Source: an uncultured Methanoregulaceae archaeon
GTDB taxonomy: Archaea > Halobacteriota > Methanomicrobia > Methanomicrobiales > Methanospirillaceae
Reading direction: 5' to 3'
Length of the DNA: 64,000 nt
Assembly (NCBI GenBank): GCA_963705255.1
Contig: OY970061.1
Location: 448,001-512,000 of the forward strand
The notes beneath the pieces were generated by a model. The model was not told where the DNA came from. It searched no databases and was given only the letters and a program-made list of their open reading frames with translations. Both the position numbers and the translations under genes were made by a program. Below, piece after piece: positions 1 through 64,000 of the stretch (position 1 is the first letter of the stretch; each line of letters starts with the position of its first letter).

Positions 1-253
1 ATTTCTAATTAAATAGTTTTACTGTTGTTCAATAATATTGTTATGTCCAAAGTTTGGCTACGGAGCCTGATCGTAAACAAAGTTTGCGTAAGTATCAGAA
101 ACCGATGAGTCTCTTGAAGTTTATGTTGCTGAAACTTTTTCTTGTATTTCTTATGGATTAAATTTGGATTGGCCATATGGACCAATTTTAAATAATCTGG
201 CGAAAACAATTGCAACTTATATAGATATCACTCATAATCTAAAATGATAAAAA

Positions 254-1076
254 ATGCGTTTAATCGATTTAATAATAATGCCATTTTTCAATTTACTACC
301 TGAGAAATTGGCAAATCCATTCAGAGGATTATTTAGACAATTACGGTGCATATATAGAAATTGTTTTATTAATAAAGACTTTAAGCAATATTATCAGAAG
401 GGTGTTTATGAGTTTAAATTCAATAATGGTTTATTATTATTAGGTTATCGTCCTGACTTCCAAGAAGGTTTTGGAACTGAATTAAATGGTTATTTTGCAC
501 ATGCTACTTTGAAGACAGGAGACATTGTTGTAGATGCAGGAGCATATCTCGGTTCTTTCGCAATCTATGCAAGTAAAATTGTTGGAGATGAAGGTAAAAT
601 AATCGCGTTTGAACCAGATCCTGAAAATTATAGGAAATTGCAACAAAATATTAAATTAAATGGCGTAAAAAATATAATACTTATCAATAAGGGGTTATCT
701 AGCGAAAATACTGAACTATATTTTTATGCAAAAGGAACGACAGCTTCAGCAATTGTGCAGTTATCGGAAAAAAATATCTCTTTCAATCAGAATATAATAA
801 AAATTTCTGTTGTTCGATTAGATGATGAGTTAGATCAATTAAATATAAAAAATATCGATTTCATTAAAATGGATATTGAAGGGGTCTGAAATTGAAGCTC
901 TTATTGGGTGCAAAAATTTGTTACTTAATAATTCAGTAAATTTAGCAATTGCAAGTTACCACATTATCAATGGAACTCAAACTTATATCTGTGCTGAAAA
1001 GATACTAAAAAATTTTGGTTATAATGTAAAAACTGATTTTCCGGAACACTTAACAACATATGGCTGGAAAAAATGA
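254..1076 (+). CDS. FkbM-family SAM methyltransferase (split by +1 frameshift at ~885)
   Basis: VVDAGAYLG, AFEPDPEN and FIKMDIEG motifs. Removing T885 restores DIEGAEIEAL and joins ORFs 254-889 and 876-1076. Confidence 0.85.
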
Positions 1077-1284
1077 GGGTGACTTAATAGACTCTTCCTG
1101 GACAATACGATATATTTCATTAGAGCATCATAAAAATCCGTGTGTCGGTAATTGTATCGGAATCCTTTTTTCAGGTCTTGTGAGAATTTCTTTGGATTAA
1201 CTCCGTCAATTTTTTATCAATCGTCTATTAGCAAAGACTAGAATACAGATACCCTTAAAATAGGCCTTGCCATTGGAGAATCGT

Positions 1285-2667
1285 TTATTTTGATTTTTTT
1301 GAAATCTCGTTTAAAATTTCTGGAATTGTTCGATATGGGGGAGCGGGGTGATACTTGCGTTTAAAAATATCTGGATTATACGAGCCATCCGCTTCAATCC
1401 AATCGATCCTTTTTTCCAGATTACCAATATCACCTAAGAGATACTTTGGATTTTCTGCAAATGCCTCTGATATCCCAACAAAACCAACCACGAAAGTGTA
1501 ATCGCATGCATTTCGTGCCTCAAGCAATGACGCCGAAGCGCAACCGACTATACCAATATAATCACAGGCGATGTCTCTGATTAGTTTATCTACCCCCATT
1601 ATGGTTACTGCGATGCCCTTTTCTTTAAGATAGATCTGTAATTTCTCTACTTCCGATCCACATTTCTTCGGATGCGGTCTGATATGTGCCTCTTTTGCTC
1701 CACTCTCTGACATGACAATTTGTAGATCGCGATAAAGGAGTTTCTGTTGGTTGATTGTCCCTTCATATCCGCTCAGGCAAACAAGCACTTTATCAGGTTT
1801 TTGTTGTGTTAAACTACATCGACAGCTACCAGCGAAGGGGTATTGAGCTAGATAAACACGAACATTGTTTTTACAGAACGATCTAAAAAAAAGTGCTTGT
1901 ATCTTTTGAAATACGATAAAGGAATCAAGTTCATTCGTGTCAAAGTAAGTAAGATGCTCATATCTGCGTGGGGGGAATGTTTTGTGAACAAGAATTGCCG
2001 GAATAATGTACCGGTTCATAATATATCTTGGATATCTTGAGAACCTGTTTAAAGCGAATAATATACCTTTTTTTATGAATTGCGACTTTGAAGAACTTCT
2101 TATAAACTTTGAAGCTACTCTTCGTATTGGATTATCTTTGATAGTGACTACTTTTGAGGTCTCATTTTGTTTATAATTCCCTGGAGTTGCTATACTCATA
2201 ATCAGATCGGATGCCGATTCCCCTCTAAAAATACCTTCGATAATAACGGGGTAATTTGCAAGTGGAAAACCACATGCAAGTAGACCCACGCAAACGCATT
2301 CATGAGGCAGGATACAATCAATCAGATACCTCTCGTAAATTTCATCTGTTGATCCAATAAGGAGCAGGTCGAACTTTTGGTTACGGAGATAATTTAATTT
2401 CGTTCTCATAAAAAAATGCACTTTAAGGATATTAAGAATATTTTGATTTTCAGTTGAGTTACTAATAAACATGGGAACAATCAGATAATCGATAATTGTT
2501 CCATCTTCTCTCCAATGCTCAAGTTGTTCGGTAAAATCATCCTTAAGATAATAATTGGTTGTCAAAATGAAAATATCGAATGTTTCACTCAGGTCAGCAA
2601 TGAGTGGAGTTATTGCCGCATGAAATAGATACGGGCTCCTGTAAGCGATAAGGAGTTTTTTTTTCAT
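1285..2667 (-). CDS. hypothetical glycan-biosynthesis protein, possibly a GT-B/sialyltransferase-like enzyme
   Basis: 460-aa ORF with a C-terminal HIRPHP motif resembling the HP motif of bacterial sialyltransferases; lies downstream of the nonulosonate genes. Confidence 0.5.
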   Translation of the reverse strand: MKKKLLIAYRSPYLFHAAITPLIADLSETFDIFILTTNYYLKDDFTEQLEHWREDGTIIDYLIVPMFISNSTENQNILNILKVHFFMRTKLNYLRNQKFDLLLIGSTDEIYERYLIDCILPHECVCVGLLACGFPLANYPVIIEGIFRGESASDLIMSIATPGNYKQNETSKVVTIKDNPIRRVASKFIRSSSKSQFIKKGILFALNRFSRYPRYIMNRYIIPAILVHKTFPPRRYEHLTYFDTNELDSFIVFQKIQALFFRSFCKNNVRVYLAQYPFAGSCRCSLTQQKPDKVLVCLSGYEGTINQQKLLYRDLQIVMSESGAKEAHIRPHPKKCGSEVEKLQIYLKEKGIAVTIMGVDKLIRDIACDYIGIVGCASASLLEARNACDYTFVVGFVGISEAFAENPKYLLGDIGNLEKRIDWIEADGSYNPDIFKRKYHPAPPYRTIPEILNEISKKSK

Positions 2668-2975
2668 TAATCAACTCTTTTAACTATCTTTTATTGGGGT
2701 CGCTATATCTGATAATTCATGGGGCGGTTGATTTCAGCAATATTATAGTTATGTCTGATAAGAATTTAGTGAGATTCTGGTCATGTTACGATGTCGACTG
2801 AGATATCCACAATTGGTATATGCTAAGACTTGAATGCCTAACCTCATTAAAATATAGTATAACATTTTAAGGAGAGGGGGTATAGGACTTCGAGCAGGAT
2901 TTTCTGATACATTCGGGAGAGATTCATGGTTACTCGATCTCCATTCCGGGTCTGTCCGTTTCCTAATGAGTTTTA

Positions 2976-4047
2976 TTAGAACTCAGTTTTTCGGTCAGGT
3001 GATTGCGTAAGTCCCATATCAAGATTATCCAAGATAGAACTAATCTCTTTTTTTGTTATCAGCCTCGCATTTTCCGATGAGAATGAATCAACCTTTGCAG
3101 GCTGGAAACCTGATGGCACCGCATCTGAAGGTGAATAATCGGTATACGGTATATTTTTAGGCAGTACAATATACATCTCATCATTTTCATAAGCACAAGT
3201 TGTTTCGTCTAATGTCATAAGTGTCTCATCAATCTTCTCACCACATCTCAATCCAACGACTGAAATTGGGATATCCTCAGGTTCAAAGCCATAACGTTGA
3301 GCTAAATTTGCCCGCATCACTTCTGCAAGGTCCAGAATGTGCATAGCCGGCATCTTCAAGATAAAGATTTCATTTCCACAAGAAAGCAATCCTGCTGTAA
3401 GGATGAGATGAGTCGCAGAAGGAATATCCATAAAGAACCGTCTCATATCCGAGTGAGTAACGGTTATCGGACCTCCTTTTTGGATCTGTTTTACGAATAA
3501 TGGTATAACAGATCCCCGCGAATTAAGTACATTTCCAAAACGTACACATGAAAATACGGTCTTTTTTATATACCCTCGATAACTGTTTGCAGAGATAGTA
3601 AGCCGTTCTGCAAGAAGCTTTGTTGCACCCATCACATTCGCAGGATTTACTGCCTTATCCGTACTTATAGTGATTACTTTCCGGACTCCTTGGGCGAAAG
3701 CGGCATCCAGAACATTTTGTGTTCCGACTACATTTGTCTTAACAGCATCAAAAGGATTGAACTCACAGAGAGGAACATGTTTGAGTGCTGCAGCATGGAA
3801 GACGATGTCCACACCTTCCATCGCCATCGTAAGTCTTTCCTTGTCCCGGATATCTCCGATAAATGAACGGATCTTATCAGAAGCTGAGATCCTGTTCGAG
3901 ATCAAAAAGACCGCTTTCGTTATTATCAAAGATCCGGACACTATTAGGTTCATATTTAAGAATTTCCCTGACCAAATAACTGCCTATCGATCCAACACCA
4001 CCGGTAATCAAAACCGTTTTTCCGCCGTAATAACTTTTCAGATCCAT
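2976..4047 (-). CDS. UDP-GlcNAc 4,6-dehydratase (PseB/CapD-like polysaccharide biosynthesis protein), frameshift ~3882
   Basis: FHAAALKHVP, STDKAV, MGATK and VRFGNV motifs. The true N-terminus MDLKSYYGGKTVLITGGVGSIG starts at 4047 in another frame. Confidence 0.85.
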
Positions 4048-5176
4048 TCAGTTTCCTCCATAATATTCTGAAATAACCTGAACTACTTTTTCTGCATCTT
4101 CAACCGGCATGCCAGGATAAATTGGCAGGCTTACGATATCGTTTGCCACTCTCTCCGTGACAGGAAGCGATACCTGGTATCCTAGTTCATGGTGATAGTA
4201 GTGGGTGAGATGAACCGGCAGGAAATAGATTTTGGTCATGATCTCTTGTTCCGTCAGGAACTGCATCAATCCATCCCGGTCAGAAGCCCGGACTGAGAAT
4301 AACTGATGCACATGTTTGTAGCCATTCGGTGTATTCATTGGTGATACAACGGATTTATTCTTCTGGAGCAGAGAAGTATACCCATCTGCAATGCGTGTCC
4401 TCATCTCGATTATCGCTTTAACCTTTCGTAATTGTGCAAGCCCCAGAGCTGCAGAAATATTCGAGAGTCTGAAATTGTACCCCAGCGTGACGTAGTCCAT
4501 GCATTCCGATGATGTAAAGTAATCCGAGGTCTCCAGACCTCCCATGAGAGCGTACCAATTTTACCTTCTCATAGAGATCTCTTGAGTTTGTAACCAAGGC
4601 ACCCCCTTCCCCTGTGGTAATCACTTTATTCTGGCAGAAACTAAGCATCGCAGAGTCGCCATAGGATCCTACCCGTTTACCCTCAATAGAAGCGCCAAAA
4701 GCCTCTGCTGCATCCTCAATGAGAACAAGATTGTGATCATCTGCAATTTCCCTTAATTCCCTGATCCTGCAGGGGCAGCCCCCATAATGAATTGGTATGA
4801 TCGCTTTCGTCTTCGGGGTAATGTTCTCAATCACGCTTTCCGGACTTAGTCCAAGGGTGCTCTCTTCGATATCTGCAAATACAGGTTTAGCCCCAACGAA
4901 CTTCGGGGCATTTGCCGTCGCAATGAATGTAAAAGAAGGCACAATCACTTCATCTCCGCTACAAATGCCATGTGCGATAAGCCCGGCATGGAGCGCCGAG
5001 GTGCCGGAGTTGAATGTGAGGCAATATTTTGTCCCGATATAATCTGCGAGTTCATTCTCGAACTGCGTCACATTCGAACCAACAGCCCAATTCATGCCGG
5101 AACGTATTGCTCTGTCGACGGCATCGATGTCGTCCTGATCCCAGTACATTTTGAATAGAGGGATATTCCATGTCAT
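4048..5176 (-). CDS. DegT/DnrJ/EryC1/StrS PLP sugar aminotransferase, frameshift ~4537
   Basis: NSGTSALH, IEDAAEA, SFCQNKVITTGEGG; the C-terminal part LGYNFRLS...SLPIYP is in ORF 4048-4545. Confidence 0.9.
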
Positions 5177-5181
5177 CCAGA

Positions 5182-5608
5182 TTACTCCTGAAGCCGTATG
5201 TCAATAATCTCATCATCGGTCAACGCTCGCACAACTTTTGCAGGTACGCCAAACGCAAGGACATTATCCGGGATATTGACATTTACAAAGCTCGAATGCC
5301 CCGATGATCGAACCTTCCCCTACCGTTACTCCCGGCATGATGACCGAATGTGTACCAATGCGGCAACCTTTCTTTAACCGGACTTCGCCACGTTTATTAT
5401 CAATTGTTGAAACAGAATAAATTGAGCAATGTGATCCTATCTGAACAAATTCTTCAAATATCACTCCGTTCTGTGCGTTGATATAGGTGAAAGCACCGAT
5501 ATCAGTTTTATATCCAAGTATGAACTTATCGGTATGCCTTACCATCCATTGGTACCGTGTGGGCTCTCCGTCTTTTATCTCGGGAGGGGTCCAATCGTGA
5601 AAACGCAT
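5182..5608 (-). CDS. hexapeptide-repeat acyltransferase (sugar N/O-acetyltransferase), frameshift ~5293
   Basis: IGTHSVIMPGVTVGEGSIIGA; the corrected tail SFVNVNIPDNVLAFGVPAKVVR ends at TAA 5182-5184. Confidence 0.8.
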
Positions 5609-5892
5609 AGTCAAAAACACTTCTGTCCGGGTGAGTCGGTTAAAATAAATTTGAGGTAGAAAAAAAACATGAGTTCGTTGTTTCCATTCATTTCATCCCC
5701 ATCATTTCGATATTTTGTTAGTGATTATCTAAAGTATTAATTCTTCCCCAATAAATTGGTTATCTCCCAAAAATACGAGAATATTAGGATATGAACCATC
5801 CCTTGTTTATCGCAATATTCCACTATTTACTTCAGTTCGAAGGAGACTTAATACTATTCAAGTTAAAACTGCATCTCAATCTCTCTTAATTT

Positions 5893-6645
5893 TCATTTTC
5901 TTGCCGCAATGAAATACCACGGCATCAACAATGGACCAGATATCTGCAATTTATGACCGCTCTCTAATTTTTCAGTATATGTTCCCATTATATTTTTATT
6001 TGGCTTGGGTAAATCTATGTCAATTTCATAAGATTTAACTTGAGGATCAACATATCCCATGCTTTTTAGATATTTCATTACAATCGGTAGTGAATATATA
6101 TTTGAGAAATAATTTCGGTGTGGTTCTAAAGAGTCATCATATTCAGTTACTTCAACCGTACATGAGGCTTGACCATCGTAGAATAGCGAGGTAATTGCAA
6201 TCCATCGTGGTGCAAGTTTTGTCATTACATCAATCGGAGACCTGAATTCTGGAAGCCAGCTTAGTGTTTGAAAAGATATTACTCCATGAAAGTTGCCAAT
6301 ATATTTGGCATTGAGATCGTAAATATCTCCAACTTCTAATCGACAATTTTTAATTCCGTTGTTTTGGAAAAAGTTATTCCCTTTTTTAACGAAGTCGGGG
6401 TTAATATCTACTCCCAGAAAGGTTGAGTGGGGGTATCTTTTTGACATATAATAGATGTTTGCGCCCATTCCAGAACATAAATCGAGTATCGTTAAGCGAC
6501 TATCACTATTTATAAACCCAAGTTTTTCAAGCCAATTGCAGACAGAGACCGTACTTCTATATGGCTCTCTGAATTGTCTTTCATGATAATCGGCTCTCAC
6601 CTTACCCTTATCGATCCATTCATCTTTTCGCTGTTTTATTTTCAT
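5893..6645 (-). CDS. class I SAM-dependent methyltransferase
   Basis: ILDLCSGMG motif I and GVDIN motif. Confidence 0.8.
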   Translation of the reverse strand: MKIKQRKDEWIDKGKVRADYHERQFREPYRSTVSVCNWLEKLGFINSDSRLTILDLCSGMGANIYYMSKRYPHSTFLGVDINPDFVKKGNNFFQNNGIKNCRLEVGDIYDLNAKYIGNFHGVISFQTLSWLPEFRSPIDVMTKLAPRWIAITSLFYDGQASCTVEVTEYDDSLEPHRNYFSNIYSLPIVMKYLKSMGYVDPQVKSYEIDIDLPKPNKNIMGTYTEKLESGHKLQISGPLLMPWYFIAARK

Positions 6646-6676
6646 TCCAATCCACCATCGATAATGCAGAAAATTC

Positions 6677-7831
6677 TTAATTTTTTGGATTTCGATTAAA
6701 TTTAATTAAAAGGTCTTCGTCAATATCTATTTTTGAAAGAATCTCACTAATCTTTATTGATGCCATACCGTTTCCATAAGGATTTCTGCACAATCTTGCT
6801 TTTTTCCGAAATTTATCATCGTGAATGGCTTTATAAATGCAATCTCTAATTTTTTCTCGGTTATATTCTGTATCAATGACATTATCCGCTCGCTCCCTCC
6901 CCCTCTGGCGTGTGCCGATATTCACGACCGGAAGACCAAATGACGGTGCTTCGATAAGTGCACTGCTTGAATTTCCGATTAGGACGCTCACTTGTTGCAA
7001 TAGACTAAGATAATCCTCGTGAGGGATGCTTGAAAAGATTTTTAGATAGGGCAGATGTTCGTATTCTCTGATCACTTCAATCATTCTTCTCCCTCCGGCA
7101 TCCGCATTTGGATAAATCATAATTGTCTGGTATTGTAATGAAACAACAGCCTCTAAGGTTTCCCGGATCTGTACTGAAGCGTTATCCACTTCAAGTGTTA
7201 CCGGGTGCTGAACAATGAGAAGAACCGGTTTTGAGAAATCAATCTCATATTTTTGTTCAAGTTCATCATGGGATAATAATCGTTCATGCAGGATCTGATC
7301 TAACCCGGGAGCACCGACAACAAAAATCCGGAAGGTATCTTCTCCCATCCTGTGTATTCGTTTTGCACTTTCGTCTGTAGCTGGGAAATGGATGTGTGCA
7401 AGTTTTGTTATCGCATTCCTGGTATAATCATCAACCGTAGAAGTGACTTCACCTCCATGGATGTGAGCAACAGGGATACTCATATAAACTCCGACAATCG
7501 CTCCGGCAAGCATCTCACCCCGGTCTCCAAGGACGAGAATAATATCTGGGTGAAGAGAATGCATTACAGGTACAAGTTCTTGAATAAATTTTCCAATAAA
7601 AATTGCCATCGATTCTTTTGTATCATCTTCATACTGAACATCAACGATATGATAACTGAATCCATCTTTTTTTATTTCATCAATTGTATTTCCGAATTCA
7701 TCCATCAGGTGCATACCGGTCACAACTATGTCAAGAGACAGATCCGGATGATTATGAATGCTACGTAACACTGAGCGCATCAGACCATAATCTGCCCGCG
7801 TACCACTGATATAGAGTATCTTACGCATCAT
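6677..7831 (-). CDS. neuC: hydrolysing NDP-N-acetylhexosamine 2-epimerase (NeuC/LegG)
   Basis: GTRADYG, LGDRGE, HIHGGE, GNSSS and NPYGNG motifs. Confidence 0.92.
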   Translation of the reverse strand: MMRKILYISGTRADYGLMRSVLRSIHNHPDLSLDIVVTGMHLMDEFGNTIDEIKKDGFSYHIVDVQYEDDTKESMAIFIGKFIQELVPVMHSLHPDIILVLGDRGEMLAGAIVGVYMSIPVAHIHGGEVTSTVDDYTRNAITKLAHIHFPATDESAKRIHRMGEDTFRIFVVGAPGLDQILHERLLSHDELEQKYEIDFSKPVLLIVQHPVTLEVDNASVQIRETLEAVVSLQYQTIMIYPNADAGGRRMIEVIREYEHLPYLKIFSSIPHEDYLSLLQQVSVLIGNSSSALIEAPSFGLPVVNIGTRQRGRERADNVIDTEYNREKIRDCIYKAIHDDKFRKKARLCRNPYGNGMASIKISEILSKIDIDEDLLIKFNRNPKN

Positions 7832-8889
7832 TCAATCATATCCCAGTGGATTACTTTGTCTTTTGGAATTTTTATTCTTGCTTTCTTATGTAAGATTGAT
7901 TCATAATATCTCGGTTCAATTCCGGTTCCTGGCCTTTTTATTGCAAGATTGCTCTCTTTCAGTATTTCCCCTGCTTTTATATCACATTTGGCAACGACAC
8001 TCCTCCGTGAAACCTTTTTTAGTGCTTCCTCTTCTTTATTCGGCCCCTTGATCCCATTTCCCAAAGCAATTTCCACATCCCGTATCGCTTTTACCATCGC
8101 TCGTAATTCATGAGGCTCAAGAGAGGCTTCGTGGTCCGGACCCGGGAGTGTTCTATCCAGCGTGAAATGTTTTTCTAGGACACAAGCACCCATGGCTACG
8201 GCTGCAATAGGAATGGTGATACCTTCCGTATGATCTGAATAGCCAACCGGTGCCTGAAATGCACAGCGCATTGTTTCCATCACATGCAGGTTTACGGAAT
8301 TGATGGATGCTGGATAACTTGTTGTGCAATGAAGAAAGATAATATTTTCAGATCCCCATTTTTTCAGATAATGAAGCGCATCTTCGACCTCTCCAAGTGT
8401 GGCCATCCCTGTAGACAAAATAATCGTTTTCTTTTTTTCTGCTATTTTTTTAAGAAGGGAAAAATTCGTAATTTCACCGGATGAAATTTTATATGCTGGT
8501 ACATTAATCCTATTAAGGAGATCGACACTTCTCTCATCAAATGGCGTCGATAAAAAAATTATTTTCCGTTTTTTCGCGTACTCTGCAAGTCCTAAAAAAA
8601 CTTCATCAGAAAGCTCTAATTTTTTAATCATATCGTATTGGGTTTCATTTGAATTAATCGTATTTTTTTGATATCCGGCTTTTTCGGCAGTGCACGTAAC
8701 AACGTTATCCGCATGAAACGTCTGAAACTTTACCGCGTCCGCCCCTGCCTCTGAAGTGACATCAATAAGCCTCTTTGCAAGGTTAACATCCCCGTTATGA
8801 TTGACTCCGGCCTCAGGAATAATGAATACCGGTTCGCCGCATCCGATTAATCGGTCACCGACTTTTATTTTTTTATCATGGGGATTCAT
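7828..8889 (-). CDS. neuB: nonulosonic acid synthase (NeuB/LegI), copy 1
   Basis: EAGVNHNGD, AVKFQTF, GYSDHT, EKHFTLD and a C-terminal SAF domain (KRPGTG). Confidence 0.93.
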   Translation of the reverse strand: MNPHDKKIKVGDRLIGCGEPVFIIPEAGVNHNGDVNLAKRLIDVTSEAGADAVKFQTFHADNVVTCTAEKAGYQKNTINSNETQYDMIKKLELSDEVFLGLAEYAKKRKIIFLSTPFDERSVDLLNRINVPAYKISSGEITNFSLLKKIAEKKKTIILSTGMATLGEVEDALHYLKKWGSENIIFLHCTTSYPASINSVNLHVMETMRCAFQAPVGYSDHTEGITIPIAAVAMGACVLEKHFTLDRTLPGPDHEASLEPHELRAMVKAIRDVEIALGNGIKGPNKEEEALKKVSRRSVVAKCDIKAGEILKESNLAIKRPGTGIEPRYYESILHKKARIKIPKDKVIHWDMIE

Positions 8890-8891
8890 AT

Positions 8892-9671
8892 CTATAACGT
8901 CCAGCCCCCGTCAACAATGATATTTTGTCCGGTAATATATCGGGATTGGTCACTCAGTAAAAATGACAGAACGCCAGTAATGTCATTCGATCGGGCCATT
9001 CGTTTCCCCAAAAAAACCTTTGATGAATATTCTTTTATAAATGATTCGGGCTGGCGATCTTCAATTCCCCCGGGAGAGATCGCATTCACGCGGATATTGT
9101 ACTTACCGAGATACGAAGCGAGATATTTTGTAAAATTAATAATTCCACCTTTAATTACAGCATATTCTACGGGCATTGTCTTTGACGTTCCATCATATAT
9201 TTCAAATCTTGGCGCTGTGAAACCATATATCGAGGCCATATTAATGATATTCCCGGAGTTCTGGGCCATCATCTCCCGGGCAACCCATTTGGTAATATTG
9301 AAATAGCCCCCCATATGCATACACACATTTTCACAAAAATCGTCATAGGTTACTTCCTCAAAGATTCTGCCATAATTCCTATTCCGTGGATACGCATTAT
9401 TGACTAAGGCGGAAATTGTTCCGTATTCCGCTTTGCAATAATCAATTAATTCCTGAATTTCCGTACTATTCGTGATATCGCAATGCTTGTATCTGATATT
9501 TGCGTTCCCTGTTGTTTCTGCAATCTCCTTCGCAGTTTTTGTACCGATCTCCTCATTAATATCTGCAATTACAACAGAGTACCCAGTATCTGCACATACT
9601 TGGGAAAATGCCCTCCCCAACAATCCTGAACCACCGGTGATTATTACGACATTTTCCTTTACAATATCCAT
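8892..9671 (-). CDS. SDR oxidoreductase (PtmA/ElaC-like)
   Basis: TGGSGLLG, LVNNAYP, YAVIK catalytic motif, GQNIIVDGG. Confidence 0.85.
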   Translation of the reverse strand: MDIVKENVVIITGGSGLLGRAFSQVCADTGYSVVIADINEEIGTKTAKEIAETTGNANIRYKHCDITNSTEIQELIDYCKAEYGTISALVNNAYPRNRNYGRIFEEVTYDDFCENVCMHMGGYFNITKWVAREMMAQNSGNIINMASIYGFTAPRFEIYDGTSKTMPVEYAVIKGGIINFTKYLASYLGKYNIRVNAISPGGIEDRQPESFIKEYSSKVFLGKRMARSNDITGVLSFLLSDQSRYITGQNIIVDGGWTL

Positions 9672-9685
9672 GTGAAATCACTTCC

Positions 9686-11002
9686 TTATGTTAAGCGTTT
9701 GAATCCTTCGTGTGCGACCGGGCCTTTAAGAAGGGAATTGATCTCTCCATTTTCGATCCCATGCTGGATTATACCAAATACTTCTTCAACATTTGAGAGG
9801 TAATCTTCAACATGCTGATTTGAGTGACTGTAAGACACATAGACGCTCTTTGATGCAAGATATCCTCTCTTTAGCATCTCTTGCGTGAAGAGGGTATGCA
9901 ATACCTGACTGTTGTCAGACATAAATTTGAATGTAGTAAGAGGAGGAATTCCCATGACTTCGAGAGGTAATGAATATTCTTTCGAAAGATTTTCCCATCC
10001 ACGACTGATCTGTTTGCCGATCTCTATCAGATGTTCAGGGACTTTTTTATTGCTACATTTATTAATTGTTGCGATTGACGCGACAAGACCAATGCTCTCT
10101 GTCCAATAGGTACTGCTGATGAAGCTTTCCTGTGCACTTCCCATCACCTCTTTTTTTCCGATTATTGCTGCCATGGAATATCCATTGCTCATCGCTTTTC
10201 CGTAAACAGCAATATCCGGAGTTACCTTATAGAGCGCGTGTATCCCCCCGACATTCATTCGCCAACCGGACGTAACCTCGTCAAAAATCAATACCGCTCC
10301 GATATCATCCGCAATCCTGCGTACACCGTTTAGAAATCCGTGTGCGGGTTCGTGATGCCGGAGAGGCTCCATCACAATCACACCAACATCGTTTTTCTCC
10401 ACAATCCTCTCAAGCTCATTCAGGTTATTATAATTGAATGGTAGAGCGGTTCCTTTCAAGCCACGTGGTACCCCTTTCGGTTCAAGTCCTGGTAGTAATT
10501 GCCCATCAAGATTTTTATTGTCCGCTAAATTGGCGGCGAGATACCAGTCGTGCCAACCATGATATCCACAAAACGCGACAATATCCTTATCTGTGTGTGC
10601 ACGACCGATTCGAACCGCAACAGCCATCGCCTCTCCACCGGTCTTAGCATATCGGACCATGTCTGCCCAAGGATGCAATTTCAGGAGTAATTCCGCAAGA
10701 TCAACTTCTTCAGGACAGTTCAGGGTTGATATCGACCCCGCGTCCACGGCTCTATGAACCGCCGTATTAACATCATTATCCGCATATCCAAGGATGCAGG
10801 CACCAACACCCATGATTGACATATCGATATATTTTTTTCCGTCGAGATCCCAGATCTCAACACCTTTTGCTTTTGAATAATATGACGGCCAGCCATCGGG
10901 TAAAAACATCTCCGATCGTTTTGACAAGAGCTGTGTTCCTCCGGGAATGATTTTTTTAGCTTTTTCCCACAAGGAAATTCCGGCATTTGTAGTTTTTTTC
11001 AT
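9686..11002 (-). CDS. class III PLP aminotransferase (glutamate-1-semialdehyde aminomutase-like)
   Basis: DLDGKKYID, YHGWHD, LIFDEV and GKAMSNG motifs. Confidence 0.88.
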   Translation of the reverse strand: MKKTTNAGISLWEKAKKIIPGGTQLLSKRSEMFLPDGWPSYYSKAKGVEIWDLDGKKYIDMSIMGVGACILGYADNDVNTAVHRAVDAGSISTLNCPEEVDLAELLLKLHPWADMVRYAKTGGEAMAVAVRIGRAHTDKDIVAFCGYHGWHDWYLAANLADNKNLDGQLLPGLEPKGVPRGLKGTALPFNYNNLNELERIVEKNDVGVIVMEPLRHHEPAHGFLNGVRRIADDIGAVLIFDEVTSGWRMNVGGIHALYKVTPDIAVYGKAMSNGYSMAAIIGKKEVMGSAQESFISSTYWTESIGLVASIATINKCSNKKVPEHLIEIGKQISRGWENLSKEYSLPLEVMGIPPLTTFKFMSDNSQVLHTLFTQEMLKRGYLASKSVYVSYSHSNQHVEDYLSNVEEVFGIIQHGIENGEINSLLKGPVAHEGFKRLT

Positions 11003-11715
11003 AGCAACCCTTTCAATTTTGCATCCATCAATGCTTCAGCACAAATAAAATCACTCAAATCATCTATTTCAATTAGTTTGTACTTCTGAATGATATAAGC
11101 AAGTGTAAATTCTTGGTAAAAGGATCTCCTCTCCCTAAATGTCTCGATCCATGATACATACACAGATCCATCAAAGAAAAATACTTCTTCTAATTCCTGT
11201 CTTCGTAAGATATTGAAATTGGAACTGCCATTATATTTTCTTATAAAACCCCCGGGATTAATAATTACATTGAATTCAGGGTGCCCCGATTCAAGTTTCG
11301 CGACACTAACAATAGCTTTTGCCTTGGGAGTATCAACCAATTTTTTAATGCAGGTGTCAATATCGATAACATCTCTCAATGGAGATGTGGGTTCCAGAAG
11401 GATGATTAATGAATACTGCTCGTTTTCTTTCTCCAAAAAGTCAAGTGCATGTATTATCACATCTGCTGTTGCCGACGTATCCAAAGCTAATTCTTTTGGG
11501 CGCAGGAATGGGACATCAGCACCATACGCCCGGGAAATATGGGCAATCTCTTCATCGTCGGTACTGACGATTATTTTATCAATATATTTGCTTTTTTTTG
11601 CCTCTTCAATAGTCCATGCTATCAAAGGTTTTCCCAAGAGGGGTCTGATATTTTTTTTGTGAAGACCTTTTGATCCACTGCGGGCAGGTATTAGAGCAAG
11701 AATTTTTGGTTTCAA
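10999..11715 (-). CDS. neuA: acylneuraminate cytidylyltransferase, copy 1
   Basis: IPARSGSKGL..KN, VSTDD, LEPTSPLR and EIDD motifs. Confidence 0.92.
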   Translation of the reverse strand: MKPKILALIPARSGSKGLHKKNIRPLLGKPLIAWTIEEAKKSKYIDKIIVSTDDEEIAHISRAYGADVPFLRPKELALDTSATADVIIHALDFLEKENEQYSLIILLEPTSPLRDVIDIDTCIKKLVDTPKAKAIVSVAKLESGHPEFNVIINPGGFIRKYNGSSNFNILRRQELEEVFFFDGSVYVSWIETFRERRSFYQEFTLAYIIQKYKLIEIDDLSDFICAEALMDAKLKGLL

Positions 11716-12300
11716 GAAATACCTCTCTTCGTTAGGGCCATTGCATCAACAAAATCTGCGACACGTTCACTCAATTTTCATCAAACCCGTAACAGTATTG
11801 ATGAATAACGTATTCTAATTAGATTGAATTCTCGATAGGTTTAATATTTTCCCGAGGTTCGGAATTGGACCTGTTCAACAATATTCATGGCTGTTTGGTC
11901 AGGTCCTTTTATGATGATAAAACAAAACTTCTTTTGGAATAGAACCAAATACCAATCAGGATAGAAGTTCATGAAAATTCAAAAGGACTGAAGAAGATCC
12001 CGGAATATGTTAGAGATGTTGTTCATGAAAGAAAACTTAATTAAAATTTATGGCCTTTCACTATTGCGAATGGGTTGCAATCGCGTATGTGTTGACCTGT
12101 TTTTGAGAGTTCATGATACGAACATCCCCCAGTCATTCAGTTTCAGGAAATACGCCAATCCGACGCAGTTATCCATTAAAAACCTTTTCAAGATACAACA
12201 GATTGTCGGGATTAATCCCATCTCTCCGCGGAGTTAATGCTGATATGAACATTATTATCTTATACCAAACAGTTAAAACAACAAATTTTCTGATGATGCC

Positions 12301-13299
12301 ATGTCTGAACTGAAATTATTACTTATCGGAGCCGGTCAGATTGGAAGTCGACATCTCCAATCCTTGGCAAAACTTCGGCCTAGTTCAGATATTTACGTGA
12401 TCGATCCTTCAAATATTGCACTAAAATTAGCAGAAGAACGGTATAATGAAGTAATCAATACTAGTTTAACTCCTCATAATCATACAACCTGTTTTTCAAC
12501 GGACTATGAAAACGTTCCAGCAGAAATAGATGTCGCAATTATTGCTACGACCTCAAATCATCGACTTGAAGCCATCAGATCCCTTTTAAGGAAAAGACAT
12601 CCAAAAAATATTATTTTGGAAAAAATTGCATTCCAAAATCCTCGTGATTTTATTGTTGCAGAGAATATGTTTGAAACGGCAAAATGTTCTGCATGGGTAA
12701 ATTGCCCCAGAAGATTCTGGGCGGGGTATCAACAGATCAGGGAGGAATTCAAAATATCTCCTGCACAGCAAAATTTGATGATAGTAACCGGTTCGAAATG
12801 GGGGTTGTGTTGTAATAGCATCCACTTTTTGGATTTGTATTCGTTTATTACCGATAACTCAGATCTGAAATTATATTCTGATCAGTTGGATAATAATATT
12901 CTCCCCGCGCAAAGGAATGGTTTTATTGAATTGTCCGGAATAGTGCACGGTCACGACTCAAGGGGCGGACAGATACTGATCAAAGATTATGAATACGGGA
13001 ATCTGCCTTTAATTGCATATTTTGAAAATGAAAATATCCGGTGTTATGTGGCTGAAAATCAAGGAATGGTCCACCTTTCCAAATCCGTCAACGACTGGAT
13101 TTGGGAGAAGATACCATTGCAACCTCTTCTCCAGAGCGAACTTACGCATCTGTACATCAATCAAATTTTAGAGAGTGGTTCCTGTAATCTTCCCACATTT
13201 AGAGATTCCTGGAAGATCCATACCCCCCTTTTGGAAGCATTAATTGCCCATATACAAAAGGTTACCAATACGGAGATTTCTGCATGTCCGATCACGTAA
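12301..13299 (+). CDS. Gfo/Idh/MocA-family oxidoreductase
   Basis: LIGAGQIGSRH Rossmann motif, ILEK, and SIHFLD. Confidence 0.8.
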   Translation: MSELKLLLIGAGQIGSRHLQSLAKLRPSSDIYVIDPSNIALKLAEERYNEVINTSLTPHNHTTCFSTDYENVPAEIDVAIIATTSNHRLEAIRSLLRKRHPKNIILEKIAFQNPRDFIVAENMFETAKCSAWVNCPRRFWAGYQQIREEFKISPAQQNLMIVTGSKWGLCCNSIHFLDLYSFITDNSDLKLYSDQLDNNILPAQRNGFIELSGIVHGHDSRGGQILIKDYEYGNLPLIAYFENENIRCYVAENQGMVHLSKSVNDWIWEKIPLQPLLQSELTHLYINQILESGSCNLPTFRDSWKIHTPLLEALIAHIQKVTNTEISACPIT

Positions 13300-14244
13300 C
13301 TGAAGATACAATTTTGTTAGTTGGTGCCGGGCCGATTGCCGTTGAATATGCAAAAGTCCTTACCGCACTTCATGTGCCGTATATTGTCGTAGGTCGGGGA
13401 TCAGACCTCGGCAGAAACATTCCTGAAAAAAACCGGGATTAAACCTATTGAAGGGGGATTGAAAAAATTTGTTGAAAATTCAGATGTGATCCCGAAGACT
13501 GCAATAATTGCGGTGGGAATTGATAGACTTTCTGCCTGTACCTTGATGCTTATCCAACATGATACAAAACAAATTTTGGTTGAAAAACCCGGGGGGCTGC
13601 TAACAAAAGAACTAGAATCTGTAAGAAAACTGGCGAAAAAATATGGATCACAGGTTTTCGTTGCGTATAACCGACGTTTTTTCGCTTCCACACTTAAAGC
13701 AAAAGAAATAATTCAGGAAGATGGGGGAGTAACCTCCTTTAATTTTGAATTCACAGAATGGAGTCATGAGATTCGATCTCTTTCCAAACCTAGAGAGATC
13801 AAAGAACGATGGTTCATCGCAAATTCAAGCCATGTGGCTGATTTGGCATTTTTTTTGGGGGGGGGACCTAAACATCTCAAATGTTTTACCTCCGGGCAAA
13901 TGGATTGGCACCATTCAGCATCTGTTTTTTCCGGTGCTGGTGTCTCTGAGAACGGTTCCTTATTCTCATACCAAGCGAACTGGGATGCCCCTGGAAGATG
14001 GGGGGTTGAGATTCTTACCCGGAATCACCGTTTGATACTCCGTCCACTTGAACAGCTTCATCTGCAAAAAAAGGGATCCACACTGATAGAAAAAGTTGAG
14101 ATTGATGATGCGTTGGATATTACATTCAAACCCGGCTTTTACAAACAGGTTAAAGCGTTTTTAAAAAATGAGACAACCGCCATGATGCCACTTGAAAAAC
14201 AACTAATGATGTTAACATTATACAACAAAATGGGGGGATACTAA
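13284..14244 (+). CDS. Gfo/Idh/MocA-family oxidoreductase, frameshift ~13400
   Basis: N-terminus MSDHVTEDTILLVGAGPIA from ATG 13284; LVEKP and VAYNRRF in the downstream frame. Confidence 0.8.
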
Positions 14245-14249
14245 AAATG

Positions 14250-14446
14250 ATGAGAGATCCATTTGAATCCCCAGTTTTTTCAAAACCGGAACAATGCCAA
14301 TCATATGAAACGTTATTCTCATGTCGACATATTTTCAAAGCATCTGAATTCTGATCGCAGACATCAACTAATGATAATGATGAATCCAGCTCGTTAAGAG
14401 ACCTGCACATAGCGGCGATTTATTCGGCCAATGCGACTTTCATCAT
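14250..14446 (-). pseudogene. possible N-terminal remnant of a Gfo/Idh/MocA-like gene
   Basis: GGAGG SD, then MMKVALAE*IAAMCRSLNELDSSLSLVDVCDQN with an internal stop; resembles MKVA...LVAVCD N-termini. Confidence 0.35.
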
Positions 14447-14453
14447 TTCCTCC

Positions 14454-15422
14454 CTAAATTAACTTGTACCAACGCCTACCAGCCCACAGGATTCGTTTTA
14501 ATGAGTTGAATAACCACATTTTAAGCAAGCCTTTTCGTATATATGGTAACCATTCGGGATTTGTTTCTTTGACCCATTTCTTAAACTCTTTCCAGTCTAA
14601 TTCTCCCAATTTATATAATTCGTAAACACTATCAGTTACAATTTCAATTGACCAAGGACTTGAAGGTTGGAAATACTTAATGATCCCTTTGGCATGCATA
14701 GTCCAAGTCCGGACTTCCTCTTCACGGCTCATTTCCACGTCTATTTCCACCCACTTTACTTTGCGTGACCAGGGAGTTGGTTTCCTCATGGTCTGGTGAT
14801 AGTGAAAGGTATCTGTTACTTTACCTTCTTTGAATCCTGCTTTGTGAACAATATCGGCAAAAACAAAATCTTCCTGCCGATAAACATAATCATCATCAAT
14901 TCTTTTTAAATTGTTCTCAAACGCTTGTTTACGCCCCATCTGACTTCCTGCCCAAGGACGGTTTCTATAATCGCCTTCGTATTCCACTAATATTGTATGT
15001 CGCATAGGACAGCCAAACCAGTCGTAATCCACCTGATGCTTGTGCATCGCATCAAACCATCCCTTTGGAAGATACGCATCAGAATGCACGTAAATGAACC
15101 AATCCGTTTCAACCGTTTCTATTAACTTGCGAATGCTGTATCCCAAGGATATATATTTTCGATGGTCAAGGACTTGGACTCGGGGGAACCTCTGGGCTAT
15201 TGCTATCGAGTCATCAATGCAGCCTCCATCACCGATCAATAGTGTGTGAATAGGGATTTCCCGGTAAAATGAGAATAAATTTGCTTCCCACAGTTCATTC
15301 GTGTGAATTACGGGGATAATTACGTCAATGCCCCTTTCGGGATGCTCCAGATAACGATCAACAAATGGTTGTTCAGTATAATACTCCCGAAAAATTGAGT
15401 TCTCCTGCTCATTCATAATCAT
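14454..15422 (-). CDS. GT-A fold (family 2-like) glycosyltransferase
   Basis: DVIIPV, IGDGGCIDDS and YVHSDAY motifs. Confidence 0.7.
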   Translation of the reverse strand: MIMNEQENSIFREYYTEQPFVDRYLEHPERGIDVIIPVIHTNELWEANLFSFYREIPIHTLLIGDGGCIDDSIAIAQRFPRVQVLDHRKYISLGYSIRKLIETVETDWFIYVHSDAYLPKGWFDAMHKHQVDYDWFGCPMRHTILVEYEGDYRNRPWAGSQMGRKQAFENNLKRIDDDYVYRQEDFVFADIVHKAGFKEGKVTDTFHYHQTMRKPTPWSRKVKWVEIDVEMSREEEVRTWTMHAKGIIKYFQPSSPWSIEIVTDSVYELYKLGELDWKEFKKWVKETNPEWLPYIRKGLLKMWLFNSLKRILWAGRRWYKLI

Positions 15423-16385
15423 GTTTTCCTTTTATGTTGTTCCAAAGCTTCGTATACTAGATTCCGCACCATTTCATGAAAAGTGACTGATGGGTTCCAT
15501 CCGGTTTGTTCCCGCAATTTTTCTGCGTTTCCTATAAGACCCGGCATTTGTCGCGTGAGAATATCTTCTCTTTCTTCAACATAATTTTTCCAATCCAGTC
15601 CCAATTCGTGGAATGTAATCTCAATAAATTCTTTGACGGTGTGGGGTTGTCCTGTTGCAATGATAAAGTCATCCGGATTGGGAAGGGCCAATATTTGTTT
15701 CATCGCCATCACGTAATCAGGAGCATACCCCCAATCGGCAACGGCAGTCAGATCTCCCACAACTAATTTTTCCTGCTCTGATCTGCTTATTCGGACAGCG
15801 GAATGGATAATTTTTGCGGATAGGTAATTCTCACTCCGGTATCGTGATTCATGATTATAGAGGATTCCAACTGCAACAAATAGACCGAATTTTTCACGAT
15901 AAAATCGCGATAAAAAAAGTCCCGCGGCCTTGGTAATTCCGTAGATTGTTACCGGGTTTGCCGGGGTGGCTTCATCCTGCGGTTCACGGAAAGGATTTCC
16001 AAAAATATGTGAAGATCCTGCATAAAAAATTCGTGTGTGGGGGGAAAAGAGCCGGATTGCTTCGAGGAAATTCAGAAGGGATTGGGTATTGACCGCATAA
16101 CTTTGCTGCCACAAGTTCCTGGTTTCACAAACTACGTCCTCGGAAGAATTATGATAGGCCGCAAGATGATAAACCTCGTCTGGTTGGAAAAAACGGATTA
16201 GTGAAGAAACCTCTTGTGCATCACAAATATTTATCGTATTTATCGGCAGGCGATCCTGATTCGTACGAATGCCGGATCTGCCAAGACCTATAATCTGATA
16301 ATTATTCTTCTCGAGAAGCTGGTACAGCAGAGTTCCATCCTGCCCGTTACTTCCGATTATAATCGCGTTTCTGATTTTAACCCAC
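15419..16385 (-). CDS. gmd: GDP-mannose 4,6-dehydratase-like SDR
   Basis: YGITK, YNHES, DWGYAPDYV. The frame continues upstream through IIGSNGQDG; GTG 16385 comes into frame if one G of the adjacent run is removed. Confidence 0.75.
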
Positions 16386-16423
16386 CTTCAGAGAAATCAT
16401 CGGATAACCGTAGGAATCTCCCT

Positions 16424-17686
16424 TTAAATCAGAGTGAAATACGGCATAGGTACAATGAAACGACCCCCGGCTCGCAGATACTCCTTTTCTCGGATCATAA
16501 ATTCTTCAATAAAATGCCATGGAAGGACCAGAAAATAATCGGGATTCGCAGCGCGAGCAGCTTCTTCAGAAACGATGGGGATATGTGTGCCTACAGTAAC
16601 CTTGCCCCATTTATCAGGATTGCGTTCCGCTGCTGCGGTAATCAGCGTATTATCCAGACCAAAATACTGGAGTAGTGTATTTCCTTTTGTGGATGCCCCA
16701 TACACATATATTTTTTTACCTTGTTGTACTTGGTCTCGTATGAAACTGACAATATCATCTTTGATACGTTCAACGCGTTCGGCAAATTCAATGTACCGTT
16801 GTGGATTATCCAGCCCCATCTCGATCTCGGTTTGTCTGAATGCCTCAACTCGATCACTTGCCAGCTTGCGATAGGTTGCATCTCCAAAAGCATCTTTATT
16901 GGCATGAATATTACGGATATATACCCTGATACTGCCACCATTGACATCGTTCACTTCCATATCCACTACCTCCATATCGTAAAGATGCAATAAATATTCA
17001 AGAGACTGCAACGAATAATACTCAAGGTGTTCGTGACAGATGTTCCCGACTTCATTTGTCTTGAGCATCAGGGGGAGATAACTCATCTGGATAATCCAAA
17101 TACCATCCGGGTGCATCACTGCCTTTACCGATTCTACAAATTTCCTTGGCTCTTCCAGATCATAGAACATCGCAATGCTGGTGACAATCTTGGGTCGGAC
17201 CTTTTTAAGGCCGGCATCTGCCAGGTAGTTATCGTCTGTAAAAAAATCTACGACAAGTTTGTCGGCAATTTTTACCGAGTATTTCGCCAGATTCTTGGCG
17301 GGATCAAAACCAATCTTGAATAAACCCTCAGTTTTATATGCCTTCAACAGCGTGCCATCATTGCATCCAATATCCAGGACTGCGTCCCCTTTGTGGACAT
17401 GTATCAGTTCTTCAGATTTGTTGGCAATTTCAGCTAAAGCTTCACACATGGTCCTGTTTGTACCGGAGCAATACCAGTAATTCTGATACATTGCCTCTGC
17501 AGGTACCGTATGTTTGAGTTGGAGGAGCCGGCATCTCTCACATAAAACAAGTTCCAGCGGTGCTAGGACGCCATCGGGTTTACCGGGTTCGGGAAAATCG
17601 GAGACATAGTGCTCTCCTAATGAAAGGATTGGTTTGAGAGAGCTATCACATACCCGACAGGTTTTTCGTTTTTTCATTTGAATCAT
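16424..17686 (-). CDS. NDP-sugar C-methyltransferase-like protein (Zn-binding N-terminus, SAM domain)
   Basis: CRVC...CERC, LDIGCNDG, HEHLEYY, YGASTKGNT and VLPWHF. Confidence 0.85.
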   Translation of the reverse strand: MIQMKKRKTCRVCDSSLKPILSLGEHYVSDFPEPGKPDGVLAPLELVLCERCRLLQLKHTVPAEAMYQNYWYCSGTNRTMCEALAEIANKSEELIHVHKGDAVLDIGCNDGTLLKAYKTEGLFKIGFDPAKNLAKYSVKIADKLVVDFFTDDNYLADAGLKKVRPKIVTSIAMFYDLEEPRKFVESVKAVMHPDGIWIIQMSYLPLMLKTNEVGNICHEHLEYYSLQSLEYLLHLYDMEVVDMEVNDVNGGSIRVYIRNIHANKDAFGDATYRKLASDRVEAFRQTEIEMGLDNPQRYIEFAERVERIKDDIVSFIRDQVQQGKKIYVYGASTKGNTLLQYFGLDNTLITAAAERNPDKWGKVTVGTHIPIVSEEAARAANPDYFLVLPWHFIEEFMIREKEYLRAGGRFIVPMPYFTLI

Positions 17687-17742
17687 CTAAAAAATTTTAG
17701 TTTAATTAATCTTTATCTAAGTCTATAAGATTCATTCTCTCA

Positions 17743-18777
17743 TTATTTTTGTGCAATGACTTTCATTACACTTCCACGCTTGGTCTTATTTGCCATTATG
17801 GGAGTTATAGTGCGATCCAGCCAGCAAACCGGTGGAACCAGAAATGGCAAGCATAGAAATCTCAACAAATTCTGGCGTTGTTTAGTGATTGACCATGGAT
17901 ATATTGTGGTAAAAGTTGGTTTTATGAAATAATCAAGGATATCACTGATTGTAAAATCTAACGATGAGTAAATCACGTTTTTTACCTTAAAGCCGTTTTG
18001 TTCCAATGCGTTACCCAGTGATTTTGGCGACCAGTGGAGGGGGTGTTCAAAACCAAAAATCACCGTATGTTTTTCGCGTACTATGTGATGTATAAGTCCA
18101 TCAATATTGTGAGTCTCTATGAATAATAGTGAGCCAGGTTTTGCAATACGGCTCAGTTCTGCTAAAAATGGCTTGGGATTCGTAATATGTTCGATAACAT
18201 CACGCATATAGATAACATCGAACATTTCATTTTCAAAATGAATATTGAAGAGATCCTTATTATAAATTGTATTCCCTAATGATTTCCGTGCAATCTGACA
18301 ATTTTTTTCGTTCAACTCCACCCCATATACCTGATATCCACGCTCTTTAGCTTTCGTCAGGAAATTGCCTTTTGCGCATCCGATTTCCAGAATTTTTCCG
18401 CGTTTACCTTTCCCGTGTTGATCGATTATGTCCAGATTTTCGAAATTAATTTTATCGTCAAGAACAGTAGAGGAAGAAACTGTGTCGAACTTGGTCTCAT
18501 TATAAATGGCATTCACATTGCTGTTGTAAAAAGCATAGGTGGCAGCCTGATTCAGATGCGGATTCATATATACCATCGAGCAGTTTGAGCATTTGACATA
18601 ATGAAACCCATCCTTTTCGAACATCGCGATGGTTTGTTCTGAATCACAGACCGGGCAGGGAGTATATTCTGAAAACTGAGATTTTATTGACCGTGTTTCA
18701 TTATCAAAAAGGAGATCGTGCTGCTCACGGAGTGCAGTATTCCAACGGATTTGCCAGTTCAAAATTTTAGTCTCCAT
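17743..18777 (-). CDS. class I SAM methyltransferase with N-terminal Zn ribbon
   Basis: CPVC...CSNC, LEIGCAKG, DVIEH. Confidence 0.82.
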   Translation of the reverse strand: METKILNWQIRWNTALREQHDLLFDNETRSIKSQFSEYTPCPVCDSEQTIAMFEKDGFHYVKCSNCSMVYMNPHLNQAATYAFYNSNVNAIYNETKFDTVSSSTVLDDKINFENLDIIDQHGKGKRGKILEIGCAKGNFLTKAKERGYQVYGVELNEKNCQIARKSLGNTIYNKDLFNIHFENEMFDVIYMRDVIEHITNPKPFLAELSRIAKPGSLLFIETHNIDGLIHHIVREKHTVIFGFEHPLHWSPKSLGNALEQNGFKVKNVIYSSLDFTISDILDYFIKPTFTTIYPWSITKQRQNLLRFLCLPFLVPPVCWLDRTITPIMANKTKRGSVMKVIAQK

Positions 18778-18997
18778 TTGTGCTATCGACTTGAATATTT
18801 TACGATAAGTCTTCTAAATATTAATCTCTCTGGATTTGCCATCAAATCAAACCTGTTTATATGGGCGATAATGAATCAACTATAACTTCTTAAAAAATCC
18901 GGCGTATATTATACGATAAAATATCTTAAAAAAATCCAATTTTATGTCACTCATGATTATCCCCTATTAGTTATTAGAGGTACCATTAAAAACATGC

Positions 18998-20050
18998 TTA
19001 AATAAGATCAGACCATTTTAATTCATCGTCAAATTTCAAATTATGTTTCACGGTTCGACCAATTACGTAATTTACTTCATTGGGTGAGATTCCTGTTCCG
19101 GGTCTTTTATAATCTAAATCCCCAATGCTAATTTTTTCACCTTTTTTCATTGGTCGGCTAATGACAATACATCTACGAAATTTTTTTCTTTTCTCAATCT
19201 CCAACTTGGTTAGCGACCGGGTTGAATTACCAAGCGCATCAAAGACGTTTTTCCCGTCCCTCACAATAATCTGAAGTTCTGATGGATCGCAAGAAATTGC
19301 GTGATCCCAGCCGTCTAAATTTTTGTCGAGGGTAAAATGTTTTTCAATAATACAGGCTCCAAGAGCGATTGCGGCCAAAGGAATTGCCGTTCCAAGAGAA
19401 TGGTCGCTGAATCCAACAGGTACATCAAATGTTCTACGTAGCATCGTTATATTCCGGAGATTGATTGTTTCATAAGCAGGGGGGTATATTGAGATACAAT
19501 GAAGAAGGGCAATAGATCCTGCACCTCCTTTTTTCAGTACATAAATAGCTTGTTCAATCTCACCAATGGTTGCCATCCCGGTTGAAAGAATAACCGGTTT
19601 ATGTTTACTGGCAACATACTTGAGAAGGGGAATATGATTCACATCCATTGAAGAAATTTTAAACGCCGGTACGTCAATATCATTCAAGAGATCGACTTCC
19701 TCTCCTGAAAAGCTACTCGAAATGAAAGTGATGCCTTTTTTATCACAATATTTTTTTACCTCATAGTGCTGCTGAACGGTAAGCTGATATTTTTCAACCA
19801 TTTCTTCGAGGGAGCCAAAATGTTTCTTTTTATCTGCGTAATTTGTATTGCGCTGGTATTCTGCATGGGAAATGAGGGATGATTTTGACCATGATTGAAA
19901 TTTTACTGCATCCGCTCCACATCGTTTTGCGCTAACAATTAATTTTTTACACAATTCCATGTCGCCATTGTGATTGGATCCGATCTCTGCAATAATATAC
20001 GGTGGTTCACCGGGTCCGATAAGCTTACCATTAAGATTTAATTTTTCCAT
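18998..20050 (-). CDS. neuB: nonulosonic acid synthase (NeuB family), copy 2
   Basis: IAEIGSNHNGD, AVKFQ, GFSDH, EKHFTLD, KRPGTG. Confidence 0.9.
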   Translation of the reverse strand: MEKLNLNGKLIGPGEPPYIIAEIGSNHNGDMELCKKLIVSAKRCGADAVKFQSWSKSSLISHAEYQRNTNYADKKKHFGSLEEMVEKYQLTVQQHYEVKKYCDKKGITFISSSFSGEEVDLLNDIDVPAFKISSMDVNHIPLLKYVASKHKPVILSTGMATIGEIEQAIYVLKKGGAGSIALLHCISIYPPAYETINLRNITMLRRTFDVPVGFSDHSLGTAIPLAAIALGACIIEKHFTLDKNLDGWDHAISCDPSELQIIVRDGKNVFDALGNSTRSLTKLEIEKRKKFRRCIVISRPMKKGEKISIGDLDYKRPGTGISPNEVNYVIGRTVKHNLKFDDELKWSDLI

Positions 20051-20944
20051 ATCTCCTCCAGGTCAGGATGAGCAACGCATACCCACCATATATGGTTTGA
20101 TGGCAATTGGTTTAACTTCCGAACGTATTCTTGAAATTTTTTGGGTGATTGTTTGATGGAATTATAAAATGATTCGACATTATTTTGTGCCGTTTCAAAT
20201 AAAACACGTTTTGAATCAGGAATTTCAGGAATGTTGTTCAAAATGCAATGATAATGATATAGCACGCGTTCCGTCGAAAGGATGATTATTTCCGGGGTGA
20301 ATGGAGGTATAACGCGAGCAGTATTAAGGGACCACTGTCTGTATAACATTCTTTCCTTCGGATCAAAGCACATCCGTGCTCCCTGTAACCAAGACCCGCG
20401 TGGCGAGAAACCAATCAAGAAGAACGCAGTCCTTAGGAAATGGTAAACAATTGCAAAGCACACTAGATGAATAAGTTGTATTAGATAGACCAAAAATGTT
20501 GAACTGCGGTATGAGGGATGAAATATCAATCTGTGGGGGCATTTTAAATGAAATATTCATATCTGTACCGCTCTCATCAATAATTTTCATGGCACACCCA
20601 TATACATCATAGTGTTTCATTGAAGAACGTGAAACTGATACGCGTGACGGGGCAAGGATATCATCACTATCAACAAAAACAATGCTATTATAGTGCTCAA
20701 TCATTTGCTCTATGGCTCGCTGGCGGAGAGTGATATTTGACTCATTGGTTTCACGTTCTATGCAGGTAATCGGAAAATCATCGGAGAAAAATTTTGCAAT
20801 TTCTCTTTTGCGAATCCGATCAAGTCCAATCCAGAGATCAAACTTTGTATCGGTTTGGGTTGACAAAGATTTAAAAAAATCGGGAAGAAATTCTGTTCCC
20901 TCTGGATACACTGTTGTAAAAAGAGCTATTCTATTACGTGGCAT
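20038..20944 (-). CDS. GT-A fold glycosyltransferase-like protein, frameshift ~20394
   Basis: SLSTQTD, FVDSDD (DxD-like), LDWF, YRQ; two overlapping ORFs joined by one deletion. Confidence 0.6.
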
Positions 20945-21642
20945 TAATATTCAGTCATCCTTTTGCGCATTAAAATCTCTGCCAGTCTCCAGTCATCCTC
21001 TGTATCGATATCAATGGCATGATCCCACGGTATTTCCCATCCCGTTCTATGAGGGCAATAGAAGGTTTTTTCACGCCGAAGTGTATCCGGTTTTATCCAC
21101 CAGATCGCACCAGTTGGACAAAAAAGTTCAGGGAGATCCTGACTTCTTTTTTTCAACTGCTCCTCAAAAATGGGGGAGACTATGTTGTTCTTATTTTTTG
21201 TCATCGCCCACCAAGGGTTTAGCCAATTATATCTAGTTAGAGAGATCTGCGATTCAGTTTTTGATCTAATAAATTGGGAAAAACTATTCATAATATCCAT
21301 AGAATCTCGTAATGGACAAATGGGCATTAATTGCGCGATAGAATCAAATTTTTTGTGGGTAGGGTCTAATGATTCAAGCATATCCAACGTGACTAGGGAG
21401 ACGGGACTATAATCATCAGCAAGAGTTGATTTTCTGATATAAGGTATTTCTGCACCGTATTCTCCAGAAATTTCGGCAATTTCCTGGCTGTCAGTGCTGA
21501 CAATGATATGAGAAAACAGGTTACTTTTTTTTGCTGCCTCAATGGTATATGCAATAATTGGTTTCCCACAGAATTGCCGGATATTTTTTTTAGGTATGCG
21601 TTTGGATCCCCCTCGAGCGGGAATAACCGCAATAGCATCCAT
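20944..21642 (-). CDS. neuA: acylneuraminate cytidylyltransferase (NeuA/PseF-like), copy 2
   Basis: IPARGGSKRIPKKN, VSTD, RSQDL, DIDTEDD; AGGAGG SD upstream of ATG 21642. Confidence 0.9.
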   Translation of the reverse strand: MDAIAVIPARGGSKRIPKKNIRQFCGKPIIAYTIEAAKKSNLFSHIIVSTDSQEIAEISGEYGAEIPYIRKSTLADDYSPVSLVTLDMLESLDPTHKKFDSIAQLMPICPLRDSMDIMNSFSQFIRSKTESQISLTRYNWLNPWWAMTKNKNNIVSPIFEEQLKKRSQDLPELFCPTGAIWWIKPDTLRREKTFYCPHRTGWEIPWDHAIDIDTEDDWRLAEILMRKRMTEY

Positions 21643-21708
21643 TTTTATGATTTTCCTCCTTATTTCCATTGGAAATTATGTATTATTAATTATGAAGGTT
21701 GTTTAAAT

Positions 21709-22914
21709 TTACTTCTGATATTCTTTAAGACATACTTTGCCATATGAGGATGATCCTCCCCATATATTATCCTTAACCCACTCTCCCCTTTCAATTCTCC
21801 ATACACGTTTATCTCTAAAAGTATCTGCTATCTGGTCAAATTCTTCTTCATTCATATCAACATATTTTAACCAGCGCTCAAGATCTCGGCGGGGTTTTAT
21901 ATGATCGTATTTTCGAACCATCTCTATTCCCTGCTCACGGGTCATAATACCTAAACGAATATCTTTTGTTGCATGATCCGATCCTCGACCATATCCAAAT
22001 TTAACGAATTTCATATAGTCATGGATACCATTCTCATGCATATCATCTAAATTCGAGATTAAACGATATGTTCGTTCAAAAGGTTGTTGTGCTGCTCTCC
22101 ATCCATAAAGATCCATTGAAAGTTTCGCATTTTTATTACCATCCCATGGAACATAATTTCCTAGATAAATACCACGGATTCCTACAGTATCAATTTCTTC
22201 ATCCGTCGGATATTGACCCCACAATAAATCTTTTTCAGTTAGCCCCTCTTTTAATTCAGGTCGCCCCATACGTTCAAGCCCTTCATCTGTAAAATCGAAC
22301 CAATCGTATCCATGTAAAAAATGTTCCACGCGTGTTTTCGCTGTGAATTCTGGGAAATCATTAAACGAGAACATCCCACATAAATCCAGCCAAGTATGTT
22401 CACCCCAAAGAATCAACGGGACTTTGTATCGAACTGCCATTTGAATTGGAATTGTTGAAATACCACAATGATTTTGCCAGTTCATATCCCCCTGAAGTTT
22501 GAATCCAAGGCGATTCATTTTTATTAAAATATTTATGCTCGGTTTAAAGATAATGTGATCGCAACCGAAAACCTCACTCATTCGTTGAAGATTGTATTCT
22601 GCCTCAGGGAGGTAATTATTTCCATGATAAGTAATCAAAAGAGGATTGAGCCCTAGTTCTTCGATCGCAAAATGAGTCTGGAAATAACTGTCTTTTCCCC
22701 CACTTACAGGAATGATAATATCGTAGTTACTATGAGATCTATATGAATTAACAATCTTTTTTAATTTTTCTAACCTCTCACCCCAATTAATATACTTCTG
22801 CTGATCATGGACTCTGCACCCTGAACAAACACCATTTTCATCAAAGGTTAGTGGTGTTGCGGCCATTGCGGGATATACACATTTTGTACAATATGTCACG
22901 CTCAAAATTTCCAC
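21709..22914 (-). CDS. N-acetyl sugar amidotransferase (WbuX/PseA-type, PP-loop)
   Basis: CTKC...CSGC, SGGKDS PP-loop, KFGYGR. Confidence 0.88.
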   Translation of the reverse strand: MEILSVTYCTKCVYPAMAATPLTFDENGVCSGCRVHDQQKYINWGERLEKLKKIVNSYRSHSNYDIIIPVSGGKDSYFQTHFAIEELGLNPLLITYHGNNYLPEAEYNLQRMSEVFGCDHIIFKPSINILIKMNRLGFKLQGDMNWQNHCGISTIPIQMAVRYKVPLILWGEHTWLDLCGMFSFNDFPEFTAKTRVEHFLHGYDWFDFTDEGLERMGRPELKEGLTEKDLLWGQYPTDEEIDTVGIRGIYLGNYVPWDGNKNAKLSMDLYGWRAAQQPFERTYRLISNLDDMHENGIHDYMKFVKFGYGRGSDHATKDIRLGIMTREQGIEMVRKYDHIKPRRDLERWLKYVDMNEEEFDQIADTFRDKRVWRIERGEWVKDNIWGGSSSYGKVCLKEYQK

Positions 22915-22918
22915 CTTA

Positions 22919-23704
22919 CTATAAACGAATGTTAATACCTGCCCTGGCTAACGCTCGTTTTCCCCCGCGATCCGCCAAGTCTTTGAAATGCCAGATATTT
23001 GCTGCGGCAACAGCTGAAGCACCTGCATGAATCCCCTCCTCATAATCCTCATAACATCCCACACCGCTGCAAGCAATAACAGGGATTGAGGTAGCAGAGC
23101 ATACATCTTCAATTAACTTTATATCATATCCTCGACCAGTTCCATCCCGATCAATACTTTGTAACAATATTTCACCTGCCCCACATCTTTCTGCTTCTTT
23201 TGCCCATTGTTCTGGATTTACTCCAGTCGGGGTACGACCGCCATCAATAAACACTTCGGTTGAGTTATTATCTCGTAATACATCAATACTGATAACGATG
23301 GCTTGACTACCGAATGTTTCAGCGGCTTTTGTAATTAGTTTAGGATTGCGAAATGCTTCTGAGTTGATAGTAATTTTATCTGCTCCATGTAAAAATTTTT
23401 CTCGCATATCTTCAATGGATCGGATGCGTCCTCCATAGGTAAGGGGCATAAAACACGTCTTACTGACACAGTCAAGAATGCTTACTGGGTCGTCTAAATT
23501 CTTTATTTTCAAATCATCACGACGTAAATCGTATTGATCGTGTCTACTTATGTCCAAATAAATCAATTCATCAACGTTCCATTCATTAAATCTCTTTACT
23601 TCATAAATAGGATTGCCAATAATTTGATGAATTTTAAATATCTCACTTCGAACTAGTAAACCATTTTGTAATAATAATATTGGTATTAACCTTTTTTTTA
23701 ACAT
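22919..23704 (-). CDS. hisF: HisF-like cyclase paralog (WbuZ-type)
   Basis: DELIYLDI, LTYGGRI, GADKI, SIDRDGTG; sits beside the amidotransferase rather than in a his operon. Confidence 0.85.
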   Translation of the reverse strand: MLKKRLIPILLLQNGLLVRSEIFKIHQIIGNPIYEVKRFNEWNVDELIYLDISRHDQYDLRRDDLKIKNLDDPVSILDCVSKTCFMPLTYGGRIRSIEDMREKFLHGADKITINSEAFRNPKLITKAAETFGSQAIVISIDVLRDNNSTEVFIDGGRTPTGVNPEQWAKEAERCGAGEILLQSIDRDGTGRGYDIKLIEDVCSATSIPVIACSGVGCYEDYEEGIHAGASAVAAANIWHFKDLADRGGKRALARAGINIRL

Positions 23705-23714
23705 TTTCTCACCA

Positions 23715-24329
23715 TCAATAATCAAGAAAATTGTTTAGGACTGTAAGGCCGGTTTTTTGACTTTTCTCCGGGTGAAATTGGGTTGCAAAAATATTATCCA
23801 TTTCTATACTTGCAACAAATTCCCCGCCATAATTACAAGTTGCATTTATTATAGACCGGTTTTCGGGTTGAAAGATATAACTGTGAATAAAATAAACAAC
23901 CTCTGTATTTTTCATTCCCTTGTATAATTGGGCATTGGGTTTAATCTGGATATCATCCCATCCTATGTGGGGAATTTTGATCGAAGTATCTGTTGATTTC
24001 ATCTTTTCAACTGTACCTGGAATCCAGTTTAAGCCATCATAAACCCCGTTTTCCGTTCCTTTTGTCGCTAATAGTTGCATCCCTAGGCAAATACCGAGAA
24101 AAGGTACTTTGTTTGTTAATACTTCTCTTTTTAAAATATCAATCCATCCGATTTTCTTTAAATTATTCATACCGTCCGCAAATGCCCCGACACCGGGTAA
24201 TACAATCTTTTCAGCACTAATCAATTCCTCAGGATTTGAGACAATTTTTACCGGAGATCCTAATGCTTCAAATGCATTTGCAACAGAGCGAATATTTCCC
24301 ATATTATAATTGATTATATTGACAGTCAT
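23715..24329 (-). CDS. hisH: HisH-like glutamine amidotransferase paralog (WbuY-type)
   Basis: LPGVGAF, GICLGMQ, PHIGW, QFHPEKS. Confidence 0.9.
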   Translation of the reverse strand: MTVNIINYNMGNIRSVANAFEALGSPVKIVSNPEELISAEKIVLPGVGAFADGMNNLKKIGWIDILKREVLTNKVPFLGICLGMQLLATKGTENGVYDGLNWIPGTVEKMKSTDTSIKIPHIGWDDIQIKPNAQLYKGMKNTEVVYFIHSYIFQPENRSIINATCNYGGEFVASIEMDNIFATQFHPEKSQKTGLTVLNNFLDY

Positions 24330-24421
24330 ATGTCACACTAGTGTTTTTATTTAAGTGAATTAAAGGATTCCTCTTAGGGATATTTATTTTACTAAAAAAT
24401 AAGAAATTGTATTGAGTTATT

Positions 24422-25432
24422 ATGGTATTAAAAGAAAACGATATTCGCCCAAATCAGTTTGTTGAAGGTCAGCAGAAATATATAATATCAGATCGAGAAA
24501 GATTGTTAAAGTTTAAAAAAAATTTCATCTATGTTCCATGTCCTGCATGTGAATCAGATCAATATTTTTCATTATTCGAGAAAAATGGAATAAATTATGT
24601 TTCATGCTCGAAATGTGAAACATTTTATATAAATCCCCGCCCCACCCCAGAAATTCTTGAATTTTGCTATGCAAACTCTGAAGTTTATGCATATTGGAAT
24701 AAATATATATTCCCCCATTCAGAAAAATCCCGTCGCGAACAAATATTTCGTCCTAGAGCCAAAAAAATTGCAGAACTCTGTACTAATTTAGGAATTTCTA
24801 AAGGAACGTTAGTAGAAGTAGGGGCGGGATTTGGAATTTTTTGTGAGGAAATTAAGCGCCTTGGAATTTTTGATAGGGTTATTGCAGTTGAACCGACGTC
24901 TGATCTTGCCAAAACATGTCAAGAAAAGGGAATCGAAATCATCAATAATCCAATCGAAAAAGTAAATTTTGAAAATCAATCTATTGACGTTATAGTCAGT
25001 TATGAAGTGATAGAACATTTATTCTCTCCACAAAATTTTATAAAAAAATGTGCAGAATTTTTAAAACCTGGAGGGATATTGGTGTTAACCTGCCCCAATG
25101 GGAAAGGATTCGAAATATTAGCGTTACAGGAAAAAGCAGATACAATTGATCATGAACATTTGAATTATTTCAATACCTCATCAATTGCTATACTTGTCGA
25201 ACATCTGGGTTTTGAGATTATTGAACTATCAACCCCCGGTGTATTAGATGCTGACATCGTTCGTAATAAAATTATGAATGGAACCCTTGATATATCATCA
25301 GATCATTTTTTACAATTCATTTTTACTGAGAATTGGGAAAAAATAGGACAAAACTTTCAATTTTTTTTATCAAATAATAAAATGTCAACACACATGATGA
25401 TAATTGCAAGAAAATTAATTAAAACAATTTAA
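24422..25432 (+). CDS. class I SAM methyltransferase with N-terminal Zn ribbon
   Basis: CPAC...CSKC, VEVGAGFG, EVIEH, LKPGG. Confidence 0.82.
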   Translation: MVLKENDIRPNQFVEGQQKYIISDRERLLKFKKNFIYVPCPACESDQYFSLFEKNGINYVSCSKCETFYINPRPTPEILEFCYANSEVYAYWNKYIFPHSEKSRREQIFRPRAKKIAELCTNLGISKGTLVEVGAGFGIFCEEIKRLGIFDRVIAVEPTSDLAKTCQEKGIEIINNPIEKVNFENQSIDVIVSYEVIEHLFSPQNFIKKCAEFLKPGGILVLTCPNGKGFEILALQEKADTIDHEHLNYFNTSSIAILVEHLGFEIIELSTPGVLDADIVRNKIMNGTLDISSDHFLQFIFTENWEKIGQNFQFFLSNNKMSTHMMIIARKLIKTI

Positions 25433-25570
25433 ATCCTTTTAAAATTCTAGGTAGAAATGTATCTTTATTCCACTATGATTTTTATCAATAATGTTGATAT
25501 GATATGTATACATCATGTATGTAAGAATTTGTAAAACAATTTTTTCGTTAGATTAGTCGAGTGTATTTTC

Positions 25571-27028
25571 ATGAAGAAGGTGTTATTAGTCATTAATAAT
25601 GATGCATTCGGCCGTCAGATTAAACGATGGGCTCTACTATTAAAAAAACAGGGGGGATGGGAACCTATAATTTTTGTCACCCATGATTTTATTACCCCTG
25701 AAATGATGAACCCGCATTTAGAAGAATGTCGAATTAATGGAATAACCATTTTATCTTTTAATATACCTTCATCAGACTATCAATCAACGTCAATAAAACA
25801 ATCAGAATCCTCATATTTTACTATTTTTCCAAAATTGAAGGGATTATTAAGACAAATACCCGTTCTTTGTTTGATCCATCGAAAAATTTATCGGTATCTT
25901 TATTTTTTTACTAATACTATAAATTTAAAAAATGATTCGATAAAAAAGATATGGTTTATTAAAAATCAACTCCATCAAAATCAAATTGATGCATTGGTGA
26001 TTCCCGAAAGTGGGCCCGCATATGAGGCTCCTCTTTTTATTCACTCTGCCCATCTTCAAGGTATTCCGGTAATTACTGTTCCGACTGAAAAATTTGCAGC
26101 CTTTGATTATGCTGAATATTATTTAACCGAACCAACTTTAAATTTAAACAGTTTTTTAAACAAACTTGTCGGTCTACTTTTTCCTCGTTGGGTAATATCC
26201 CATAAAGGACATAAGATGCTGCGTGTTCGACCTGAATTACTAATCGCATTTGAATATTTAAAGATAAGTCCACCATACCCTTGGAAAATGATCGGCAATT
26301 CTGAGGATATTGTTGCAGTGGATAGCAAGGCCACTTACGATTTCTATCTAACTGAGGGTGTTTCACCATCACAGATGCAAATAATCGGAACATCAGAACA
26401 TGATTTGATGACAGAAATAATTCGGGATAGTGAGAAGAGAAGACGAGATCTGTACATTTCTTTGGGACTTCCAACCGATCGACCTCTTATATTATCCGCA
26501 TTAATCGCGAATCATTATTTATCTGGCCGTCCCCAATGCGATTTTAAAAAATATTCTGATATGATTCAGTTTTGGGTGCAATCTCTCGCTGCCGTTAAAG
26601 ATTATAATATTGTTATTAGTTTGCATCCATCCCATAAAATTGATGAAATAAGATATATAGAACAATGGGGAGTTAAAATTTGTCAGCAGGATATTACCTC
26701 ATTAATACCTCTTTGTGACATTTTTGTCGCCCTTTCATCAACAATTCCTTGGGCGATTGCTTGTAGCAAGCCAGTTGTAGTATATGATCCTTATCGTTAC
26801 AATTTTGACTCAACTATGTACAAAAATGTACCAGGAGTACTATATGTAAAAGAACAGCATGAGTTTATAGAAATACTGCGGCGTTTAACCGAGGATCCAG
26901 AATATTATAATGAAGTTGCTTTAAAACAGGCTGAATATGCTGAACAATGGGGACGATTGGACGGTAAAGCGGGAGAGCGTCTGGTTCAATTATTTGATCA
27001 AATAACTAAAAAACAAGATACACCGTGA
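25571..27028 (+). CDS. hypothetical GT-B-like glycan protein (candidate nonulosonate transferase)
   Basis: 485-aa ORF with ISLHP, SSTIPWAIACSKPVV and DGKAGERL motifs typical of capsule GT-B/glycerophosphotransferase-like proteins. Confidence 0.5.
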   Translation: MKKVLLVINNDAFGRQIKRWALLLKKQGGWEPIIFVTHDFITPEMMNPHLEECRINGITILSFNIPSSDYQSTSIKQSESSYFTIFPKLKGLLRQIPVLCLIHRKIYRYLYFFTNTINLKNDSIKKIWFIKNQLHQNQIDALVIPESGPAYEAPLFIHSAHLQGIPVITVPTEKFAAFDYAEYYLTEPTLNLNSFLNKLVGLLFPRWVISHKGHKMLRVRPELLIAFEYLKISPPYPWKMIGNSEDIVAVDSKATYDFYLTEGVSPSQMQIIGTSEHDLMTEIIRDSEKRRRDLYISLGLPTDRPLILSALIANHYLSGRPQCDFKKYSDMIQFWVQSLAAVKDYNIVISLHPSHKIDEIRYIEQWGVKICQQDITSLIPLCDIFVALSSTIPWAIACSKPVVVYDPYRYNFDSTMYKNVPGVLYVKEQHEFIEILRRLTEDPEYYNEVALKQAEYAEQWGRLDGKAGERLVQLFDQITKKQDTP

Positions 27029-27037
27029 ATACCAATC

Positions 27038-28366
27038 TTAATCATAATCTTCATTAAATGGTATAGTGTCTCCGTTCGGAAGATGCCAGACATAGGGGAC
27101 AATTATCGAATGGAAATGATTAAAGAAATTATCTGCTAATTCTCCTTTCATATTCAAATCTTTAGCCGTACCTTCAACATAAAAACTTCCGATCTCTATC
27201 GCAGGCATAAGATGGTGAATTCCCTTTTCATCGCGTATACTAAACCAGATTGAATATACTTGTGGTATTAATGGAATTTTCTTGAATATACAGGATATTA
27301 CCCCATGATTCTCAATATAATCCGGACGTGCACCATCAAATAGCATGTTGGCTCCAAACAGAATTCCTGATAGTCCAGACATATTAGTGATAACAATCCA
27401 AAAATAAGGTTTGGGAATTCTTTTTAAAGCACGAAAATGAATTTCAATATGCAAATCTTCGAAGGGCTTAAAAGTTGTCGTTATTTGACCCTCTTTGTTC
27501 TTAAAAAGTGCTTTTTCAATAACAATATCTGTATATCTTGAATCATTCTTCGAAGAAAAAAGGTCAGAATTTTTATTAATAGTATTCATATAATACGTCA
27601 CGATTTGTCTCGCATTTCCATCAGCAACAATACATCCATCATTTAATAATATTGCCCGAGAACAAAGATTTTTTATTGCGCCCATATTATGGCTGACAAA
27701 TAATACTGTTCTTCCTTCTTTTGCGATAGATCCCATTTTTCCTAGGCATTTTTTCTGGAACTGAATATCTCCAACTGCGAGCACCTCATCTACGATAAGT
27801 ATTTCCGGTTCCAGATGCGCCGCTACTGCAAACGCAAGCCGGACATACATCCCGCTCGATAACCGCTTTACGGGCGTATCTATGAACTTGTCAATCTCGG
27901 CAAACTTGACAATCTCATCAAATTTTTGTTCGATTTCCCTCTTGTGCATTCCCAGGATTGCGCCGTTCAGAAAAATATTCTCCCTGCCGGTAAGTTCCGG
28001 GTGAAAACCGGTTCCAACCTCAAGCAGGCTTGAAACCCGGCCCTTGATTTTAATGGTGCCGCTCGTTGGTGCAGTGACCCGCGATATAATCTTAAGCAGG
28101 GTTGACTTACCAGCGCCATTGCGACCAATGATACCAACAACTTCCCCCTGCCGGACATCAAATGAAATGTCCTTTAATGCACAAAACCTGTCGTTAGTTT
28201 TATTCAACTGCTCCCGGTTTACTGTACCTATCCTGGCGTTGGGATCTTCGGTTCCCCGGAATTTTGCCCATCCGCTTTGTAAATCCTGATATAATGTACC
28301 ATGGCTGATTGTGCCGAGGCGATATTCCTTGGAGAGGTTTTCTACACGAATCACGACATCGCTCAT
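27038..28366 (-). CDS. wzt: polysaccharide ABC exporter ATPase with C-terminal Wzt_C-like domain
   Basis: GRNGAGKST, LSSGMYVRLAF, IVDEVLAVGD, LFVSH. Confidence 0.92.
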   Translation of the reverse strand: MSDVVIRVENLSKEYRLGTISHGTLYQDLQSGWAKFRGTEDPNARIGTVNREQLNKTNDRFCALKDISFDVRQGEVVGIIGRNGAGKSTLLKIISRVTAPTSGTIKIKGRVSSLLEVGTGFHPELTGRENIFLNGAILGMHKREIEQKFDEIVKFAEIDKFIDTPVKRLSSGMYVRLAFAVAAHLEPEILIVDEVLAVGDIQFQKKCLGKMGSIAKEGRTVLFVSHNMGAIKNLCSRAILLNDGCIVADGNARQIVTYYMNTINKNSDLFSSKNDSRYTDIVIEKALFKNKEGQITTTFKPFEDLHIEIHFRALKRIPKPYFWIVITNMSGLSGILFGANMLFDGARPDYIENHGVISCIFKKIPLIPQVYSIWFSIRDEKGIHHLMPAIEIGSFYVEGTAKDLNMKGELADNFFNHFHSIIVPYVWHLPNGDTIPFNEDYD

Positions 28367-28383
28367 AGTATCAAATCTCTGCA

Positions 28384-29241
28384 TTAAATTGTATCCATAA
28401 AAGTTTTTTCTACATGGCTGAACAGCATTATTCCAATGATTAATATCAGAATGGTCATACCGAAACTAACTCCTAACATCCATGGTTGTATCGCTCCGGA
28501 ACCAAGAAATGCGTAACGGAACGTTTCGATAACAGCAGTCATTGGATTAAGAGCGAACAACCACTGCCATTTTACCGGAATCTGAGATAGTGGATAGACA
28601 ATGGGCGTTGCATACATCCAAAGTTGAACTCCGAATCCCAATGCCAATACCAGGTCCCGATATTTGGTAGTCATACTGGAGATCAGTATCCCTATGCCGA
28701 GTCCGAGTGCTGCCATCTGTACCAGCAATAGTGGCAGAAGTAAAATCCATACATTTGGCTGAATATTTGATCCATTCAGATAGTAATAGAGAATGAAAAC
28801 CAAAAATAAACCAAACTGAATTGCAAATGCTATAAGATTTGATATTACTATTGCAACGGGTACAACAAGCCGTGGAAAATATACCTTGCCAAATATGGCC
28901 GCATTGGTGATGAATGTATTAGAGGTCTGTGTCATGCAACTGGCAAAATACGTCCAGGCAACCGTACCTGCCATATAAAATAAAAATGGGGGTAAACCAT
29001 CGGTTGAAATATGAGCAATGTTGCTGAAGATCACGGTAAATACTATCGTCGAAAGCAATGGTTGTAAAAAAAACCATAACGGTCCAAGAACGGTTTGCTT
29101 ATAATACGCAACAAAATCCCGCCTTACAAAAAGGATAATCAAATCCCGGTATCGCCATAGTCCTGATAAATCAATGTCAAACCATCCGCTACGAGAACGA
29201 ATTTCCATGGTCCAGTTTGGATCGTCGTTAGTTGATTTCAT
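28384..29241 (-). CDS. wzm: polysaccharide ABC exporter permease
   Basis: YKQTVLGPLW, KVYFPR, YATPIVYP, LNPM; several hydrophobic segments. Confidence 0.92.
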   Translation of the reverse strand: MKSTNDDPNWTMEIRSRSGWFDIDLSGLWRYRDLIILFVRRDFVAYYKQTVLGPLWFFLQPLLSTIVFTVIFSNIAHISTDGLPPFLFYMAGTVAWTYFASCMTQTSNTFITNAAIFGKVYFPRLVVPVAIVISNLIAFAIQFGLFLVFILYYYLNGSNIQPNVWILLLPLLLVQMAALGLGIGILISSMTTKYRDLVLALGFGVQLWMYATPIVYPLSQIPVKWQWLFALNPMTAVIETFRYAFLGSGAIQPWMLGVSFGMTILILIIGIMLFSHVEKTFMDTI

Positions 29242-29275
29242 CCGTTTTCCTCTATTCCCCTCACAAGAAGTTACA

Positions 29276-29488
29276 TTAGTCGCTCGGTTTCATTATTGAT
29301 CGTGTAATCATATCATACTTCATAGCCGAGAACCCCTCATTCAAAAGAGCCCGAGGGTACATCGAGAATGGCGCCTTCAGGAAATTGGCCATAGCATCAC
29401 GAAGTGTCTGATATCCTTCCTGCCGTCCGCTTAGGGTGTATTTCTTGCCGAGTCCACGGACGCGGACGGCGGGGTGATCGGGTGACAT
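29276..29488 (-). pseudogene. truncated N-terminus of a second Wzt ATPase
   Basis: AVRVRGLGKKY...YQTLRD...EGFSAMK matches the Wzt start (compare VIRVENLSKEY...FCALKD in 27038-28366) and stops before Walker A. Confidence 0.7.
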
Positions 29489-29612
29489 GGAAAGGTTCCT
29501 TAGAGAAAATACATCGTTCAGGTACTATTTGTATTCGGGATAATTGAATCAAACGGTTGTGAGAAGTCAGATCAAATTGGATATACATTCAAAATAGTGT
29601 ATAATCTATTAA

Positions 29613-30956
29613 TTAGTGCGGGGGAGTATATTCCCCAGAATGCCGAATTTTCATTGAGATAAATTCGTCGAATTTATCCAGCACATATTTCATCATCTCA
29701 TCCGTCAATTTCGGGGACACTCCAATCCAGAACAGGTTATCCATCACGAGATCGGTGTTCACAAGAGCACCGGGTGCCCGGTACTTCATATCTGCATACG
29801 CCGGCTGCTTGAGAAGATTCCCTCCAAAGAGCATCCGGGTAGCGATCCTGTGCTCTTCCAGATATCTGACAATCCCGTCACGATTGAACGGGGCATCCTC
29901 CCTCACCATAATGGGAAACCCAAACCAGCTGGGATCCGAGTGCGGTGTTGCATGGGGAAGGATCAAATACTTCTCGTATCTTTTCAGTCCCTGAGACAGG
30001 ACTTTGAAATTCTCTCTTCTTCTCTCAATAAAATCTGGCAATTTCCTGAGCTGCTCGACACCGATTGCAGCCTGCATATCGGTAACCTTGAGATTGTACC
30101 CGATATGGGAATAGATGTACTTGTGATCGTATCCCTTAGGGAGATCTCCCAGCTGCCAGTCAAAGCGTTTCCCGCAGGAATTATCGCAGCCGGGATCGCA
30201 CCAGCAGTCCCGGCCCCAGTCGCGGAACGAGGCGATTATTTTCCTGAGCGAGGGATCGTCTGTGCATACGGCACCCCCTTCCCCCATGGTGATATGGTGT
30301 GCCGGATAGAAACTGAAAGTAGAGATGTGTCCGAAAGTCCCGGTGAATTTTCCCTTGTACCGGGAGCCGAGGGCATCGCAATTGTCTTCGATGAACCAGA
30401 GATCATATTTTTGCACCATGTCCATGATGGTGTCCAGATCCGCGGGATTCCCCAGCGTATGCGGGACCATGATCGCTTTTGTCTTGTCAGAAATTGCACC
30501 TTCGATGAGATCGGCCTGGATATTATACGTTCCCGGGTCCACATCCAGAAAGACCGGGACCAGATTATTCTGGAGGATGGGGTTGAGTGTCGTGGGGAAA
30601 CCGCAGGCCGTTGTAATGACTTCATCGCCGGGTTTCAATCTCTTTTCACCAAGCTTGGGGGAGGTGAGCGCAGAGGCGGCAAGAAGATTTGCGGAAGAGC
30701 CGGAATTTGTCAGGAGGCAATAGTTCACACCGAGAAATGCAGCCAGATCTTTTTCAAACCGATCTGCATAGCGTCCGGTGGTGAGCCAGAAATCGAGAGA
30801 CGCGTCAACAAGGCTGATAAGTTCTTTCTCATCGTAGACCCGGCCGGCATAAGGTACGGGGGACGTTCCGGGTATAAAAACTTCGGCTCTCTTTTTCAGG
30901 ATATGATATTCTTTCACCTTTTCAAAAATTTCTTTCCGCAGTTTTTCAGGGTCCAT
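29613..30956 (-). CDS. rfbH: CDP-4-keto-6-deoxyglucose 3-dehydrase (RfbH/DdhC)
   Basis: [22 protein letters not shown] (His in place of the PLP Lys), RDCWC Fe-S region, GYDHKY. Confidence 0.93.
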
Positions 30957-30963
30957 AGGTCAG

Positions 30964-31902
30964 TCACAACTCCTTGTTGGCGATTGGTTTAATCCTGCAG
31001 GATGCGGCGTATGCATCTTTTCGGATTGCATCGGGATCTATTCCGGGGAGTATTTTCTGGTAATATCTGATCAAATCTTTCAACGCTGATTTCATTGGGG
31101 TGAATGCCAGTCCCGGGATTTCTTCGCTCAATCGTCTGTTACTCCCGCTATATTCATAGTTCAACCCTTCATTCTCAACGATAATTTCAGACGTGAAATC
31201 TGAAATGGAATTAATGAGTTCCGAGATAGAAACAAGATCTATTGGATCGGGCGGGGTGATATTATATGAAGAATATTTGGGTTTATGGGTCAGGAAATAG
31301 TCGAGAATTTTCAAAAAATCTTCGATGAAAAGCCAGCTGAAGTATACGTTCTGTCGTATGGTGATTGGCATAGAGAGAAGGTTTTTCAGGATCGCATTTG
31401 ATATGAACTTGAATTCATAATCCTCGTATTTCCCGAATATCCCAAATAACCGGAGGCAATACATATTTTCTGTTTGTCCGATGTATTTTGAGATAAGATA
31501 TTTGGAAAAACCATGTTCTTCTGTAGGAATCCGGCTCCCGAATTCCCCTTCCGGTATCTTCCGGATATTCCGGCATTTATGGTATTCCCCCCCGGATCCC
31601 ATATGAATCAGGGTCTGGAACCGATCCTGGTTTTCTGCGAGATTGAAAAACATTCGCATATTCTTTTCAATTACCTCCCCGCATCCCGGTGTCTTTCTGG
31701 TTCCTCCGAAATTCGCGCAATGAATTACGCAGTCGATTTCATTTCGTAAGAAAAACGTTCGCACATCCTTCTGGGAAAAAAGGTTCAGATCTTTATGGGG
31801 CGGGGTAAGCAGGATATAATTATCCTTCAAATATTCGACAATGTTTTTTCCGATAAATCCGGTGGATCCGGTAATGAAAACCGTTTTCTTATCATTTTTC
31901 AT
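30964..31902 (-). CDS. NAD-dependent epimerase/dehydratase (extended SDR)
   Basis: ITGSTGFIG, LRLFGIFG. Confidence 0.8.
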   Translation of the reverse strand: MKNDKKTVFITGSTGFIGKNIVEYLKDNYILLTPPHKDLNLFSQKDVRTFFLRNEIDCVIHCANFGGTRKTPGCGEVIEKNMRMFFNLAENQDRFQTLIHMGSGGEYHKCRNIRKIPEGEFGSRIPTEEHGFSKYLISKYIGQTENMYCLRLFGIFGKYEDYEFKFISNAILKNLLSMPITIRQNVYFSWLFIEDFLKILDYFLTHKPKYSSYNITPPDPIDLVSISELINSISDFTSEIIVENEGLNYEYSGSNRRLSEEIPGLAFTPMKSALKDLIRYYQKILPGIDPDAIRKDAYAASCRIKPIANKEL

Positions 31903-31966
31903 CCGACATCACCCGATAACGTCGATTTAGTCCCCTCACCCGGATAACGACTGACCGATCGGACGC

Positions 31967-33034
31967 TCAATCTCCTTTCCGGGGCACCATCTGGTTCCAG
32001 AGGATGGTCCGTCTGATTGCCGTATCCAGGTCAAGGGTAATTTTTAATCCAAGTTTCTTTTCAGCTAACCCGATATCCGGTACGAATTTTGAACTTCTTA
32101 ATAATGTATCGCGGGATAATCCGGTAACAATCTGTGGGGATTTTGGAAATTGCCCGGAAATTTTCTGAGCAAGTTCCTGCAGGGTTACTGCTTCCGGACT
32201 CCCCACATTGTAATTCGCCCCGACAGAGCCCCGAACGAGTATGTTCAGCAGCCACCAGGCCATATCGCTGGGATACATATAACTGCGGACCGTCTGTCCG
32301 TCCCCGAGGATACGTATCGGCCCGCCAAGCAGACCATCCCGGATAAAATTATTGATCGCCCATGGTCGATCCAGGTACTGGTATGGCCCGATGAAAGCGA
32401 AAGGTCGTGCATTGACGAGGGGCAGTCTTTGCTGGTTCCGGTACACTGAACATATCGTCTCTGCCATCCTTTTGGACTCCGGATATGAAGCATTGAAAGC
32501 GCTGCAGTCGAGGCTCCCGATAAAGGTCTCGGGAATTCCCGGTATCTCCCAGGGCTGGGCTCCATATACCTGGCCGGAGCTGATGTTCAAAATCTTTTTC
32601 ACATCCGGGAGTCTGGCCGCATATTCAAGCACAGCACGTGTCCCGTTCACAATGACATCGATAGTCCTGAGCGGATCAGACGCATGGGTACGGCTGTCAG
32701 GATTGGCAGCGGCATGGATGATCCACGATATATTGCTGGGAATGTCCGTGAGATTCCGGATGTCCCGTTCGATCAAATCCACATCCCGGCGTGATGCGAT
32801 GTGGGGAACTCTGTCTTTAAAACTATGTGCTCTGCTCGATAACAGGGTAATATGGGTATTAAAATCAAAATTATCATTCAGATACATGATTATTTCCGAT
32901 AGCCAAGTCCCCATGAAACCCGTCCCGCCGGTTATCAGAATACGCTCATTTCTCAGGGGCTCCAGAAGGGATGCCTGGCCTGCAGTGACCCGTTTACAAT
33001 CTTCCTGGACAATCTCTTTCGGTGTCAGGCTCAT
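31967..33034 (-). CDS. NAD-dependent epimerase/dehydratase (extended SDR)
   Basis: ITGGTGFMG, YPESK, RSYMY. Confidence 0.82.
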   Translation of the reverse strand: MSLTPKEIVQEDCKRVTAGQASLLEPLRNERILITGGTGFMGTWLSEIIMYLNDNFDFNTHITLLSSRAHSFKDRVPHIASRRDVDLIERDIRNLTDIPSNISWIIHAAANPDSRTHASDPLRTIDVIVNGTRAVLEYAARLPDVKKILNISSGQVYGAQPWEIPGIPETFIGSLDCSAFNASYPESKRMAETICSVYRNQQRLPLVNARPFAFIGPYQYLDRPWAINNFIRDGLLGGPIRILGDGQTVRSYMYPSDMAWWLLNILVRGSVGANYNVGSPEAVTLQELAQKISGQFPKSPQIVTGLSRDTLLRSSKFVPDIGLAEKKLGLKITLDLDTAIRRTILWNQMVPRKGD

Positions 33035-34050
33035 GGTTTCTTCCCACCCCTTTTCGCAGAGAGCTCCGAAGCAACTTCAATGATCATGTCCTCCTGGCCT
33101 GCCACTACCTGGCGGCGACCGAGTTCAAAAAAAACATCCCGTGGATCGACATTATATTCCTTTGAAATTCTCTCTACCGGTTTGGAAAATGCAGAAAATA
33201 CCCCGGAAAGCCCACTGATAATACTTAAAGAACGAATTCTTGGGATCTCTTTCATCAGATCCGTTTCAGCAATCTCCGATGCATCGAGGATTTTATAAAG
33301 ATCAATTCCCGTGGAATATCCAAGTTTTTCCAAAACCGCGACCACTGCTTCTATCTGGGCATTCCCGGCACCGGCACCAAACCCCCGTGCAGAACCATCG
33401 ATGATCGTCGCTCCGGCCTGGGCAGCAGCGATTGAATTTGCGATTGCCAGTCCCAGATTATTATGGGCGTGAAAGCCGACAGGTATATTTAGACTGCTTA
33501 CAAGCAGCGAGATGCGTTCGCTGACCTCATCGGGCACATAAGCACCCGCCGAGTCAAATAGTATGACCCCTTCTGCGCCATACGATTCCATCTTTTGTGC
33601 TTCTTCAACCAGCGTCTCTTTTGATGCCATGTGGCTCATCATGAGAACCCCGTAGACCTCTTTTCCCCGGTCCCGTACGAAGTTGATATGACGCTGGGTG
33701 AGATCAGCTTCTGTGCAATGGGCAGCGACTCTGACTACATCCACTCCCAAGTCAAGAGCCCTTTTCAGATCTTTGTTGATAGTTGCAAATCCCGGGATAA
33801 CATGGATGGCAAGTTTGGACCGGGTCAGATTTTTCTTTGCTTCCCGCAGCATCGCTTCATCGTCGATTGCGCTTTCACCAACCTGCAACGAAGATGCACC
33901 AATACCATTTCCGTGACCTACCTCGACGGCAGGTATTCCCGCTGCATTTGCTGCGGATGCATATACGGCGATCTGGTGAGCGGTCATTTTATGGCTTATA
34001 GCGTGATTGCCATCTCTCAATGTTACATCGTGAATTAAAATTTTAGACAT
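33031..34050 (-). CDS. dmpG: 4-hydroxy-2-oxovalerate aldolase
   Basis: DVTLRDGNH, HCTEAD, GFHAHNNL, GQEDMI. Confidence 0.9.
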   Translation of the reverse strand: MSKILIHDVTLRDGNHAISHKMTAHQIAVYASAANAAGIPAVEVGHGNGIGASSLQVGESAIDDEAMLREAKKNLTRSKLAIHVIPGFATINKDLKRALDLGVDVVRVAAHCTEADLTQRHINFVRDRGKEVYGVLMMSHMASKETLVEEAQKMESYGAEGVILFDSAGAYVPDEVSERISLLVSSLNIPVGFHAHNNLGLAIANSIAAAQAGATIIDGSARGFGAGAGNAQIEAVVAVLEKLGYSTGIDLYKILDASEIAETDLMKEIPRIRSLSIISGLSGVFSAFSKPVERISKEYNVDPRDVFFELGRRQVVAGQEDMIIEVASELSAKRGGKKP

Positions 34051-34067
34051 GAAAATTCCTCCGGATA

Positions 34068-34949
34068 TTAACTCCCCGGAACCGTTAACGTTTTTCTGGC
34101 ATATCGTTCGGCCATCGCAATTGCTGCACAGTTGATGATATCCATATTTCCTGCATATTTTGGCAGATAATCTCCTAATCCCTGCACTTTTACCATGATT
34201 ACAATGCGGTTGGACTCAATTAAGGGAGAAACGAGTAACGTATACCCCGGTACATATTCCTGGATCCTGGAAACCATGGTATCGACTTCTGCCTTGAGAC
34301 GTTTCATGTCCGGCTTTTCAACTTTGGCAAAAATCGTGGTCTGCATATCAACACATGGCTGAGCAGGGTTTAATATAAGGATTGCCTTTGTGTCGTTACA
34401 ACCGGAAAATTTTTTTATTCCCTTTTCTGTAGTCTCAACATATTCATCCAGATTCATCCTTGTTGCCGGCCCGGCGCTCCGCGAAGCGATGCTTGAGACC
34501 ACCTCAATATATCTGACATTCTCCTGGGTTTTTCCTATCACGTGGGCAAGGGGGATGGATGCCTGGCCCCCGCAGGTAACCATATTTACATTGTCAAACC
34601 GGAGGCAATTTTCAATATTGATCGCGGGAATACACATCTCCCCAATACCGGATGGCGTCATATCGATGACCGTTTTATTCATCTTTTTCAGAACAGCCCA
34701 GTGTTTCTTATGATCGAGAGCGGAAGTTGCATCGAAGACCAGATCACACGAATCAGGATTTCGTTCTATCGCCTCGATACTGAGATCCGAAGTTTTGACT
34801 CCCATACTGTTGGCCTTATTCATTCCGGGGGAGTTTAAATGGCGCCCGATAAATAATGTACATTCAATAACCTGGGAGCGCATGGTTTTGACCAGTAAAT
34901 CGGTCCCGATATTGCCGCTGCCAAGAATTGCAACTTTCAGTTTTTTCAT
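34068..34949 (-). CDS. dmpF: acetaldehyde dehydrogenase (acylating)
   Basis: GSGNIGTDL, FDATSA, NVNMVTCGGQA, GDYLPKYAGN. Confidence 0.9.
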   Translation of the reverse strand: MKKLKVAILGSGNIGTDLLVKTMRSQVIECTLFIGRHLNSPGMNKANSMGVKTSDLSIEAIERNPDSCDLVFDATSALDHKKHWAVLKKMNKTVIDMTPSGIGEMCIPAINIENCLRFDNVNMVTCGGQASIPLAHVIGKTQENVRYIEVVSSIASRSAGPATRMNLDEYVETTEKGIKKFSGCNDTKAILILNPAQPCVDMQTTIFAKVEKPDMKRLKAEVDTMVSRIQEYVPGYTLLVSPLIESNRIVIMVKVQGLGDYLPKYAGNMDIINCAAIAMAERYARKTLTVPGS

Positions 34950-34995
34950 CTTTCCACCAAAAAGGGTCGTTCCGTTCTCCTCGCGCCGGCGAAAA

Positions 34996-36786
34996 TCAAA
35001 GTATTTTATCTCTCACGGAATTTTCCAGATATTCTTCTCTCGGTAAAAAAGGAAACATATCATCGTAAGGCATTGAGATCATACTTCCGTCTTCAAGGAT
35101 CTTCGAGGTCACTCTCGGGATCAACACCTGATCTGCCGGACTGATAACCTCACACATCATCGGCCCGGATTCGGCGAATATCCGTTTTATCTGCAGGTTC
35201 AGATCCCCGGACTGCGACAGTTTCAGGTATTTCATTCCATATGCCATTGCGATTTTCTCCAGATCCGGGAAGCTGACACCGCTCTTTTTATCTGTACCGA
35301 TATAACGCCCTCCCTGGAAATTGTCCTGGGTCAACCGGATGAGAAGATATCCATTATTATTCAAAACGATTAATTTTATTGGAAGTGAATTATACACAAT
35401 TGTCTGAAGTTCCTGAATATTCATCTGGAGAGATCCATCACCGGTTATGCAGTACACGTTTTTTCCCGGATTTGCAGCGGCCACCCCAATCGCTGCCGGC
35501 ATGTAGCCCATCGTTGAGAGCCCTCCGGTGATAATGTGGCGCTGACCGTATTTTACCTGGAATGCCTGCGCATATGCATGGAAACAGGACCCGGTATCGA
35601 CCAGAAACAGGGCGTCTTCAGGAGCGTTCCGGGAGAGCATCGTGTAGAAATGATAGGAATTTATCCCGCCGGTTTTATTGCCATACTCGGGTAAGTCCAC
35701 GGGGTATTTATTTTTCCAGTTCTGTGTCTGGGAGATCCAGGGTACATTATCGAATTGAAAATCTGACAGTTCCCTGTTCAGTTCAATGAAAAATGCCTTT
35801 GCGTCTGCCTGAATTGCGATGTCAGGAATAATTGAGGGTTTTGAAAGTTCTTTCTCATCGATGTCCACGATTATTTTTTTTGCGTATTGTGCAAAGTTCT
35901 CGTACTGATAACTGACAAGACCAATTGCCAGTCTGCAACCGACACTTAAAAAAAGGTCTGAATTCTGGATGGTGAAATTACTGGCCCGGTCTCCATAGGT
36001 TCCGGGTCTCCCCACAAACAGGGGATGGTTGTGATCTATCAGGTCCATTCCCAGACGGGATGTCATAACAGGAATTTTTACAGTATCTGCGAACTGGTGA
36101 AATTCCTCTATTGCACCTGCGAGCCGGACTCCCGCACCTGCAAGAAGGCATGGCCTGCGACTGTTTCTGATACTGTCAGCAACCAACCGGATCTGTTTCC
36201 GGAGATCTGATTTTCGAGGGTCCTGAGGTGCCGGGGGAATATATCCTTCAAAGTCGTCGGGGTCGAATGAAGCCCCCTGGATATCAATGGGGCATTCAAT
36301 CCAGACCGGCCCGACACGGGGGGATTTTGCAAGATAAATGCATTTTTCGATCTCATATTTTACCCGGGATACATCGTCCAGCATTACGGCATATTTAGTG
36401 ACATTTTGAAAAATCGGCAAGGTATTGAAACCCTGAAGGGCAAATTGGCGGGGCCCCTGAATTTTTGCCTGGGATACTTTCGACTGACCGGAGACGATAA
36501 TGCAGGGGGAACTATCAACATATGCCCCGACAACACCCGTGAGAGTATTGAGTGCCCCGGGGCCGGCAGTCACGTATGCAACCCCGAGTTTTCCCGTTGC
36601 CCTCCCATATGCTTCTGCAGCCATTACCGCTGCCTGTTCATGATGGCAGCATATGAATTTCTGATTTTTGTGCTGCAGCAGTGCATCGGTGAGATGCATT
36701 ATCATTCCCCCGGCAATTAAAAAAACACATTCTCCGCCGGCATCGTATAATTTTGAAGTGATGTAATCAGCGACGCGAATTTTCAT
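34996..36786 (-). CDS. ThDP-dependent enzyme, acetolactate-synthase superfamily (YerE-like sugar branching enzyme)
   Basis: HHEQAAVMAAEAY, GDGSLQMNIQEL...NN ThDP motif; start at MKIRVAD. Confidence 0.85.
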   Translation of the reverse strand: MKIRVADYITSKLYDAGGECVFLIAGGMIMHLTDALLQHKNQKFICCHHEQAAVMAAEAYGRATGKLGVAYVTAGPGALNTLTGVVGAYVDSSPCIIVSGQSKVSQAKIQGPRQFALQGFNTLPIFQNVTKYAVMLDDVSRVKYEIEKCIYLAKSPRVGPVWIECPIDIQGASFDPDDFEGYIPPAPQDPRKSDLRKQIRLVADSIRNSRRPCLLAGAGVRLAGAIEEFHQFADTVKIPVMTSRLGMDLIDHNHPLFVGRPGTYGDRASNFTIQNSDLFLSVGCRLAIGLVSYQYENFAQYAKKIIVDIDEKELSKPSIIPDIAIQADAKAFFIELNRELSDFQFDNVPWISQTQNWKNKYPVDLPEYGNKTGGINSYHFYTMLSRNAPEDALFLVDTGSCFHAYAQAFQVKYGQRHIITGGLSTMGYMPAAIGVAAANPGKNVYCITGDGSLQMNIQELQTIVYNSLPIKLIVLNNNGYLLIRLTQDNFQGGRYIGTDKKSGVSFPDLEKIAMAYGMKYLKLSQSGDLNLQIKRIFAESGPMMCEVISPADQVLIPRVTSKILEDGSMISMPYDDMFPFLPREEYLENSVRDKIL

Positions 36787-36972
36787 TGGCCACACCTGAT
36801 ACTTTATACAAAATTGGGTAATCATCAGGTATAAACATATACTCCCTCCTATCCCGCTCACAGATTCGTAAACTTTTGAGGATCACACCACCATTTCCTG
36901 GAATAGAGTAATCATATACGTAGAGATCTCACGGCATTTTTGCGATTTTCCAGAAAATGCGGGTGGTTGGAT

Positions 36973-37911
36973 TCAATCTCCAAACCCGATTTCCTCACGA
37001 ACGATATACAAAGGCCGTTTTTTTGATTCATCATATATCCTGGATATATACTCCCCCATTACACCCAATATCAGGAATAACATGCCGAATAAGAATGAGA
37101 TCACAAAGATGATCGTTGCAATCCCGGGTACTTCACGGCCATAGATCAGATACAACGCTATTTCGATAAAAAGAAGGAGAAAAGATAACGCGGATATGAC
37201 AAATCCCAGGACCGTTGCTATTTTCAGCGGGATATCAGAAAAAGAAAAAATCCCGTTTAATGCCAGTTTAAATATTGTGATAAAATCCGCTTTCGATTCA
37301 CCGGCAAATCTGGGCGGACGTTCAAACGGGATACCCGTCTGTTTAAAACCCGTCCATGCTATTATCCCCCGTAACAAACGGTTTGTTTCTCCGATCCGGT
37401 TTACCGCTCGTAAGACTTTTTTATCGATGAGTCTGAAATCACTCGCATTCTCGGGCATCGTATTATTCGTCAGTCTGCTAAAAATTTTATAGAATAGTTG
37501 CGAAGAGATACGCCTCCCGACAGATATCCCGACCCGCTCCTGTACGATCGCGTATACGATCTCAAAACCCTCTTCCCATTTTTTGATAAGTTCGGGAATT
37601 AATTCCGGAATATCCTGCAGATCTGCGCACATTATCACCGCCGCATCCCCCCGGGCATACTGCAAACCGGCAGTTACACCCCCATCACACCCGAAATTAC
37701 GGGAGAGCTGGATAATTTTGAATCTGGGATCTTCCGCATGGATATGAACTAATTTTTCAAAGGAGGAATCCCAGGACCCGTTTTCTACGATTATGACTTC
37801 AAAATCATAATTGCTGCAATTATTCATGACGTTCTGGAGCCGGCGTTTGAGCTCATCCAGCACTTCTTCTTCATTGTACGCCGGAATAACGATACTGATT
37901 AATTTTTTCAT
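36973..37911 (-). CDS. GT2 polyprenol-phosphate glycosyltransferase (GtrB-like)
   Basis: IVIPAYNEE, LSRNFG, ADLQD, DFRLID; two C-terminal TM helices, GEYISRIY. Confidence 0.88.
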   Translation of the reverse strand: MKKLISIVIPAYNEEEVLDELKRRLQNVMNNCSNYDFEVIIVENGSWDSSFEKLVHIHAEDPRFKIIQLSRNFGCDGGVTAGLQYARGDAAVIMCADLQDIPELIPELIKKWEEGFEIVYAIVQERVGISVGRRISSQLFYKIFSRLTNNTMPENASDFRLIDKKVLRAVNRIGETNRLLRGIIAWTGFKQTGIPFERPPRFAGESKADFITIFKLALNGIFSFSDIPLKIATVLGFVISALSFLLLFIEIALYLIYGREVPGIATIIFVISFLFGMLFLILGVMGEYISRIYDESKKRPLYIVREEIGFGD

Positions 37912-37915
37912 AGAA

Positions 37916-38902
37916 TTATCGCACCTGCATCCTGAAAAAATCCCGGTACCACTCGATCGTTTCTTTCAGCCCTTCTTCATATGCATATCCGGGTGACCAG
38001 TTCAACATTTTTCTGGCTTTCTGTGCAGAAAGGTACTGATCTTTTATTTCATTCGTCGCCTGGTTCAATACCACCGGTTTCAGGGGACTCTTCATGATCC
38101 TCAGGATATCATTGACAATTTCGATGACCGACTTGGGCGATTCGGTACTGAAGTTAAATGCCTCTCCCAGCAACCGTTTATCATCCATCTTTTCTGCCAG
38201 ATGAAGATAGGATTCTACCCCGTCCCTGATGTAGAAGTAATCCCGCAAAAACGTACCATCACTGCGGATCACCGGATTTTCATTATAAAATACCGAACGG
38301 ATGGTTCCCGGGACAATCCTGTTGTAATTGAGATCCCCGCCACCGTAAAAATTGCCGCATCGCGTCACACAGACCGGAAGGTTATAGGTCTCAAAGTAGC
38401 ACCGGCACAAGAGATCGGCACAACTTTTCGAAACATCGTAGGGATGACGTCCTTCAAGAGGGGTACTCTCGTCATAGGGTAAATTTTTCTGATCCCCGTA
38501 GGCTTTATCACTGGATGCAACGACAATTCTCCGGACTGTCGGAACATTACGGCAAGCTTCAAGAATATTCCAGGTTCCCTCGATATTGGATTTGAATGTG
38601 GAGACGGGCCCGCGGTTTGCCGTAGTCACGATGGTCTGGGCGCCCAGGTGGAAAACCGTCTCGATCTCATATTCATTGAGCGCACGTTCAATAAGGGCAT
38701 AATCCTCGATCTCGCCCCGGACCGTCGTGATCCTGTTTATCGTCCCGGAAAGGTACAGGTGCGACTGAGGCGTCGTATCCCTGATGAGACCTGTGACCTG
38801 TGCCCTCCTCTCAGCAAGTGCCTGGGACATCCAGGAACCAAGCAGGCCGGTACAGCCGGTAACAAAAACCGGCCGGTTTCTCCAGAAATGTTCATTTTTC
38901 AT
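37916..38902 (-). CDS. rfbG: CDP-glucose 4,6-dehydratase-like SDR
   Basis: [36 protein letters not shown]; adjacent to rfbF. Confidence 0.7.
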
Positions 38903-38926
38903 ACCTAGTCCCCTTCGGCAATAAGA

Positions 38927-39352
38927 TCAGCACTTTTTTTCGGTAATCTGTCTGAAACTGAAATATTTTTGTCCAGCATAACTAATTAAGGTAATTAATG
39001 GCAGAATTGCAAGTTGCGCGATCTTGGGATTGAAGGTGAAAATGGAGACGCTGATATATAATGTCACCATGTTGGCAAGCAGGACAAAAAGGTATACAAA
39101 ATTAAATTTTGCAAATTCAAGAATCTTGAACTGTTTTGATTTGAACACCCAGAATTTGTTCCAGAGAAAACTATGGGTTACCCCGATGATATGCGACAGG
39201 ATAAGCGCAAGGAGATAATAGAAATAATCCGAAAGGATGAAAAATGCGCCGTAACCGACAATAGTATTCAGGATCCCGACGCAGGCAAATTTTGGGAACT
39301 GATCGAGCAGGGAATGCTTTCTTAAATACTCCCGGATCTGTTCGGATTTCAC
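38927..39352 (-). CDS. GtrA-family flippase
   Basis: 141 aa, about four TM segments, KFACVG...SFLWNKFWVF. Confidence 0.85.
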   Translation of the reverse strand: MKSEQIREYLRKHSLLDQFPKFACVGILNTIVGYGAFFILSDYFYYLLALILSHIIGVTHSFLWNKFWVFKSKQFKILEFAKFNFVYLFVLLANMVTLYISVSIFTFNPKIAQLAILPLITLISYAGQKYFSFRQITEKKC

Positions 39353-39394
39353 TACCTGGTACTCCGTTTAGGTATAGTGCGTGGAGAATGGAGA

Positions 39395-40177
39395 TTAATC
39401 ATCCCATACTCTCCATGGGGCATCCGGGGTTTGCCACAGGGAGTTGAGAAGTTCCAGTTCCCGGTAGGTGTCGCAGCACTGCCAGAACCCTTCATGGGGG
39501 AACATCATGAGTTCATTATCTGCCGCCAATTGTTCTATGGGTTCCTTCTCGAGTATACAGGTGTCATGGTCATCCAGGTAGGAAAAGAAATCCTTCCTGA
39601 AAACGAAGAAACCCCCGCTGACAAAACCACCCATCGTTTGTGGCTTCTCACTGAATTGTTTTACACAGTGGGAATCAGTACACAGTTCGCCAAACCGGGA
39701 CACCGGGTGTATTCCGGTGACAGTCCCGATCTTTCCATGGGACCGGTGAAATGCAAAAAGTTTGCTGATATCGATATTCGCCACAGCATCGCCGTACGTC
39801 AGCATGAATGTATCGTCATCGATATATTTTTCAATCTTTTTAACCCGTGCGCCGGTCTGTGATCTTTCACCGGTTTCAGCAAGGGTGACATTCCAGTCGC
39901 GCTCTGTGTGGTCGTTATGGAGCGTAATATTACAGCGGTCCCCCAGGTTTACCGTAAAATCGCTGTTCATGACCTCATAATTCAAAAAATAGTCCTTGAT
40001 CATGGCGCCTTTATACCCCAGGCAGATGATAAAATCTTTAAATCCGTAATAACTGTAAATTTTCATTATATGCCATAATATCGGTCTATTGCCAATCTGG
40101 ACCATCGGTTTTGGCCGGTATTCCGTCTCTTCACGGAGCCGTGTCCCCAGACCCCCCGCCAAGATTACTACTTTCAT
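39395..40177 (-). CDS. rfbF: glucose-1-phosphate cytidylyltransferase
   Basis: MKVVILAGGLGTRL.EET..PKPM, LTYGD, GFWQCCDT. Confidence 0.92.
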   Translation of the reverse strand: MKVVILAGGLGTRLREETEYRPKPMVQIGNRPILWHIMKIYSYYGFKDFIICLGYKGAMIKDYFLNYEVMNSDFTVNLGDRCNITLHNDHTERDWNVTLAETGERSQTGARVKKIEKYIDDDTFMLTYGDAVANIDISKLFAFHRSHGKIGTVTGIHPVSRFGELCTDSHCVKQFSEKPQTMGGFVSGGFFVFRKDFFSYLDDHDTCILEKEPIEQLAADNELMMFPHEGFWQCCDTYRELELLNSLWQTPDAPWRVWDD

Positions 40178-40986
40178 GAGAAATCCGTGTATAATTAAGA
40201 ATTTGAGATATTTAAATCGAATCTGTTTTAATTGTCGTGATGTTAGTCTGGATAAACCGGCGTGGAGTGTCAAGCTTGAAAAAAGTCGGTCAGATTTTTT
40301 CGATTTTTTTTGAATATGTCCTGACCGCTCCTCAAGACAGGATAACCGGAGGCCTTTACGGGCTTAGTCAGGATACGGTCCCGGGCAGTTCGAAAAATAG
40401 AGTGGGGAGGGACTTACGATCCCCACGCCAAATCCGGCCCCGAACCAGCCCCCGATTCCCCGGTTCCCGATCCCGTCTTCCGGTTCCACAGGAAGCGATG
40501 TCCACGCCCATGAAAAAATAGTGTTTTACTTGCGTTTTTTCCCGGACAAATTGTTTTCCTGCGTTTTTGACCCTGCAAAATAGCGGCCCTGCAGCAGCCC
40601 CGGAAAACGGGAGGTATTTCGGATCGGTTTCCGGGACGATCGGCCACGGAAAGGGCCGTGGAGTCCGTTTTTTGAAAAATGCCGGAAAACACGTTATAAT
40701 CGGGTATTTTTACGAACATGGTGATTACATCTGTTTTCACGGGGGGGCACCGGTGGGAACATCTTCCAAGGAAGTATTCGTGAACGGTGCCCGACCGGAG
40801 GGATGCCTGTCACGATATTTCCCGAGGGCATCGTTGTTCTTTAACATAACAGGACAATTTCAGCCGATTTACTCTTTGTGGAATTGGTGCCGGGTAGTAT
40901 AAGATCGGTCAGATCTCCCCTATAATAAAAAATCACAATACAAAATTTTATCTACTTTTTTGTATTATGATAGTATACAACATGCG

Positions 40987-42243
40987 ATGACAGTCAGGGA
41001 CGCTCTTTTACAGCAGAAACGCGAACTGGATCTCCGCAGTCGGGAGCCGTATATAGAACGAACCGCAGAAATCCGCGAGGGAAACAGTCGGCTCGTCAGA
41101 ATTGTAATTGGTCCGCGCCGGGCAGGCAAATCATTTTTCATAACCCGGCACCTCATGGCTCAGGGCCCGTTCGGCTATGTAAATTTCGACGATGAAGAAC
41201 TCAATAATGCAGACAAAATCCCTGACATCCTTACCGCAGTAGCTGAACTCTATACCGGATCAAAAACGCTCCTGCTCGATGAGATACAGAATATACAGGG
41301 ATGGGAACTCTTGGCGAACCGTCTCGCACGGCAGGGTTACACGCTGTATATAACCGGGAGCAATGCCCATCTGCTCAGTAAAGAACTCGCGACACACCTT
41401 ACCGGGCGGCACACGGTAACAACCATTTTTCCCTTCTCGTTTGCTGAATTCCTCAGGACAAAACGGGGAGAATTTACTGAAAGCGAATACCGTTCACACC
41501 TTGCAGAATATTCTGTCACCGGGGGATTTCCCGAGCTCCTGACAACAATGATCGATAAAAAAGAATACCTCCTCCGGCTTTTCGATGCAGTTGTATACAA
41601 GGATATCATACGGCGCTACCGGGTCCGGTCCCCGCAGGGATTGGGGGATCTCGCCCAGTATCTCTGTTCCAACGTGGCGGGAGAATATTCTGTCCACCGA
41701 CTCTCCCGGGTGACAGGATGCAAAAGTGACCAGACCGTACGGAAATACCTTGATTACCTTGAAGAGGCGTTCCTCTTTTTTTCCGTCCCAAGATTCTCGT
41801 TCAAGGTAAAGGAACAGGTACTCTCAAACAGGAAGATCTATTGCATCGATAACGGGTTTGTCGTTGCCAAAGGATTCCGGTTTTCCCATAATCACGGAAA
41901 CCTCATGGAAAACCTTGTAGCAATTGCACTCCACGAGCTCGAACTTCCCGGCAACCTGAACCTGTACTACTGGAAGAATGCACAGCAACAAGAAGTCGAT
42001 TTTGTTCTCCATAAAAGCGGGAAAGTGGTCGTACTGATCCAAGTCTGTACCGATCTGGAGGATGAAAAGACACGACGCCGTGAAGTCAATGCGCTCCTGA
42101 CTGCAGGCCGGGATCTTGCCTGCAAAAAACGCATCATCCTCACCATGGATGAAGAGAGGACGAAGACTGAAGAATGGTTCGGTATTAAGGGAGATATCCA
42201 GTACATCCCTCTCTGGAAATGGTTGCAGCGGCCGGGAATATAA
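40987..42243 (+). CDS. AAA+ ATPase (AAA_14) with C-terminal DUF4143
   Basis: GPRRAGKS, LLDEIQ, TGSN, GGFPE, KIYCIDNG, EVDFV. Confidence 0.88.
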   Translation: MTVRDALLQQKRELDLRSREPYIERTAEIREGNSRLVRIVIGPRRAGKSFFITRHLMAQGPFGYVNFDDEELNNADKIPDILTAVAELYTGSKTLLLDEIQNIQGWELLANRLARQGYTLYITGSNAHLLSKELATHLTGRHTVTTIFPFSFAEFLRTKRGEFTESEYRSHLAEYSVTGGFPELLTTMIDKKEYLLRLFDAVVYKDIIRRYRVRSPQGLGDLAQYLCSNVAGEYSVHRLSRVTGCKSDQTVRKYLDYLEEAFLFFSVPRFSFKVKEQVLSNRKIYCIDNGFVVAKGFRFSHNHGNLMENLVAIALHELELPGNLNLYYWKNAQQQEVDFVLHKSGKVVVLIQVCTDLEDEKTRRREVNALLTAGRDLACKKRIILTMDEERTKTEEWFGIKGDIQYIPLWKWLQRPGI

Positions 42244-42311
42244 TGCATGCAGAATGCAGCAGTAGAATCTGATCTGCATATAAAGTGGCTGCAGAAATAC
42301 TGGCAGGGTTC

Positions 42312-42587
42312 TCAGGAAAATTCGCAAAACGGCAGTGATACAGAGAGATGAACAACTTGCACGCCCTGGAACCGCTCTCCGGAATTTCCGGCACCGGATA
42401 CTGTGCCGGAGATAACACTGGTTACCGCGACCCATGCAACGTGGTTTTCGATAAGAGTACGGTCATCATCGGTGATTCGACCATCATGCAGAGCTTTCGT
42501 GAGCGAACGAGTGGCGTACTCAGGTTTGATGTGGTGAAACCCGACGGTTTCAGGAGGGGATGAACTAGAACTCCTTTCGCTGAACAC
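42312..42587 (-). pseudogene. N-terminal remnant of a tRNA-targeting tyrosine integrase
   Basis: FHHIKPEYA...GRITDDDRTLI recalls the N-terminus of Methanomicrobiales integrases; it begins about 90 nt past the tRNA 3' end and has no catalytic domain. Confidence 0.55.
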
Positions 42588-42677
42588 ATTAAATTCAGTC
42601 TTAGGGGTTATCTTAAAACTTCTCAGGGAATTAGGATTCTGAACACTTTGAGAAAAGATTTGACCCTTAGAGCCGGA

Positions 42678-42762
42678 TGCGAGGGATGGGATTCGAACCC
42701 AAGAACTCCTACGAGACTAGGCCCTCAACCTAGCGCCTTTGACCTGGCTTGGCTACCCTCGC
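42678..42762 (-). tRNA. tRNA-Leu(GAG), 85 nt, CCA not encoded
   Basis: GCGAGGG/CCCTCGC acceptor stem, CTAGG-TTGAGGG-CCTAG anticodon arm, long variable arm, GGTTCGAATCC T-loop. Confidence 0.95.
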
Positions 42763-42999
42763 TCTGTGCCATATCAAAGAGGTTGTCTATCTAATAAAAT
42801 CTTATGTAAGTTGATGCGGGATACGGAAACAAGATCCGGAACAATGCTGGAACGATCTGTGGGATGCAGAATATCTGAACGAATACGAGCCTGCATCCCC
42901 GTTTATCTGGGCAGAATAAAAAACGCGTGAATTCACCGGCACTGGTGCAGCATGGGGAACATAGATGTATATTTATAAGCGTCATACCCAGTGGTGAGT

Positions 43000-43500
43000 A
43001 TGTGGTCAGATATCATCCACGAATTTGCCGACTCGCCCTCGCAGAATCGCGTGGTGAGGTTCCTCCTGGAGAACGGGTTTGGGGTAACGGAAGACGGGCG
43101 GATCAGCTGCAACGGGATCGAAGTGCCGGCAACTGCCGTAGCCAAGGTGATCGGTTCCGACCGGAGGGTCGTGGACTCCACCGCGCGGCGCATCCTTGAG
43201 CGCCCGATGCTGCGGGACATCTTTCTCAACATGCGGGCAACGCCGGACCTGAGCAGGGTCGCAGAATCGCTGGGGTTCTTTGTCATCACGGTCCTGCCGA
43301 AGAATGCCAGTGAGCGGGGCATCGTTGGTGCGGCAGTCAGGGTGCTGTCCGAGCACTCCGTTGCAATCCGCCAGATCTTCGTTACCGACCCCCAGTTTTC
43401 CGAAGAGCCGAAACTGGTCATCATCATAGAGGAGGCTCCCCCGGCAGGCGTGGTCGAACAGATCCGGGCGCTGCCTCAGGTAAAACAGGTCATTATCTGA
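43000..43500 (+). CDS. ACT-domain-containing predicted regulator of amino acid metabolism
   Basis: Archaeal family: N-terminal HTH (AKVIGSDRRVV) and C-terminal ACT (GIVGAAVRVL..IRQ). Confidence 0.8.
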   Translation: MWSDIIHEFADSPSQNRVVRFLLENGFGVTEDGRISCNGIEVPATAVAKVIGSDRRVVDSTARRILERPMLRDIFLNMRATPDLSRVAESLGFFVITVLPKNASERGIVGAAVRVLSEHSVAIRQIFVTDPQFSEEPKLVIIIEEAPPAGVVEQIRALPQVKQVII

Positions 43501-43534
43501 AAAAATTCATACCGGTTCAGAACCGGTTCTCTTT

Positions 43535-44036
43535 TCAGCTGCACAGCAGCTCGACTTCGAGGGAAAGACGGTACATCCGCTTTCGGGCTTTCCGTGGAAG
43601 CGTAAACGCGGAGGCCAGGCAGACTCTCAATACTCTCCTGTTTCCGGCCGGCAATCAGGTTATCGGAGTGTGTTACAATCTTCTGCTCGGTCGTCACCGG
43701 CATGCAGTCCCGGGGAGAGAGCCCAAGCAGCGTACACTCGTCGGCGGTGAGGCCGGCGCCGGTATGGCACTCGACAATCCGGGCGACTGCCTCGGGAAAC
43801 CCCTGTTCGCGGAGGAGGTCCGCACCTGCCTGGGCGTGCAGGATAGAATGGGTCCTGCTCCGTCCGATATCATGGAGCATCGCACCTTCTTCCACAAGAC
43901 CGGCATCCACCTCAGGGTTGTGCCCGGCATATCCGCATGCGCACTCCCGTACAGCCCTGCAGTGGGCTATGACTTTCGGGCTGCACCCTGCCCCGTGCAG
44001 AAGATCTTCGTACCTTTTCTGCTTCCGGTCAGGCAT
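43535..44036 (-). CDS. HD-domain (HDIG) phosphohydrolase, frameshift ~43623
   Basis: HC..V, LHDIG, H.G.G, HSD; the corrected tail ends at TGA 43535-43537. Confidence 0.82.
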
Positions 44037-44550
44037 GGCCGAGTGACTTTTTTATCGCTTCTATCCTGAGCTTGAGGGATTTTAAGAGCATCTCGTTGTC
44101 GAAATGCCCCAGCGGCTGGTCGCAGTCGGGGCAGCGGAAATCGCTGTTCATTGCGAGGGGGAACGTGAAGATGAGGTGACACTCTTTGCAGATGTAGAAG
44201 TCGTTCTCCTCTTCGAACCGTTCCCTCCGGGAGAGTTTCTCAAGGACGAGCCCCATGTCCTCCCGGATCGCATCATAGATCCGGTCGGTCCGGAGCTGCC
44301 AGAGATAGGTGAGCCAGCCGGTCTCATTGTTCTTGATCCGGTGGTACTCGGCGAGCCGCTTTTCATAGAGGGTATAGAGCGTGTGCCGTACCGAGTTTAA
44401 GTTGATACCCGTACTTGCTGCGAGATCTTCGTCGCTGTGTTCCCCCTCTTTTGGGAAGCGTTCGAGAAGATTGAGCCCTTCATCGCCGACAAGGCGGTGG
44501 AGGTACGCACGTATTGCCGGATCGTTCAGCGTTTCTTCGGTTGGATCCAT
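44029..44550 (-). CDS. tfe: archaeal transcription factor E (TFE-alpha)
   Basis: Winged helix (VRHTLYTLYE, GWLTYLW) plus Zn ribbon CKEC...CPDC. Confidence 0.93.
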   Translation of the reverse strand: MDPTEETLNDPAIRAYLHRLVGDEGLNLLERFPKEGEHSDEDLAASTGINLNSVRHTLYTLYEKRLAEYHRIKNNETGWLTYLWQLRTDRIYDAIREDMGLVLEKLSRRERFEEENDFYICKECHLIFTFPLAMNSDFRCPDCDQPLGHFDNEMLLKSLKLRIEAIKKSLGHA

Positions 44551-45626
44551 CAGCGCATATATTGTCGGACGGTAGTAATATGCTTATCCAGCACCGACAG
44601 CGCTTCCGTGCGGGTGGCACCGCTGCCGTACACGCTGACAACTGCCTGCCCTTCCTCAAATCGGGTTCCGGGCCACGGGATGTCGGCAACGAGGCCCTTC
44701 AGCTGTGCAAGGTCGGCGTTGACGGTCAGGTCCCGCTCTGCGAAGAGGATCCTTCGGGCAGCCACCTGGTTCGGGGGTGGTACGGAGTCCGGGAGTCTTC
44801 CCGCACAGGCATCTGCATGGAGCTGGAACAGGTTGCACCCGCACGCCATCTCGACCGTATCGACCGTCCCCTGGAAGCGCGGGTTCACCTCAATTGCCCA
44901 TGCCTCCCCGTCACCGGCCACGAAATCGATCCCGATGGTCCCGCTGCAGCCGCTCGCTGCTGCGATCCGTTCGGCAGCTGCGACCATGCGTGCATGGAGC
45001 GGGTGGCCGAACGGTGTTACCGAACCGCAGAAACCGAATACCGACTCTCCCCTGCCCTGGAGGAACTGCTCGTTCGTGGCAACGGCCCGCGCGCCGACAC
45101 CGTCCGTGATACAGCAGACACTCGCGGGCACGCCCCTGGCCAGTTCCTGGCGGATGGAGGGGACATCAGGGTAGAGCGATTCCCAGGCACGCAGCTCTTC
45201 TGCGTTCTGAACAACTGCATTCCGCCACCCGCCGGCTCCTCTCCGGGGCTTGACCATGGCGGGAAACTCCCCGGCCCCCATGAGCCGGGGGACCGGGACG
45301 TCCAGCTGCTCAAAAAAATGCTGGGTATCCAGCTTGTCGAGAAACCGTGCGATCTTCTCCCGGGGGGTCCCGCAGAGCGGGATCGTCACCGGCAGGTCTT
45401 CTGCCCCGGACGTTGTGACGAACAGGTCAAATGCATGGCGCCGTGCCATCCGGTCGATCGCCCCGGGAAGGTCTTCGAGGGCCTCGAACTTCTCCCGGTC
45501 CCGGGTGCACCACCCCAGGTCCTGGTCGCAGAAGTGATCGACGGCACACACTTCATACCCTGCACGATATGCCGACTGTGCGACGTGGCGTGTCGCAAAG
45601 CCGGCGACCAGGACCCTCCCCTTCAC
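44550..45626 (-). CDS. ATP-grasp domain protein
   Basis: [22 protein letters not shown]. Confidence 0.85.
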
Positions 45627-46153
45627 CGTTCCTCCGTCTGCTTTCCGGCTTTTGACGGCACGATGCGGATCTGCGCCCCGGGAAACTCGTTCCGCAGTTC
45701 CTCCCCGGAGAAGAGGTGGTCGAGGAAGAGCGCCAGGCTCGAGATCTCGGAATGGGGCTGGGCAGTGACGGCCACATTGTAGTCGGCAAGGCCGTAAATC
45801 TCGCCGGGCACTTTCTCTGCCCCGACAATGACGAGTATCTTTTCATGCGGCCGTATCCCGCTGACAACGTCCGGCAGGTTCAGGCCGTACATCGTCAGGT
45901 GGACGACCGTTCCCCCGGAGGCCTTCCACTCCTTTATGCAGGAGCGCCACTTCACGTTATCCTCGCAGAAGAAGTCCCCGCCCCAGCGCTCCACAACGTC
46001 CGCGATGCTCCGGACAACCCCCTTGTCGGATGCAGCAAGGTACATCCCCGCCGCGCCCAGCGCCCGCCCGGTCAGGCCGACATGGGTGGTGACGCGCTGG
46101 TCGCGTTCGGGACGGTGGCCGATCCGGAGAATAACAACCTCGCGTGCCGGCAT
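45623..46153 (-). CDS. trm56: tRNA (cytidine(56)-2'-O)-methyltransferase
   Basis: [31 protein letters not shown] (SPOUT fold). Confidence 0.95.
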
Positions 46154-46154
46154 G

Positions 46155-46427
46155 TCAGGTCTTCCTCTGCTTTACCACGCCGTTTTCGATGGTGAACGGG
46201 AGACTGTCATCATATTTTGCCTGGTTCCGGATGAGGGACTCGCCGAACGTCAGCACCCGTACCTGTTCCCCGTCCCGCTCGATGAGGCAGGAGCGGTCAA
46301 GGCGTACCAGGGAGGCTTCGACTGATGACCGGCCAAGCCCGCTCTTGTCGACAAGCATCTCCACGCTGGCCGGTGATGCCGGGGGGATCAGGTGGTAGAC
46401 CAGCCAGTCCGCATCCTCTTCTTTCAC
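46155..46427 (-). CDS. small winged-helix protein
   Basis: 90 aa in the operon with trm56; HTH-like [15 protein letters not shown]. Confidence 0.65.
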
Positions 46428-46529
46428 CTGTATTCATTCCATGCGGAGGTGAATAAGGGTTGTTGTCCCGGGCTGCACAGGGGTGCGGTCTTCAGCGATT
46501 TTTTTATCCTCCGCAACCAATACGTGGCA

Positions 46530-46940
46530 ATGAGTACTGACCGTTCGGTAGTCCCGTATCCCACGCTGGTTGCCACAGCCGACAAACTCCTCGATGACTG
46601 CGAGGACGATGTGGTCTGCCTCTCGATACGGATAGGCTCTCTTGATGCGGACCTGCAGAGCGAACTGCTGGTCTCCGACCTGCTCAACGCGTACCAGGCA
46701 TTCTATCACTCCTTCCGGACTGCCCCGGATGATCTTCTCAGGGAGCGCCTTGAACTGGAGCCTGCGTCCGCGCTTGTCCACGGCCTGAAGATCGCCGAGA
46801 TCGATCTCCTCGAACTCTTCTTTCTCGTCCGGGACAACGAGCCAATCGTCGCTATCAGTGACGGGGAAAAGGTTGTTGCTGAATATACCGGCCGGAATGC
46901 CTATGCAAACGCGATGAAGTTCGTTGAAAACCCGCAGTGA
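46530..46940 (+). CDS. hypothetical protein
   Basis: ORF from ATG 46530 with coding-like composition, divergent from the trm56 operon. Confidence 0.6.
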   Translation: MSTDRSVVPYPTLVATADKLLDDCEDDVVCLSIRIGSLDADLQSELLVSDLLNAYQAFYHSFRTAPDDLLRERLELEPASALVHGLKIAEIDLLELFFLVRDNEPIVAISDGEKVVAEYTGRNAYANAMKFVENPQ

Positions 46941-47380
46941 ACAGACTGAGTGAACAGACCGGAAATCTTTTGCATACGGCTCCGGAAAAAATGTATCCGG
47001 AAGAAAGCCGGTGCCACACCCGGGTACATTTTTTTATTCCCTATTCTTCTTTGGTTCCCGGTTACTGTTATGCGATCGAATGATGACTCGTCCGAACTTT
47101 CGTAAACATTTGCGGGTTCAGGTAGTCATATATATTTTTGTATATAATACATTAAGAATACAATATCTGGCCCGCGCGAATCCTGCGGCAGTTGTTGAAG
47201 GCTGGTGTCTCGTATGGCCAGGACGAGTGGTTGAATGATTGGAGTGAGCTTTATAGACGTGAAAGAGGAGAAAATTGCTGTAGCTGCCGGGCCGGCATGC
47301 ATTCCGCCCGGCAGGATGCCGGGAAATTTCATCGACAAACTTTGGTGCACGGACGGATCGTCTCTACCCGGAGATACCGC

Positions 47381-47842
47381 ATGACCCGGGGGCGCATACC
47401 GGTTCGCGCCCTCGGGTTCGCGGAGCCGATCGCGGAGAAGCGGGGACTGGTCCAGCATTACGTGCGCGAGCCCGGAGCGATCTGTAATTTTGAGATCCTG
47501 AGCCCGGGCATCGTGACAAAGGTGGCACTCAGGTGCGTCCGCAGGCTCGGCTGTTCGATACGGGAGATCGAACGGGACCTCGGGGCGGAGATCGCGGAGA
47601 TCCGGATCATCGCGTCTTCGCGGGAGATCTCCCGCGAGCTCTGGCTCTGCTCGCCCCGGTACGCGTACCGCTTCTTCCGGGTCCTGGATGACGAGCTCGT
47701 CGAGCTCGATCGGGACGGCTCTCCGCTGCCGGTAACGATAGCCGGTGCCGGGCTGCCGGGTCCTGGCCCGGTACCACCCTCCGGCCCCCAGCCCGGAGCT
47801 GATCAGCCTGACACGGGGAAAAAAACCGGAACCGTTCCTTAG
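47381..47842 (+). CDS. hypothetical protein (MTRGR.P...RELWL..RFFRV type) with low-complexity tail; frame reopens to 48091
   Basis: ATG 47381; an in-frame TAG lies inside a 51-nt repeat. Confidence 0.6.
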   Translation: MTRGRIPVRALGFAEPIAEKRGLVQHYVREPGAICNFEILSPGIVTKVALRCVRRLGCSIREIERDLGAEIAEIRIIASSREISRELWLCSPRYAYRFFRVLDDELVELDRDGSPLPVTIAGAGLPGPGPVPPSGPQPGADQPDTGKKTGTVP

Positions 47843-47950
47843 TCCGGTTCCAATCCACCGGGCACGGACAAAAAATCCGGAATCAGTTCTCAACCCGGTG
47901 CCGAGCAACGGGACAATGATAAAAAATCCGGAACCCTCTCTGAACTCGGT
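47789..47950 (+). repeat. degenerate 51-nt (17-codon) tandem repeat, about 3 copies
   Basis: Units start at 47789, 47840, 47891 and 47942, with AAAAAAWCCGGAA in each full unit. Confidence 0.75.
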
Positions 47951-48936
47951 CCTGGCAATCCGATCACGGGCACGCCGGCCGCTTCCGGACCGGTGCCCGG
48001 CGCCATGACGCCAGCACCCGGCCCTGCGTCCGGTACCGGGCCGGTTACCCCCACCAATCCACCGGATGGTCAGACGCCCGGCAGGGACTAACCCGGCGGG
48101 GTCACGCGCTTCGCGGGCGTCCGGGTCACTTCCCACGCCGCTCTTTTCGATCTGCTCTTTCTGCCTGGACTACGAAATGACGCAGGATCTCCTTGGAGAT
48201 TATACTAATTACTAATTAGCAGAAATAGTGAAATCTTCTCATTGGCAGTTAGTGACCGCCGGTAATGCAGGATGTCCGGTTTGCCCGGGGCTCCTGGGGG
48301 GCGGCAAGGTTCTTCGACGAGCAGATCCCTACCCGGACATGGGGGGCAAGACTACCGCCCATTCGAAGAACCCCTCCGGGGTTCTTCTCGTAGTTCACCC
48401 CTTCAGGGTTCACTATTTTCAAATCTGGCTCCTTTTCGAAAACGGGGGCTAATTTGCGGGAATTCACCCGGGCCGGGATCTTCAGGAGTTCCGGAAAAGT
48501 GCGTAATTCCGGGAAAATGGATGTAAATTCAAAATAATTCGCTCGTTACGGCCACAGTTTGTTGAAAATCACATCTGAATCCCAAAGTGCGCTAACAGAA
48601 GCAATTGGCTGATAAAACCCTTTTTTTCCAGGGTACAGCAGGCAGATCGAAGGAAACCCCTGTTTTTACGGATCCGATCTTCCGTCGGAAATTGTTATTT
48701 CTCCGTTGTAGAATCTGATGACGCTCCTCCTTTAGGTGAGATGATCGGTCGGATGTTGGAGTTGAGTATAACCCCTGACGTTCTGAGATCATTGATCTAT
48801 TGGATTTATAGAGAATATTTTCTGCACTTTCACACCGTGGATCAGCAGGTTTATTGTGTGACGCAATGAAGGGGAAATCAATCAATAAAATTCAAGTGAG
48901 AACGATAAAATTCTTCGATAAAACCCAGTGTTGACT

Positions 48937-51109
48937 ATGTATTATGCTCATTCAACAAAAAATCCGGATAAATCTGACTGGCAGCTCCTCCGCGATCATC
49001 TGACCAATGTTGCAACAATCTCGGGAGAGTTCGCTTATGATTTCAACGCCGGTGAATTGGCATATACGAGCGGACTCCTTCATGATCTCGGGAAATATTC
49101 CCTGGAATTCCAGAGGCGTCTTGAAGATCCCTGCATTCGGGCAGATCACTCGACAGCCGGTGCCCTGGAAGCCGGTAAATCCTACCATCAATCCTATGGC
49201 CGCGTCCTCTCGTACGTTATCGTCGGCCACCACGGCGGGCTCCTGAATTTCGGCAGCGTTGAGAGCGGGCTCGAAGAACGGTTGCGGAGGACCAGCATCC
49301 CGGATTATTCTCAGCTACAGAGACGAGATCGCTTTGCGTGATCAGAATTTATTCCAGCTCGCACTGAAACCGCTCCCCAAAAAATCCGGGTTTTGTCTCT
49401 CTTTTTTCACACGATTACTATACTCATGCCTCGTGGATGCGGACTCGCTCGACACGGAAAGATTCGTGGCTCCGGAAAAATTTTCCGTACGCGGGACATT
49501 CGACTCGTTCGAAAAACTCCGGGAAAAGTTCGATGCAGTCATGCAGGAAAAAAATTCCCGGGCAACCGATTCCCTCATCAACCGGGAGCGAAAAAATATT
49601 TTCGACCAGTGTGTCGCGGCCGGCTCGCAACAGCCTGGATTTTTTTCCCTGACCGTTCCAACGGGCGGGGGCAAGACTCTCTCCTCCATGGCCTTCGCGC
49701 TCGAACACCTGAAGAAAAACAATCTGAAGCGGATCTTTTATATCATCCCCTACACGAGCATTATCGAGCAGAATGCCAAGGTTTTCCGGGATGTCTTCGG
49801 GAACCCGAATGTGCTGGAGCATCATAGTAATTTTGATCCCACGAGCTTGAAAGACGACAATGATCCCGTTTGCGAATCGCTCAAGCTCGCTACCGAGAAC
49901 TGGGACATGCCGATTGTGGTCACGACTAATGTCCAGTTCTTCGAGTCGCTCTTCTCTAACAAACGATCCCGGTGCCGGAAACTGCATAACCTTGCCAGGA
50001 GCGTGATCATTCTTGACGAGGCCCAGATGCTCCCGACCGGGTACTTTCTCCCCTGCCTCGCTGCGTTGTCGGAACTTGTCCGGAATTATGGTGCAACGGT
50101 CGTCATCTGTACCGCTACCCAGCCGAAACTTGGCGCACTGCTGGACGAGAGCCTCAGGCCACGGGAGATCATCGATTCACCGGATAAATTGTATGAATCC
50201 TTCAAGCGGGTACGGGTGACTGATCTGAAATCTCTCAGCGATTCAGACCTTTCATCGAGGTTGAAAGAGCTTCCCCGTGTCCTGTGCATCGTGAATACCC
50301 GGAATCACGCAAAGAAATTGTACGATCTCCTCCAGCCCTCCGGGTCCTGCTATCATCTCAGTGCGCGGATGTGTCCCATCCATCGCAGAAAGATGATTGT
50401 GGAGATCAAAGATCTGCTCAAAGAAGGCAAGGACTGCCGGGTAATTTCAACGCAGTTGATCGAAGCCGGGGTTGATATCGATTTCCCGGTTGTGTATCGG
50501 ATAATGAGCGGAATCGATTCGATCGCTCAGGCTGCCGGGAGGTGCAACCGTGAGGGTAAATTACAAGATCTTGGTGAGGTCTTTGTCTTCAAGTCCGAGG
50601 AGAAATACGCTAGGGCAACCGCATGGCAGAACCGTATCGCCGAAATTGGCGAAATGGCGATGAGTTCGTCGCCAGACTCACTTTCGCTCGAAACAATAGC
50701 AGATTATTTCGGGCGATTATACCACTATGAAGATCTCGATATCGAGAAGATCCTTCCCAGAATCGAAGAGCGAAACCGGGAACTTGCATTTCCTTTTGAA
50801 GATATTGCCACGGATTTTCAGTTTATTGATGAGGGTACTAAAGACGTAATAATTCCATTCGACGCTAATGCAAAATTAAAGATTGAAAAACTTCGCAATT
50901 CCGATTCCCCATGGAAGACAGCCCGGGAACTTCAGGGATATTCAGTCAGTATATATCCCAATGAATTCGGGGAGATGGTGAAGATGAATGCGGTCGAGAT
51001 GATTGCCGACCGGTTTTTCATATTAAAATCCTGTGAGGATTATTCCGATGAAACGGGACTGAAGAACCGGTACAATGTCGGTTATGATGGATCGTTATTG
51101 ATGACTTAG
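48937..51109 (+). CDS. cas3: Cas3 HD nuclease-helicase, frameshift ~49312
   Basis: YAHS..HL, LHDLGK, HHGGL; PTGGGKT, LDEAQ, TATQP, QAAGRCNR. Confidence 0.93.
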
Positions 51110-51115
51110 AAGGAG

Positions 51116-51829
51116 GTGGTGGATATTGGATTTGGAATCAAACTGAAAGTCTGGGGCGATTATGCCTGCTTCACACGCCCCGAGATGAAGGTCGAGCGGG
51201 TGAGCTATGACGTGATGACGCCTTCAGCTGCAAGAGGAATTCTCGAAGCAATCTACTGGAAGCCTGCGATTACATGGGAGATTGACCGGATTCACGTAAT
51301 GAACGAGATCAAGTTCGATAATATCCGGCGGAACGAAGTGCTCGGAAAAATATCGTCAAAGACTGTCAGCAATGCAATGCAGGGAAAAGAGATTTCGTTA
51401 TTCATTAATGCAAATGATAAAAATGTCCGGGATCAGCGAGCTTCGGTTATCCTCCGAGATGTTTTGTATTATATTGAAGCTCATTTCAACATGACCGGAA
51501 AAGCAGGTCCCGACGATACCGTTGAAAAACATTACAATGTAGCCCTCAGAAGAATGCGAAAAGGCCAATGCTTTCATAATCCGTATTTTGGGTGTAGAGA
51601 ATTTCCGGTCGCATTTGAATTGGTTGAGGGAGAAATTCCAAAGTCTCAATTTTATGGAAAAACCGGAGAAACAAAAGACCTTGGGATGATGCTTTGGGAT
51701 ATGGACTTTTCGAAAGTAAAAGAGGATTTTTCGAATATAAATGAAATCAAGGCCGTTTTTTTCCATGCGTCTATGGTAGATGGCGTGATGGACGTGCAGA
51801 AGTGCCTCAAGGAGGGATCATTCTCATGA
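51116..51829 (+). CDS. cas5: type I-C Cas5 (Cas5c/Cas5d, crRNA processing)
   Basis: ACFTRPEMKVERVSY..TPSAARG, YFGCREF. Confidence 0.95.
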   Translation: MVDIGFGIKLKVWGDYACFTRPEMKVERVSYDVMTPSAARGILEAIYWKPAITWEIDRIHVMNEIKFDNIRRNEVLGKISSKTVSNAMQGKEISLFINANDKNVRDQRASVILRDVLYYIEAHFNMTGKAGPDDTVEKHYNVALRRMRKGQCFHNPYFGCREFPVAFELVEGEIPKSQFYGKTGETKDLGMMLWDMDFSKVKEDFSNINEIKAVFFHASMVDGVMDVQKCLKEGSFS

Positions 51830-53815
51830 TCATCCAATCGCTGGTGAGATATTATGATTACCTCATTGGGGAAGGAGTGAAAATTCCCCGTTTAGGCTAC
51901 AGTCCCGCAGGGGTTTCATTTGTATTAGTTATATCGCCAGATGGAAAATTAACGAATCTCATCGATCTTCGCCACGATGAAAAGAAAAAGCGATCAAGAC
52001 AATTTGAGGTTCCATACCAAAAAGATCACACAAACAAGGTGGAGCCACATTTCATTTGCGACAATGCAAAATATGTTTTTGGCGTAGAAAAAGTGAAAGA
52101 GGATACCTTAAAAAAACTCAATGCCAAACCGGAAGATGTAAAATTTCTTGAAAAAATACCTGACGCCGCCATAGTCGTTACCTCCAGATCACAAAAGTGT
52201 TTTGAAGAATTCCGTTCTTTCCATCATTCTTTGCTTGACAGCGCAGACGATTCGAAGATCAAAATATTTTTGCATTTTCTTGATTCATGGAAACCATTGG
52301 AATTCCTCAGCAACCGGAAAATTGCCGAATACAAGGATGATATATTTTCCAGCGGTAATTTTGTGTTCCAGGTTGATGGGATCTGTCTCCACAAATCTCC
52401 TATTGTCATGAAATTCTGGGAGGCGTACTATTTGGCGCATATAGCCTCCGGTAAAACTACTGATGCACAATGTCTCGTGACCGGACAAAAAGGTGCAGTT
52501 TCACGATTGCACAAAAAGATACGAGGAGTTGCCAATTCACAATCCGCCGGAGCACCGTTAGTAAGTTTCAACAATGATGCCTTTTGCTCCTATGGTCAAG
52601 ATCAAAGTTTCAATGCACCTGTCAGCGAAGTTGCAATGTTCAAGTATACGACAGTCCTGAATTATCTCCTTGAATACAATAGTAAAAACAAAATTCAGAT
52701 TGGCGATGTCACTACAGTATTCTGGGCTGAGACATCAGCCCCCTATCAAGACCTTACGAATATACTTCTAAATTCTATTGGGAAGCAGCAAGAAAAAGAG
52801 AAGGTTGAAACATCAGAAATTGTGAAGGTCAGGGATCTGTCCACCCAGCAATTAATTGGTGACATACTTGATAAGCTAAGGAAAGGCCAAAAATTGCAGC
52901 AAATAGATATCGGCACCAATCCGGATAAAAATTTTTACATCCTCGGATTAACTTCAAACAACGGACGACTTGCCGTCCGATACTGGTATCAGGACAGTTA
53001 TGGGAATTTTATAACCAATCTTGCACGACATCATCTCGATTTGGAAATTTCACGCGGAAAATATGGTCCGGATTACATTTCCATTCCGAGATTACTTAGT
53101 GCTACATTACCGAGAAAAAGAAATAAAAAATTGACCCAAAAATCATCGAAAAAAGAAACAAAGATTATCAGTGATTCAAAACCAGCCAAATTTTCTCCGC
53201 TGATTTCTAGCCTATTAATTAATGCAATTTTGAAAAATCGCCCGTATCCGCAACAAATGTTCAGTGCAATGATAAACCGGGCAAAAACCGGGAGTATTGA
53301 AGATTATGTCCAACTTGATTACGTTCACACAGGCTTCATGAAAGCATACCTCATTCGATTAGCACGAGCTGGATTATCCAATTTCAAAGAGGAGGAAATT
53401 ACTATGAGTTTAAACAAAGCAAGTCCGAGCGTCCCATATCATCTGGGAAGATTATTCGCTGTCCTGGAATTAGCACAGCGGTCAGCACATAACCAACCTG
53501 AAAACCCGAATGCGGGAATTAAGAGAACGATTCGGGACAGTTATTTTGCCGGTGCATCGCAAACTCCGACAGTCTGTGTTTCCGATCATTCTGAAGCTTC
53601 ATCAGCATCATTTGTCTAAACTGAAATCCGATAAGCCCGGACTAGGGATTTATTATTCAAAATTGGTTGCAGAAATTCTCGAGTCTGTGGATAAAATCCC
53701 CGCATATCTTAGTCCGGAAGAACAAGGCATGTTCATGCTTGGATATTATCATCAAAGCATTTACCGGAAAGGTGAAGAGAACGACAGAACTGAAAAGGAG
53801 GATGACCATGAGTGA
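51826..53815 (+). CDS. cas8c: type I-C large subunit Cas8c/Csd1, frameshift ~53573
   Basis: CLVTG, LVSFN...SYG, VFWAE, YHLGRLFAVLE, QGMFMLGYYHQ. Confidence 0.92.
53404..53815 (+). CDS. putative Cas11c translated from an internal start in cas8c
   Basis: GAGGAGG at 53389-53395, 8 nt before in-frame ATG 53404 (MSLNKASPSVPYHLGRL); contains the same frameshift. Confidence 0.65.
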
Positions 53816-54664
53816 ACCCATAAAAAACCGTTATGAATTTGTATTGTTGTTCGATGTTGAAAATGGAAACCCAAACGGGGATCCGGATATGGGAAACATG
53901 CCGAGGATTGATCCCCAAACAGGCTTTGGTATTGTGACCGATGTTGCCCTGAAGCGGAAAATCCGAGATTATGTCGATCTCGTTAAGTCAGGTCAAAAGG
54001 GCTACGATATTTATGTAAAATCCGGCATCGTCCTTAACGATCAACATAAAAAAGCCTATGATTTCATCAAAAAACCTGTATCGAAGAATCCCAGCACAGA
54101 AGACGAAATGAAATTGATCTCATTCATGTGCCAGAATTTCTTCGACATCCGTGCCTTTGGAGCGGTGATGACCCTTGATGTCAACTGCGGCCAGGTCCGG
54201 GACCGGTCCAGCTCACGTTCGCCCGGAGCCAGAATCGTATCTTCCAGCAGGAAGTCACCATCACCCGGCAGGCCGTGGCAAACGCCAAGGATGCCGAGAA
54301 GGGCCAGACGATGGGGAAGAAACAGATCGTTCCCTACGGCCTGTACCGTGCCGAAGGCTACATCTCTGCACACCTCGCAAAGAAAGTCACCGGATTCTCA
54401 GAAGACGATCTCGCCCTGCTCTGGGAGAGCCTGGTCAACATGTTCGAGCACGACCATTCCGCGGCACGGGGAAAACTCTCCGCACGGAAACTGATCGTCT
54501 TCAAGCACGAGAGCGAACTCGGCTGCTGCCAATCGCACGTCCTGTTCGACAAAGTCAAAGTCGAGCGGCTACCTGGTGAACTGCCACCACGATCATTCAG
54601 TGATTACAAAGTCACCGTCGCCAAAGACGTGCCAAAAGGAGTCGAGGTCATCGAGAAGTTATGA
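53808..54664 (+). CDS. cas7: type I-C Cas7c/Csd2, frameshift ~54199
   Basis: NGNPNGDPD, TDVALKRKIR, DIRAFGAV, MFEHDHSAARG; one G is missing in GQVRGPVQ. Confidence 0.93.
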
Positions 54665-55353
54665 GCGGGAGACGATACACGGACGACGAGCTTCTCCTGC
54701 TGTCGGGGATCCAGCACTTCCGGTTCTGCCGGCGGCAGTGGGCGCTTATTCATGTCGAACAGCAATGGGGCGAGAATCTCCGGACACAGGAAGGGCACTT
54801 CGTGCATGAGCGGGTCGACGATCCGTTCTTCAGTGAGAGCCGGGGGGATGTCGTCATCTCGCGGGCGTTCCCTATCGTCTCGTATTCGCTCGGGCTCACC
54901 GGTATCGCTGACATGATCGAGTACACCCGCTCCGATTCCGGTATTCCACTGTCCGGGCATGAAGGGCTGTGGCGGATGAAGCCGGTCGAGTACAAGCGGG
55001 GCAAGCCGAAGGTCGACGAACGCGACGAGGTCCAGCTCTGCGCACAGGTCATGTGCCTCGAAGAGATGTTCGGCATCGGGATCGATTCCGCGGATTTCTA
55101 TTATAACGAAATCCGTCGGAGGCTGCCGCTGAAGATCACCGACAAGCTTAGGAATCTCGTCGCCTCGCTCGCTGAAGAGATGCACGAAATTTTCCGGAAG
55201 GGGATCACGCCTTCGGCCGAGAAGTCGATCCACTGTTCACAGTGTTCACTCGTCGATGTTTGCGTCCCGAAACTGACGAAGAAACGCGTCTCTGTCCGGA
55301 GTTATATCGGGCGGCATGTAGGGGAAGCCTGCCTTATGGACGGGAAATCCTGA
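54661..55353 (+). CDS. cas4: Cas4 RecB-like nuclease
   Basis: FCRRQWAL, PVEYKRG, QLCAQ, C-terminal CxxC..C Fe-S ligands. Confidence 0.95.
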   Translation: MSGRRYTDDELLLLSGIQHFRFCRRQWALIHVEQQWGENLRTQEGHFVHERVDDPFFSESRGDVVISRAFPIVSYSLGLTGIADMIEYTRSDSGIPLSGHEGLWRMKPVEYKRGKPKVDERDEVQLCAQVMCLEEMFGIGIDSADFYYNEIRRRLPLKITDKLRNLVASLAEEMHEIFRKGITPSAEKSIHCSQCSLVDVCVPKLTKKRVSVRSYIGRHVGEACLMDGKS

Positions 55354-55394
55354 GTCATTGATCCCTTCGGGAGATGGCGGGAGATTGCGATATC

Positions 55395-56426
55395 ATGAGA
55401 AAACTGCTGAACACCCTGTACGTCACAACCCCCGAGTCTTTCCTGCACCGGGACGGGGAGAACGTCATCATCAAAGTCGGCACCGAGGAGAGGTTCCGCA
55501 TTCCCATCCACAATCTCGAAGGGATCGTCTGTTTTGGATACATGGGCGCAAGCCCTGCCCTGATGCGCCTCTGCTCCGACAACAATGTCGGGCTCTCGTT
55601 CCTCACACCACACGGGAAATTTCTCGGCCGGGTCTGCGGGAGGGTCAGGGGCAACGTCCTGCTCCGGAGAACCCAGTACCGAATCGCCGATGATGCCCGG
55701 GTCTCTCTCGCGATATCGAAGAATTTCATCGCAGCAAAGATCGTCAACTGCCGGACAATCCTCGGGAGAGGCCTCCGGGATCACGGTGATGTGGTCCACT
55801 GTGATCGAATCCGGTCTGCCGATGCCCTGCTGATCGAAAATCTCCGAAAGATCGAGGACTGCCCGGATGCGGACTCGCTCCGGGGTATAGAAGGGAACTG
55901 CGCGAAGTTCTACTTCGACATATTCGATGAGCTGATCCTGAAACAGAAGAACAATTTCTTCCTCACCGACAGGAATCGCCGGCCACCCCGCGACAACATG
56001 AACGCATTGCTCTCGTTCTTCTACACGCTCCTCGCCCATGACGTCGAGTCAGCGCTCGAGACCGTGGGGCTCGATCCATACGTCGGATTCTTCCACACGG
56101 ACCGGCCGGGAAGGGCGGGCCTCGCGCTTGACATGATGGAAGAGCTCCGGCCGTTCATTGCCGACCGGCTTGCGCTCAATCTCGTGAACCTGCAACAGAT
56201 CTGCGGGGACGATTTTCTCAAAAAAGAAGGTGGTGGAATCATCCTGACTGAGAAGGGGCGGAAAGACGTGCTTGCCGCATGGCAGAAGAGGAAGCAGGAG
56301 GAGATCGTGCATCCATATCTCAACGAAAAGATCCAGATCGGGCTTATCCCGTACGCTCAGGCGATGCTGATGGCCCGGTTCCTGCGCGGGGATATTGACG
56401 GGTATCCGCCGTTCTTCATGAATTAG
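55395..56426 (+). CDS. cas1: type I-C Cas1
   Basis: MRKLLNTLYVT, RGIEG, RNRRPP.D, LALDMMEE. Confidence 0.96.
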   Translation: MRKLLNTLYVTTPESFLHRDGENVIIKVGTEERFRIPIHNLEGIVCFGYMGASPALMRLCSDNNVGLSFLTPHGKFLGRVCGRVRGNVLLRRTQYRIADDARVSLAISKNFIAAKIVNCRTILGRGLRDHGDVVHCDRIRSADALLIENLRKIEDCPDADSLRGIEGNCAKFYFDIFDELILKQKNNFFLTDRNRRPPRDNMNALLSFFYTLLAHDVESALETVGLDPYVGFFHTDRPGRAGLALDMMEELRPFIADRLALNLVNLQQICGDDFLKKEGGGIILTEKGRKDVLAAWQKRKQEEIVHPYLNEKIQIGLIPYAQAMLMARFLRGDIDGYPPFFMN

Positions 56427-56438
56427 GTGATTGCTGTG

Positions 56439-56725
56439 ATGGTCCTGGTTACGTATGATGTGAACACAGAAACGCCGGAGGGCGGAGACGGCTCCGGCAG
56501 GTTGCAAAGGAATGCGAAAATTTCGGTCAGCGTGTACAGAATTCCGTCTTCGAATGTCTCGTCGACCCGGTCCAGTTCGCAAAACTCCAGCACGCGCTGA
56601 AAGGGATCATGGATAAAGAGAAAGACAGCATCCGGTTCTATTATCTCGGCGACAACTGGCAGAATCGTGTCGAACACTGTGGAAGCGGGAAGGGATACGA
56701 TCCGGAAGGTTTATTGATCACGTGA
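56439..56725 (+). CDS. cas2: Cas2, frameshift ~56481 (absent from the ORF track)
   Basis: MVLVTYDV...RRLRQVAKEC..FGQRVQNSVFEC...DSIRFY; needs one more G in GAGGG. Confidence 0.9.
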
Positions 56726-56943
56726 TCGCGAACCGAAAGCTCCCATCGCCTTCCCAAGAGGTTCGCGGGGAAAGTGAAGAACATGTATTTCAATATTCTT
56801 CGGTCTTTCCCAATCTCGAAGAGATTTTATTGCAGAACCTTCGGGGATTTGATCTTTCCCGTTCCGCTCAGATTTTCCTGCGATTGAGGTTTGATGAATG
56901 GGTAGCCTTTAATTTTTGGTGAGCGATGATCTAAACATTTGCA
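56726..56943 (+). promoter_or_regulatory. CRISPR leader
   Basis: Non-coding stretch between cas2 and the first repeat; contains the CGCGAACC/GGTTCGCG inverted repeat at 56727-56767. Confidence 0.8.
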
Positions 56944-58886
56944 GTCACGCCCCTCGCGGGCGTGTGGATTGAAATGTCTTCATCGATGTCTGCATGTATA
57001 TGGATGGGAACGTCACGCCCCTCGCGGGCGTGTGGATTGAAATAAGTTCTTCGGCAGTCATGATGGGGACGTCACAAGTCACGCCCCTCGCGGGCGTGTG
57101 GATTGAAATACGCTTCTCCCCATCGGTGTGACCCCGACCCCGACGTCACGCCCCTCGCGGGCGTGTGGATTGAAATCCGAGGGGATCGCAAGGTTCCATC
57201 CAGTCAACCGTCACGCCCCTCGCGGGCGTGTGGATTGAAATTGGTCAAGACGGATTAATAAATCGTGGTCAGTGAGTCACGCCCCTCGCGGGCGTGTGGA
57301 TTGAAATCCAAACCAATTACCGTAATTTGAACCTCCAAAAAGTCACGCCCCTCGCGGGCGTGTGGATTGAAATTCGTGCGCAGATCATAATTTGTCTGAC
57401 CCATTAAGTCACGCCCCTCGCGGGCGTGTGGATTGAAATCTGGCTTCCGATGTCACGGGGGGCAGCTCGTCAAGTCACGCCCCTCGCGGGCGTGTGGATT
57501 GAAATTCATCCAATTATTATCTTCAGACACCGATCATTGGTCACGCCCCTCGCGGGCGTGTGGATTGAAATAATGCTGGTCAAGCGAACGGGACCAGACG
57601 GTGTGTCACGCCCCTCGCGGGCGTGTGGATTGAAATCGATCCTTGTAACTGCGATCATATGGCTCTATGTCACGCCCCTCGCGGGCGTGTGGATTGAAAT
57701 CACAGTGGCCATATCCGATCACATCGTGGCTCTGGGTCACGCCCCTCGCGGGCGTGTGGATTGAAATGTTTACCGGGCATATTGACTCGTTTAGTGTGCC
57801 GTGTCACGCCCCTCGCGGGCGTGTGGATTGAAATTCTTTTACATCCCGCCGAGATGCACGATGCGGAGCGGTCACGCCCCTCGCGGGCGTGTGGATTGAA
57901 ATTTGATGATCTTGATATATTCCGGGTTTAGTTCGGTCACGCCCCTCGCGGGCGTGTGGATTGAAATTTCCCCCACCTCCAGCGTGACCGTGCCGGAAGT
58001 GGTCACGCCCCTCGCGGGCGTGTGGATTGAAATCTTTCGCTACGGCTTTAGTAACGACTTTATTGAGTCACGCCCCTCGCGGGCGTGTGGATTGAAATCG
58101 ATCCTTGTAACTGCGATCATATGGCTCTATGAGTCACGCCCCTCGCGGGCGTGTGGATTGAAATGGCAGAGCCGGTCAAGACCATGGATGAGATCAGTCA
58201 CGCCCCTCGCGGGCGTGTGGATTGAAATTCATCCAATTATTATCTTCAGACACCGATCATTGACGTCACGCCCCTCGCGGGCGTGTGGATTGAAATAGGC
58301 TTCTTTGTTTCAGGGGCCTTGACAGGTTCCGTCACGCCCCTCGCGGGCGTGTGGATTGAAATCCTGAGCTCAGCCATCATTTCCTGCCGGATCTGGGTCA
58401 CGCCCCTCGCGGGCGTGTGGATTGAAATGGCGAGCTCGGGTCTCTTGTCGGGTCTGTGGTCGTCACGCCCCTCGCGGGCGTGTGGATTGAAATTTATACC
58501 CGGACACGTTCGTCCGATACCAGGAGGTCACGCCCCTCGCGGGCGTGTGGATTGAAATAAAATGGGGAAGGGGAAGAAATAAATGCCCTCATGTCACGCC
58601 CCTCGCGGGCGTGTGGATTGAAATTTGCTATCAAACGGTTTATGCCGGCACGAATGCAGTCACGCCCCTCGCGGGCGTGTGGATTGAAATATCCTAGTCG
58701 TTGAAATCGAAACCAAGACCGTAGTCACGCCCCTCGCGGGCGTGTGGATTGAAATTCGCCCCTGCAATAACCAATCATCAACAGAACTGTCACGCCCCTC
58801 GCGGGCGTGTGGATTGAAATTATATCTATAAAGAACTCCTGCCGATGTATGTCCGTCACGCCCCTCGCGGGCGTGTGGATTGAAAT
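56944..58886 (+). CRISPR. type I-C array: 30 identical 32-nt repeats GTCACGCCCCTCGCGGGCGTGTGGATTGAAAT, 29 spacers of 32-36 nt
   Basis: Counted directly; 7-bp hairpin CACGCCC/GGGCGTG plus 11-nt 3' handle. Confidence 0.98.
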
Positions 58887-59016
58887 ATGAAATCCTCCAC
58901 ATTTTTTCACGATCTAGTTGAACATCTACCGGCCTTTCGCGACCCCCCTCATATTGCATCTTTTTAATGCAGAAAAAGACACATAGTACATTTGGTCCAA
59001 AAAGGAGTAATAGGAT

Positions 59017-59292
59017 ATGCCAAAGAACACCACTCCACTTACCGAGAAAGTTCTCGTCTCCATCGATACAAAACAGGCGTTGATGTCCATCAGGGAGCCG
59101 GGGGAACGGTACGGGGATGTAATCGAACGGGTGCTTCAGGACCGGAAGCGTCATGACTTCCTCGCACACCTGGATAAGATCGCAGAGGAAGGGGAATTCG
59201 TCCCGCTCAACAGCGATCCCGAATACGCGGCACTGAAAAAAGAGAGGCGTCGTGAGAGTAAACATCGACAAGCGGGCGCTGCAGTACGTTAA
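59017..59292 (+). CDS. putative type II antitoxin (RHH-like, archaeal)
   Basis: 91 aa, PGERYGDVIERVL motif; overlaps the downstream toxin-like gene. Confidence 0.7.
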   Translation: MPKNTTPLTEKVLVSIDTKQALMSIREPGERYGDVIERVLQDRKRHDFLAHLDKIAEEGEFVPLNSDPEYAALKKERRRESKHRQAGAAVR

Positions 59293-59518
59293 CCGCCTGC
59301 CGGAGAAGGATCGCAGGATCGTCAAACAGCATCTGATGGAACTTGAAGATCCCTATACTGCCCCGGATGTGGAGCTGTTACAGAACGGTCACTGCCGGAT
59401 GCATATCGCTCATTCCTATACTGCGTTCTTCGATGTCCTGCCCGGGGGCATTGTCAACATTCTCGAAGTTATGACAATCGAGGAAGCGCATAAGCGGTAC
59501 AAGCGGTTCGGGGGGTAA
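59252..59518 (+). CDS. RelE/ParE-family toxin
   Basis: 88 aa; AL.YVNRL.EK.RRIVK.HL, RMHIAHSY.AFF, TIEEAHKRY. Confidence 0.72.
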   Translation: MRVNIDKRALQYVNRLPEKDRRIVKQHLMELEDPYTAPDVELLQNGHCRMHIAHSYTAFFDVLPGGIVNILEVMTIEEAHKRYKRFGG

Positions 59519-59553
59519 TCGACCCTTTCGAGGTCCGCGAGACAGAGCCAATA

Positions 59554-59643
59554 AAGTTCCCCACACACGTGGGGATGAACCACTGTCTGTCTCGGCCCGG
59601 ATGAATACCGGCGCGAACTCCCTACACACACTGGGATGAATTA
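59554..59643 (+). CRISPR. orphan type I-E-like mini-array (two 29-nt repeats, one 32-nt spacer)
   Basis: AAGTTCCCCACACACGTGGGGATGAACCA (59554-59582) and GAACTCCCTACACACACTGGGATGAATTA (59615-59643); 20/29 identical, 61-nt period. Confidence 0.75.
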
Positions 59644-59719
59644 TTTCACTGCAATCCTCCAGGCGAAACATCCGCGGGAATAGGGATTGATCCCGGGGAA
59701 GAAATGCGGGGGATGAGAA

Positions 59720-60004
59720 TTACAACCGCTTATACTTTTTATGGGCCTGCTCAATAGTCAGGATCTCGTTGACGTAGACGGTTTTACCCTCGATCTCATA
59801 ATATACCGTGAAAGTGTGGCCGATATGAAGACGATAAATTTTGACACCCTCCTGGAGATTCAGCAGTTCTTTGTCCCCGCCCTTTCCGGGGTACGGATCG
59901 GTTTCAAAAATCTTGAGATGTGCCTTGATGATCCTTCTGCTTTTAACGTCAAGAGATAGAAAAAATTCACGGGCATCGGTATCGATGCAAACAGAAAAAC
60001 TCAC
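59720..60004 (-). CDS. RelE/ParE-family toxin, paralog of 59252-59518
   Basis: DPYPG.GGDKE, YRLHIGHTFTVYY, TIEQAHKKY. Confidence 0.78.
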   Translation of the reverse strand: MSFSVCIDTDAREFFLSLDVKSRRIIKAHLKIFETDPYPGKGGDKELLNLQEGVKIYRLHIGHTFTVYYEIEGKTVYVNEILTIEQAHKKYKRL

Positions 60005-60207
60005 GCTTCTAACTCCGAGAGCGAGACGTACTTATTTCGCTTTCTGATTCGCTTGGTCTCCTCGATCAGCAGGTTCTCTGAGTTTTTCCGGATAAGTTCA
60101 TTGATGACATCGTCATATGTCTGCCCGGGTTTCCTGAGCTGGTGAACTGTCTCCCATGTGCTTGGGCAAACGGGTATTCGCTTTGTTGCGCATTCCTGTG
60201 CAGTCAT
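60001..60207 (-). CDS. putative type II antitoxin (RHH-like)
   Basis: TKRIPV...KPGQTYDDVINEL; stop overlaps the toxin GTG start. Confidence 0.72.
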   Translation of the reverse strand: MTAQECATKRIPVCPSTWETVHQLRKPGQTYDDVINELIRKNSENLLIEETKRIRKRNKYVSLSELEA

Positions 60208-60225
60208 GACAAGATTGTTAGTATT

Positions 60226-60237
60226 GTAAATATTTAC
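60226..60237 (-). promoter_or_regulatory. palindromic TATA/operator candidate for TA module 2
   Basis: Perfect palindrome GTAAATATTTAC 19-30 nt upstream of ATG 60207. Confidence 0.45.
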
Positions 60238-60406
60238 TGTTTCTGTGCCGGACACTGTCACCGGTGTGGCCACACCTGCTGACCGGGGATTCCCATGTTA
60301 AGAACCCGCCGGATAGCATTTTCATCAAAACCAATTGATCCATTTCCTCCGAAAGCGGTGCCACTCACTAATAATCATCTCGTATCGCACTCACCGGATC
60401 CTTTCC

Positions 60407-61117
60407 TTACCGGTCCCCGGCACTGATCAGCTGCTCGTCCACCACCGCGTGGACAAGGGGCGGGAGGTCTCCCCAGCGGACCGTCGTCCCGCCCATGATG
60501 GCGAGGACGCCCCCGACCTCCCCCGGATCGAGCAGGTCCAGGACCGTGCGGTCGTCGGACCGGATCCGGTTGCAGACCGCGGTGGCCCATGCGTCGGCAA
60601 GGGCAACATCGTGCGAAAAGATGGTCACGGCGTCGGCAATGCCGAACGAGATGGAAGGGCCTACCGTTGCCGAAGAGGTGCAGATGCCGAGGATCCGGTC
60701 CTGTGGCGGGACAACGAACGCGACCCGGTTGGAGAGTGCAGCCTCGCCCGCGTGGACCCCGACCCTCACCGGGCGGTCGCTCACGAGGGCGATGTCGCCG
60801 CCGTTGTCAATAACCCCGAACGGTGCCCCTGCGGCCTGCATAGCCTCGACGCCCGCCCATGCGATCGCCCCGGCAACGGCAGCCATCGGCCCCACTCCCG
60901 CCCTGCGGGCCGCACCTGCCATGCGGACGATGATCCGCTCGTCCGAATCCGGCGTGTAGGGATCGAAGGTGGCTGCAAAAAAAGGGTCGCGGGCGATATG
61001 CCGTTCGAGCGCCTGCCGCGCCCCGAGGATGCCCTCCTTTGCCGCGGCGATGTGGGCCGGGTCATCGGCGAGGATCGTGGCTATGGTCTCCCGGAAGCGG
61101 AACGGCTCCCGGATCAT
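60407..61117 (-). CDS. UPF0280 ApbE-like protein
   Basis: GPMAAVAG, DNGGDI, CTSSATVGPSISFG.ADA; start at MIREPFRF. Confidence 0.88.
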   Translation of the reverse strand: MIREPFRFRETIATILADDPAHIAAAKEGILGARQALERHIARDPFFAATFDPYTPDSDERIIVRMAGAARRAGVGPMAAVAGAIAWAGVEAMQAAGAPFGVIDNGGDIALVSDRPVRVGVHAGEAALSNRVAFVVPPQDRILGICTSSATVGPSISFGIADAVTIFSHDVALADAWATAVCNRIRSDDRTVLDLLDPGEVGGVLAIMGGTTVRWGDLPPLVHAVVDEQLISAGDR

Positions 61118-61500
61118 AGCGGCAGGGAGAGCGCCCGGTGCGGGCACGCGTCCACGCACTTGCCGCAGAGGATACACCGCTCCTCGGCAAGGACCATCTT
61201 CCAGTCCGGGTCGAACGAGAAGACTTCCCGGGGGCAGACACTGATACAGGCACCGCAGTCCACGCACTCGCTCTCGTTCTTGTTGATGCCGTGCTCGAGG
61301 ATGCGGACCTGGGCGCCAAGACTGGTCATGGAGTCCCGGACCAGCCTGCACTGGTCGTCCGGCACATCGATCAGTGCCTCTCCCTCGGACGAATCGATCA
61401 CCGCACGCTCGACATTGATCAGGACACCGGTATCGCGGACTACCTGCGCGATGATCGGCTTCCTCCCCTTTCCCCGCGAGAAGTTGACGAGGAGTTTCAT
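61114..61500 (-). CDS. NIL domain + 2x[4Fe-4S] ferredoxin (MA1822-like homocysteine synthesis partner)
   Basis: CVDCGACISVCP and CILCGKCVDACP; ATGA overlap with the upstream gene. Confidence 0.88.
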   Translation of the reverse strand: MKLLVNFSRGKGRKPIIAQVVRDTGVLINVERAVIDSSEGEALIDVPDDQCRLVRDSMTSLGAQVRILEHGINKNESECVDCGACISVCPREVFSFDPDWKMVLAEERCILCGKCVDACPHRALSLPL

Positions 61501-63004
61501 TTCAGCCACCTCCCGCCGAGCAGTTTCCCGAGGTCCATTGCCGTCAGGAGGGCCACCACCCGGTGCTGCGGGTCGACCACCGGTAACGCGCTGATATTGT
61601 TCTGTTCCAGTTTCCTGATGGCAATATCCACCGATTCATCCGGGGTCGTCGTGATCACCTTGGTCTTCATGATATCCTTCACAAGATGTGCCTTGCCGGG
61701 GTTTGCCACGGCCTTGGAGACATCGAATGTCGTGACGATCCCGACCAGGGCCTGGTCGCCGTTCACCACCGGCAGGTGGTTGGTCTCTCCCCTGAGGAGT
61801 TTCTTTGCCGCAGTCCTGATCTCCTCGGTCTCCCCGATGGTGATCACGCTCTTGTCCATGATGTCCAGCACCCTCGGTCCCTTGGCGGACTGGTGCATCG
61901 GCCGTGCCACCTTTGCCGGGTCGATCATTCTCGTCGGCAGCGAGAGCTGCATGGTGCCTTTCTCCACCCACTTCTTCAGCTCGAGCGCGACCTGACGGGC
62001 CCTGCGGAAACTCGAGAGCGAGGAGGTCCGCACCTCCTCGCCATTGAGCTCCACGGTCCCGCTGCGGAGCTCCGCGTAGGTGACCTTCCTCATGACCGGG
62101 CGGTTCCGGCTCGGGACCCCGTAATCGAGGATATCGACGCTGATATCCTCATCGCCGACCGCGGTGGCACGGACAACGTCGATGTCGAGCACCGGGAGCG
62201 GCACACCGAGGCCGACATAGAGCGTCACCCCGTAGCCTGTCATGGTCGCGGCCCTCAGGAAGTCCTGGGACATCCGCTTGAGGTCGCCGGTGACCATCAG
62301 GGTGCCGAACCCCGCCGGGGAGTGCTGGGTGCCCTCCCCCACGACCATCCCCGGGGCCCCGCACAGGAAGATCGGGACGCCGCCGCCGATCAGCCTGAGC
62401 TTCGGGTCGTTCGAGAGCGGGTTTAAGAGGCCGGCACCCGAGTAGGTGATATTGGTGCACCCGGGAAGAAGGGTTCCCATGTAGGGTACTGAGCGTCCGA
62501 TCCGTCGTATTCGTTGCCGCATTGTAGCGCTGGTAGGCATTGCGCGGGTTGCACATGATCGCCTGGTTGAGGTTCTCCAGTACCGAGCTCCGTTGTGATC
62601 GTCCGCCTCGGGTAGCAGTCCGTCCCCCGTGAACTCGCGCGCAGTTCCACCGATTTCCCGGCAACAAGATCCTCTAACACGTGGGCCCCTCCGTACTCTT
62701 CCTCCAGGGTATCGGACTGCTGGGTTGCGCCGATGTAGGTATCCACCGCTGCCAGCCCGCCATAGGCCTCGACGTTGTTGAGCCAGATCCGCTCCATCCG
62801 TATCGGGGGTTCGGCATGCCCGAAGTTGATGAACGCGCCCGAGGAGCACATAGCCCCGAACGTACCGGTCGTGACAACGTCGACTTCCTTCAGTGCGCCC
62901 TCTTCCCCGAGTTCGGCAACGATCGCGGGCATCTCCTCCGCAGTCACCACGCGTGCGCTCCCGTCCCGGATGCGTTCATTGATCTGGCTGATGGACTTCT
63001 GCAT
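61497..63004 (-). CDS. DUF39-CBS homocysteine biosynthesis protein (aspartate semialdehyde sulfurtransferase, MA1821/MJ0100-like), frameshifts ~62584 and ~62485
   Basis: VDVVTTGTFGAMCSSGA, TDCYPR, NPRNAYQ, and two C-terminal CBS domains, spread over three frames. Confidence 0.9.
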
Positions 63005-63094
63005 GTTTTGGGATATGTTTTCATGAATATTAAAAGTAATTGCTATTACCTCAAGTAATAAATGCTATTTAATCCCCGGCGTCCATGATCCTGT

Positions 63095-63802
63095 ATGCAT
63101 GTTCGTACCTTCATCGAGGGGATGGAACGGCTTGCCCCCCCGGAACTCGCGGAGGAGTTCGATGCCGGGAAGATCGGCCTGGTTGTTGAGGGAATGACGG
63201 AGATCGCAAACGTCTTCTGCGCACTGGACGCGACACCGTTCGTAGTGAAACAGGCGGTTGCCGGCGAAGCTGATATGCTGGTGGTCCACCATACCCCCCT
63301 CTGGACGCCGGTCACGGCCATGACCGGGCGGACGGCCCTCCTGATGCGCGACCTCCTCTCATCCGGCATGAACCTCTATGTCATGCACACCAACTTTGAC
63401 CGGGCAGACGGTGGCGTCAACGACGCACTTGCCGGACTGCTCTCCCTTGGTGATTGTATTCCTATGTCCCTTGGAAAAGTCGGCAGCTGCACCATCCCCC
63501 TCCGGGAGATCTCCCGCAGGCTCGGGGGAAACCTCCGGGTCTGGGGAAAGATCCCGGAGATCAGAAAACTTGCCATCGTCGCGGGAAGCGGGTTTGACTT
63601 ATCGCTGCTGGAAGAGGCAGCAGATCTCAGTGCCGATGCTTTCCTATCGGCGGAGATGAAGCACTCGGTGGCGCGGTCGGCCCCGCTCCCCTGCATCGAA
63701 GCCAGCCATTACGCGCTCGAAGCCCCGGCCATGCGACAGCTTGCGCTCCGGCAGGGCTGGGATTATATTGACGATCCCCCGCTCTTCCAGACCGTCCCAT
63801 GA
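63095..63802 (+). CDS. Nif3-like dinuclear metal center protein
   Basis: VHHTP, MHTNFD...GVND, HYALE. Confidence 0.9.
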   Translation: MHVRTFIEGMERLAPPELAEEFDAGKIGLVVEGMTEIANVFCALDATPFVVKQAVAGEADMLVVHHTPLWTPVTAMTGRTALLMRDLLSSGMNLYVMHTNFDRADGGVNDALAGLLSLGDCIPMSLGKVGSCTIPLREISRRLGGNLRVWGKIPEIRKLAIVAGSGFDLSLLEEAADLSADAFLSAEMKHSVARSAPLPCIEASHYALEAPAMRQLALRQGWDYIDDPPLFQTVP

Positions 63803-64000
63803 GCGGGGTCTGGCAGCACCTTTCCGAAAGAAAGGTGCTCGATTCCGCCATGCGGGAGGAGATCGAAGCGGTATTCGGCAGCCGCGGGAAGAAGGCACTG
63901 GCGGCGATCGATGGAGCAAAGATCAAAAAGTACCTTGATTTTTTTGTTGTCGAAGGAAAGACTGCCCGCTACATCGTAGACGAGGACTTCTGCACGTGCG
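63799..64000 (+). CDS. SWIM zinc-finger protein (partial, runs off the window)
   Basis: ATGA overlap; KKYLDFFVVEG...YIVDEDFCTC. Confidence 0.75.
   Translation, partial: MSGVWQHLSERKVLDSAMREEIEAVFGSRGKKALAAIDGAKIKKYLDFFVVEGKTARYIVDEDFCTC

Follow-up and report, generated by a model that had tools for sequence, protein, structure and literature searches.

A type I-E repeat-spacer-repeat unit between two convergent toxin-antitoxin modules is most likely the relic of a lost CRISPR array

Is a single CRISPR repeat-spacer unit enclosed by two toxin-antitoxin (TA) modules a regulator of its neighbours, or is it what an older array left behind? This question is raised by a locus of an uncultured Methanoregulaceae archaeon, found in a 64,000-nucleotide (nt) stretch of its DNA, which is referred to here as the window. 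A preliminary description of the window suggested that the unit may be a TA-coupled crRNA-like regulator linking two CRISPR subtypes, or the stump of a type I-E locus displaced by a type I-C system. We conclude that the unit, which consists of a near-intact repeat (R1), a spacer and a decayed repeat (R2), is very probably an inert trailer relic of a type I-E array once present at this hot spot. The features of the locus are listed in Table 1.

The two toxin genes are convergent, and the gap between their stop codons is 201 nt long (59519-59719). It contains the I-E repeat, the 32-nt spacer and the decayed repeat 61 nt further on that the preliminary description had placed in it, and the I-C array directly upstream, with a 32-nt repeat unrelated to R1, was confirmed as well. 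In R1, a loop of 4 nt is closed by a perfect stem of 7 bp (TCCCCAC/GTGGGGA), and the tail reads ATGAACC; R2 matches R1 and the consensus at 20 of 29 positions. There is one 61-nt repeat-spacer unit only, and no further I-E repeat is present in the gap. Inspection by eye found no leader upstream of R1, which instead starts 35 nt past the TA1 stop codon, and the TATA-like ATATAAAA-type motif that precedes the first repeats of the arrays in three relatives (G263, G273 and G213) had, again by eye, no counterpart at R1. R1 probably stood last but one in a lost array. Among DNA contigs, one of 2364 nt from X1, which may be the source sample, spans 59350-60400 with 2 differences and one of 151 nt from X2 spans 59507-59631 with 3 differences, while contigs of X4 carry the R1 sequence flanked by different spacers.

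Table 1. Features of the locus, in positions of the window
Feature	Position	Strand	Remarks
Conserved left-flank gene	46392..46940	+	Variable island begins at its end
Variable island, 13.5 kb	46941..60406		Missing from closest relative; GC below flanks
Type I-C cas operon	48928..56700	+	cas3, cas5c, cas8c, cas7c, cas4, cas1c, cas2; NCBIfam matches
Type I-C CRISPR array	56944..58886	+	30 identical 32-nt repeats
TA1 antitoxin, 91 aa	59017..59292	+	Weak VapB-antitoxin and DUF7623 matches
TA1 toxin, 88 aa	59252..59518	+	Paralogue of TA2 toxin
R1, near-intact type I-E repeat	59554..59582	+	27/29 to the repeats of true I-E arrays
Spacer, 32 nt	59583..59614	+	Between R1 and R2
R2, decayed terminal I-E repeat	59615..59643	+	Exactly +61 nt from R1
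Decayed 37-nt repeat of a third array type	59657..59693	+	27/37 copy
TA2 toxin, 94 aa, RelE/ParE-like	59720..60004	-	PF05016 and TIGR02683, both sub-threshold
TA2 antitoxin, 68 aa	60001..60207	-	DUF7557, E 3e-5
Right-flank gene, UPF0280/PRK04334-like	60407..61351	-	NF003324, E 3.9e-99; hot-spot anchor

The small size of the feature might suggest a palindrome that resembles an I-E repeat by chance, a reading that has virtually no probability and is already refuted by the following observations. The 26-nt core of R1 did not recur in any of 100 dinucleotide-shuffled versions of the window, and the chance probability of R2 at the fixed +61 offset is about 1e-6 according to our own rough estimate. 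R1 shares 27 of its 29 positions with the repeats that make up true arrays in G263 and G303 and with the solitary repeat of G292. In G263 the array repeat contains the R1 core unchanged, and the contig of this array also carries cas7e. When the I-E repeat family was defined by a 23-nt core with at most 3 mismatches, it was present in 65 of the 301 genomes of the order, this one included, and its arrays reach 368 copies with a period of 61 nt. The full array found at the syntenic position in a relative (G243, see below) also speaks against chance. Within the genome under study, no second copy of R1 exists when as many as 3 mismatches are allowed in the 23-nt core; a search with the 29-nt R1 at up to 8 substitutions gave two other matches only, both at 8 substitutions, and these we read as chance.

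The gap also contains a decayed repeat of another type, 37 nt long and located 13 nt beyond R2, which was absent from the preliminary description. It is the only match to this 37-nt repeat in the genome, and it can be aligned to the last repeat of a 58-copy array in G323, the alignment running on into the 3′ flank of TA2 that the two genomes share. In G323, TA2 lies behind this array (the TA2 modules of the two genomes are 79% identical), and the relic holds the same position relative to TA2 as the terminal repeat of G323. The gap tail (59664-59719) was considered as a third I-E repeat, but it consists of the 37-nt repeat relic and the 3′ flank of TA2, and the idea was rejected. Judged from these alignments, two array types appear to have left stumps in the gap.

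The window had been described as lacking I-E cas genes, and this extends to the whole genome, a closed single contig of 2.60 Mb. None of the four families Cas6e, Cse1, Cas7e and Cse2 (models TIGR01907, TIGR02547, TIGR01869 and TIGR02548) matched at E ≤ 1, and generic Cas6 had no match in the genome. Because the marker-based completeness of the genome is 89.5%, the case for the absence of these genes is strong, not absolute. The I-C array, which together with the I-C cas genes lies directly upstream of the TA1-gap-TA2 region, is the sole true CRISPR array in the genome.

Targets of the spacer were sought at three levels. Against IMG/VR, where exact patterns only were compared, no match was obtained. 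In the island, seed-plus-PAM partial matches to promoters did not go beyond those of shuffled spacers: the best seed match was 9/10 (16/32 over the whole spacer), which lies within what shuffled spacers reach, and the best total match (22/32 at 48454-48485, with no AAG) was reached by 3 of 100 shuffles and is marginal. Against the genome itself, the best non-self match was an exact match of 17 nt at C1:1330099-1330115, covering spacer positions 11-27 and scoring 34.2 bits versus at most 30.2 bits in 30 shuffles. It has neither a seed match nor a PAM and was set aside as a target; it is unexplained and probably due to chance. Among the 107 other genomes of the genus, none matched the spacer or R2, and none covered the whole gap.

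These results bear on the idea that the RNA of the mini-array, loaded in a Cascade, represses the promoter of a toxin or cas gene, tying the TA modules to CRISPR-Cas, as in the CreA/CreR type. The architecture is similar to that of CreTA/CreR mini-arrays, in that a well-preserved repeat and a degenerate one enclose a 32-nt spacer near toxin genes, and regulatory mini-arrays that partially match the promoters of cas8 or TA cargo are called widespread in one report (10.1101/2023.03.03.530964). However, a matching-subtype effector and Cas6e are missing from the genome, and the repeat subtype differs from that of the neighbouring I-C locus, which itself has apparent frame breaks in four genes (cas3, cas8c, cas7c and cas2). 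Among the cas and toxin promoters of the island, none has a PAM-flanked target that the spacer would match over 10 bp or more with its 5′ seed included, and the best seed match is the shuffle-range one given above. Nor are the spacer and R2 conserved in the 107 congeners. In addition, the toxins here are type II family proteins, whereas those of the CreTA systems treated in that report are small RNAs, CreT (10.1101/2023.03.03.530964). This idea retains scarcely any probability and is close to refuted; the TA-coupled crRNA-like regulator of the preliminary description falls with it, for want of an I-E effector or Cas6e, of a target with seed and PAM, and of the unit itself in any congener.

The TA modules share a common organization, in which a small antitoxin gene comes first and a small toxin gene overlaps its end. 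The TA1 and TA2 toxins are 42% identical (E 3e-18) and the antitoxins 23% identical (E 3e-7). The earlier label of RelE-type toxins stands insofar as weak model matches and homologue names agree with it, and does not stand as a family assignment above any curated cut-off: the TA2 toxin matched PF05016 at E 0.05 (14.6 bits, cut-off 23) and TIGR02683 at E 0.0064 (16.8 bits, cut-off 62.85), and the TA1 toxin matched no RelE/ParE model. Among 244 homologues of the TA2 toxin, several are called RelE/StbE or RelE/ParE by their sources and some carry PF05016, while a PDB sequence search with this toxin gave no match at E ≤ 10. From these matches, the toxins may work like RelE/ParE, with membership of the family unproven. 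They resemble type II RelE/ParE TA cassettes in being antitoxin-toxin two-gene operons with products of about 70-95 aa, in their location at an array end, and in the weak model matches and homologue names. They differ in that the scores are below the curated cut-offs, that the antitoxins match just DUF7557 or weak VapB-type models, and that activity is predicted only. TA systems adjoining CRISPR arrays have been described in another organism (PMC5961336). A third copy of this TA family is located at C1:421641-422110, and no repeat relic was found near it. Since TA1 in G319, G311 and G322 and TA2 in G323 occur without the I-E hairpin, the cassettes do not need it. We regard TA1 and TA2 as independent paralogous cassettes and not as partners of the mini-array.

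The folding of the gap was considered in relation to a different role, in which one or more relic hairpins would have been exapted as a 3′ end, terminator or stabiliser between the convergent TA operons. The + strand of the gap folds at z -3.06, a value that none of 200 shuffles equalled, R1 follows the TA1 stop codon closely, and the + strand has a T-rich tract behind R2 (TTATTT), as does the - strand downstream of TA2. Against this role, the fold of the - strand is unremarkable (z -1.74), and the cassettes of the four relatives just named lack the hairpin. The outer 9-bp stem around R1 is within chance, occurring in 233 of 5000 shuffles and in 48 of 638 real 201-nt windows, and was rejected as a significant inverted repeat. 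We consider such exaptation unlikely. The fold of the + strand is expected from palindromic repeats, yet it is compatible with a structured RNA and in this respect counts against a mere relic. An Rfam scan of 58800-60400 gave only two chance-level matches, both of which were rejected: NiCo (E 2.5) and Chlorobi-1, the latter over the R1 hairpin (E 0.6, 15.3 bits versus a gathering score of 50).

Comparison with relatives revealed that the site between the left-flank gene and the UPF0280-like gene is a variable hot spot. The left-flank gene matched no NCBIfam family. On this side, homology to the closest relative, G143, covers positions 43500-46940 of the window at 95% identity and breaks off at 46940; in G143, whose flanks are 95-96% identical, the site is empty, with about 134 nt between the flanks. 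On the other side, the UPF0280-like gene, with its stop at 60407, is present in 54 of the 60 congeners searched. The GC content of the island is 40-59% in 1-kb bins over 47000-59999 (40-56% from 48000 on), compared with 59-64% in the flanks, and this low GC suggests that the island was probably acquired horizontally. No virus or plasmid genes were seen in the part of its ORFs taken in by the annotation.

The state of the site in G243 bears on the origin of R1 and R2. There, 23 I-E repeats extend to the contig start in the same orientation as R1-R2, and about 17 nt separate the UPF0280 stop codon from the terminal repeat, which is degenerate at its 3′ end. This terminal repeat has the ACACAC loop variant seen in R1 and R2, while the remaining repeats of G243 have ACATGC. 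No match to Cas6e or Cas7e was found in the G243 assembly of 30 contigs. The preliminary description had offered the stump of a displaced I-E locus as its second option, which is supported by the full I-E array of G243 ending beside the same UPF0280-like gene; it had also named a relative with a full I-E array ending here among the findings that would make the unit an inert trailer relic, and G243 is such a relative.

Other relatives carry other states. In G292, the I-C array is followed by 29 nt, one perfect I-E repeat, 26 nt and the UPF0280 stop codon, with no TA module. G319, G322 and G311 have TA1 by itself at the site, and decayed 37-nt repeats adjoin the UPF0280 gene in G311 and G310. 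The unit of two TA modules with the mini-array between them occurs in none of the 107 congeners and in none of 49 homologous loci inspected. No trailer spacers common to the I-C arrays of this genome (G000) and G292 were seen, so the arrangement of I-C next to an I-E stump either arose more than once or is old, which hints at a recurring process and weighs somewhat against a simple relic.

The same comparison weighs on the possibility that the RNA of the R1 hairpin is a Racr-like decoy that titrates Cas6e or Cas7e of an I-E system, for example one on a competing element. R1 has kept a perfect hairpin and handle outside a functional array, Racrs are described as solitary repeat units mimicking array repeats (PMC10651486), and the island is low in GC and probably horizontally acquired. 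Yet the cell has no resident I-E system as a target and no matching CRISPR-Cas, and, unlike the Racr and solitary repeat units of viruses and plasmids, R1 is chromosomal, syntenic with the array end of a relative and has no mobile-element genes seen nearby. The full array of G243 explains the repeat without any function, and the badly decayed repeat of another type alongside is as expected of debris and not of a maintained decoy. We hold a decoy to be extremely unlikely.

The trailer relic agrees with what is known of vestigial or orphan array remnants in having a degenerate terminal repeat, no cognate cas genes and a full array at the homologous position in a relative (G243, and G323 for the 37-nt type). 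It differs from them in that stumps of two array types lie 13 nt apart, behind an intact I-C array and enclosed by two paralogous TA cassettes. According to a review (PMC8047081), the trailer ends of arrays resist loss to an unusual degree, and so do polymorphic terminal repeats. From the states of the site we infer the order of replacement and the lack of a present function as follows. The trailer end of a type I-E array, that is its last two repeats and last spacer, would have outlived the array at a hot spot of insertion and recombination, the I-E cas genes and the remaining array having been lost as the I-C cas operon and array and TA1 took over the site. An older occupant, the 37-nt-repeat array that adjoins TA2 in a relative, may have left the single decayed repeat 13 nt further on. 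Because I-E machinery for processing and loading is not present in the cell, the stump would be without CRISPR function, and at most it would be passive cargo where transcription of the convergent TA operons reads through into 3′ untranslated sequence.

The state of R1 is at odds with the relic. R1 is near-intact, with 27/29 positions and a perfect hairpin, whereas the flanking gene is 76-77% identical between the species sharing the relic. A vertically inherited neutral relic should be more decayed, so recent loss, horizontal movement of what the site holds or some selection on the hairpin is needed. It is conceivable, although very unlikely, that R1 is kept as a working RNA, serving as a crRNA-like guide or a decoy for Cas6e/Cascade against I-E systems that come in on mobile elements, or used in trans by them, with the TA cassettes as addiction modules locking the RNA gene and the CRISPR island into the hot spot.

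Had the locus held a regulator, TA modules would have been linked in a new way to two CRISPR subtypes; the evidence points the other way, and the feature is most likely an ordinary relic. For automatic annotation, this means that a repeat-spacer-repeat near toxin genes should not be taken for a regulatory mini-array without a cognate effector and a target. The locus is a natural example of CRISPR-Cas cassette exchange at a fixed chromosomal hot spot and a layered record of turnover, since within one genus the site is found empty, with an I-E array, with an I-C array, with a 37-nt-repeat array or with TA cassettes alone. The terminal repeats of two earlier occupants would persist behind the current array, which fits the notion that trailer ends are lost last.

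The 201-nt gap between the two toxin stop codons (59519-59719) contains a type I-E-like repeat (R1), a spacer and a second repeat (R2). R1 forms a hairpin whose 7-bp stem is perfect and whose loop is 4 nt long; compared with the repeat that congeners carry in real arrays it agrees at 27 of 29 positions, the mismatches being the first and last base only, and R2, offset from R1 by exactly 61 nt, matches both R1 and the consensus at 20 of 29. The R1 core was absent from 100 shuffles of the window. These features confirm the preliminary description, which had reported an I-E-like repeat, a 32-nt spacer and a decayed repeat in this gap. A type I-C cas operon is located upstream, as is an I-C array of 30 repeats (56944-58886) transcribed toward the first toxin-antitoxin (TA) cassette, TA1.

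Positions of the TA genes, the repeat unit and the apparent frame breaks in the I-C cas operon
Feature	Position	Strand	Remark
TA1 antitoxin	59017-59292	+	
TA1 toxin	59252-59518	+	
R1	59554-59582		type I-E-like repeat
Spacer, 32 nt	59583-59614		between R1 and R2
R2	59615-59643		repeat 61 nt downstream of R1
TA2 toxin	59720-60004	-	
TA2 antitoxin	60001-60207	-	
cas3 break	48928-49341 / 49259-51109		HD part / helicase part
cas8c break	near 53510-53620		
cas7c break	near 54190-54275		
cas2 break	near 56540		

Region 59017-60207 consists of two convergent two-gene cassettes whose toxins (42% identity, E 3e-18) and antitoxins (23% identity, E 3e-7) are paralogous. The TA2 antitoxin matched DUF7557 (E 3e-5), and the TA2 toxin matched Pfam ParE_toxin (E 0.05) and NCBIfam TIGR02683 (RelE/ParE; E 0.0064), both short of the curated cut-offs; the same family-model searches gave no match for the TA1 toxin. 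A database search found 244 homologues of the TA2 toxin at E <= 0.001, and among the 120 matches listed several were named RelE/StbE or RelE/ParE by their source, a few carried PF05016, and the organism names were Methanoregula and Methanomicrobiales. Given the weak or absent model matches and the names of the homologues, 'RelE-type' seems reasonable as a functional label for both cassettes and is kept as such, not as a demonstrated family membership; of the 'RelE-type TA modules' described earlier, the two convergent cassettes stand and the RelE/ParE assignment is weak. A third copy of the family is located at G000:C1:421641-422110 (G000, this genome), with a toxin 53% identical to that of TA2, and no repeat relic was found within 1.5 kb of it.

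R1 occurs once in the 2,600,650-bp single-contig genome (marker-based completeness 89.5%). Neither models of Cas6e, Cse1, Cas7e and Cse2, even at E <= 1, nor a generic Cas6 model matched anywhere in it, which extends the earlier claim of missing I-E cas genes to the whole genome. A k-mer scan found one true array, the I-C array. The two Cas1 matches are the I-C cas1 and a solitary gene at G000:C1:2529550-2530386 (locus L095; 316 aa, 144 bits with the generic Cas1 model), near which there is neither an array nor a further cas gene; its neighbours are genes for a PaaK-like CoA ligase and an acylphosphatase, and it was rejected as an I-E cas1. Across the order, the 23-nt core (<=3 mismatches) was present in 65 of 301 genomes, this one included, and in many of them it forms arrays with a 61-nt period, the copies numbering from tens to hundreds. 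Genus members with I-E-family arrays include G217, G202 and G243. The array repeat in G263 and G303 is identical to the 27-nt core of R1, and in G263 cas7e and the array share a contig.

The site is a hot spot. A search of 60 other genomes in the genus found the UPF0280-like gene of the right flank in 54, and the adjoining DNA was compared at 49 loci from 48 genomes; loci ending early at contig edges include those of G205, G243, G292, G335, G322, G211, G314 and G303. In the closest relative, G143, the flanks are 95-96% identical and only about 134 nt apart, so that window 46941-60406 constitutes a 13.5-kb island, with a GC content of 40-59% in 1-kb bins over 47000-59999 (40-56% from 48000 on) against 59-64% outside. 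At many other loci the left-flank gene directly abuts the right-flank gene. G243 carries a full I-E array ending at this site, with 23 repeats that reach the contig start; its terminal repeat is 3'-degenerate, comes to within about 17 nt of the UPF0280-like gene's stop, has the orientation of R1 and R2 and shares their loop ACACAC, the remaining repeats having ACATGC. In G292, an I-C array is followed after 29 nt by one perfect I-E repeat and after another 26 nt by the UPF0280-like gene, without TA. In G323 the order is cas1-cas2-cas4, an array in which a 37-nt repeat occurs 58 times, a homologue of TA2 with 79% identity, and lastly the UPF0280-like gene. TA1 homologues without I-E repeats occupy the site in G319, G322 and G311 (87%, 74.5% and 90% identical), and decayed 37-nt repeats adjoin the UPF0280-like gene in G311 and G310.

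Conservation of the TA-miniarray-TA arrangement was not borne out: it was found at 0 of the 49 homologous loci, and when window 59490-59750 was compared by blastn with 107 other genus genomes, none covered the whole stretch and neither the spacer nor R2 had a match. A metagenome contig, possibly from the same sample, bridges 59350-60400 with two differences and shows that DNA with this arrangement is found outside the assembly too. G323 alone matched positions 174-261 of the query. Positions 59657-59693 of the window agree with the 37-nt repeat of G323 at 27 of 37 bases, the sole such match in this genome; this copy aligns with the terminal repeat of G323 and continues into a 3' flank common to both TA2 modules, explaining the right-hand part of the gap. 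Judged by sequence, the gap apparently holds an I-E array tail followed 13 nt on by a 37-nt-repeat array tail, behind the I-C array. R1-spacer-R2 is very probably the stump of an I-E array, and the earlier reading as a remnant of a displaced I-E locus is supported by the G243 array end and the absence of I-E genes.

The spacer had no exact match in IMG/VR. Its best seed-weighted match within the island (9/10 in the seed, 16/32 in total) was typical of shuffled spacers, and the best overall match there (22/32 at 48454-48485, without AAG) was equalled by 3 of 100 shuffles. The best match in the genome was a 17-nt exact internal one (spacer positions 11-27, G000:C1:1330099-1330115; E 0.003), above all 30 shuffles and without a seed match or PAM. 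According to a survey preprint (10.1101/2023.03.03.530964), regulatory mini-arrays have a repeat derived from the array of their own locus, carry a seed-containing partial match beside a PAM at a cas or cargo promoter, and work through the effector of that locus; the present unit differs from this account in all three respects. The proposal of a TA-coupled crRNA-like regulator is not supported, the spacer having no seed/PAM target above shuffles, the I-E effector being absent and the unit unconserved. A Racr-like decoy function of R1 is not supported, since a resident I-E system to target is absent. Compared with shuffles, the gap has a more stable predicted fold on the plus strand (z -3.06) and an unremarkable one on the minus strand (z -1.74), and chance suffices to explain the outer 9-bp stem that encloses R1; a role of the hairpin as terminator or stabiliser for the TA cassettes is possible but unsupported, because the cassettes of relatives exist without it.

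The 22/32 match falls inside a non-coding element (48415-48713, upstream of cas3) that recurs at the hot spot in G285, G205, G331 and G302, and in four copies in G241; a second copy in this genome is at C1:643033 (65% identity). Elsewhere, in G214 (L026/L051, G214:C1:683194-684100) and on G273:C5 (L025/L050), cas6e is directly followed by a one-spacer I-E mini-array. A separate mini-array on G273:C8 (L029) has three repeats and, as neighbour, only a weak partial cas6e-like match. The first 16 nt of spacer are common to the G214 and G273:C8 mini-arrays, and the G273:C5 spacer differs from both. These G214 and G273 units look like better candidates for regulatory mini-arrays than R1-spacer-R2 does. 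Locus L024 (G242:C3:61318-64340) has a one-spacer I-E mini-array about 1.3 kb from a TA2 toxin homologue (55% identical); Cas6e and Cas7e gave no match in its genome. L008 (G172:C2:34633-37655, reverse strand ~1380-1580) has solitary repeat hairpins, one I-C-like and two I-E-like, the latter spaced by 55 nt; small ORFs and promoter-like blocks, TATATAC-rich and repeated, adjoin them, and the locus may be a mobile element with solitary repeat units of two subtypes. Single I-E-like repeats are also present in L004 (G018), in L010 (G095) and at G150:C16:66361-66383; those in L004 and L010 have no second repeat and lie just 3' of an apparent gene stop codon, and G095 and G150 have a common variant.

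The neighbouring I-C array looks live, and the cas operon (48928-56700) shows four apparent frame breaks; with 1 indel in 3441 nt of flank relative to G143, they may reflect either real decay or assembly error. Two I-C spacers are each present twice in the same orientation (57473-57562 with 58196-58285, 57602-57691 with 58064-58153; families D2 and D3), and their order, A, B ... B, A, rules out simple tandem duplication.

As to the history of the site, the first occupant would have been a 37-nt-repeat array with TA2 beside the UPF0280-like gene, as in G323. An I-E locus would next have displaced this array except its terminal repeat, and later the I-C cassette and TA1 would have displaced the I-E array except its last two repeats. 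A review (PMC8047081) describes trailer ends and polymorphic terminal repeats as stable, and the survival of terminal repeats here fits this. The low GC and the absence of the island from the nearest relative suggest that the composite island possibly moved between species via recombination in the conserved flanks. Two observations speak against the relic being purely neutral: R1 is near-intact, although the species that share the relic are just 76-77% identical in the flanking gene, and the juxtaposition of I-C array and I-E stump is either repeated or old, because this genome and G292 were seen to share no trailer spacers in their I-C arrays. If loss was recent and the repeats were kept uniform while arrays were active, both observations would be accounted for. 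The unit is a fresh instance of a known phenomenon, vestigial array ends, and is of mild interest in that stumps of two array types are stacked at one hot spot, where three CRISPR types and two TA cassettes occur across one genus.
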